The notes under the pieces are model-generated. The model worked only from the letters and a program-made list of their open reading frames with translations, was not told where the DNA came from and ran no database searches. From the NCBI GenBank assembly GCA_043819795.1, contig JBDREN010000008.1, positions 1 to 31,616 of the forward strand: a stretch of 31,616 nucleotides of DNA. Direction: 5' to 3'. A program made the position numbers and the translations under genes. The DNA is from Elusimicrobiota bacterium. GTDB lineage: Bacteria; Elusimicrobiota; Elusimicrobia; UBA1565. How positions within the stretch are numbered: position 1 is the first letter of the stretch; the number at the start of each line of letters is the position of its first letter. Positions 1 through 31,616 of this stretch are shown here, in pieces.

Positions 1-152
1 GAGGGGGCGATGGAAACATCAGCGGACCTGGGCGCCCTGGCGCAGGCGCTTAAACGACAATGCGCGGCTCACGGTTGCAAGGTGAGTCAAATTGACCAGT
101 ACTCCGTGTGGATGCGCCATCGCCCTACTCGACCCAACTCGGGGTGAAAAAA

Positions 153-187
153 GGCGGAGACCGCAAGTTCGAATCCCGTCGACCCCG
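153..187 (+). other. Degenerate 3' half of a tRNA (tRNA-Asp-like); possible att-site scar
   Basis: GGCGGAGACCGCAAGTTCGAATCCCGTCGACCCCG has a T-loop GTTCGAATC and a 3' acceptor strand resembling tRNA-Asp ends (..GGTTCGAGTCCCGTC.....CG-CCA). No 5' half, no CCA, and the T-stem is mismatched. Confidence 0.55.
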
Positions 188-203
188 AATCAATTTCTCG
201 GAG

Positions 204-236
204 AAAGGCTGATTTCCAAAGGGAATCGGCCTTTTT
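204..236 (+). terminator. Rho-independent terminator, possibly bidirectional
   Basis: AAAGGCTGATTTCC-AAA-GGGAATCGGCCTTT forms a 14-bp stem with 2 G-U pairs and runs into a T tract. Confidence 0.7.
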
Positions 237-317
237 GTCGGTTCCGCTATAGGGCTCGTTACGAAATAAGTGGATGGATTTTGGACGTCGAGGCGCCCGG
301 CTGGCAAGGCCGTGCGG

Positions 318-2366
318 TCAAGGAGAACGCCCGGTCGCGCGCAGCAGGTTACGCTTGGCTCCGGCGTGGCCCGCCTCCGCCCCCTTGCGGAAGTGGAGCA
401 GCGCCCATCCGATCTTCCCGCGCTCGGCGTAGATCACGCCCAGGTCGTTGCGCGCGTCGCCGTGGTCCGGATCGAGCGAGACCGCCCGCTCAAAGCACTC
501 GATGGCAGGCTCGGGCCGCCCCTGCGACGCGCGCAGGCGGCCCAGCTGGTAGTGGGCCGGGGCCGAGTCCGGGCGCAGCTCGAGGAAGCGGCCCAGGACC
601 TCCGCGGCTCGGTCCGGCCGCCCGCCATCCGCCAGAGCGATAGCGAGGTTCCGGTAGGCGTCGAATTCTCTCGGAGCCAGCGCGATCGCCTTCGCATAGG
701 CTTCCAAGGCCTGCTCCCGCCGGCCCTGTCTCTCCAGGACAGTACCCAGGTTATTGCGGGCCATGACCGACCCGGGATGCAGCCTGAGGGCTTCGCGATA
801 CTGCTCCTCGGCCCCCGCCAGGTCTCCCGACCGGAAAAGGTCCCCCCCAGGTCGTTGTGGGCCCGCCCCCTGGCCTCGGGCGTCCCCAGGCTCAGGACGC
901 GCCGGCGCAAAGGCAAAGCCTCCTGGAACCGGCCCTGCTTGGACAAGGCGGCGGCGAGGGGGACGTAGGCGGGCACATAGTCGGGCTTGAGCTCCATGCA
1001 CCGGCGCAGATGCGCTCCGGCGGAGGCATGCGACCCCCGGTTGAGCAGTGCCGTTCCCAAGTTGTAGTGGGCCATGTAGCTCTTCTCGTCTATGGATAGG
1101 GCATGCCGCCACAGGCTGAGGTCGTCATGCCAGACACCCGCCTGCCTCCACGTCAGCAGTCCGAGGACGAGGAGCGCGGCGGCCGCCAACCCGCGTGCCG
1201 TCGCTCGACTCCGGAAGCGCAGCAACGCCCACCCCCCCAGCGCGGCCCACGGAAGACACGAGAGGTAGGTGTATCGGTCCGCGGCCAGCTGCGGCCCTCT
1301 GGGAAGCACCCCGGTCACGGGCGCGAGAACCGCCAGATAGCAAAGCCACGCGGCCAGCGCCCCCGGCCAGCGTCTTCGCGCGGCGAAGAAGGCGGCCGTG
1401 GCCGCCAGCGTGGCCGCGCCGTGGGCCGAGAAAGCGACCGCCCTATCGTTGAAGTTCGCGGAGGCCTGATAGAGCGGCGATAGATCCAAGGGAAGAAACG
1501 TCTTGCGTACATAGAAGGCGGGCCCGTACAGGAGCAGGGTGATCCGCTCCGGCAGGCCGTGGCGCTCGATGGAGAGACTCGCTTGCGAGCCCCAGAGGGT
1601 GTTCATCCCGGCGATCAGCGCGATCAACAGGAAGGGGAGCTTCTCCAGCCAGACGGCGCGGGCGCCGGGGTCGAGCCAGCGGCGGGGATCCGCAGGCAGC
1701 CGCCGGAGCGGATAGAAATCGAGCGCCACGAAGACCCAAAACAGGCCGACGGTAATCGCCCAGCTCGCCAGCGCGCAGACGAAGAACGCGCCGCAGGCGA
1801 GAAGCCGCGCCAGTCTCTGCCGCGGCCGGACGCGCGCCTCATGGGCGCCCAGATAGCAGAGGCAAGAGCACAGGTAGAACGCTCCGGAAAGGACGTCGTG
1901 GCGAGCGCTGACCCACGCCACCGACTCCGCGCGCAGGGGGTGGATGGAGAAGAGCATGGCCGCGAAACCGGCGGCCAGCCAGGTCCCGAGCGGGTCTCCT
2001 CCGGCGAGGTCGGGCGCGGCGAGCATGAGCAGCCGCCGGGCGAGCACGCAGAACAGGGCGGCGTTGGCCGCGTGCAGGAGCACGTCCGTCAGGTGGTATC
2101 CGCGGGGGTCCATCCCCCAGAGCGCGTGGTCCAGAGCGTAGGACAGCCACGTCAAGGGCTGATAGTGCCCCATCAGGTACGTGGTGAAACTCCACTTGAG
2201 CCGCGTCCAGCCCAGCCCTCGGATAATGCGGGTTGTCGAGCAGGTTGTACGGGTCGTCCCAGAGCAGGAACCGGCCGTCGAGGACCGGCAGGAAGGCCCC
2301 GAAGGTGATCAGGCCGGCCAGGAGCGGCAGCTGCCAGCGCAGTCCTTCCCTCGATTCAGGAGACAT
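318..2366 (-). pseudogene. TMTC-like membrane glycosyltransferase (GT-C) with C-terminal TPR repeats, split by two frameshifts
   Basis: Three ORFs join into one protein. N-terminus with WDD motif (2366..~2222); YQPLTWLSYALD..GYHLTD..HPLRAESVAWVSAR..ADRYTYL core (~2221..~845); TPR tail (~845..318). Shifts are an extra base at 2221-2222 and a missing base at or next to the C7 run 842-848. Could be assembly errors. Confidence 0.8.
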
Positions 2367-2445
2367 ATCGGACAGGATGACCCGGGCCTGCGGCGATGCA
2401 TCCCCGGCACGAGCGCTCTCCAGGCAGGGCGAGCACCGCCCGCCC

Positions 2446-3219
2446 CTACTCGGGCTTGACGGGGTCGCGATCCCGCTCCTCTTCCTCGATGCGCTTCTCC
2501 TCGAGCACGGCGTCGTAGTGCTCGATGTCGCCGAGCTTGCCGCGCTTGCGCTCGTCGATCATGGCGAACGTCGTGGCGCGTCCGTAAAGGATGAGGGTGT
2601 CTCCGGCGACCGCCTTGGACTGGGGGTCGGGGATCCCGCGGTAGGTCCCGTCGCGGCGCCTGATCCCGAGGACGAGCACGCCCTCTTCCCGCAAGCCGAC
2701 CTTCTCGAGCGTCTCTCCCTCGAGCCAGTCCCCGGGCTCGATCAACAGCTCGGAGACCTGGTATTCGCCGGCCAGCTGCAGAAGAGCCGCGTAATCCTGG
2801 ACGTCGAGACGGGTGTAACGCTTCAGGAGATGATTGACGACCCGGTACAGGAGCCGGTCCGCCCATCGGCTCGTGGCGAACAGCCACAACACGACGATGC
2901 CCGCGAGAAGCAGGGAGATCTTGACGGCCACGGAGCCCGCGCCCTCGGAGCGCATGAACGTCAGGATCAGAGACGAGACGGCGGTCGCGACTCCGGCGTG
3001 TCCGAGCACCATGAGGATCAGCACGATCCGGCGGCGCACCGGATGGTTCACCACGCTCTCGGACTCGGACGTCGTGAACCCCACGCCGGAGAAGGCCGAC
3101 AAGGACTGCAGTTTGGCGCTCTCCCGCGAGAGTCCCGTAAAGGTGAGCGCGATGGTGGCGATCCTCGTGACGACGATCATGAGGGTCAGGATGAGCAACA
3201 GAGAGAGGACCGGGAACAT
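2446..3219 (-). CDS. Membrane protein with TrkA-C (RCK_C) domain
   Basis: N-terminal TM helices with SAFSGVGFTTSESE..HPVRRRI motif; C-terminal GETLEKVGLREEGVLVLGIRR..GDTLILYG RCK_C pattern. Confidence 0.8.
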   Translation of the reverse strand: MFPVLSLLLILTLMIVVTRIATIALTFTGLSRESAKLQSLSAFSGVGFTTSESESVVNHPVRRRIVLILMVLGHAGVATAVSSLILTFMRSEGAGSVAVKISLLLAGIVVLWLFATSRWADRLLYRVVNHLLKRYTRLDVQDYAALLQLAGEYQVSELLIEPGDWLEGETLEKVGLREEGVLVLGIRRRDGTYRGIPDPQSKAVAGDTLILYGRATTFAMIDERKRGKLGDIEHYDAVLEEKRIEEEERDRDPVKPE

Positions 3220-3294
3220 GCCTTAGAGGCTCCGCGGCCCAGATGATAGCTTTTTTTCGCGGGCCTGTTCCCCGGCCTCCGTTCGCGATGGCGG

Positions 3295-3324
3295 TTGACA
3301 GAGTACACCTCTCTTGGGTAAGGT
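3295..3324 (+). promoter_or_regulatory. Putative sigma70 promoter for the CNNM pair
   Basis: TTGACA-18 nt-TAAGGT, ending 35 nt before the ATG at 3360. Confidence 0.5.
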
Positions 3325-3359
3325 GATGTGTCGGACGAAGGCCAGCCTTTCCTCCAACG

Positions 3360-4322
3360 ATGTTCGCCATCATAGTCATTATCCTCGTCAGCCTTCTGGG
3401 CGTGCTCCTCTGCTCCCTCTCCGAGGCCGCCCTCTACGCCATCTCGCGCAGCCGGATCGAAACGCTGCGGCGGCTCCGGCATGCGGGGGGAGAGAGGCTG
3501 GCCCGGCTGCGCGACCACGTCGAGGATCCCATCGCGGCCATCCTGATCGTGAACACGGCCGTGATGACCCTGGGCGCCATCTGGTCCGGAGCCCTTGTCG
3601 AGAGGCACTACGGCGACTTCTGGATGGGGGTCTATTCCGCCGGCTTCACCGTCGCGGTGCTCTTCATCAGCGAGATCGTGCCCAAGAGCCTGGGGGTCCG
3701 GTTCGCCGACAGCGTGGCCCCGGCCGTGGCTTGGCCGCTCCAGATCCTCGTCTGGCTGATGTGGCCGTTGGTGAAGGCCGCCAGCGTCCTGACCCACCTT
3801 TTCGGGAAGACCATCCGGATATCCCACCCCACGGAGGAGGACCTCATCAGCATGACGCTGCTGAGCGAGGCGGGCGGAAAGATCCTGCCCCAGGAACTGC
3901 GGTGGGTCCGGAACATCCTGCGCCTCAACGACATCAAGACGCGCGACATCATGACGCCCTACGCCAGGATCAAGCGCCTGCCCGCCTCCCTGCCGCTGTC
4001 CAAGACCAGCGCGGACGCGGAGCACTGGCGCTACAGCCGGGTCCTGCTCGCCAAGGACGACGAGCCCGACACGATCCTGGGCTACGTCCCCCGGCGGAGC
4101 GTGTTCGCCGCGTTGGCGCGGCGCAGCCCCGAGACCACTCTGCGAAGCCTCATGCGGCCCGTGCACGTTGTGCGCGACGACCGGCCGTCCCACGAGCTCG
4201 TCGATTTCTTCGTCAGGCACAAAGACCAGATCGCCGTGGTCCAAAACGCCGCCGGCAAGCTGGTCGGGGTCGTCACTTTGGAGGACGTGCTGGAGGACAT
4301 GATCGGCGCGGAGATCGACTAG
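3360..4322 (+). CDS. CNNM/DUF21 plus CBS-pair protein (CorB/TlyC family), copy 1
   Basis: SLSEAAL, ILIVNT, SEIVPKSLG TM motifs; DIMTP..YSRV..GVVTLEDVLEDMIG CBS pair; no C-terminal CorC domain. Confidence 0.9.
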   Translation: MFAIIVIILVSLLGVLLCSLSEAALYAISRSRIETLRRLRHAGGERLARLRDHVEDPIAAILIVNTAVMTLGAIWSGALVERHYGDFWMGVYSAGFTVAVLFISEIVPKSLGVRFADSVAPAVAWPLQILVWLMWPLVKAASVLTHLFGKTIRISHPTEEDLISMTLLSEAGGKILPQELRWVRNILRLNDIKTRDIMTPYARIKRLPASLPLSKTSADAEHWRYSRVLLAKDDEPDTILGYVPRRSVFAALARRSPETTLRSLMRPVHVVRDDRPSHELVDFFVRHKDQIAVVQNAAGKLVGVVTLEDVLEDMIGAEID

Positions 4323-5285
4323 ATGACTTTGGTCGCGATCATCGTAGGGGTAAGCCTCGGCGGGTCCTTTTTCTGCTCGCTGATGGAGGCCGCCCTGTAC
4401 TCCGTCCCTTTGAGCCGGATCGAGACCCTGCGCCGCCTCCGGAGGCCCGGAGGCGAACGCCTGGCCGTCCTCCGCCAGAACGTGAACCAGCCCATCGCCG
4501 CGATCCTCGCGATGAATACGGTGTTCAACGCCATGGGAGGCGTATTGGCCGGCGCGCTGGTGCAGCTCCGCTACGGGGACCACTGGCTCATGCCCTTCTC
4601 GCTCGTCTTCACCGCCGCCATCCTGGTGTTCAGCGAGATCACCCCAAAGAGCCTGGGCGTCCGGTTCGCCGACAGAGTGGCCCCCCGCATCGCCCGGCCC
4701 CTCCAGTTCCTGGTCTGGGCGCTGTGGCCCTATGTCTGGGTCGCCGAGGGCCTCACCAGACTTTTCGGAGAGTCGGCCCGCATCTCCGCGCCCACGGAAG
4801 AGGACATCGTCAGCGCCGTCCTTCTCAGCCTGGCGGGCGGGAAGATCCTGCCGCAGGAGGCGCGCTGGCTGAGGAACGCCCTCCGGCTCAACGACATCAA
4901 GACGCGGGACATCATGACGCCGTACTCCAAGATCCGCCGGGTCCCGGAGAAGATGCCGCTCTCCATGACCAAGGTCGAGGCGGCCCATTGGCGCTTCAAG
5001 CGCATCCTGGTCTGCAAGAGCGACTCGCCCGACACGATCGTGGGAGTGGTCTACCGGCACACCGTCTTCCGCGCCATCATGGACCGCAAGCCGGACGCCA
5101 CCATGGCGGACCTTATGCGCCCCGTACGCTTCGTCCGGGACGACCTCCCCATCACGGACCTCCTCAACCTCTTCCTCCGGTACAAGACCCAGATCGCCGC
5201 GGTCGAGGACGGCAGGGCCAGGCTGGTGGGCGTGGTGACGCTGGAGGACGTGCTGGAGGACATGATCGGCGCGGAGATCGAATAG
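4323..5285 (+). CDS. CNNM/DUF21 plus CBS-pair protein (CorB/TlyC family), copy 2
   Basis: Same length (320 aa) and motifs as copy 1; ATG directly abuts the upstream TAG. Confidence 0.9.
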   Translation: MTLVAIIVGVSLGGSFFCSLMEAALYSVPLSRIETLRRLRRPGGERLAVLRQNVNQPIAAILAMNTVFNAMGGVLAGALVQLRYGDHWLMPFSLVFTAAILVFSEITPKSLGVRFADRVAPRIARPLQFLVWALWPYVWVAEGLTRLFGESARISAPTEEDIVSAVLLSLAGGKILPQEARWLRNALRLNDIKTRDIMTPYSKIRRVPEKMPLSMTKVEAAHWRFKRILVCKSDSPDTIVGVVYRHTVFRAIMDRKPDATMADLMRPVRFVRDDLPITDLLNLFLRYKTQIAAVEDGRARLVGVVTLEDVLEDMIGAEIE

Positions 5286-5296
5286 CCCGGCGCGTC

Positions 5297-6226
5297 CTAC
5301 AGCGAGAAGGCGAAGCCGAAGCCGAAATACCTCGTCCGGAGCCGGTAGAACTGCCCGTGCGGGATCTGGCCGGTGTAGTACTCCGCGAACAGCCGGACCG
5401 AGCGGGCCTCCTGATACGGGCTGGAGAACAACAGCCCCGTCTTGACGCCGAGGCTCCCGATCCAGGCCGTCTCCTGCCAGGCGGACCACTCGATCCCGGC
5501 GATCAGCCTGCCCCCGAGGATCGCCGCGTCCCGCCCCAGATGCTCGACGCCCGCCTGGATGCGTTGCCTCTTGAGCGGAGTGACCGTCGACAGGATGCGC
5601 GAGGGCCCTCCGTAGACCCGGAGCTGCTTGGAGTCCCATGAGACGAGCGCCTCCAGGACCTCGAAGCTGAGGTTGATGCGCTCGACCGCGATCGGCTGCG
5701 AGGTCAGCAGGAACTCGTCGCCCAGGTGCGACGATTGGTGGTATAGGCGCGCCCGCGCCGACCAGCGGCCCCGGCGGAAGCTCAAGGGGAACCCGATCAC
5801 GTAGTCGGCGTTCAGCAGGTCGTGCGACTCCGCGTCCAGGTTGAAGACGGCGAAGACGCCCCCGCTGACCCCGATCTGCCAGCCCTCGCCTTCACGCGCG
5901 CCGAGCCGGCGCACCAGCCCGACATTCTCGCCGAACCCGACCGAGCCGACCTTGTAGGAGCCGAAGTCGGTCCTGTACGCCTGCCAGCTCGCGAAGAACC
6001 GCGGCTGCTTCTGGTCGGCCAGGGGCGGAGCGAAAATGTCCCCGATGGGGAAAAACACCGCCCTCCGGCCCGGCCGCGGCTCCTTCCAGGCCCCCCAAGA
6101 CCTCCACTGCGTCTCGAGCTTCCCGCGAGGGGAGGGACCTTCCCCGGACTCGGCGCCCGATGACGCGCAGGGCAGCGCGGCGCAGACGCCCATGACGGCG
6201 CCGGCGAGCAGGGCGCGGGCCCGCAT
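5297..6226 (-). CDS. DUF1207-like exported protein, probable outer-membrane beta-barrel
   Basis: Start MRARALLAG overlaps the corA stop (TGATG). Signal-peptide-like N-terminus; FAPPLADQKQPRF, LLNADYVIG and YHQSSHLGDEF motifs; C-terminal YFGFGFAFSL. Confidence 0.7.
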   Translation of the reverse strand: MRARALLAGAVMGVCAALPCASSGAESGEGPSPRGKLETQWRSWGAWKEPRPGRRAVFFPIGDIFAPPLADQKQPRFFASWQAYRTDFGSYKVGSVGFGENVGLVRRLGAREGEGWQIGVSGGVFAVFNLDAESHDLLNADYVIGFPLSFRRGRWSARARLYHQSSHLGDEFLLTSQPIAVERINLSFEVLEALVSWDSKQLRVYGGPSRILSTVTPLKRQRIQAGVEHLGRDAAILGGRLIAGIEWSAWQETAWIGSLGVKTGLLFSSPYQEARSVRLFAEYYTGQIPHGQFYRLRTRYFGFGFAFSL

Positions 6227-7293
6227 CAAAGCCAGCCCTTCCTCCGGAAGTGGAGCGCCATCCCCCCTCCCACGGCGAAGACGGCGACCCAGAACATCGC
6301 GTAGCCCCAGTGGAGCTTGAGCTCCGGGATGTAGTCGAAGTTCATCCCATAGATCCCGGCGAGAAAGGTCAGCGGGATGAATATGGCGGCGAAGATGGTC
6401 AGGGTCTTCATGACCTCGTTCATCTTGTTGCTCACGCTCGACAGATAGACGTCCATGAGCCCCGAGAGCATCTCCCGGTAGGAATCGATCGCTTCCACGA
6501 TCTGCACCGTATGGTCGTAGAGGTCCCTGAGGTAGACGATGGTCTCCTGATCGATGAGCGCGTGGTCGGCCTTTTGGAGCCGGTTGACGGCCTCCCGGAG
6601 CGGCCACACGGCCTTGCGCAGGTGGATCATCTCGCGCTGGAGCCTATTGATGGTGGTCAGGAGCTCGGGCGAGGCCGCGTCGATGACCCGCTCCTCGAGC
6701 GCCTCGATCCGGTCGCCGATGCGCTCGACCACGCTGAAGTATTCGTCCACGACCGCGTCCGTGAGGGCGTAGGCCAGGTAGTCGGGTCCGGCCCGCCGGA
6801 TGCGGCCCTTGGCCTTGCGGATCCTGTCGCGCACCCCGTCGAACACGTCGCCGGGGCGCTCCTGGAACGAGATGAGGTGGTTCTTGCCGAACACGACGGC
6901 CACGTTCTCGGCCGTGAGGATCTCCCGCGCGTCGTCATAGCGGAGCATTTTGAGGACGAGGAAGATGTGCCGCTCGTGCTCCTCCATCTTGGGACGTTGG
7001 CCGGTATGGAGGATGTCCTCCAGCAGCAGCGCGTGCAGGCCGAACATGCTCCCGAGCTCCTCGATCCGGGCGACATCGTGGAGCCCGCATACGTCCAGCC
7101 AGGTCACGGTCGCGCTCTCGCTGAAGGGCCTGCAGTCGGAGAGCCTGTCGACGCGCCGCTCGTCCAGGCGATCCGCATCGTAGTCCATCACCTTCACGGT
7201 GACCGGATCGCCTCTATGCGAGCCCGTATAGACCAAAGCTCCCGGCGGGGAACTCTGGGACTTTTTCGACATCCGCTTGATCAGCCTCGCCAT
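6226..7293 (-). CDS. corA: Magnesium/cobalt transporter CorA
   Basis: LEDILHTGQRPK and MNEVMKTLT..FIPLTFLAGIYGMNF (GMN signature); GGAGG RBS upstream. Confidence 0.97.
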   Translation of the reverse strand: MARLIKRMSKKSQSSPPGALVYTGSHRGDPVTVKVMDYDADRLDERRVDRLSDCRPFSESATVTWLDVCGLHDVARIEELGSMFGLHALLLEDILHTGQRPKMEEHERHIFLVLKMLRYDDAREILTAENVAVVFGKNHLISFQERPGDVFDGVRDRIRKAKGRIRRAGPDYLAYALTDAVVDEYFSVVERIGDRIEALEERVIDAASPELLTTINRLQREMIHLRKAVWPLREAVNRLQKADHALIDQETIVYLRDLYDHTVQIVEAIDSYREMLSGLMDVYLSSVSNKMNEVMKTLTIFAAIFIPLTFLAGIYGMNFDYIPELKLHWGYAMFWVAVFAVGGGMALHFRRKGWL

Positions 7294-7407
7294 CGCCGCG
7301 TTCCCTCCGTCATGACAAAAAGTCCCCTGGGGAGATCCCGCTCCGCGCCTCTTGCTCCGGCGGGCGCAGCGCCCCGATTCGGCGCTCCCATCTTGTCACT
7401 TAAGCAA

Positions 7408-7790
7408 ATCGTGGAGCCAAAGGCGAGGCTCTGCGCGCCAGGTTCCGGATCATCTCGCTCCGGCACAGGTCTACGGAGCCGTCCCGGAATCTTGAGACGG
7501 GGATTGACGCTGTTTCCAATACGTTGGTGGTGGAGCCGGAACGGGAATCCCCGGAATCGTCCCGCCGCGTCCGCCGCGCCTCGTGGACAAATCCTCCGCG
7601 GAAGCTCCGCTTGACGGCCGATGTCAATATACTCCGTCGCCACGCCGGAGCGAACGCCGTGCTGGAAATCTCCGAGGATCTCGCGGACGTGCGCCTGAGC
7701 TTCTCAGCCCCGCAGAGGCCGCTCGCCCCGAGGCGAGCGGCCGTGTTCTACCGAGGCGCGCAGGTCCTCGAAGGCGGCATCATCCGACGA
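7408..7790 (+). pseudogene. mnmA: Decayed C-terminal fragment of tRNA 2-thiouridylase MnmA
   Basis: Translates as IVEPKARL..G..GLRSRPGI, then after a frameshift GIDAVSNTLVV..W..VNILRRH..FSAPQRPLAPRRAAVFYRGAQVLEGGII. This follows the MnmA pattern IDxxxNxxVVG..KIRYRH..FxxPQRAxTPGQxAVFYxGxxVLGGGxI. No start or N-terminal domain. Confidence 0.75.
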
Positions 7791-7791
7791 C

Positions 7792-8172
7792 TCACCCCTT
7801 CGCGTAGCTCTCCGGGTCGTCCTTGAACTTCCCGCCGCAACCCGGGCAGCAGAAGTAATAGGCCTTGCCCTTGTACTCGGCGACCTGCGTGTCGGCCTTG
7901 ACCTTGAAGGTCGAGCCCATGACCGGGCACGTCGCCTCCCGGCCGACCTCGGAGGCGAGCGCCTCGCGGAGGGTCACGATTGCTCCGGACGCGTCTTCGG
8001 CGGCCTCCGGGGCCTCCTTTTGCGCCTCCATCCCGGCCTGGGCGCTCCCGGCGGCCTCGGCGGCGGGCGCCGCTCCGTGCTCACGGCCGCCGCTCTCCGG
8101 GCCCGAGCCCTGTCCGCATCCGGCCAGCATGGCGGCGAGGAACGCCGCCGCTCCTATGTTGATGCGATTCAT
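7792..8172 (-). CDS. YHS-domain lipoprotein
   Basis: Lipobox MLAGC; low-complexity Ala/Glu linker; ATCPVMG..YKGKAYYFCCPGCGGKFKDDPESY. Confidence 0.85.
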   Translation of the reverse strand: MNRINIGAAAFLAAMLAGCGQGSGPESGGREHGAAPAAEAAGSAQAGMEAQKEAPEAAEDASGAIVTLREALASEVGREATCPVMGSTFKVKADTQVAEYKGKAYYFCCPGCGGKFKDDPESYAKG

Positions 8173-8173
8173 C

Positions 8174-10333
8174 TCATCTTCCTCCCTGATTCACTTCCGA
8201 TAGTCTACGAGATTCCGACTCTCGCGCCCGCGGCGCGGCGCCGTCCAGGAGCCGTACCAACTCCAGGGGATCGCTTGTCGGCAGCGCGCAGGCGAAGTCC
8301 CCGCAGACGTACGCGGCCGGCTCGCCCTTCAAGGGGACCATCCCCTTGAGGACCGGCAGGCGCCGCGCCATGCGCTCCCTTTCCTTCCCGGAAGGCAGGA
8401 CGATGAGCGTCCTCGCGGGAAGGCGGCGGGAATGCACCACGCGCAATAGCGCGCGCGTCCCCGGGTGGTCCGGAGCGCCCGCGATGATGATCTGCCGGGG
8501 CGGGGAAGCGAGCCGGCCGGCCGCCGCGAGCATCAGCATCATGGAGCGCGGCGCGGCGCGCAGCTGCCCGCCGTATCCCGCCAGCGTCCTCTCCGCCGCC
8601 TTCCGGTAGTCCTCGCGCCCGGTCAACTCCGCCAGGCGGAGCAAAGACAGGCAAGCCACGGAAGCGGCGCTCGGCTCCACCCCGTCGGAATCCTCCTTCA
8701 TCCTCGCCAGCAGGCGCGGGGCCCGCCCCTTGGCCGTCATGTAATAGCCGCCCCGCTCGGGGTCGAAGAAGTCTCTTTGAAGGGTGTCGGCGAGCTCCAG
8801 GGCCCAATCGAGCCAGTCCGGATCGAAGGAGGCCTCGTAGAGGTCCACCAGCCCCTGGGCCAAGAATGCGTAGTCGTCGGCCATCCCGGCCACGGCCCTC
8901 TCCCCCTCCCGCCAGCGGTGCCAGAGCTTCCGGGCGCCGGGCTCGTAGAGCGCCTTCCGGATGAATCGCGCCGCCTCCTCGGCCGCTTTCAGATACGCGG
9001 GCTCCTCGAACGCCTGGTATCCCTTCGCGAACGCCGAGATCATCAGCCCGTTCCAGGAGGCGAGCACCTTGTCGTCGAGGTGGGGCCTGGGGCGTTTCGC
9101 CCGGGCCTCCAGGAGCTTGCCGCGCGCGACCTCGAGCACGCGCGCGATCTCCACCTCGGTCTTGCCGAACGCCTCGGCCGTCTCCTTGAGCGTGCGCGCG
9201 GCGTAGAGGATGTTCTTCCCCTCGAACTCCCCGTGCGGGTCGTGGGGCGCGTTGCCCTCCGGCCGGACGCCGTAGCGGCGGCCGAACACCGCGCCGGCGG
9301 CCTGCCCCAAGGCCGCCACGACCTCCCGCTCGCTCCAAACGTAGAACGCTCCCTCGGCCTTCTCTTCGCCGCCGCCTTCTATCTTGCTGTCGGCGTCCTC
9401 GGCCGAGTAGAAGCCCCCCTCCGGATGCGTCATGTCCCGCAGGACGTAGTCGAGCGTCTCCCGGGCAACGCGCGCCAGCCCGGGGTCCCCGGAGGCCTGG
9501 AAGGCCTCGACGTAGTTGACCGCCAGCTGAGCGTTGTCGTAGAGCATCTTCTCGAAGTGGGGGACGCGCCAGCTCCCGTCCACGGAGTAGCGGTGGAAGC
9601 CGCCTCCCACGTGATCGTAAATGCCGCCCGCCGCCATCTCGCCGAGCTTGCGGCGCGCGATCTCGAGCGCCTCGCCGCAGCCGGTGCGCGCGTGGTGCAG
9701 GAGCAGGAAGCCGGTATCGGACGGCATGGGGAACTTCGGGCCTTGCCCCCCGTCATGCCGGGACTCGGGGAGCAGCGCCTCGAAGGCCTTGTCGAGCTGG
9801 GCGGGGGAGACGGCGGACGCTTCCCGCTCCGCCTCGGCCTGCGCCTTCAAGGCGGCCGCCACGCGCCGGGCGTCCTGGGCGATGTCCGAGCGCCGCTCCT
9901 TCCAAAGCCGCGCGATGCGGATCAGCAGCGGACGGAAGCCGGGGATGCCCTGGCGGGATTCCGGGGGGAAGTACGTCCCGCCGACGAACGGCTCCAGGTC
10001 CGGAGTCAGCCAAAGCGACAGCGGCCAGCCCCCGCCCCACCCCGCCATCAGCGCGGCCGTCATATACAGCTTATCCACGTCGGGCCGCTCCTCGCGGTCC
10101 ACCTTGACGGCCACGAAACCGCGGTTGAGGACCTCGGCGGTATTCGGGTCCTCGAAGGACTCCCGCTCCATCACGTGGCACCAATGGCAGGTGGAATAGC
10201 CGATGGAAAGGAAGATGGGCTTGTCCTCCCGGCGAGCCTTCTTGAAGGCCTCCTCCCCCCAGGGATACCAGTCCACCGGATTGCGGACGTGCTGCAAAAG
10301 ATACGGACTCTTCTCTCCGGCCAGATGGTTCAT
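8174..10333 (-). CDS. YyaL/SPATA20-type thioredoxin-domain (DUF255) protein with six-hairpin glycosidase-like fold
   Basis: [68 protein letters not shown]. Confidence 0.93.
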
Positions 10334-10339
10334 CCCGCG

Positions 10340-10696
10340 CTAGCCGCCTTCGGCGCCCTCGCCCAGCAGCGTTCCGGCCGCCGCGACCGCGAAGGCCTGG
10401 GAGAGCTCGCGGCCGATGGGGCCGGCGCCGATCACCGCCAGCCGCCCGGACAGGCGGTTCAGGGAGAATACCGTCTCATTGCTCAGGTACCCGGCCTCGG
10501 CCAGCCCGGGGATGGGCGGGGCGGCCGCGACCAGACCCGCCGAGCCCGCGCCCAGGACCACGAGGTTGTAGGTCCCGGCCGGCTCGGGATTGACCCAATC
10601 GGGCGGATGCGCGTTCGCGACCGTGTTTCTGTTGTGCTCATCGAAAGGATCCATGCTCACGGACGCCTCCTTGGTCTCGATCGTCTTGGTGGGCAT
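10340..10696 (-). pseudogene. Internally deleted mercuric-reductase/dihydrolipoamide-dehydrogenase-like flavoprotein remnant
   Basis: HPPDWVNPEP..YNLVVLGAGSAGLVAA is joined directly to APPIPGL..YLSNETVFSL..RLAVIGAGPIGRELSQAF. The CxxxxC redox segment and the whole C-terminal half are missing (118 aa). Confidence 0.8.
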
Positions 10697-10706
10697 GGCT
10701 TTTCTC

Positions 10707-11429
10707 CTAATCGATGCGTTTCGCGAGGGCCTTGCGCGCGATCCGGGTCACGGACACCGTCACGACGACCGTCGCCAGCAGGCCCGCCCCGTAAAAAGCC
10801 CACTCCTCCGGCACGCGCGCCCGGCCGCCGGCGCCCAGCGCGGCCAGATCGCCGGCGAGCGACCCGATATAGACGTACATGACGGTCCCGGGGATCATGC
10901 CGAGCCAGGAACCGAAAAAGTAGTCGCGCAGGGAGACCTTGGTCAGTCCGAAGGCGTAGTTGAGCAGGTTGAACGGGAAGACGGGGGAGAGGCGGGTCAG
11001 GCCGACGATCTTGAATCCCTCCTCGGCGACGGCCGCGTCGATCGCACGGAAGCCCGCCTTGCCCGCGATCTTCCCGGAGACCCAGCCGCGCGCCAGGTAC
11101 CGGCCGATCAGGAAGGCGGCCGTGGCGCCCAGCGTCGACGCCACCGAGACCAGCACCGATCCCCGCACGACGCCGAAGAGAAGGCCCGCTCCCAGCGTCA
11201 GCACCGAGCCGGGCAAAAACAGCACCGTGGCGAGGATATAGGCCGCGGCGAACGCGACAGGCGCCATGGCTCCGAGCGCGTCGATCCAGGCGAGCGCCTC
11301 CCGCAACACCTGCCGGATATCGACGGTCCGCGCGAGCGCGACGACGACCAGCAGGCCGGCGATCCAGAGGACCGGCTTGAGGGCGGCGCAACGGCCCTCC
11401 CCGCCCGCCTCCGACACCGCCTGGGCCAT
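10707..11429 (-). CDS. TVP38/TMEM64 (DedA/SNARE-associated) membrane protein
   Basis: LFLPGSVLTLGAGLLFG, GATAAFLIGRY, RLSPVFPFNLLNYAFGLT; GAGGAGG RBS before the ATG at 11429. Confidence 0.92.
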   Translation of the reverse strand: MAQAVSEAGGEGRCAALKPVLWIAGLLVVVALARTVDIRQVLREALAWIDALGAMAPVAFAAAYILATVLFLPGSVLTLGAGLLFGVVRGSVLVSVASTLGATAAFLIGRYLARGWVSGKIAGKAGFRAIDAAVAEEGFKIVGLTRLSPVFPFNLLNYAFGLTKVSLRDYFFGSWLGMIPGTVMYVYIGSLAGDLAALGAGGRARVPEEWAFYGAGLLATVVVTVSVTRIARKALAKRID

Positions 11430-11453
11430 GCCGCCTCCTCTGTCTCCTCTCAT

Positions 11454-11484
11454 CTATGAGTGCCGATGGGGCGAAAGACGTTAC
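11454..11484 (-). promoter_or_regulatory. Putative ECF-sigma promoter upstream of the TVP38 gene
   Basis: GTAAC-16 nt-GCACTCATAG; same motif and spacing at three other loci in the window. Confidence 0.75.
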
Positions 11485-11500
11485 ATGCCCGCCGACGGGC

Positions 11501-11593
11501 TCAGCCGCCGGGATGCAGCTCGATGTCCGCTTACCAAGCCTCGACGCGCCCCGCCGTGTCGTCCGTATCGGTCATGATCGCGATACCGGAGAT
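11501..11593 (-). pseudogene. C-terminal stub of a DUF3047-family gene
   Basis: Reads ISGIAIMTDTDDTAGRVEAW*ADIELHPGG*, matching the DUF3047 tail GIAIMTDTDNT....A.YGDI, with TAA where the Tyr codon is expected. Confidence 0.7.
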
Positions 11594-14100
11594 CAGCAGC
11601 AGGAGCCGCCCTTGCCCCCCGCGCAGCAGCCCCCGTCCGCGGAGGCCGCGACCGGCTCCGCCGGAGCGTCCGCCGTCCTCTCGCGCCCGTCGGGCTCCAG
11701 CACCCGGAACATGCCGCCGTACGGGCCGGCCAGCAGCTTGGCCGCGGCGCCGATGCAGACCTCCACGGGCTCGTTCCTGCAGAAGAGATGCCCCTCTTCG
11801 TCCATGACGGACTTCCACGGGCCCAGGTAGACCGCTTTTTGGCCGGTGAACCGGCAGACGCTCCTCTTGGCGTACTTATGGGCGCTCACGGTCACCGAAT
11901 GAAACCGGTGTCCCCGCACCTCCTTCCAGAAGGTCCGCTTGAGCACGCGCAGCCCGTAGAAGCCGGCCCGCTCCAGCTCGGCCAGGAACTCCTCCTCGGA
12001 GAGGGCGCCGGTCAAGCACTCCCCCCACAGGCGCTCGTCCGCCTGAAGGGCGGCGGGCACGCGCCTGTCCGATACGATGTCGGCCACGCAGATGCGGCCG
12101 TGGTCCTTGAGGATGCGCCAGATCTCCCCGAAGACCTTGGGCTTGTCCGGAGAGAGGTTGAGCACGCAGTTGGAGCTCACGCAGTCCGCGCTCTCGTCTT
12201 CGACCGGGATGCGCTCCAGGAAGCCCTTGCGGAACTCGGCCACGTCGTAGCCCAGGTTGCGGGCCACCACGGGAGCGCTGCGGCGGGCCACCTCCAGCAT
12301 GGCGTCGGTCATGTCCACGCCGATCACTTTCCCCTCGGGACCGACCTTCTTGGCCGCGATGAAGCAGTCGATGCCGCCGCCCGAGCCCAGGTCAACGAAG
12401 GTCTCGCCCTCAATGAGCCCCGCTTGGCCGACCGGGGAGCCGCAGCCGTAGAACCGGTCCAGGACCTCACCCGGGATATGCCCCGTGTCCGCCGGGTCGT
12501 ACTTGACCGGGCAGCAGAGCTCCTTCCGCGGCTCCTCGGCCGCGCCGCCGTAGAACTCCTGCAGTACGCGGTAGGGCTTGTGCACGTCGAAGGCCAGCAC
12601 GCAGTTGGAATGGAGGGTGCGCACCGGCGCGTCCACCTCCAGCCACTCTTTGGTCTTGCCCGGGGCCTCGCAGGCGAGCTGCTCGGTTCCCATCGCGTAC
12701 CACACCACCGGCGCGGAGTAGCCCGTGCGCCGGTTGAAGGCCTCGGCGCGGGAGCGCGCGATCGCCTCCATGGCGTCCTTGATCGCCTCGACGTAGAGGG
12801 GATGATGGGGGTCGGACACGCCGTTCGAAAAGTAGTGGGCGTGCTCGACGTCCCCCCCGCCGGTCAGGAAGCGGAAGGGATCCGCGCTCGAAGCCATGCG
12901 CGCGAGCGAGCGCGAGCGCCAGTCGCGCGCCACGGGGCTGTCGAGCCACAGGCTCCTGAGCTTGCTCTCCTTCGCGGAGCCCAAACACAGCGCGTCCTGT
13001 CCCGCGGTCGCGGCCGTGGGGTAGACCGTTCCGTCGTGGTAGAGGCACAGGCTCTCCCAGCAGGCGTTGGAGAGGTCGTACTTCACCCCCGGCTGGCCGC
13101 GCAGGCGCTGCCGGAACGCCTCCTCGTTGTCCAGGCGCACCCCCAGCCCGGCCGCCCGGTCGCGCACGGTCCGGTACAGGTCGACGAGCTCGAGCCCGGT
13201 CGGGAAATCCGCCTCCGCGGCCCGGCCCCGCTTGTGCAGCCACATCAGGTGCAGCGACCCCGCGCCCAGGTCCCGGACCAGCTCGGGCATGGCCTCGAGG
13301 TCCCGCATATTGGACTGTGCGACCACTGTAGTCAGAGAGGTCTCGAACCCCCTCTCCACCAGAGCCTTCAGGCCCTTGCAGGCGGACTCGAAGCCGCCTC
13401 CGCCCCGGATCGCGTCGTTGACCTCCGGCGTGGCCCCGTCCAAGCTGACCTGAAACCGGACCTTGCCCCGGTCCAAAGAGTCCAGCGCGGCCAGACGCTC
13501 GCCGGTGAGCAGCGTGGCGTTGGTGAGGACGATCAGCTCGGCGTCCTTGGCCCCGGTCGCGGACTTCGCCAGCTCCGGGAAATCCGGGCGGATGAGCGGC
13601 TCGCCGCCGGTGAAATAGAATCGGTGCGTCCCCAGCTCCACGGCTTGGCCCATGACATCTCTATAGAACCCCGTATCCGCGCCCTTGGCGCCCTTTGGCC
13701 CCGAGGAAACGAGACAATGCCGGCAAGACAGGTTGCAGGTCTGAAGCAGGTGAAGCCAGAGCTCCCGCAGGGACTCGGGCGTGAGGTAGCGGTCCCGGCC
13801 GGGATACGTCTGCTTTGGGAAGGGCGAGGCCCTGAGCAGGTCGTGGCGGAGAGCGTCGCGAAGGAACTCGTGCAGCTCGAGCCAGGCTTTCGCCGGCGCC
13901 AAGCCGTAGCGGGTGCGGTACTCGTCGGCCAGACGCCCGAAAGGGGTCCTCCCGTCCGCGCGGCCCAGGATCCAGGCTCCGCGCTCGTCGGTGGCGGCCC
14001 AGTGCGGCCGGTCGGGGTCGAGCCAGAGATGGACGTCTCCCCGCTGGAACGCGTGCCAGTCGGGGCCGTGCAGTATCAGATCTTGGGTGAGCTCCATCAT
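11593..14100 (-). CDS. Fusion: PqqD-like N-domain + radical SAM + degenerate SPASM-like region + ArsM/AS3MT-type As(III) methyltransferase
   Basis: CNLSCRHC and FTGGEP (radical SAM). ELCCP, FYGCGSP, DLGSGGGID, VIGVDMT, SSNCVLNLSPDK and WGECLTGAL (ArsM motifs). C-terminal CC..CC tail. ATGA overlap with the upstream gene. Confidence 0.88.
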   Translation of the reverse strand: MMELTQDLILHGPDWHAFQRGDVHLWLDPDRPHWAATDERGAWILGRADGRTPFGRLADEYRTRYGLAPAKAWLELHEFLRDALRHDLLRASPFPKQTYPGRDRYLTPESLRELWLHLLQTCNLSCRHCLVSSGPKGAKGADTGFYRDVMGQAVELGTHRFYFTGGEPLIRPDFPELAKSATGAKDAELIVLTNATLLTGERLAALDSLDRGKVRFQVSLDGATPEVNDAIRGGGGFESACKGLKALVERGFETSLTTVVAQSNMRDLEAMPELVRDLGAGSLHLMWLHKRGRAAEADFPTGLELVDLYRTVRDRAAGLGVRLDNEEAFRQRLRGQPGVKYDLSNACWESLCLYHDGTVYPTAATAGQDALCLGSAKESKLRSLWLDSPVARDWRSRSLARMASSADPFRFLTGGGDVEHAHYFSNGVSDPHHPLYVEAIKDAMEAIARSRAEAFNRRTGYSAPVVWYAMGTEQLACEAPGKTKEWLEVDAPVRTLHSNCVLAFDVHKPYRVLQEFYGGAAEEPRKELCCPVKYDPADTGHIPGEVLDRFYGCGSPVGQAGLIEGETFVDLGSGGGIDCFIAAKKVGPEGKVIGVDMTDAMLEVARRSAPVVARNLGYDVAEFRKGFLERIPVEDESADCVSSNCVLNLSPDKPKVFGEIWRILKDHGRICVADIVSDRRVPAALQADERLWGECLTGALSEEEFLAELERAGFYGLRVLKRTFWKEVRGHRFHSVTVSAHKYAKRSVCRFTGQKAVYLGPWKSVMDEEGHLFCRNEPVEVCIGAAAKLLAGPYGGMFRVLEPDGRERTADAPAEPVAASADGGCCAGGKGGSCC

Positions 14101-15479
14101 ATTCCCCTCCGGCCGTCTCTCTTGGGGTAAGTGCCCCGCGGCTCCGGATCATTACTCCGCTCCCGCCAGCGCTCCAGATCGCGCGCCGTGTCCACGTCGA
14201 AATAAGCGGGCAGCAGCTTGACGCGCAGCGCCTCTTCGCGCGCCCGCTCCAGGGTCTTCTCGAATACGAGCGGGCCCGACCACGGGATGTCGCAAAAGAG
14301 GCCCGGCAGATGCCGGGACATGCCTATCAGATAATATCCCCCGTCTTCGGCGGGACCGACGACCAGGTCGTGGCTCTCCAACGCGTCGAAGGCCGCCGTG
14401 ATGGTCGCGGCGGGAAGGCCCGGGGAGTCCGTGCCGATCGCGCAGACCGGACCGCCGGACTCGGCGAAAGCCCGTTCGAAGGCCGCCTCCAGACGGCGCC
14501 CCAAGTCTCCCTCGGGCTGGCGCCGGAACGGGGCGCCGGGAAGTCCCAGCCAGGCGAGGTCCTCGAAGCCCGGCTCGGGGGCGTAGGACCAGACGATATC
14601 CATGCCGGACAGGCATTCCACTTCCTCGCGGACCGCCCGCGCCATCGCCGCGTAGGCCTCGGCGGCCCTCGCCGCCCCGATTTCCCGGGAGAGACGGGTC
14701 TTCACCTTCCCGGGCACGGGCGCCTTCAGGAACACGAGCAGGGAGCGCCCGCCCCTCGCCCCCTCCGCGACGCGCGAACCCTCCGGACCCGCTCCGTAGT
14801 AGTCCCTCCACAGTCTTTCCGGAGTGGCGCCCAGCGCGAAGCGCGCGCGGATCCAAGAGTTCCGCAGGGAATTGACCACGGGGCCGTTCGCTCGCAGCCG
14901 GCGCGCGGACGGGGCGATGCGCTCGGGCAGGAGAACGATGCGGCCCAGGCCGCGCAGGCGCCGTGAGAAGAGCACGTCCTCCATGAGCGGCGCCGGCGGG
15001 AAGCCTCCCGAACGCACGTAGAGCTCCCTCGGCACACAAAAGCCCGCGTCGCCGTAGGCGATCCGCCGCACCCGCACTCGGGTGTTCTGTCCCCAAGCCA
15101 CCAGGCGGTAGCTCCACCCCGGGCCGTAGTCCACGCTGAAGACCGTGGCGGCCGCCGAGGAGGACCGCTCTGGCGACCAGAACCGCTCCAGGATCTCGCA
15201 CCAGTCGGACGGCGGCCGGGTGTCGGAATGCAGGAAGAACAACAGGTCCCCGGAGGACGCCTCGGCGCCCGCGTGGAGCTGGGCCCCGCGGTTGGGAGCG
15301 CCTAGCGACACCAGGCGGTCAGCCCGCGGACGCGCGGCTTGGGCGGTGCCGTCGCGGCTGCCGCCGTCCACGACGACGATCTCCACCCTCTCCGGAGGCG
15401 AGGCCGCGCGCAGACGCTCGAGCGAAGGGGCGATGTGCCGGGCTTCGTTCCAGACCGGGACGATGATCGAGAATCTCAC
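14097..15479 (-). CDS. Fused glycosyltransferases: GT2 TIGR04283-like + DUF2064/TIGR04282-like
   Basis: N-half SIIVPVWNE, VVDGGSRDGT, NRGAQLHAGA, LFFLHSDT, YGDAGF, PLMEDV, SARR. C-half FLKAPVPGKVKTRL, QPEGDLGRRL, IGTDSP, GPAEDGGYYLIG, IPWS, DVDTARDL. Confidence 0.88.
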   Translation of the reverse strand: MRFSIIVPVWNEARHIAPSLERLRAASPPERVEIVVVDGGSRDGTAQAARPRADRLVSLGAPNRGAQLHAGAEASSGDLLFFLHSDTRPPSDWCEILERFWSPERSSSAAATVFSVDYGPGWSYRLVAWGQNTRVRVRRIAYGDAGFCVPRELYVRSGGFPPAPLMEDVLFSRRLRGLGRIVLLPERIAPSARRLRANGPVVNSLRNSWIRARFALGATPERLWRDYYGAGPEGSRVAEGARGGRSLLVFLKAPVPGKVKTRLSREIGAARAAEAYAAMARAVREEVECLSGMDIVWSYAPEPGFEDLAWLGLPGAPFRRQPEGDLGRRLEAAFERAFAESGGPVCAIGTDSPGLPAATITAAFDALESHDLVVGPAEDGGYYLIGMSRHLPGLFCDIPWSGPLVFEKTLERAREEALRVKLLPAYFDVDTARDLERWRERSNDPEPRGTYPKRDGRRGI

Positions 15480-15584
15480 GATAGCCGGCCGCCCCCTCCC
15501 GGCCCACCGGGGTCAAGGATGCCTCTCTCCCCGCGCGCCGGTCCCGAGCGGGGTCAAAGCCGCGCCGGGACGATTAGCGCTCGT

Positions 15585-16103
15585 TTACAGCTTGCCCACG
15601 AGCGGAGCCGGCACGGTGAATATCCGGGCGCCGGCCTCCTTGTCCATCATGAAGAGGGCGTTGCCGTCCCCCACGCGCTTGATCTGGCCGAGCCAGGTGC
15701 CGGCCGTGGCCTCTTCCTCCACCTGCTCTTTCACGAACCACTCCAGGAACTGCTTGGTCGCATGGTCGCGCTCCGAGATGGCGAGGTCCACCAAGCTATG
15801 GATGGAGGCCGTCACCTTCTTCTCATGCTCGAGCGTATGTTCGAACACGTCGGTCAGGGACTTGAAGTCCGAGGTCGGGGCCTCGATCGCGCCCAGGATG
15901 GCCCGCGAACCCTGCTCGCACACGTAGTTGAAGATGATCGTCGCGTGGCTCAGCTCCTCCTGGGCCTGGGTCCGCATCCATTTCGCGAACCCCGGAAGGT
16001 CCTGCGCCTCGAGATAGGAGGCCATCGACATGTACAGGTAGGCCGAATAGAATTCCTTGGTGATCTGGTCGTTCAGGGCCGCCGTCATCTTGTCGTTGAT
16101 CAT
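15585..16103 (-). CDS. ftnA: Non-heme ferritin
   Basis: LNDQITKEFYSAYLYMSM, QAQEELSHA, HEKKVT, FLEWFVKEQVEEE ferroxidase ligands; GAGGAG RBS. Confidence 0.95.
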   Translation of the reverse strand: MINDKMTAALNDQITKEFYSAYLYMSMASYLEAQDLPGFAKWMRTQAQEELSHATIIFNYVCEQGSRAILGAIEAPTSDFKSLTDVFEHTLEHEKKVTASIHSLVDLAISERDHATKQFLEWFVKEQVEEEATAGTWLGQIKRVGDGNALFMMDKEAGARIFTVPAPLVGKL

Positions 16104-16143
16104 GTTCTCTCCTCGTTCCTCAGGATGTTCCGTCGTTCCTCCG

Positions 16144-16174
16144 CTATGAGTGTCGGGCCGCCGGGCCCCGTTAC
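16144..16174 (-). promoter_or_regulatory. Putative ECF-sigma promoter upstream of ferritin
   Basis: GTAAC-16 nt-ACACTCATAG; the -35 element overlaps the TAA of the upstream CBS gene. Confidence 0.75.
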
Positions 16175-16686
16175 GCGTCCGCCTCACGCGGCGCCAGGTA
16201 GCGCATCAGATCCTCGACCCTCACGGCTCCGACCGTCCCGTCCGGCAGGCGGACCGGCAGCACGTGGTAGCGGCCCACCGCCATGTGGTGGAAGGCGAAG
16301 GCCACGGGATCGTCCGCGTCCAAGCATACCGGAAAGGCGTGCATGAGCTCGCTCACCGGCGTGTCCCCGCCCAGGCGCGCGCCGGGCGGAGCGAAAAGCA
16401 GGTCGCGCTCTCCCAGCATACCCCGCACCTCGCCCTTCTGCGTCACCATCACGCAGCAGGCCCGGTTCTCGCGCATGAGCCGCACCGCCTCGGCGAGGGA
16501 GGCGTCCGGCCCGACCGCGAGCGCCTTCCGGGGCGGGATATCCGCTATCGTCCCGCTGAGGATCTTCTCGCATAGGACGTCCTTGGGCCGCGGCATGGTC
16601 AGCGGCGCGAGCGGAGCGCTGCACGACTCGCAGGCGTCCTCGCCCGGGATGTTCTTATGGCCGCAGTCGGGGCATATGAGCTTCAT
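16171..16686 (-). CDS. CBS-pair protein with N-terminal zinc ribbon
   Basis: CPDCG..CESC followed by two CBS repeats; ATGA overlap with korB. Confidence 0.85.
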   Translation of the reverse strand: MKLICPDCGHKNIPGEDACESCSAPLAPLTMPRPKDVLCEKILSGTIADIPPRKALAVGPDASLAEAVRLMRENRACCVMVTQKGEVRGMLGERDLLFAPPGARLGGDTPVSELMHAFPVCLDADDPVAFAFHHMAVGRYHVLPVRLPDGTVGAVRVEDLMRYLAPREADA

Positions 16687-17714
16687 CGCACCTCCCAGCT
16701 GTCGGGACCCGTGAGCAGCTCCTGGAGGTCGCCGGCGCCGTCCTTCATCTGGGACCGGACGCGCTCCTCCATCAAGCCGTCGTACGTCGTGTCCGGCACG
16801 GCCCGCAGCACCCCCATGGGGGTCGGGAACTCCGGCGGCTCCAGCCGGGTCAGCAGGTACGCGTATTCCGGGCCGGTACGCTCGTTGTGGGTGAGGATGT
16901 CCGGCGGGGGATCTCCCGGCGTGAACTTGACGACCTCGGGCCTCATGCCGTTGAGCCGGATGCCGCGTTCCTTGTCCTTGCCGAACACCAAGGGCTTGCC
17001 GTGCTCCAGCTTCACCGTGAAATCGTCGCGCGTGGCCCGGTCCTCGACCTCGGAGAAGGCGCCGTTGTTGAACACTATGCAGTTCTGGTAGATTTCCACG
17101 AACGACGTGCCCTTGTGGAGCGCCGCCCGCTCCAGCACGTAGCTCAGGTGCAGGACGTCGGTGTCGACGGCGCGGGCGACGAAGGTCGCCTCCGCGGCCA
17201 GCGCGATCCTCAGCGGATGCATCGGACGCCCGATCGAGCCGTAGGGCGAGGACTTGGTCACCTTGCCCCGCTCCGATGTGGGCGAGAACTGCCCCTTGGT
17301 GAGCCCGTAGATCCGGTTATTGAAAAGCAGGATATTGATGTCCACGTTCCGGCGCATGGCGTGGATGAGGTGGTTGGCGCCGATGGACAGGCCGTCGCCG
17401 TCTCCGGTCACGACCCACACCGAGAGGTCGGGGCGGGCGCACTTGAGGCCCGTGGCAATGGCCGGGGCGCGTCCGTGGATCGAGTGGAACCCGTAGGTAT
17501 TCATGTAGTACGGGAAGCGGCTCGAGCACCCGATGCCGGAGATGAAGATTTGCTTCTCCCGCGGCGTCCCGATCCGGGCCAGGACCTTCTGGACCTGGGC
17601 CAGGATGGCGAAATCGCCGCAGCCCGGGCACCAGCGGACCAGCTGGCCCGACACGAAGTCGTTGCGCGTCAGCGGCCGGTTCGAATCCGGAGCGGGGAAG
17701 GTCCGGTCAGGCAT
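16683..17714 (-). CDS. korB: 2-oxoacid:ferredoxin oxidoreductase beta subunit
   Basis: WCPGCGD, SGIGCSSR, IHGRAPA, GDGD..NN TPP motif, YGLTKGQFSPT. Confidence 0.93.
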   Translation of the reverse strand: MPDRTFPAPDSNRPLTRNDFVSGQLVRWCPGCGDFAILAQVQKVLARIGTPREKQIFISGIGCSSRFPYYMNTYGFHSIHGRAPAIATGLKCARPDLSVWVVTGDGDGLSIGANHLIHAMRRNVDINILLFNNRIYGLTKGQFSPTSERGKVTKSSPYGSIGRPMHPLRIALAAEATFVARAVDTDVLHLSYVLERAALHKGTSFVEIYQNCIVFNNGAFSEVEDRATRDDFTVKLEHGKPLVFGKDKERGIRLNGMRPEVVKFTPGDPPPDILTHNERTGPEYAYLLTRLEPPEFPTPMGVLRAVPDTTYDGLMEERVRSQMKDGAGDLQELLTGPDSWEVR

Positions 17715-19569
17715 CGGCCCCTCCCCGCCCCTCAAGGAGCTCCGCGACCCTGTTCCGGATCTCGGAGGTCTTGAACGGCTGGCCCTTCACCTTGCTGAAG
17801 CCGACCACGGGCACGAGATACTTGGCGCGGAGCAGCATGGCCAGCTGGCCCAGGTTCATCTCGGGCACCAGGACCTTCTCGAAACGCGCCATGATCTCCC
17901 CGAGGTCCGGCGGAAGGGGGTTCAGGTAGCGCAGATGCGCGGCCGACACCGGAGCGCCCTCGGCCCGCAGGCTCCTGACCGCGGTCGTGATGGCGCCGTA
18001 GGTCGAGCCCCAGCCCACGACCAGCACGCGGCCCTCCTTCCCGCCGAGGACGCTCGTCGGAGGGATCTCCGCGGACATGCGGCGCACCTTCTCCGCTCGG
18101 ATGCCCACCATGCGCTCGTGGTTGTCCGGGTCGTAGCTCACGTCGCCCGTGACGTCCTGCTTCTCGAGCCCGCCGATTCGATGCTCGTAGCCCGCCGTGC
18201 CGGGAAGGACCCAGGGGCGGGCGAGCGTATCCTCGTCGCGCCGGTACGGGCCGAACGCGTCCGGGGCGGCGCCCGGATAGTGGGAGACCTCGAACTTGGG
18301 CAGATCGGAGAGGTCCGGGATTCTCCAAGGCTCCGAGCCGTTGCCGAGGTATCCGTCGGAAAGGAAGAACACGGGATGCCGGTATTTCATGGCCAGGCGG
18401 CAGGCCTCGATGACCATCGCGAAGCAGTCGGACGGCGTGGCGGGGGCGACCACGGCCGCGGGCGACTCCCCGCTCCGGCCGAACAGGGCCTGCAGGAGAT
18501 CGGCCTGCTCGGTCTTGGTCGGCATCCCGGTGGAGGGGCCGCTGCGCTGGACGTCGATGATGACGACCGGCAGCTCGGCCATGACGGCCAGGCCGATCAT
18601 CTCCGATTTGAGGGCCACGCCGGGGCCGCTCGTACCCGTGACCGCCAGAAGCCCCCCGAACGAGGCGCCCACCGCGGCGCCGATGCCGGCGATCTCGTCC
18701 TCGGTCTGGAAGTTCTTCACGCCGAAGGACTTCAGGCGCGCGAACCGATGCAGCAGGTCCGAGGCCGGGGTGATGGGATACGACGCGTAGAAGAGCTGGT
18801 GCTCGGAGAGCCTGCTCGCCGTCACCAGGCCCAGGACCGTGGCCTCGTTGCCGGTCAGGTTGCGGTAGCGGCCGGGCGCCAGGGGCGCCTTCCCCACCCG
18901 GTAGCGCTTGCCGAAAAGCTCGGCGGTCTCGGCGAAGGCGTGCCCGGCGTCGAGGGCCCGGGTGTTGGCCTCCGCCATCAGGGGGACCTTCCCGAACTTG
19001 CCCTTGATCCAGGCCCGGGTCGGGTCCAGCGTGCGCTCGTAAAGCCAGTACATCAGCCCGAGAGCGAAGAAGTTCTTGCAGCGGCCGACCTGCGCCGGGC
19101 TCAGCTTCATGCCCTCGAGCGCCTTGCCCGTCAAGGCGTTCATCGGGACCTTGACGACCTCGTAGGAGGAAAGGGTGTCGTCCTCCAGGGGATCCGCTGC
19201 GAAGCCCGCCTTCTTGAGGTTCTGGGGGGTGAAGGTATCCGTATTGACCAGGACCGTACCGCCCCGCTCCAGGTCCTTCAGGTTGGCCTTGAGCGCGGCC
19301 GGGTTGAAGGCGACCAGGACCCGCGGCTGATCGCCGGGGGTCAGGATATCGCTCGAGGAGAACTGGATCTGGAAGCCGCTGACCCCCGGCAAGGTGCCGG
19401 CCGGAGCGCGGATCTCGGCGGGAAAGTCCGGGAATGTGCTCAGGTAGTTGCCGGCGAGGGCCGTGGAGGCGGTGAACTGCCCGCCGGTGAGCTGGACCCC
19501 GTCGCCGGAGTCGCCGGCGAAGCGGATGGTGACGGCCTCGATCGCGGAGGCCGCGCGGGGCTCGCTCAT
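17707..19569 (-). CDS. korA: 2-oxoacid:acceptor oxidoreductase alpha subunit (gamma-alpha fusion)
   Basis: AGDSGDGVQLTG, FPAEIRAPAGT, SYPITPAS, QTEDEIA, TSGPG, QRSGPSTGMPTK; start by ATGA overlap at 19569. Confidence 0.93.
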   Translation of the reverse strand: MSEPRAASAIEAVTIRFAGDSGDGVQLTGGQFTASTALAGNYLSTFPDFPAEIRAPAGTLPGVSGFQIQFSSSDILTPGDQPRVLVAFNPAALKANLKDLERGGTVLVNTDTFTPQNLKKAGFAADPLEDDTLSSYEVVKVPMNALTGKALEGMKLSPAQVGRCKNFFALGLMYWLYERTLDPTRAWIKGKFGKVPLMAEANTRALDAGHAFAETAELFGKRYRVGKAPLAPGRYRNLTGNEATVLGLVTASRLSEHQLFYASYPITPASDLLHRFARLKSFGVKNFQTEDEIAGIGAAVGASFGGLLAVTGTSGPGVALKSEMIGLAVMAELPVVIIDVQRSGPSTGMPTKTEQADLLQALFGRSGESPAAVVAPATPSDCFAMVIEACRLAMKYRHPVFFLSDGYLGNGSEPWRIPDLSDLPKFEVSHYPGAAPDAFGPYRRDEDTLARPWVLPGTAGYEHRIGGLEKQDVTGDVSYDPDNHERMVGIRAEKVRRMSAEIPPTSVLGGKEGRVLVVGWGSTYGAITTAVRSLRAEGAPVSAAHLRYLNPLPPDLGEIMARFEKVLVPEMNLGQLAMLLRAKYLVPVVGFSKVKGQPFKTSEIRNRVAELLEGRGGADA

Positions 19570-20036
19570 GCTCCCTCCGCCTCGCCGCCGATCTGCTTCG
19601 GCCTGGGAGGCAGGTTGACCACCTCCGCCGCGAACATGTAGGCGAGATAGCGCAAGAGCGTCCCCACGCTCAGCAGGCCCGTCAGGCGGCCCTCCTCGTC
19701 GACTATGGGGAGGCACGATACGCCCTTCTCCCGCATGAGGGCCGCCGCCTCCCCGACCGTGGCGTCGGACCGGACCGTCGCGGGATCGCGAGTCATGAGC
19801 TCCGAGATCGGCGTCCCCGGGTCGGTCCCCTCCAGGACGCATTTGGCCACGAAATCCCGCGCCGAGAAAAGGCCCTTCACCGTCCGGTCGCGGCAGATGA
19901 CGATGAACCCGCTCTTCCTCTCCCGGAGGATCCTGAGCACCTCGCCGTAGGGAGTGGTCTCCTCGGCGCAGACCGGCTCGGTCTGCTTCAGGTGGGAAAG
20001 CTTCTCGGCGAAAGGATCGGTCTGCTCGGTCGTCAT
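19566..20036 (-). CDS. CBS-pair protein
   Basis: GLFSARDF..PISELMTRDP..LPIVDEEGRLTGLLS. Confidence 0.85.
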   Translation of the reverse strand: MTTEQTDPFAEKLSHLKQTEPVCAEETTPYGEVLRILRERKSGFIVICRDRTVKGLFSARDFVAKCVLEGTDPGTPISELMTRDPATVRSDATVGEAAALMREKGVSCLPIVDEEGRLTGLLSVGTLLRYLAYMFAAEVVNLPPRPKQIGGEAEGA

Positions 20037-20049
20037 GATGCCCGGCCCC

Positions 20050-20862
20050 TCACCAGAACTTCTCCATATGGATCTGTCCGGGCGTCCTCTTGGTATGCTC
20101 AGTGAAGCCCTCCGCGCCCAAAAAACGGATCGCCGATTCGATCATGAGCGGATTGCCGCACAGGAACACGTGGGTGTCGTCCTTCTTCGGATGGCCGCCC
20201 CAGGCCTTCCCGACCAGATCGGCCTTCCACACGTCCTCGACGAACCCGGTCTGCCCGCCCCAAGGGGCGTGCTCCTGCGCGGGCTCACTGACTACGGGGA
20301 TATATGTGAAATGCGGGGAAAGCCTGTCAAGGGTCTCCAGCTCGGAGCGATAGCCCAGGTCCCAGGAATGCAGGGCGCCGTGGATGACCGCGTAGTTCCG
20401 GTCGAAGCCCTCGGAGGTGGCCAGCGTGCGGAGCATCGACATGTACGGGGCCAGGCCCGTGCCGGTGGATATGAGAAGGACGTTGGCGTCTTTGGGGACC
20501 GCCTCCAAGGTCATCAGACCCGTGAACTTCTTTCCCAGCCATACCGGGTCTCCGATCTTGAGGTTGAAAAGCCGGGGAGTCAGGGTCCCGGATCGCACCA
20601 ACGTGATGTAGAACTCCGCGTGGTCCTTGGCCGTCGAGGACGACGCGATCGAGTAGGGCCGCAGGATCATCTTGTCGGGAGCCGGCGGCTCGGCCTCCTG
20701 GTCCGCGAGAGGCGTGCGGGGCGCGGACCCCGGAAGCCCGAGAACGGAATACTGGCCCGGCTTGAAGTCGGGCAGGTCCCAGCCTTCCGGAGCCACCCGC
20801 AGCACGAAATAGCCCGGCGCCAACTCCATCCTGCCTATCACTTTGGCGTTCAACTGGCTCAT
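20050..20862 (-). CDS. fpr: Ferredoxin/flavodoxin-NADP+ reductase
   Basis: FKPGQY, RPYSIAS, GTLTPRLF, STGTGLAPYMS, FLCGNPLMI, C-terminal EKFW. Confidence 0.92.
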   Translation of the reverse strand: MSQLNAKVIGRMELAPGYFVLRVAPEGWDLPDFKPGQYSVLGLPGSAPRTPLADQEAEPPAPDKMILRPYSIASSSTAKDHAEFYITLVRSGTLTPRLFNLKIGDPVWLGKKFTGLMTLEAVPKDANVLLISTGTGLAPYMSMLRTLATSEGFDRNYAVIHGALHSWDLGYRSELETLDRLSPHFTYIPVVSEPAQEHAPWGGQTGFVEDVWKADLVGKAWGGHPKKDDTHVFLCGNPLMIESAIRFLGAEGFTEHTKRTPGQIHMEKFW

Positions 20863-22199
20863 GATGTCTCCTTGACTGCGCGCCCGCTCCTCTCCGCGGC
20901 GGCCTCGGCCGTCGGCCTCGCCCCGGGCAGGCTGAAAGCGAACTCGGCCCATCGGCCAGGCTCGGAGGACGCGCTCAAGCGGCCCCCGTGCTTCTGGGCG
21001 ACCCACCAGGCCAGGTACAGTCCCAGGCCGCTCCCCTTTCGGTCCTCCAATCCCTTCTGGCGAAGCCGCGAGAACCTCTTGAAGAGCATCCGGGACTGCT
21101 CCTCGGTGAAACCCACTCCCTCGTTGCGCACCGTGACCGTAAGCCGGCCGCCGGAGACGGACACGGACACCCGGACCTCCTGCGCGTCCACGCCGTACTT
21201 GACGGCGTTGTCCAGCAGGTTGACCATGAGCGTCCTCAAGAGCACCGGATCGCCGTGGAGCAGGATATCCCCCGCCGGGGCGTCGACCTTCAGCCGGGCG
21301 CCGCGCTGGGACGCGTGCGCGGCCGTCGTGTCCTGGGCCCACTGGAAAACGTCCCGCAGGAAGCGGACCCCATCCTCGGGCTCGTAGCGCATCTCCCCGG
21401 ACTCGAGCCGGGAGAGGTCGATATAGTTGCTCACCATGTCGGAGAGATAGCCGGCGGTCTTGTTCATCGCCCGGACGACCTCGGCCGCCTCCTTCTGGAC
21501 CTCCCCCTTGTAGCCGTCGAGATAGGTGGTGCCCCTGGCCATGAGTCCCGCCAGCGGGCTCTTGAGCTCGTGGGCGACGAAGCCGAGCATCTCCAGATAG
21601 TTGCCCTTGGCCTCCTCCAAACGGGCGATGATCCATGCCTTCTCCACCGCCTGCGCGATGCGGTCGACCACTTCGAGGAGGATCTGGGCGTGCTCCTCTT
21701 CATAGACGAGCGGCTGGCGGCAGGAGAAGAACATGAAACCCACCCGGCGCTCGCCCACCGAGAGCGGAAGCGTGATGTTCGCCTTGACGCCCTCCGCGAG
21801 GATGAGCCGCGTCGAATGGGATTCCGGATGGAGCGCGAGATAGTATGCCAGGTCCGGGATGATGCGCACGCCCCCGGAGTCCATCAAAGCCTTCAAAGAC
21901 GATCCCGCGAGAGACGCCGAATAGCTCTCCCCCAGCCGCACGTCGCCGTACGCGGCCTTGAAACACCGGGCCGTGACGCGCAGCCCGTCCCGCTCGATGA
22001 AGCTCAGCCCGATCCGGTCGCGGGGAATGATCCCGTCCGTCGCGGACCACACGCAGTCGAGCACCCCGTCTATCGAGTCCCCGCTGTTGACCTGCCGCGC
22101 GATGCGCTCCAGCGCCGATCTGACGCGCGGGGAAAACGAGGACGAATCCCTCCTCGGTCGGGTGTAGACGACGGCGTCGCTGCCGGCCTGGTAAACCAC
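20859..22199 (-). CDS. Cytoplasmic GAF-sensor histidine kinase
   Basis: GAF region; H-box AHELKSPL; N-box NLLDNAVKY; G-boxes NEGVG and GSGLGL. GTG start inferred from GGAGG just before the aspA stop. Confidence 0.88.
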   Translation of the reverse strand: MVYQAGSDAVVYTRPRRDSSSFSPRVRSALERIARQVNSGDSIDGVLDCVWSATDGIIPRDRIGLSFIERDGLRVTARCFKAAYGDVRLGESYSASLAGSSLKALMDSGGVRIIPDLAYYLALHPESHSTRLILAEGVKANITLPLSVGERRVGFMFFSCRQPLVYEEEHAQILLEVVDRIAQAVEKAWIIARLEEAKGNYLEMLGFVAHELKSPLAGLMARGTTYLDGYKGEVQKEAAEVVRAMNKTAGYLSDMVSNYIDLSRLESGEMRYEPEDGVRFLRDVFQWAQDTTAAHASQRGARLKVDAPAGDILLHGDPVLLRTLMVNLLDNAVKYGVDAQEVRVSVSVSGGRLTVTVRNEGVGFTEEQSRMLFKRFSRLRQKGLEDRKGSGLGLYLAWWVAQKHGGRLSASSEPGRWAEFAFSLPGARPTAEAAAERSGRAVKETS

Positions 22200-22201
22200 C
22201 C

Positions 22202-23620
22202 CTATCGCCTCCGTTTCGTCCGTCTCGCTCCGGCGCGCCTCTCCCAGACATGAGGGTCCAGCAGCCGGTCCAACTCCTTGCGCGTCAGCAGGCCGCGCTC
22301 CTCCACGAGCCGGGTCACGGCGACGCCCCGCCGTTGGGCCTCCCGGAACAGCTCCCCGGCCCGCGCGTAGCCGATAAGCGGATTGAGAAGGGCGGCCACC
22401 GAAAGGCTCCTCTCCCGGTAATCCCGGCATCGGGCTGCGTCCGCGCGGATTTCGCGGACGCAGCGCCTCTCCACCTCGGGGAGGAAGTTGATAAGGAGCT
22501 GGGCGGAATCCAGCAGGTTGTGGGCCGAGAGCGGCATCATGACGTTCAGGTCCATCTGCCCCGCCTGCGCGCACAAAGCCACCGCCAAGTCCCGGGCGAC
22601 GATCTGGAACGCCACCATGTTGAGGCACTCCAGGATCGAGGGATTCACCTTCCCGGGCATGATGGAGGAGCCCGGCTGAGCGGCCGGAAGGCGAATCTCC
22701 GCCAGGCCGGTGTTCGGGCCCGAAGAAAGCAGGCGCAGGTCGTTGGCCACGCGGATCAGCTCGAGGCAAAGCTCCTTGAGGGCGCTCGAGACGGCCGCCA
22801 GCGGCTGGTGGCTCTGCAGGCCCAGGCGCATGTCGGGCGCGGGCTTGAGGGGCAGCCCGGTGAGCCTCGCCAAATGCCGGACCGCCCTGCGGCGGAACCC
22901 GGGCGGGGTGTTCGCGCCCGTGCCGGCCGCCGTCCCGCCGAGCGGGACCTCCCGCAGGAGCCGGGAGCGGCGCTCGAGCTCCAGGCGGCAGGCCCGGAGC
23001 GCCGCCGCGTACGCCGCGAACTCCTGGCCCAGGGAGATGGGGACCGCGTCCTGAAGATGCGTCCGGGCCGACTTCACGACGGCCCGAAACTCCCGTCCCT
23101 TGGCGGCGAAAGCCTTCTCCAGGGAACGCAGGACGGGAAGCAGCTCTCGGACCTGCCCGAGCAGGGCCACGTACGTCGCGGTCGGGAAGGAATCGTTGGT
23201 GCTCTGCGACATGTTGACGTGATCGTTGGGGTGGATGGCGGAATAGTCCCCCTTCGGCCGGCCGGAGAGCTCCAGGGCGCGGTTCGCGACGACCTCGTTG
23301 ACGTTCATGTTGAGCGACGTGCCCGCCCCCGCCTGGTAGACGTCCACCACGAACTGGCCGTCAAGCCGGCCGGCCAGGACCTCCTCGCACGCCTTGATCA
23401 CGGGCCGGGAGATCGAGGCCTTGAGCGCTCCAAGCTCCCGGTTCGCCGTGGCGCACGCCACCTTGACCGCCGCGTAGGCTCGGATCAGCGCCGGGTGCGC
23501 CCTCAAGCCCGAGACCGGGAAGTTCTCTTTGGCCCTGAGGGTCTGGACGCCGTAGTAGGCCTCGCGAGGGACCTTCCTGGTCCCCAAGGAATCCTTCTCG
23601 ATCCGGGTCCGGCCGCTCAT
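22202..23620 (-). CDS. aspA: Aspartate ammonia-lyase (fumarase/aspartase family)
   Basis: RIEKDSLG, YYGVQT, QAGAGTSLNMN, SQSTND, RTHLQDA, GSSIMPGKVNP. GAGTS favours AspA over FumC. Confidence 0.8.
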   Translation of the reverse strand: MSGRTRIEKDSLGTRKVPREAYYGVQTLRAKENFPVSGLRAHPALIRAYAAVKVACATANRELGALKASISRPVIKACEEVLAGRLDGQFVVDVYQAGAGTSLNMNVNEVVANRALELSGRPKGDYSAIHPNDHVNMSQSTNDSFPTATYVALLGQVRELLPVLRSLEKAFAAKGREFRAVVKSARTHLQDAVPISLGQEFAAYAAALRACRLELERRSRLLREVPLGGTAAGTGANTPPGFRRRAVRHLARLTGLPLKPAPDMRLGLQSHQPLAAVSSALKELCLELIRVANDLRLLSSGPNTGLAEIRLPAAQPGSSIMPGKVNPSILECLNMVAFQIVARDLAVALCAQAGQMDLNVMMPLSAHNLLDSAQLLINFLPEVERRCVREIRADAARCRDYRERSLSVAALLNPLIGYARAGELFREAQRRGVAVTRLVEERGLLTRKELDRLLDPHVWERRAGARRTKRRR

Positions 23621-23662
23621 GCGTTGCGTTCCCCTGGGAGAGAGCGCCTGCTCCGCCTCCGC

Positions 23663-23693
23663 AAATGGGTGCCTGTCCGTCTCTATAGGTTAC
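23663..23693 (-). promoter_or_regulatory. Putative ECF-sigma promoter upstream of the aspA operon
   Basis: GTAAC-16 nt-GCACCCATTT. Confidence 0.65.
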
Positions 23694-23727
23694 ATTGTTA
23701 CTAATATTATTAGCAAATCAATCAGTC

Positions 23728-23758
23728 AGCGCGCCAAGCGCTGCGCGCTTGGCGCGCT
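23728..23758. repeat. Perfect 14-bp inverted repeat
   Basis: AGCGCGCCAAGCGC-TGC-GCGCTTGGCGCGCT; a second hairpin GCCCGCC-TTC-GGCGGGC lies at 23787-23803. Confidence 0.8.
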
Positions 23759-23843
23759 TGGACCTCATTACTCATCAAAAGGCTCCGCCCGCCTTCGGCG
23801 GGCAACCCCTTCATAACTCAGCGGTGCAAGCGACCGGTCGGCG

Positions 23844-24296
23844 CTACGCGCGACCGTCGCTGACCTCCCCGGTCAACTCGGGAGTGACCCTGTATAGCGG
23901 CCCCAACTCCGCCAGGAGGCAGGCCTCCTCGGCCACCCTCCAGGGAGCTATGGTCTTCTCGAAGCATTCGTAGGTGTTCGCCAGAGAATCCAGCAGGTCC
24001 CGGAGCTTGCGGTCGAGCCGCTGGCCGGTGATCACGATCACCGGTATCGCGCGCATGGCCGGCCACATCTGCATGTATTTCAGGACGCCCACGCCCGAAA
24101 CCCTCGGCATCCGCAGGTCCAGAAGCACGACGGACGGGACGATCTCCTTTAGCTTGTTGATGGCCTCCATGCCGTCCAAGGCGAGATGCACGTCGAAACG
24201 AAACTTCAGATAGGCCCGATAGGCCTCCAGGAAGTCCGAGTCATCGTCAACGATCAATATCTTCGGCTTCGGCTCGTCGCTCGTGTTCTTTTTCAT
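23844..24296 (-). CDS. Receiver-domain response regulator with no recognisable DNA-binding domain
   Basis: ILIVDDD, LLDLRMPRVSG, PVIVITG, FEK; GGGAGG RBS. Confidence 0.85.
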   Translation of the reverse strand: MKKNTSDEPKPKILIVDDDSDFLEAYRAYLKFRFDVHLALDGMEAINKLKEIVPSVVLLDLRMPRVSGVGVLKYMQMWPAMRAIPVIVITGQRLDRKLRDLLDSLANTYECFEKTIAPWRVAEEACLLAELGPLYRVTPELTGEVSDGRA

Positions 24297-24316
24297 TTCT
24301 TCGCCTCCCTGCCGTC

Positions 24317-24371
24317 AGCGTACCACCCTAGCCCTGAACGCGCGGAAAACCGCGGCTTACATCGCCCTTAA
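24317..24371 (-). promoter_or_regulatory. 11-bp-periodic direct-repeat array plus -10 (promoter of the receiver-only regulator)
   Basis: Minus-strand units TTAAG, GTAAG, (TTTTC), TTCAG start at 24371, 24360, 24349, 24338; TACGCT at 24322-24317. Confidence 0.6.
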
Positions 24372-24390
24372 CATTTTGTATCCTGCACGC

Positions 24391-25080
24391 ATGCGCTACA
24401 AGGTCCTGGTCGCCGACGACGATCCGGACATCGCCGATTCGGCGGCCCTGTGGCTGAGGAAAGCCGGGCATTCCGTCGTTCTCAGCTACTCCGGAGAGGA
24501 GGCGATGGCCAAGGTCCGCGAAAGCCAGCCGGACCTCGTGGTGATGGACGTCCTCCTGGGCGACGCCAACGGCGCTCATATATGCAGGACGATGCGGGAC
24601 GACCCCGCCACAAGCCACATCCCCGTCATCCTCATCTCATCGGTGAAGACGGGGGAGGCCGACATGGTCTCCGGGTTGAGCGGCGGAGCCGACGATTACC
24701 TGGCGAAGCCTTTGACCCCGGGCCTGCTTTGCGCGAAGGTCGAGGCCGTCCTGCGCCGGACGAAGATTCCGGAGAAGCTCGGGGAGGCGCTCAAGCGCCA
24801 CGGGGTCTCCCTTAACGTCGCCGAGAGGAAGGTCCGGATCGGGCGCAAAGAAGTGGCCCTCACGCGAAAGGAGTTCGACCTGCTGACGGTTCTCCTCAGA
24901 AAGGCCGGCAAGGTCGTCTCGGTGCGGCACCTTCTGGAGACGGTCTGGGGCTACGAGACGGAGCAGTACAACGACCCGCGCACCGTGCAGGTCCACATCT
25001 TCCGCCTGAAGAAGAAGCTGGGGAAGTCCTTCGCCTCCCGCATAGAGAACGTGGTGGGCTCGGGCTACCGGCTGGCGTGA
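24391..25080 (+). CDS. OmpR/PhoB-family DNA-binding response regulator
   Basis: VLVADDD, VVMDVLL, GADDYLAKP, LTRKEFDLL, VWG, RTVQVHIFRLKKKL, VGSGYR. Confidence 0.93.
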   Translation: MRYKVLVADDDPDIADSAALWLRKAGHSVVLSYSGEEAMAKVRESQPDLVVMDVLLGDANGAHICRTMRDDPATSHIPVILISSVKTGEADMVSGLSGGADDYLAKPLTPGLLCAKVEAVLRRTKIPEKLGEALKRHGVSLNVAERKVRIGRKEVALTRKEFDLLTVLLRKAGKVVSVRHLLETVWGYETEQYNDPRTVQVHIFRLKKKLGKSFASRIENVVGSGYRLA

Positions 25081-25098
25081 TCCCCGTCTCCGCATGAG

Positions 25099-25152
25099 TT
25101 CGGCCCCGATTCAGCGGCCCGTAAGACCGTGTTCAGGCCGCGCCGTTATCAT
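25099..25152 (+). promoter_or_regulatory. 11-bp-periodic direct-repeat array plus -10 (redoxin promoter)
   Basis: TTCGG/TTCAG/GTAAG/TTCAG at 25099, 25110, 25121, 25132; TATCAT at 25147. Confidence 0.65.
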
Positions 25153-25193
25153 TCTCTAATAGGGGCCCCGTCCCCGGCCCAAGGAGGCGCAAT

Positions 25194-25745
25194 ATGTCAT
25201 TAGTGCATTCGGTCGAGATACCGCTCGGAAGAGAGATGCCGGACTTCGAGCTTGAGGACGTCGAGGGCAAGGTCCACAAGGGCCGGGAGCTCTATGGGGA
25301 GAAGGGCCTGCTGGTCGCCTTCACCTGCAACCACTGCCCGTACGCGATAGCGATCTGGCCGCGTTTGATCCGCCTGGCAGAGCGGGCGCGCGGGCTGGGT
25401 GTGGCCGCCGTGGCCATCAACCCCAACATCAACCCGGACTATCCCGAGGACGCCCCCGGCAAAATGCGGGAAAAGATCCGGGAATGGGGCATCTCCTTCC
25501 CATATATCGTGGACGCGGAACAGCGGACCGCCAGGAGCTTCGGGGCGCAGTGCACGCCGGATCTATACCTGTTCGACGCGTCCCGCAGGCTCTCGTACCA
25601 CGGCCGATTCGACGACGACTGGCAGGACGAGACCCGGGTCAAGCGCCGGGACCTGGAGAGCGCCGTCGAAGCGCTCGCCGCCGGCCGGCCCGTGTCCGCC
25701 GAGCAGCTCCCCTCCATGGGCTGCTCCATCAAGTGGCGGGGCTGA
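25194..25745 (+). CDS. Thioredoxin-family (AhpC/TSA-like) redoxin
   Basis: FTCNHCPY, YPEDAP, FGAQCTPDLYLFD, YHGRFDD, SMGCSIKW; AAGGAGG RBS. Confidence 0.92.
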   Translation: MSLVHSVEIPLGREMPDFELEDVEGKVHKGRELYGEKGLLVAFTCNHCPYAIAIWPRLIRLAERARGLGVAAVAINPNINPDYPEDAPGKMREKIREWGISFPYIVDAEQRTARSFGAQCTPDLYLFDASRRLSYHGRFDDDWQDETRVKRRDLESAVEALAAGRPVSAEQLPSMGCSIKWRG

Positions 25746-25762
25746 GCTCGTCCCGCTAAGAC

Positions 25763-25816
25763 TTAATGCGGATGTAAGCCGGCGTTGAGCCCGCGATAAG
25801 CCTCCGGCAGTATACT
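25763..25816 (+). promoter_or_regulatory. 11-bp-periodic direct-repeat array plus -10 (azoR promoter)
   Basis: TTAAT/GTAAG/TTGAG/ATAAG at 25763, 25774, 25785, 25796; TATACT at 25811. Confidence 0.65.
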
Positions 25817-25900
25817 TTCAGGAAAGGCTCCGTCTTTGTCCTCTCGCTCAAGACTTGGAGCCGGGACAAGCGAGACGGAATAATATCAGGAGGTGACGCG

Positions 25901-26563
25901 ATGCCCAGACTGCTGCACATCATCGCCACGCCGCGCGGCGAGGAGTCCCGGACGCTGAGGGTGTCCCGGGCATTCCTGGATCGCTTCAAGGCGGAGAATC
26001 CGGAAGGGGTCATCGACGAGCTGGATCTCTTCAAAGAGGAGCTCCCTCCCGTGGGCGCCAAGCAGGCGCACGCCAAATACGTGCTCATGGCGGGCGGGCG
26101 GCTCAACGGCGGGACCAAGTCGCCGTGGGAGGACGTCGAGCGCCACATCAAGAAGTTCCTCGACGCGGACGTCTATCTGGTCAGCGCTCCCATGTGGAAC
26201 TTCGGGATCCCCTACGTGCTCAAGCACTACATCGACGTGATCGTGCAGCCGGGCTATCTCTTCCGCTACAACGCCCAGGGCCCCGAAGGATTGGTCAAAG
26301 ACAAGAAGATGGTCGTGGTCACCTCCCGGGGCGGCGACTACGGGGAGGGAACCCCGGCCCATGCCTTCGACCTTCAGGAGCCCTATCTGCGCGCGGTCTT
26401 CGGGTTCGTGGGCATCACGGACATCACCTTCGTCCATGCCCAGGGCATGGACTCCGGCAGCTACGAGAACCGGGAGGAGCGCATCCAGGGGGCCATCTCG
26501 CGGGTGAAGCGAGCCGCCGCCGGGGAGTGGGCCGAGGAGACGGCCGGGAGCGGGCTCCGATAA
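25901..26563 (+). CDS. azoR: FMN-dependent NADH:quinone oxidoreductase/azoreductase
   Basis: ATPRGEESRT, APMWNFGIPYVLKHYID, FRYNAQGPEGL, SRGGDY; AGGAGG RBS. Confidence 0.92.
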   Translation: MPRLLHIIATPRGEESRTLRVSRAFLDRFKAENPEGVIDELDLFKEELPPVGAKQAHAKYVLMAGGRLNGGTKSPWEDVERHIKKFLDADVYLVSAPMWNFGIPYVLKHYIDVIVQPGYLFRYNAQGPEGLVKDKKMVVVTSRGGDYGEGTPAHAFDLQEPYLRAVFGFVGITDITFVHAQGMDSGSYENREERIQGAISRVKRAAAGEWAEETAGSGLR

Positions 26564-26585
26564 GGAGGCCGGGCGGTCCCCGGCG

Positions 26586-26837
26586 TCAGCGCCGGGGATC
26601 GTCCTCGGTCAGGCGGGCGACCAGACGTTCCTTGAAGGGCGCGAGCTTGGCCTCGTCCACGGACACGCCGGCCAGCCTGCGGACGGCGTCTCCGAGCATC
26701 CTCATCTGGCGGGTGAACAGGGCGCAGTGGCGGCAGACCGCGAGGTGGACGCGGTTGATGAACCGCGTCCAGCCGGAGGCCTCCTCGAACTCGCCGCGGC
26801 TCGCGCCCGTGGAATATTTCTGGCAGTTGAAAAGCAT
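26586..26837 (-). CDS. Zinc-binding anti-sigma factor (zf-HC2/ZAS), soluble
   Basis: N-terminal Cys plus HLAVCRHC (HxxxCxxC); TGATG overlap with the sigma gene; no TM segment. Confidence 0.88.
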   Translation of the reverse strand: MLFNCQKYSTGASRGEFEEASGWTRFINRVHLAVCRHCALFTRQMRMLGDAVRRLAGVSVDEAKLAPFKERLVARLTEDDPRR

Positions 26838-27421
26838 CAGTTACGCTCCCGCCACTTCTTCTCGAGGCACTCGCGCAGCTTGATCCGCGACCGGAACAGG
26901 ATCACCCGCAAGTTAGTGTCGCTCACCCCCAGGATGTTGCAGATCGAGGCGCTGGACTCGTGCTCCACCTCTTTGAGGTGAAAGGCGGCCCGCTGGCTGG
27001 GCGTGAGCCCGTCGAGGCACTCCCCGATCAGGCGCGCGGTCTCCTGCGATAGCACCTCCTCTTCCGGGCCCTGCGGGGGCTTGCTCCAGCGTCCGAACAC
27101 GTTGAACCGGCTCTCGAACACCTGGTCGATGGGGTCGGTGGCCAGCTCCCGCGACCTCTTGCGGCCCCTCTCCAGGGCCTTCCGATAGAGGATCCCGAAA
27201 AGGAACGTGCGGACCGAGGACCTCCCCTCGAAGCGGTCGAGCACATCCAGGAAGGTGGCGAAGGTCTCCGAGACCAGCTCCTCCGCGTCGACCTCCTTGA
27301 GCCCCATGCCGAAGGAGGCGCGCAGCAGGTCCCCGGCGTGCGCCTCGACGACATTAGCGACGGCCTCGCGGTTGCGCCGTTTGAGCTCTCGGAGTTCGGA
27401 TTTCGTCAGCGGCCCGGTCAT
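26837..27421 (-). CDS. ECF RNA polymerase sigma factor
   Basis: DAEELVSETF..FEGRSSVRTFLFGI (region 2); CLDGL..QRAAFHLKE..ICNILGVS..ILFRSRIKLRECL (region 4). Start is ATG 27421 or TTG 27427. Confidence 0.92.
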   Translation of the reverse strand: MTGPLTKSELRELKRRNREAVANVVEAHAGDLLRASFGMGLKEVDAEELVSETFATFLDVLDRFEGRSSVRTFLFGILYRKALERGRKRSRELATDPIDQVFESRFNVFGRWSKPPQGPEEEVLSQETARLIGECLDGLTPSQRAAFHLKEVEHESSASICNILGVSDTNLRVILFRSRIKLRECLEKKWRERN

Positions 27422-27532
27422 CGCCAAGAAAGGTCCGTCAACGCAATAATAGCTGATTTCCAGCGGAGAAGTGTAGCGCGCCTCACGTGACGGGCGGAGA
27501 AGGCGGGACGCCGGGCCCGGACGGTCTCCGGC

Positions 27533-28462
27533 TCAGACCTCGATGACCCGGACGCGCTCGTCCACCATGTCCTTCAAGGTCCTCTCGACCATGGCCTTCA
27601 GGGTCTGCCCCGAGGCCGGACAGCCCTTGCAGGCGCCCTGCAGCCGGCAGTAGACCAGGTCGCCCTTGATGTCGATGATCTCGAGGTCGCCGCCGTCCCT
27701 GCGCAGGAGCGGCCGGACGTACTCCTCGACGGCGCTCTCGATCTTCTTTCCCAGCCGGTACGCGGAGACGGGCTCTTCGGCCCCCGCCGGCTCAGCGGCG
27801 CCCTTGCCGGCCTTTCCCCACGCCTCGTCAAGAAGATCCTGCAGCCCGCCGGGCGCGTGATGGCAGGACGAGCAGCCCCCGCCGGCCTTGACCGCGTCGG
27901 TGATGTCCGGGATCGTGCGCAGGTTGAGCTCCTTGATCTTTCGCCGGAGGTAGGGCTCGGTCATAGTGAAGCACTCGCAGACGATCCGACCCTCCTCCTT
28001 CTCTTCCGGGTGCATGTCCACGCCCAGCTCCTTCAGATCGACGCCGCGTTTGCGGGCCCAGTCGAATACGGCGGCCTCCAGGGCCTCCGCGCCCATGACC
28101 GAGCAGTGGATCTTCTGCCGCGGCAGACCCTCCAGGAAGTCGACGATGTCCTGGTTCTTGATCTTGAGCGCCGTGATGGGAGTATACCGGCCCTTCTCGA
28201 TGAGCGCGCACAAGGCCTCCGAAGCGGCTATGGCGGAGGTGCAGCCGAAGGTCAGGTACTTGGCCTCCACGATGACGTCCTTCATCGGATCGGTCGCATG
28301 GCGCTCGACCCGGAAGCTGAAGCGCAGGGCGTCGCCGCAGGCGATGGACCCGTGCTCCCCCAGGCCGTCGGGGTCCTTGACCTCTCCCAGATGCGTCCCG
28401 GGCTTTCCGTGGACCGCGTCCAGGAAAAGCTGTTTGGTCTTCTCGCTATACTCCCACGCCAT
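27533..28462 (-). CDS. nifU: Three-domain Fe-S scaffold NifU
   Basis: IscU domain (ACGDAL, FGCTSAIA, KIHCSVMG); BFD-like CECF..GGGCSSC; Nfu domain DGGDLE..GACKGC. Confidence 0.95.
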   Translation of the reverse strand: MAWEYSEKTKQLFLDAVHGKPGTHLGEVKDPDGLGEHGSIACGDALRFSFRVERHATDPMKDVIVEAKYLTFGCTSAIAASEALCALIEKGRYTPITALKIKNQDIVDFLEGLPRQKIHCSVMGAEALEAAVFDWARKRGVDLKELGVDMHPEEKEEGRIVCECFTMTEPYLRRKIKELNLRTIPDITDAVKAGGGCSSCHHAPGGLQDLLDEAWGKAGKGAAEPAGAEEPVSAYRLGKKIESAVEEYVRPLLRRDGGDLEIIDIKGDLVYCRLQGACKGCPASGQTLKAMVERTLKDMVDERVRVIEV

Positions 28463-28497
28463 GATCGTCCTCCTCGTCCGGGCAAGTTCCCCGCCGC

Positions 28498-28528
28498 CTG
28501 TGAGTGCCGCCGGCTGAAGCCTCGTTAC
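28498..28528 (-). promoter_or_regulatory. Putative ECF-sigma promoter upstream of nifU-sigma-antisigma
   Basis: GTAAC-16 nt-GCACTCACAG. Confidence 0.75.
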
Positions 28529-28595
28529 GCGTCCCGGCCCGGGCGCAGCGCGCGACGCCTCTTATCATATGATAACTTCTTCACGCACAGCCGGC

Positions 28596-28611
28596 CTTGA
28601 CCCAGGTCAAG
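28596..28611. promoter_or_regulatory. FNR/CRP-family-like operator
   Basis: cTTGACCCAGGTCAAg (TTGAC-N4-GTCAA), centred 41.5 nt upstream of the +1 implied by minus-strand TATCAT at 28574-28569. Confidence 0.6.
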
Positions 28612-28636
28612 CCTGTCCCGTCAGGCGCGAGACCCA

Positions 28637-28825
28637 TCATTCTTCCCCCGTGCCCACGCCCATCCCGCAGGCATAGACGAGCTCGCCTCCATGCTGCGCG
28701 GTGTAGAACAGCACGCCTACTGCAGCCACCCATGCCGCGAGGAATCCGGCCCTCGCGACGCGCCAGCACCTCCCAGGCCCGGGGCACATGCTCCGCCGTG
28801 CGCTCGGCCAGCAGGCCGAGCCCGG
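28637..28825 (-). pseudogene. DUF2231-like membrane protein remnant
   Basis: GLLAERTAEHVPRAWEVLAR in one frame, then FLAAWVAAVGVLFYTAQHGGELVYACGMGV..* in another, resembling the family's GGELVY..G.GV tail. No N-terminus. Confidence 0.55.
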
Positions 28826-28828
28826 TCC

Positions 28829-29308
28829 CTATTTGACCTTCTTGACCTCGACCACGACCACGGCCGTAGTGCCGCCGCGGACGTACGTCTTCCCGGTGAT
28901 CTCAGCCCGATCACCGGTCAACTCCTTGGCTTGCTCGTAGGGCTTCTTCTGGCCGTGGCTCTCCATGAGCAGGAATACCTTGCCGTCATCGGTGAGGATC
29001 CCGGCCGGGATGCCGTCATTAAGCACGCACTGCCGGGCGCACTTGCGGTGCTTCTTGCCCTTGCCCTCGTGCGCCATGTAGCAGGCCATGTCGATGATCT
29101 CTCCGGTAAGCACAACGGTCTTGCCCTGCTTGCCGTTCTCGCCATGCTTGTCGTGACCGTCGTGCTTGCCCATCGTCTTATGACCGTTTCCGCGCGCGCC
29201 GTGATCATGTCCGCCGGCCGCGCGAGAGATGACCGGAGCGCCCAGCATCGCCGTCATAAGGAGCGCGATCCCCAGCCACTCCACCTTTCTCATCATCTGA
29301 TTCTTCAT
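28829..29308 (-). CDS. Secreted His-rich hypothetical protein with three cysteines
   Basis: Signal peptide; GGHDHG..KHDGHDKHG; LTGEIIDMACYM..HRKCARQC..GIPAGIL; GGAG RBS before the ATG at 29308. Confidence 0.75.
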   Translation of the reverse strand: MKNQMMRKVEWLGIALLMTAMLGAPVISRAAGGHDHGARGNGHKTMGKHDGHDKHGENGKQGKTVVLTGEIIDMACYMAHEGKGKKHRKCARQCVLNDGIPAGILTDDGKVFLLMESHGQKKPYEQAKELTGDRAEITGKTYVRGGTTAVVVVEVKKVK

Positions 29309-29450
29309 GTCCCTTTCTCCCATTGAGCAGACATAGAGCGCTTTCTGCTGCTTTGTCTTAAACTCCCGGTCTTCTTCGCCTTCCCATGGCTCAGCGCCTC
29401 CTCTTTTTGACTCATTTCCGCGACAGCACCGATCACAGCCCATGACATTG

Positions 29451-31616
29451 TCAATGCGGCGAATGTTCCGTCTCGATCCTCTGTCTCAACTCGTCCGGGG
29501 ATGCCTCTCCTTGCCGCATCTCCCCGCGCCATTTCCAGACCACGTAGATCGCCGGATAGACCAGCAGCTCCATGGCGAAGGACGTGAATATGCCGCCCAC
29601 CATCGGCGCGGCGATGCGCTTCATCACGTCCGCGCCGGTGCCGTGGCTCCACATGATCGGGAGCAGGCCAGCCAGGATGACGCTGGTGGTCATGATCTTC
29701 GGCCGCACGCGCGCCACCGCGCCCTGGTAGACCGCGTCCACCAGGTCGCTGCGCGTGTTCATCCGGCCGCCCGCGACGGCCTCGTTGTAGGCCACGTCGA
29801 GATAGAGCAGCATGACGACACCCGTCTCGGCGCTGACGCCGGCCAGCGCGATGATGCCGACCCAGACCGCGATGCTCATGTTGTAGCCGAGCAGGTACAT
29901 CAGCCAGAACGCGCCGATCAGCGAGAACGGCACGGCCAGCAGCACGATGAGCGTCTTGAACGTCGATCTGGTGTTCAGGTAGATGATGACGAAGATGATC
30001 ACGAGCGTCGCCGGCACGACGTACATCAGGCGCTGCTGGGCGCGCATCATGTACTCGTACTGGCCGCTCCAGCCGATCGCGTAGCCGGCGGGAATCTGCA
30101 CCTGCTCGGCGACGGCGCGCTGTGCCATCTGCACGTACGTGCCGACGTCAATCCCCTCGAGGTCCACGTAGATCCAGGCGTTCGGCCGCGAGCTCTCGGT
30201 CTTGATCCCGGGCGGCCCCTTGACCGTCTCGACGTCGGCGAGCTGGCCGAGCGGGATGTGCTGCCCGAGCGGTGTCGGCACCAGGATGTCGCGAAGCGCC
30301 GGCAGGGTGTCGCGCAGCTCCCGGCTGTAGCGCAGGTTCACCGGGTAGCGTTCGAGCCCCTCGACGGTCGTCGTGATGTTCATTCCGCCGATCGCCGACT
30401 GGATCACGTCCTGCACGTCGCCGACCGTGAGGCCGTACCGCGCGATCTCGTGCCGGCGGATCTTGATGTTCAGATAGTTACCGCCGGTGACCCGCTCCGC
30501 ATACACGGAGAGGGTGCCCGGCACCTGCCTGATCACGGCCTCGATCTCCCGCCCGATCTGTTCGAGCGTCGCTAGGCTGGGCCCGGACACCTTGATGCCC
30601 ACGGGAGTCTTGATGCCGGTGGACAGCATGTCGATGCGGGTCTTGATCGGCATCGTCCAGGCGTTGGTGAGGCCGGGGAACTGGATGGCCTGGTTCATCT
30701 GCTGGATGAGCTTCTCCGGCGTCATGCCGGCGCGCCACTCCTCTTCGGGCTTCAGCGTGATGGTGGTTTCCACCATGCTGAGCGGTGCCGGGTCGGTGGC
30801 GGTGTCGGCGCGCCCGATCTTGCCGAACACGCGCTCCACCTCGGGAAACGATCGGATGATGCGATCGGTCTGCTGCAGGATCTCGCGTGCCTTCGTCACC
30901 GACACGCCCGGAAGCGTCGTCGGCATGTAGAGCAGATCGCCCTCCCAGAGCGGCGGCATGAACTCCGACCCCATGCGCGAGTACGGCACCCAGGTCGCGA
31001 CGAGCAACGCGAGCGTCGCCACGAGCACGGGCCAGCGCCACCGCAGCACGAAGTGCAGTACCGGGTCGTAGATCCGGACGAGCAGCCAGCTCACGGGGTT
31101 CCTGCTCTCGGGACGGATTCGGCCGCGAATCCAGTAGCCCATCAGCACCGGAACGAGCGTGATCGACAGGAACGCCGCCGCCGCCATCGAGTAGGTCTTG
31201 GTGTACGCGAGCGGTTTGAACAGCCGGCCTTCCTGCGCCTCGAGCGTGAAGACCGGCGCGAACGAGACGGTGATCACGAGCAGCGCGTAGAAGAGCGTCG
31301 GCCCGACCTCCTTGGCGGCGTCCGCGATGATCTGCCAGTGGGCCTTCTTCCCGCTGTCGTGCTCGAGGTGCTTGTGGGCGTTCTCGATCATGATGATGGC
31401 CGCGTCCACCATGGCGCCGACGGCGATGGCGATCCCCCCCAGCGACATGATGTTGGCGTTGATCCCTTGCCGGTGCATCACGATGAACGCCATGAGGATG
31501 GCGACGGGCAGCGTGAAGATCGCGACCAGCGCCGAGCGCACGTGCAGCAGGAACAGCAGACACACGAGCGCGACGACGAGGCTCTCCTCGATCAGCTTCT
31601 CCTGAAGCGTCTCGAT
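29451..31616 (-). CDS. cusA: CusA/SilA-type heavy-metal RND efflux permease (5' end outside window)
   Basis: NIMSLGGIAIAVGAMVDAAI, GSEFMPPL, DPAPLSMVET, WTMPIKTRIDMLSTG, RPKIMT, MKRIAAPMVGG. Confidence 0.93.
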   Translation of the reverse strand: METLQEKLIEESLVVALVCLLFLLHVRSALVAIFTLPVAILMAFIVMHRQGINANIMSLGGIAIAVGAMVDAAIIMIENAHKHLEHDSGKKAHWQIIADAAKEVGPTLFYALLVITVSFAPVFTLEAQEGRLFKPLAYTKTYSMAAAAFLSITLVPVLMGYWIRGRIRPESRNPVSWLLVRIYDPVLHFVLRWRWPVLVATLALLVATWVPYSRMGSEFMPPLWEGDLLYMPTTLPGVSVTKAREILQQTDRIIRSFPEVERVFGKIGRADTATDPAPLSMVETTITLKPEEEWRAGMTPEKLIQQMNQAIQFPGLTNAWTMPIKTRIDMLSTGIKTPVGIKVSGPSLATLEQIGREIEAVIRQVPGTLSVYAERVTGGNYLNIKIRRHEIARYGLTVGDVQDVIQSAIGGMNITTTVEGLERYPVNLRYSRELRDTLPALRDILVPTPLGQHIPLGQLADVETVKGPPGIKTESSRPNAWIYVDLEGIDVGTYVQMAQRAVAEQVQIPAGYAIGWSGQYEYMMRAQQRLMYVVPATLVIIFVIIYLNTRSTFKTLIVLLAVPFSLIGAFWLMYLLGYNMSIAVWVGIIALAGVSAETGVVMLLYLDVAYNEAVAGGRMNTRSDLVDAVYQGAVARVRPKIMTTSVILAGLLPIMWSHGTGADVMKRIAAPMVGGIFTSFAMELLVYPAIYVVWKWRGEMRQGEASPDELRQRIETEHSPH

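Follow-up and report, generated by a model that had tools for sequence, protein, structure and literature searches.

In the literature found, ArsS and ArsL are the only radical SAM enzymes that form C–As bonds. ArsS, which acts with the methyltransferase ArsM in arsenosugar synthesis, converts dimethylarsenite to 5'-deoxy-5'-dimethylarsinoyladenosine (DDMAA), according to the available part of PMC13598754. The ArsL of arsinothricin biosynthesis, also paired with ArsM, has C-terminal cysteines that bind As(III) (10.64898/2026.04.29.721666, available part) and a C-terminal RCCLKC motif (10.64898/2026.04.29.721666; 10.1101/2024.02.01.577332, available parts). ArsL shows, in addition, that the CxxxCxxC motif does not fix which SAM bond is cleaved (10.1101/2024.02.01.577332, available part). 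The As-binding cysteines of CmArsM are numbered 44, 72, 174, and 224 (PMC5552862). In the maturase CteB, a cysteine of the substrate ligates Aux I (PMC6231123, available part).

Here we compare with these systems a pair of genes, gene 1 and gene 2, from a window of 31,616 nucleotides (the whole stretch of DNA that was analysed; Table 1).

Results

Layout of the locus and gene 1

The initial annotation had described two ATGA-coupled open reading frames, both fusions; their limits and overlap are confirmed, on the minus strand. A GGAGG sequence lies directly upstream of the gene 2 ATG. Gene 1 passes both curated HMM cut-offs (TIGR04283 and TIGR04282), in agreement with the domains first assigned to it, and its structure model has a pLDDT of 88 and a pTM of 0.68. 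The fold of the TIGR04282 half matches 3cgx (TMt 0.81), 7p97 (TMt 0.79), and 6bwg (TMt 0.73). An assignment to CofC was rejected (TIGR03552, 30.2 bits against a cut-off of 105), the likeness to the CofC/FbiD guanylyltransferases being one of fold only. Because this half resembles CofC/FbiD nucleotidyltransferases, the proposed "double glycosyltransferase" is not established. We found no tested reaction in the literature for the TIGR04282 or the TIGR04283 family. The fusion of the two is common and already named: fusions in either domain order make up most of the 120 matches listed, several with NCBI or JGI names.

Table 1 Features of the locus
Feature	Position	Strand	Evidence and remarks
Gene 1, TIGR04283 GT2 + TIGR04282/DUF2064 fusion	14097..15479	minus	460 aa, GTG start
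TIGR04283 GT-A glycosyltransferase domain, gene 1 aa 4–227	14799..15470	minus	199.9 bits, cut-off 182
TIGR04282/DUF2064 domain, gene 1 aa 247–435	14175..14741	minus	183.8 bits, cut-off 134; CofC/FbiD-like nucleotidyltransferase fold
ATGA overlap, gene 1 stop and gene 2 start	14097..14100	minus	Sequence
Gene 2, RRE – radical SAM – degenerate SPASM – Cys linker – ArsM – C-terminal domain – CC tail	11593..14100	minus	835 aa
RRE/PqqD-like domain, aa 1–105	13786..14100	minus	Predicted fold: three strands, then three helices
Radical SAM core, aa 106–335	13096..13785	minus	PF04055, 82.3 bits
SPASM-like domain without auxiliary-cluster cysteines, aa 336–451	12748..13095	minus	Invariant GGGDxEH
Linker, aa 452–507	12580..12747	minus	Leader-like strand 466–470, HxNC motif with invariant C500; candidate tethered arsenic-carrier arm
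ArsM methyltransferase and its C-terminal domain, aa 508–806	11683..12579	minus	C529/C530, C553, C645, C695
Flexible tail ending CC..CC	11593..11682	minus	pLDDT <50
DUF3047 gene scar, last ~25 codons, in-frame stop	11519..11593	minus	21.4 bits, cut-off 27, E 5e-4
DedA/VTT membrane protein, intact	10707..11453 (likely start 11429)	minus	PF09335, 96 bits
merA-like (PRK06370) FAD oxidoreductase remnant	10340..10696	minus	118 aa; internally deleted and truncated

Gene 2 is built on a RiPP-maturase scaffold

The structure model of gene 2 (pLDDT 88.6, pTM 0.89) places an RRE/PqqD-like domain and a degenerate SPASM domain around the radical SAM core. The radical SAM and methyltransferase domains of the initial annotation stand (PF04055 at aa 120–271, methyltransferase match at aa 565–713), as do all of its motifs (CxxxCxxC, ELCCP, YGCG, SNCV, GECL, and the CC..CC tail), but the two flanking domains had been missed. 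Among the matches listed are 119 relatives with 49–70% identity; the fusion is neither chance nor misassembly, because 118 of them cover at least 96% of the query. The CxxxCxxC cysteines, C122, C126, and C129 (nt 13714–13737), are present in 110 of 110 aligned sequences, and 106 of 110 relatives have CC at the C-terminus.

Residues 13–451 of the model superimpose on CteB (5wgg; Z 29.1, rmsd 4.4, 400 residues aligned), and SkfB matches with a Z of 27.3. The best NCBIfam radical SAM scores are those of the Rv1681-like family (113.6) and MftC (104.6); against the MftC model gene 2 reaches 102 (cut-off 265). PF05402 is found on some relatives, above the cut-off in those with an intact SPASM domain (for example P0283, 39.9 bits), and there is no such match on the gene 2 protein. 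The YPC and CxxCx5C motifs are absent from all 120 best-matching proteins; SPASM domains with intact or half-intact cysteines occur among distant relatives. True ArsS–ArsM fusions exist (loci L218 and L219), and a third type of radical SAM domain is also fused to ArsM (loci L275 and L284). The unusual part of gene 2 is the maturase scaffold, not the radical SAM–ArsM fusion as such.

The methyltransferase is ArsM-type

The best structural and sequence matches of the methyltransferase part, with Foldseek among the searches, are CmArsM, CrArsM, and AS3MT (CmArsM 4fr0: Z 27.4, rmsd 6.4, 272 aligned). All four ArsM cysteine positions are kept in 110 of 110 aligned sequences. The domain is thus ArsM-type, as first annotated, and is predicted from sequence and model to methylate arsenic. 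Its score against NCBIfam NF008823 is under the cut-off (223.8 against 263 bits), as are those of stand-alone relatives adjoining ArsS (229.2 bits at locus L024). It scores 149.2 bits against the arsenosugar ArsM model (cut-off 400) and 198.3 bits against NF040538, compared for the ArsL–ArsM system (cut-off 500). The same genome carries a separate arsR–arsM and an arsR–arsC–acr3-like operon, so the ArsM of gene 2 is a second copy.

The radical SAM domain is not ArsS and lacks the ArsL motif

As a candidate ArsS (TIGR04167) the radical SAM domain reaches 62.5 bits against a cut-off of 300, aligning over positions 3–151 of 303 only. Its identity to ArsS is 24% over 142 columns, confined to the core, and DUF3641 (PF12345) is absent from gene 2 and from the genome (90% complete). 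In quick trees, ArsS forms one clade without the gene 2 fusion (SH-aLRT 99 and 100); a branch of support 99 separates the two families, although a tree holding both together is not rejected (p-AU 0.41). These results uphold the earlier view that the domain is not of the ArsS type. The comparison with ArsL covered motif, neighbours, and NCBIfam models: the RCCLKC tail is absent from gene 2, its neighbours are arsenosugar transferases, and the 19 NCBIfam families listed at E 1e-15 include no ArsL model.

A conserved linker is predicted to occupy the place of a precursor peptide

In complex prediction, the linker together with the RRE and radical SAM parts scored 0.82 (best control 0.01); the input was one polypeptide cut into three pieces, and such inputs usually pass. 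Among solved complexes, 116 of 157 attain the mark for this score, as do 2 of 215 mismatched pairs. The runs have at least 76% of contacts in common, the pLDDT of the partner is low (at least 54), and the prediction may echo the solved CteB–CteA complex. When the radical SAM part was replaced, the score fell to 0.01; therefore, the RRE was not enough by itself to hold the linker. Linker strand 466–470 is predicted to pair with RRE strand 33–38, and further contacts are predicted at 217, 255, 284–289, 324–349, 362–364, and 414–420. The linker would thus lie on the RRE as a leader peptide does, with Cys500 threaded into the radical SAM barrel. C500 is found in 110 of 110 aligned sequences and in 64 of 67 distant relatives, whatever the state of the SPASM domain. 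Position 498 is a cysteine in 17 of 18 intact-SPASM relatives vs 6 of 49 others, a pattern that recalls the Aux I-ligating cysteine of the CteB substrate.

Among 1661 short ORFs around 100 loci, none recurs in more than 4 loci, a search that very short or fast-changing peptides could escape; those common to several loci resemble shadows of adjacent genes. Among intact-SPASM relatives, fusions to TusA and to methyltransferases that lack the ArsM cysteine motifs also occur, so the scaffold does not always go with ArsM.

The gene 2 family fills the pathway slot of ArsS

Around 91 relative loci, the neighbours are PHO4 (52), full-length merA-like (31), DedA (29), DUF2064 (25), and TIGR04283-type genes (17), followed by DUF547 (14), DUF3047 (9), and ArsC (5); ArsS is found at none. 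The family co-occurs with ArsM, TIGR04282, and TIGR04283, as ArsS does. Genomes were counted in two phylum samples (300 from the own phylum and 150 from a second phylum, centres excluded). In the own phylum, TIGR04282 is present in 7 of 8 fusion genomes, and ArsS occurs in 0 of 7 genomes with fusion and TIGR04282 vs 11 of 20 other TIGR04282 genomes (Fisher p 0.02, kinship ignored). In the second phylum, all 9 fusion genomes have TIGR04282, and ArsS occurs in 1 of these 9 vs 52 of 64 without the fusion (Fisher p 7e-5, kinship ignored). The p values are overstated because related genomes are not independent, and the MAGs are incomplete. Among hand-picked fusion genomes, ArsS is present in 1 of 23 and TIGR04282 in 15 of 16 tested. 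The fusion is the slot candidate in 16 of 100 TIGR04282-positive genomes of the pooled samples, and 12 of 100 have no slot candidate found with the queries used. Exceptions are two genomes with ArsS alongside the fusion (G311 and G392) and one fusion genome without TIGR04282 (G286). At locus L280, a stand-alone relative that shares this tail sits, without ArsM, between TIGR04282 and TIGR04283, in a genome in which ArsS was not found. The gene 2 family fills the slot of ArsS in near mutual exclusion, and this, together with the co-occurrence, strengthens the organoarsenical-pathway reading of the initial annotation.

The locus is eroding

Of the three neighbours initially reported, DedA is intact, whereas the merA-like gene is a 118-aa remnant and DUF3047 a scar, which matches the C-terminus of intact DUF3047 neighbours at other loci. 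With two remnants, the locus is eroding. It is very unlikely, in our judgement, that the family works as proposed while the copy in this genome is a decaying relic. Pointing that way are the remnants, the lack of a PHO4 or DUF547 gene in this locus, and the absence of a match to the fusion or TIGR04282 in 4 of 4 sampled genomes of the same family; gene 2 also departs at 17 of 275 well-conserved columns (median 4), and the 8 departures in the C-terminal domain are the highest number among 110. However, both reading frames are whole with every catalytic cysteine present, GC3 is like that of the neighbours (0.91 and 0.86), and the two closest relatives depart at 12–13 columns too.

Discussion

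Because it sits in the usual place of ArsS, gene 2 is probably an uncharacterised route to C–As bonds, a one-protein stand-in for ArsM and ArsS on a RiPP-maturase scaffold. By analogy with its family, the ArsM domain would methylate As(III) twice to dimethylarsenite. In the predicted complex, the linker would rest on the RRE, and dimethylarsenite would be held inside the radical SAM barrel as a thiolate of Cys500; loading or shuttling of arsenic may be the task of the CC tail. Channelling within the one polypeptide, put forward in the initial annotation, is a hypothesis. If the slot replacement is a guide, the 5'-deoxyadenosyl radical would then combine with the arsenic to give DDMAA. More speculatively, adenine might be lost, the CofC-like TIGR04282 domain might use a nucleotide to activate the arsenoribose phosphate, and transfer to an acceptor by the TIGR04283 domain might then yield an arsenosugar or an arsenolipid head group. 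We rate as rather likely a sequence in which ArsM supplies dimethylarsenite, the tethered cysteine offers it to the radical domain, and adenosylation there yields DDMAA, the precursor of arsenosugars.

A different product in the same slot appears unlikely: the radical domain would adenosylate monomethylarsenite or arsenite, or transfer an aminocarboxypropyl group like ArsL, giving an undescribed organoarsenical. The active-site architecture is wholly unlike that of ArsS, CxxxCxxC leaves the choice of SAM bond open, and a partner of its own, the PHO4-family transporter, is frequent in the fusion set. However, PHO4 also lies beside an ArsS locus (L212) and a locus of the third type (L205), and the tail is not RCCLKC. 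Both ArsS and the gene 2 family occur with one and the same pair of downstream transferases, and this suggests that they have a nucleoside-like intermediate in common; DDMAA is favoured for this reason. The earlier remark that the product may differ could still hold but is weakened by these matching transferases.

The maturase fold invites two other explanations. We consider it quite improbable that the radical domain acts on its own Cys500 region, by cross-linking it or by another modification (a thioether or a protein–arsenic bond, for example), to make a cofactor or activate ArsM. The fold is that of the thioether-forming maturases CteB and SkfB, the linker is modelled where a precursor peptide would lie, position 498 shows the cysteine pattern noted above, and TusA and non-ArsM fusions exist; but the exclusion of ArsS and the L280 relative between two transferases would go unexplained, and the auxiliary-cluster cysteines are gone from the gene 2 subfamily. 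Maturation of a separately encoded peptide, on which the methyltransferase would also act, is hardly credible: the RRE, radical SAM, and SPASM-like fold and the Rv1681-like and MftC scores would fit it, whereas no short ORF recurs, the ATGA overlap upstream and the scar downstream leave no room at the locus, the prediction has the RRE groove occupied in cis, and the methyltransferase has all ArsM cysteines.

We tentatively propose, at somewhat less than even confidence, that a maturase scaffold took in its own precursor peptide and kept it as a permanent arm. In this scheme the RRE would clamp the leader-like part and the core cysteine would carry arsenic from the fused ArsM to the radical site, the auxiliary Fe–S clusters having been lost stepwise, yielding a third radical C–As enzyme beside ArsS and ArsL. 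If so, surveys that count arsS miss organoarsenical capacity; relatives of gene 2 are found, by name, in Elusimicrobia, Nitrospirae, Omnitrophica, Acidobacteria, Gemmatimonadota, and Desulfobacterota, including cable bacteria. An RRE that binds part of its own chain, with the series from intact to Cys-free SPASM domains, would then trace a route from RiPP maturase to small-molecule enzyme. The two-gene unit is also a compact system to probe the uncharacterised TIGR04282 and TIGR04283 transferases.

Like the ArsM and ArsS system, gene 2 has an ArsM-type methyltransferase and a CxxxCxxC radical SAM domain, and ArsS loci share its loci's neighbours (TIGR04282, TIGR04283, DedA, merA-like, DUF547, and PHO4); unlike that system, it is a single polypeptide with RRE and SPASM-like domains and without DUF3641. 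With ArsL and ArsM it shares the pairing of radical SAM and ArsM and, as proposed here, C–As bond formation, and the As(III) binding by ArsL cysteines resembles the role suggested for C500 and the CC tail, but the neighbours of gene 2 are arsenosugar transferases. CmArsM, CrArsM, and human AS3MT have the same fold as model residues 527–806, including the C-terminal domain, and the numbered CmArsM cysteines match the four of gene 2 by alignment to CrArsM and CmArsM; in contrast, the ArsM of gene 2 has 505 residues of radical SAM machinery ahead, CC at the first cysteine position, and the CC..CC tail. With CteB, SkfB, PqqE, and MftC, gene 2 shares fold and domain order, and its linker strand is predicted to pair with the RRE as CteA does with RRE β3. 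Unlike these maturases, it has lost the auxiliary-cluster cysteines, has no conserved precursor gene, holds the "peptide" within the enzyme, and is fused to ArsM.

Two coupled genes and the fusion family

The locus comprises two minus-strand genes, found as ORFs at the limits initially claimed and sharing an ATGA. An HMM search confirms that gene 1 joins two families (TIGR04283, 199.9 against a cut-off of 182; TIGR04282, 183.8 against 134), and a domain search matches both a radical SAM and a methyltransferase domain in gene 2. L, G and P numbers denote relative loci, genomes and proteins; G000 is the window's genome.

The gene 1 half of the finding is ordinary. TIGR04283/TIGR04282 fusions, in either order, make up most of the 120 listed matches, and several carry NCBI or JGI names; novelty of this fusion is ruled out, as it is common and already named. 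In the predicted model, the fold of the TIGR04282 half resembles those of 3cgx (TMt 0.81, 33% identity), of 7p97, a 3-phosphoglycerate guanylyltransferase (TMt 0.79), and of Rv2983 (6bwg). It keeps the invariant K260-R262-L263, D351, D428 and D430, which may correspond to the residues by which CofC/FbiD bind nucleotide and metal. The fold puts the label "double glycosyltransferase" of the initial annotation in doubt, and a nucleotidyltransferase role seems more plausible than that of a second glycosyltransferase. The genome encodes a second TIGR04283-like GT2, 59% identical to the first half of gene 1, with no arsenic neighbours seen.

The gene 2 fusion family is real, widespread and uncharacterised within the literature searched. 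Among 7999 candidates scored, 1924 proteins match. The matches listed include 119 relatives with 49–70% identity, 118 of which cover at least 96% of the length, ruling out misassembly or chance fusion; their named taxa include Elusimicrobia, Nitrospirae, Nitrospinae and Omnitrophica, and the closest matches that carry a name belong to Elusimicrobia. An Atlas cluster of 160 members with the same architecture is automatically named methyltransferase. No description of the fusion was found in the literature searched, which takes in few subscription papers, and the supplements of ArsS/ArsL sequence networks could already list the family. The joining of radical SAM and ArsM claimed initially is present, but as such it recurs, in true ArsS–ArsM fusions (359 bits on TIGR04167, at L218 and L219) and in fusions of a third radical SAM type with ArsM. 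The two true fusions belong to one phylum, which also has an apparent DUF2064–ArsS fusion.

Desulfobacterota, among them Candidatus Electrothrix, have a long form of about 1000–1090 aa that ends in DUF5714 (L014-L023, L026, L250-L256); P0233 is a truncated long-type member. The DUF5714 end is also akin to the selenoprotein MbdU (145.9 bits, below cut-off), and SelD lies near the long form in L014 and L016. In P0268, a fused TIGR04283-like GT2 takes the place of DUF5714.

Coordinates of the genes, domains and related loci (window positions unless a locus is named)
Feature	Location	Strand	Length or basis
Gene 1	14097-15479	minus	460 aa
Gene 2	11593-14100	minus	835 aa
RRE	aa 1-105 of gene 2		structural match
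Radical SAM	aa 106-335 of gene 2		structural match
SPASM-like	aa 336-451 of gene 2		structural match
Linker	aa 452-507 of gene 2		between SPASM-like and ArsM
ArsM and its C-terminal domain	aa 508-806 of gene 2; tail after		structural match
DUF255 protein and YHS ORF	7792-10333	minus	
Upstream run	15585-23620	minus	
NifU-type scaffold and RND pump	27533-31565	minus	
Second TIGR04283-like GT2	G000:C209:22466-23149		
True ArsS–ArsM fusions	L218:8263-10263; L219:422-2425		666-667 aa
Apparent DUF2064–ArsS fusion	L215:8356-9918		
PHO4 neighbour (example)	L129:1870-2976		
Small AhpD-like gene	L280:3572-3943		named by eye
Third radical SAM type	L204:3914-4807; L205:11671-12561; L283:8907-9794; L284:7899-9746; L285:8874-9764; L275:1-1545		
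BufA2 loci	L203:10057-11265; L205:8672-8998		

Domain organization of gene 2

The AlphaFold model of gene 2 is confident and compact (pLDDT 88.6, pTM 0.89). In this model, residues 13-451 match CteB, a peptide maturase of RRE–radical SAM–SPASM type (Z 29.1, rmsd 4.4, 400 aligned), and residues 527-806 match CmArsM, CrArsM and AS3MT, which together give the domain order.

In an alignment of gene 2 with 109 of the 119 listed relatives (110 rows; the other 10 were dropped by no set criterion), C122, C126, C129, C500, C529, C530, C553, C645 and C695 are kept in every row, and a CC at the C-terminal end in 106. The four ArsM-type cysteines of the initial annotation correspond in alignments to the cysteines of CrArsM and CmArsM and are invariant in these rows; four such positions are the criterion for identifying an ArsM in PMC5552862. 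The best methyltransferase models on gene 2 are all ArsM types, none reaching its cut-off (NF008823, 223.8 against 263). An ArsM tree places the ArsMs of the short and long fusions together with support of 91, among ArsM-like sequences only; having no non-ArsM outgroup, it speaks to this grouping alone.

The SPASM motifs YPC and CxxCx5C are missing in all 120 top proteins, which have GGGD instead. The SPASM fold of gene 2 is thus one without its cluster ligands. A search with the SPASM-like region alone gives 102 representatives, forming a series from intact SPASM through second-cluster cysteines only to no cluster cysteines. Among intact-SPASM relatives with an HCxC-type tail, P0197, P0291 and P0296 share the same tail and are fused to TusA; P0264, P0301, P0303 and P0331 carry a methyltransferase without ArsM cysteine motifs; and P0314, P0322 and P0196 have an N-terminal ArsM-like domain. 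When a stand-alone radical part of 220–700 aa is searched for, the best matches are mostly partial fusions, and the nearest complete non-fusion relatives are Rv1681-like and MftC-like.

The linker as a candidate tethered arm

Among 1661 short ORFs around 100 loci, none recurs at more than 4 of them, and no precursor-peptide gene was found in this survey. Since an RRE without a precursor needs a partner, we model the linker (452-507) in complex with the RRE (1-105) and the radical SAM–SPASM part (106-451), with three controls. The complex scores 0.82, against 0.01 for the best control; of 157 solved complexes 116 reach this mark, as do 2 of 215 mismatched pairs. Contact agreement between runs is at least 76%, and partner pLDDT at least 54. 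RRE and linker without the radical part score 0.01. Residues 466-470 are predicted to pair with RRE strand 33-38, a place corresponding to that where CteA, the precursor peptide, binds CteB (PMC6231123). The predicted contact residues of the linker are 462-475 and 491-504. Their partners in the radical SAM–SPASM part are 217, 255, 284-289, 324-349, 362-364 and 414-420, including the invariant Q217, H284, W287, D324, N325 and GGGDxEH. Reading the two contact lists together, 491-504 would be the part entering the barrel. The chains are pieces of one protein, and the passing of the prediction may echo CteB–CteA.

Of 109 distant relatives, 67 pass a motif filter, and 64 of these retain C500. At position 498, a Cys occurs in 17 of the 18 that have an intact SPASM versus 6 of the 49 without, a pattern that fits a former auxiliary-cluster ligand lost along with the cluster, while that of C500 fits a function independent of clusters. 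It is conceivable, though we lean against it, that a maturase took up its precursor as an arm that carries arsenic, becoming a third radical C–As enzyme.

The fusion takes the slot of ArsS

A survey of homolog neighbourhoods, proposed initially, covers 91 loci of the short form, many of them on short contigs and a few of them near-duplicates. It finds merA-like genes in 31, DedA in 29, DUF2064 in 25 (plus 10 divergent), TIGR04283-type GT2 in 17, DUF547 in 14, DUF3047 in 9 and ArsC in 5. The commonest neighbour, at 52 of the 91 loci, is a transporter of the PHO4/PiT family, mostly adjoining the fusion; the window has none. ArsS is near the fusion in 0 of the 91 loci, and ArsS loci have the same neighbour set.

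Whole-genome tests were made with the centre genome removed. Among 300 genomes of the window's phylum, 8 have the fusion, 11 ArsS and 27 TIGR04282, which accompanies the fusion in 7 of 8 and ArsS in 11 of 11. The second-phylum sample of 150 genomes gives counts of 9 (including one intact-SPASM ArsM fusion, L249), 55 and 73, and TIGR04282 is present in 9 of 9 family genomes. Within TIGR04282 genomes, ArsS occurs in 0 of 7 with the fusion versus 11 of 20 others in the window's phylum (Fisher p 0.02), and in 1 of 9 versus 52 of 64 in the second (Fisher p 7e-5), values that overstate the difference because kin genomes are not independent. ArsS turns up once in 23 fusion genomes chosen from earlier matches, and TIGR04282 in 15 of 16 tested. 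Two exceptions, G311 and G392, have both fusion and ArsS, and the fusion genome G286 gives no TIGR04282 match. By context, the gene 2 family takes the slot of ArsS across genomes.

The two phylum samples contain 21 TIGR04282 genomes with neither fusion nor ArsS. Two have a stand-alone family member close to TIGR04282 (L280, L281), with the same kind of tail as the fusion linker; in L280 it is flanked directly by TIGR04282 and TIGR04283, apart from one small gene. That gene, between TIGR04282 and the radical SAM gene, is AhpD/carboxymuconolactone-decarboxylase-like, and L281 has a similar gene ahead of its family member. Seven have a radical SAM protein of about 300 aa, nearer ArsS in the tree and seen in 0 of 17 fusion genomes; 12 give no slot candidate with the queries used. 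This third type adjoins ArsM and TIGR04283, is sometimes fused to ArsM (L275, L284), and scores 63–73 bits on TIGR04167 in two proteins scanned. Directly downstream of the TIGR04283/TIGR04282 pair, two genomes encode BufA2 (68 bits, cut-off 60), a metallophore precursor of the Bufferin type.

Proposed chemistry and alternatives

According to PMC13598754 and 10.64898/2026.04.29.721666, ArsS adenosylates dimethylarsenite to DDMAA (5'-deoxy-5'-dimethylarsinoyladenosine), and adenine is removed later; according to 10.64898/2026.04.29.721666 and 10.1101/2024.02.01.577332, C-terminal cysteines of ArsL bind As(III). We infer every chemical step of the route that gene 2 probably follows. The ArsM domain would produce dimethylarsenite, C500 would keep it inside the radical SAM barrel, the adenosyl radical would join it to give DDMAA, and gene 1 would assist conversion to an arsenosugar or arsenolipid head group. 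The separate arsR-arsM of the genome makes a plain detoxification ArsM unlikely; an arsR-arsC-acr3-like operon is present as well (both read from ORF sequences and BLAST).

The radical domain might instead form a different C–As product, which we regard as improbable but worth keeping in mind. The radical domain could also modify the linker itself, a reading to which we give little credence. An external peptide as substrate is very improbable, as the short-ORF survey found none.

The gene 2 copy in the window's genome could be a relic, which we consider quite unlikely. The initial annotation placed DedA, merA-like and DUF3047 genes beside the pair: DedA is intact, but the merA-like gene is a 118-aa remnant with an internal deletion, and DUF3047 is reduced to about 25 codons and a stop. 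Another contig of the genome carries a PHO4 gene, which gives no match with the locus-type query. Of 275 columns that are 90% conserved, gene 2 deviates at 17 (the median is 4), and 8 of the 17 fall in the C-terminal domain; for its two closest relatives the counts are 12 and 13. The catalytic cysteines of gene 2 are all retained.

After the merA remnant come a DUF255 thioredoxin-domain protein (719 aa), with no match for DUF255 in 80 relative loci surveyed, and a YHS-domain lipoprotein-like ORF. Upstream on the same strand are genes for aspartate ammonia-lyase-like, FAD/NAD oxidoreductase and CBS proteins, 2-oxoacid:ferredoxin oxidoreductase alpha and beta, and ferritin, a run that could be a putative low-potential electron supply. 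Still further on lie genes for an Fe-S scaffold of the NifU type (241 bits) and for a heavy-metal RND pump (CusA/CzcA) that the contig end truncates.

Relation to ArsS

As initially noted, the radical SAM domain lacks an obvious ArsS tail: DUF3641 is found neither in gene 2 nor in the 90%-complete genome. TIGR04167 scores 62.5 on gene 2, against a cut-off of 300, and covers the core alone; when profiles are compared, gene 2 and an ArsS share 24% identity across 142 columns. In two quick trees, the ArsS clade excludes the fusion; one of them gives monophyly of the whole family a support of only 13. The score, the missing DUF3641 and the position outside the clade rule out a divergent ArsS. A tree constraining the family and ArsS together is not rejected (p-AU 0.41), a value compatible with a sister relation; an independent origin is therefore likely rather than established. 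Judged by context, gene 2 would work like ArsM plus ArsS, to which it is alike in its gene neighbours, yet it is not an ArsS.
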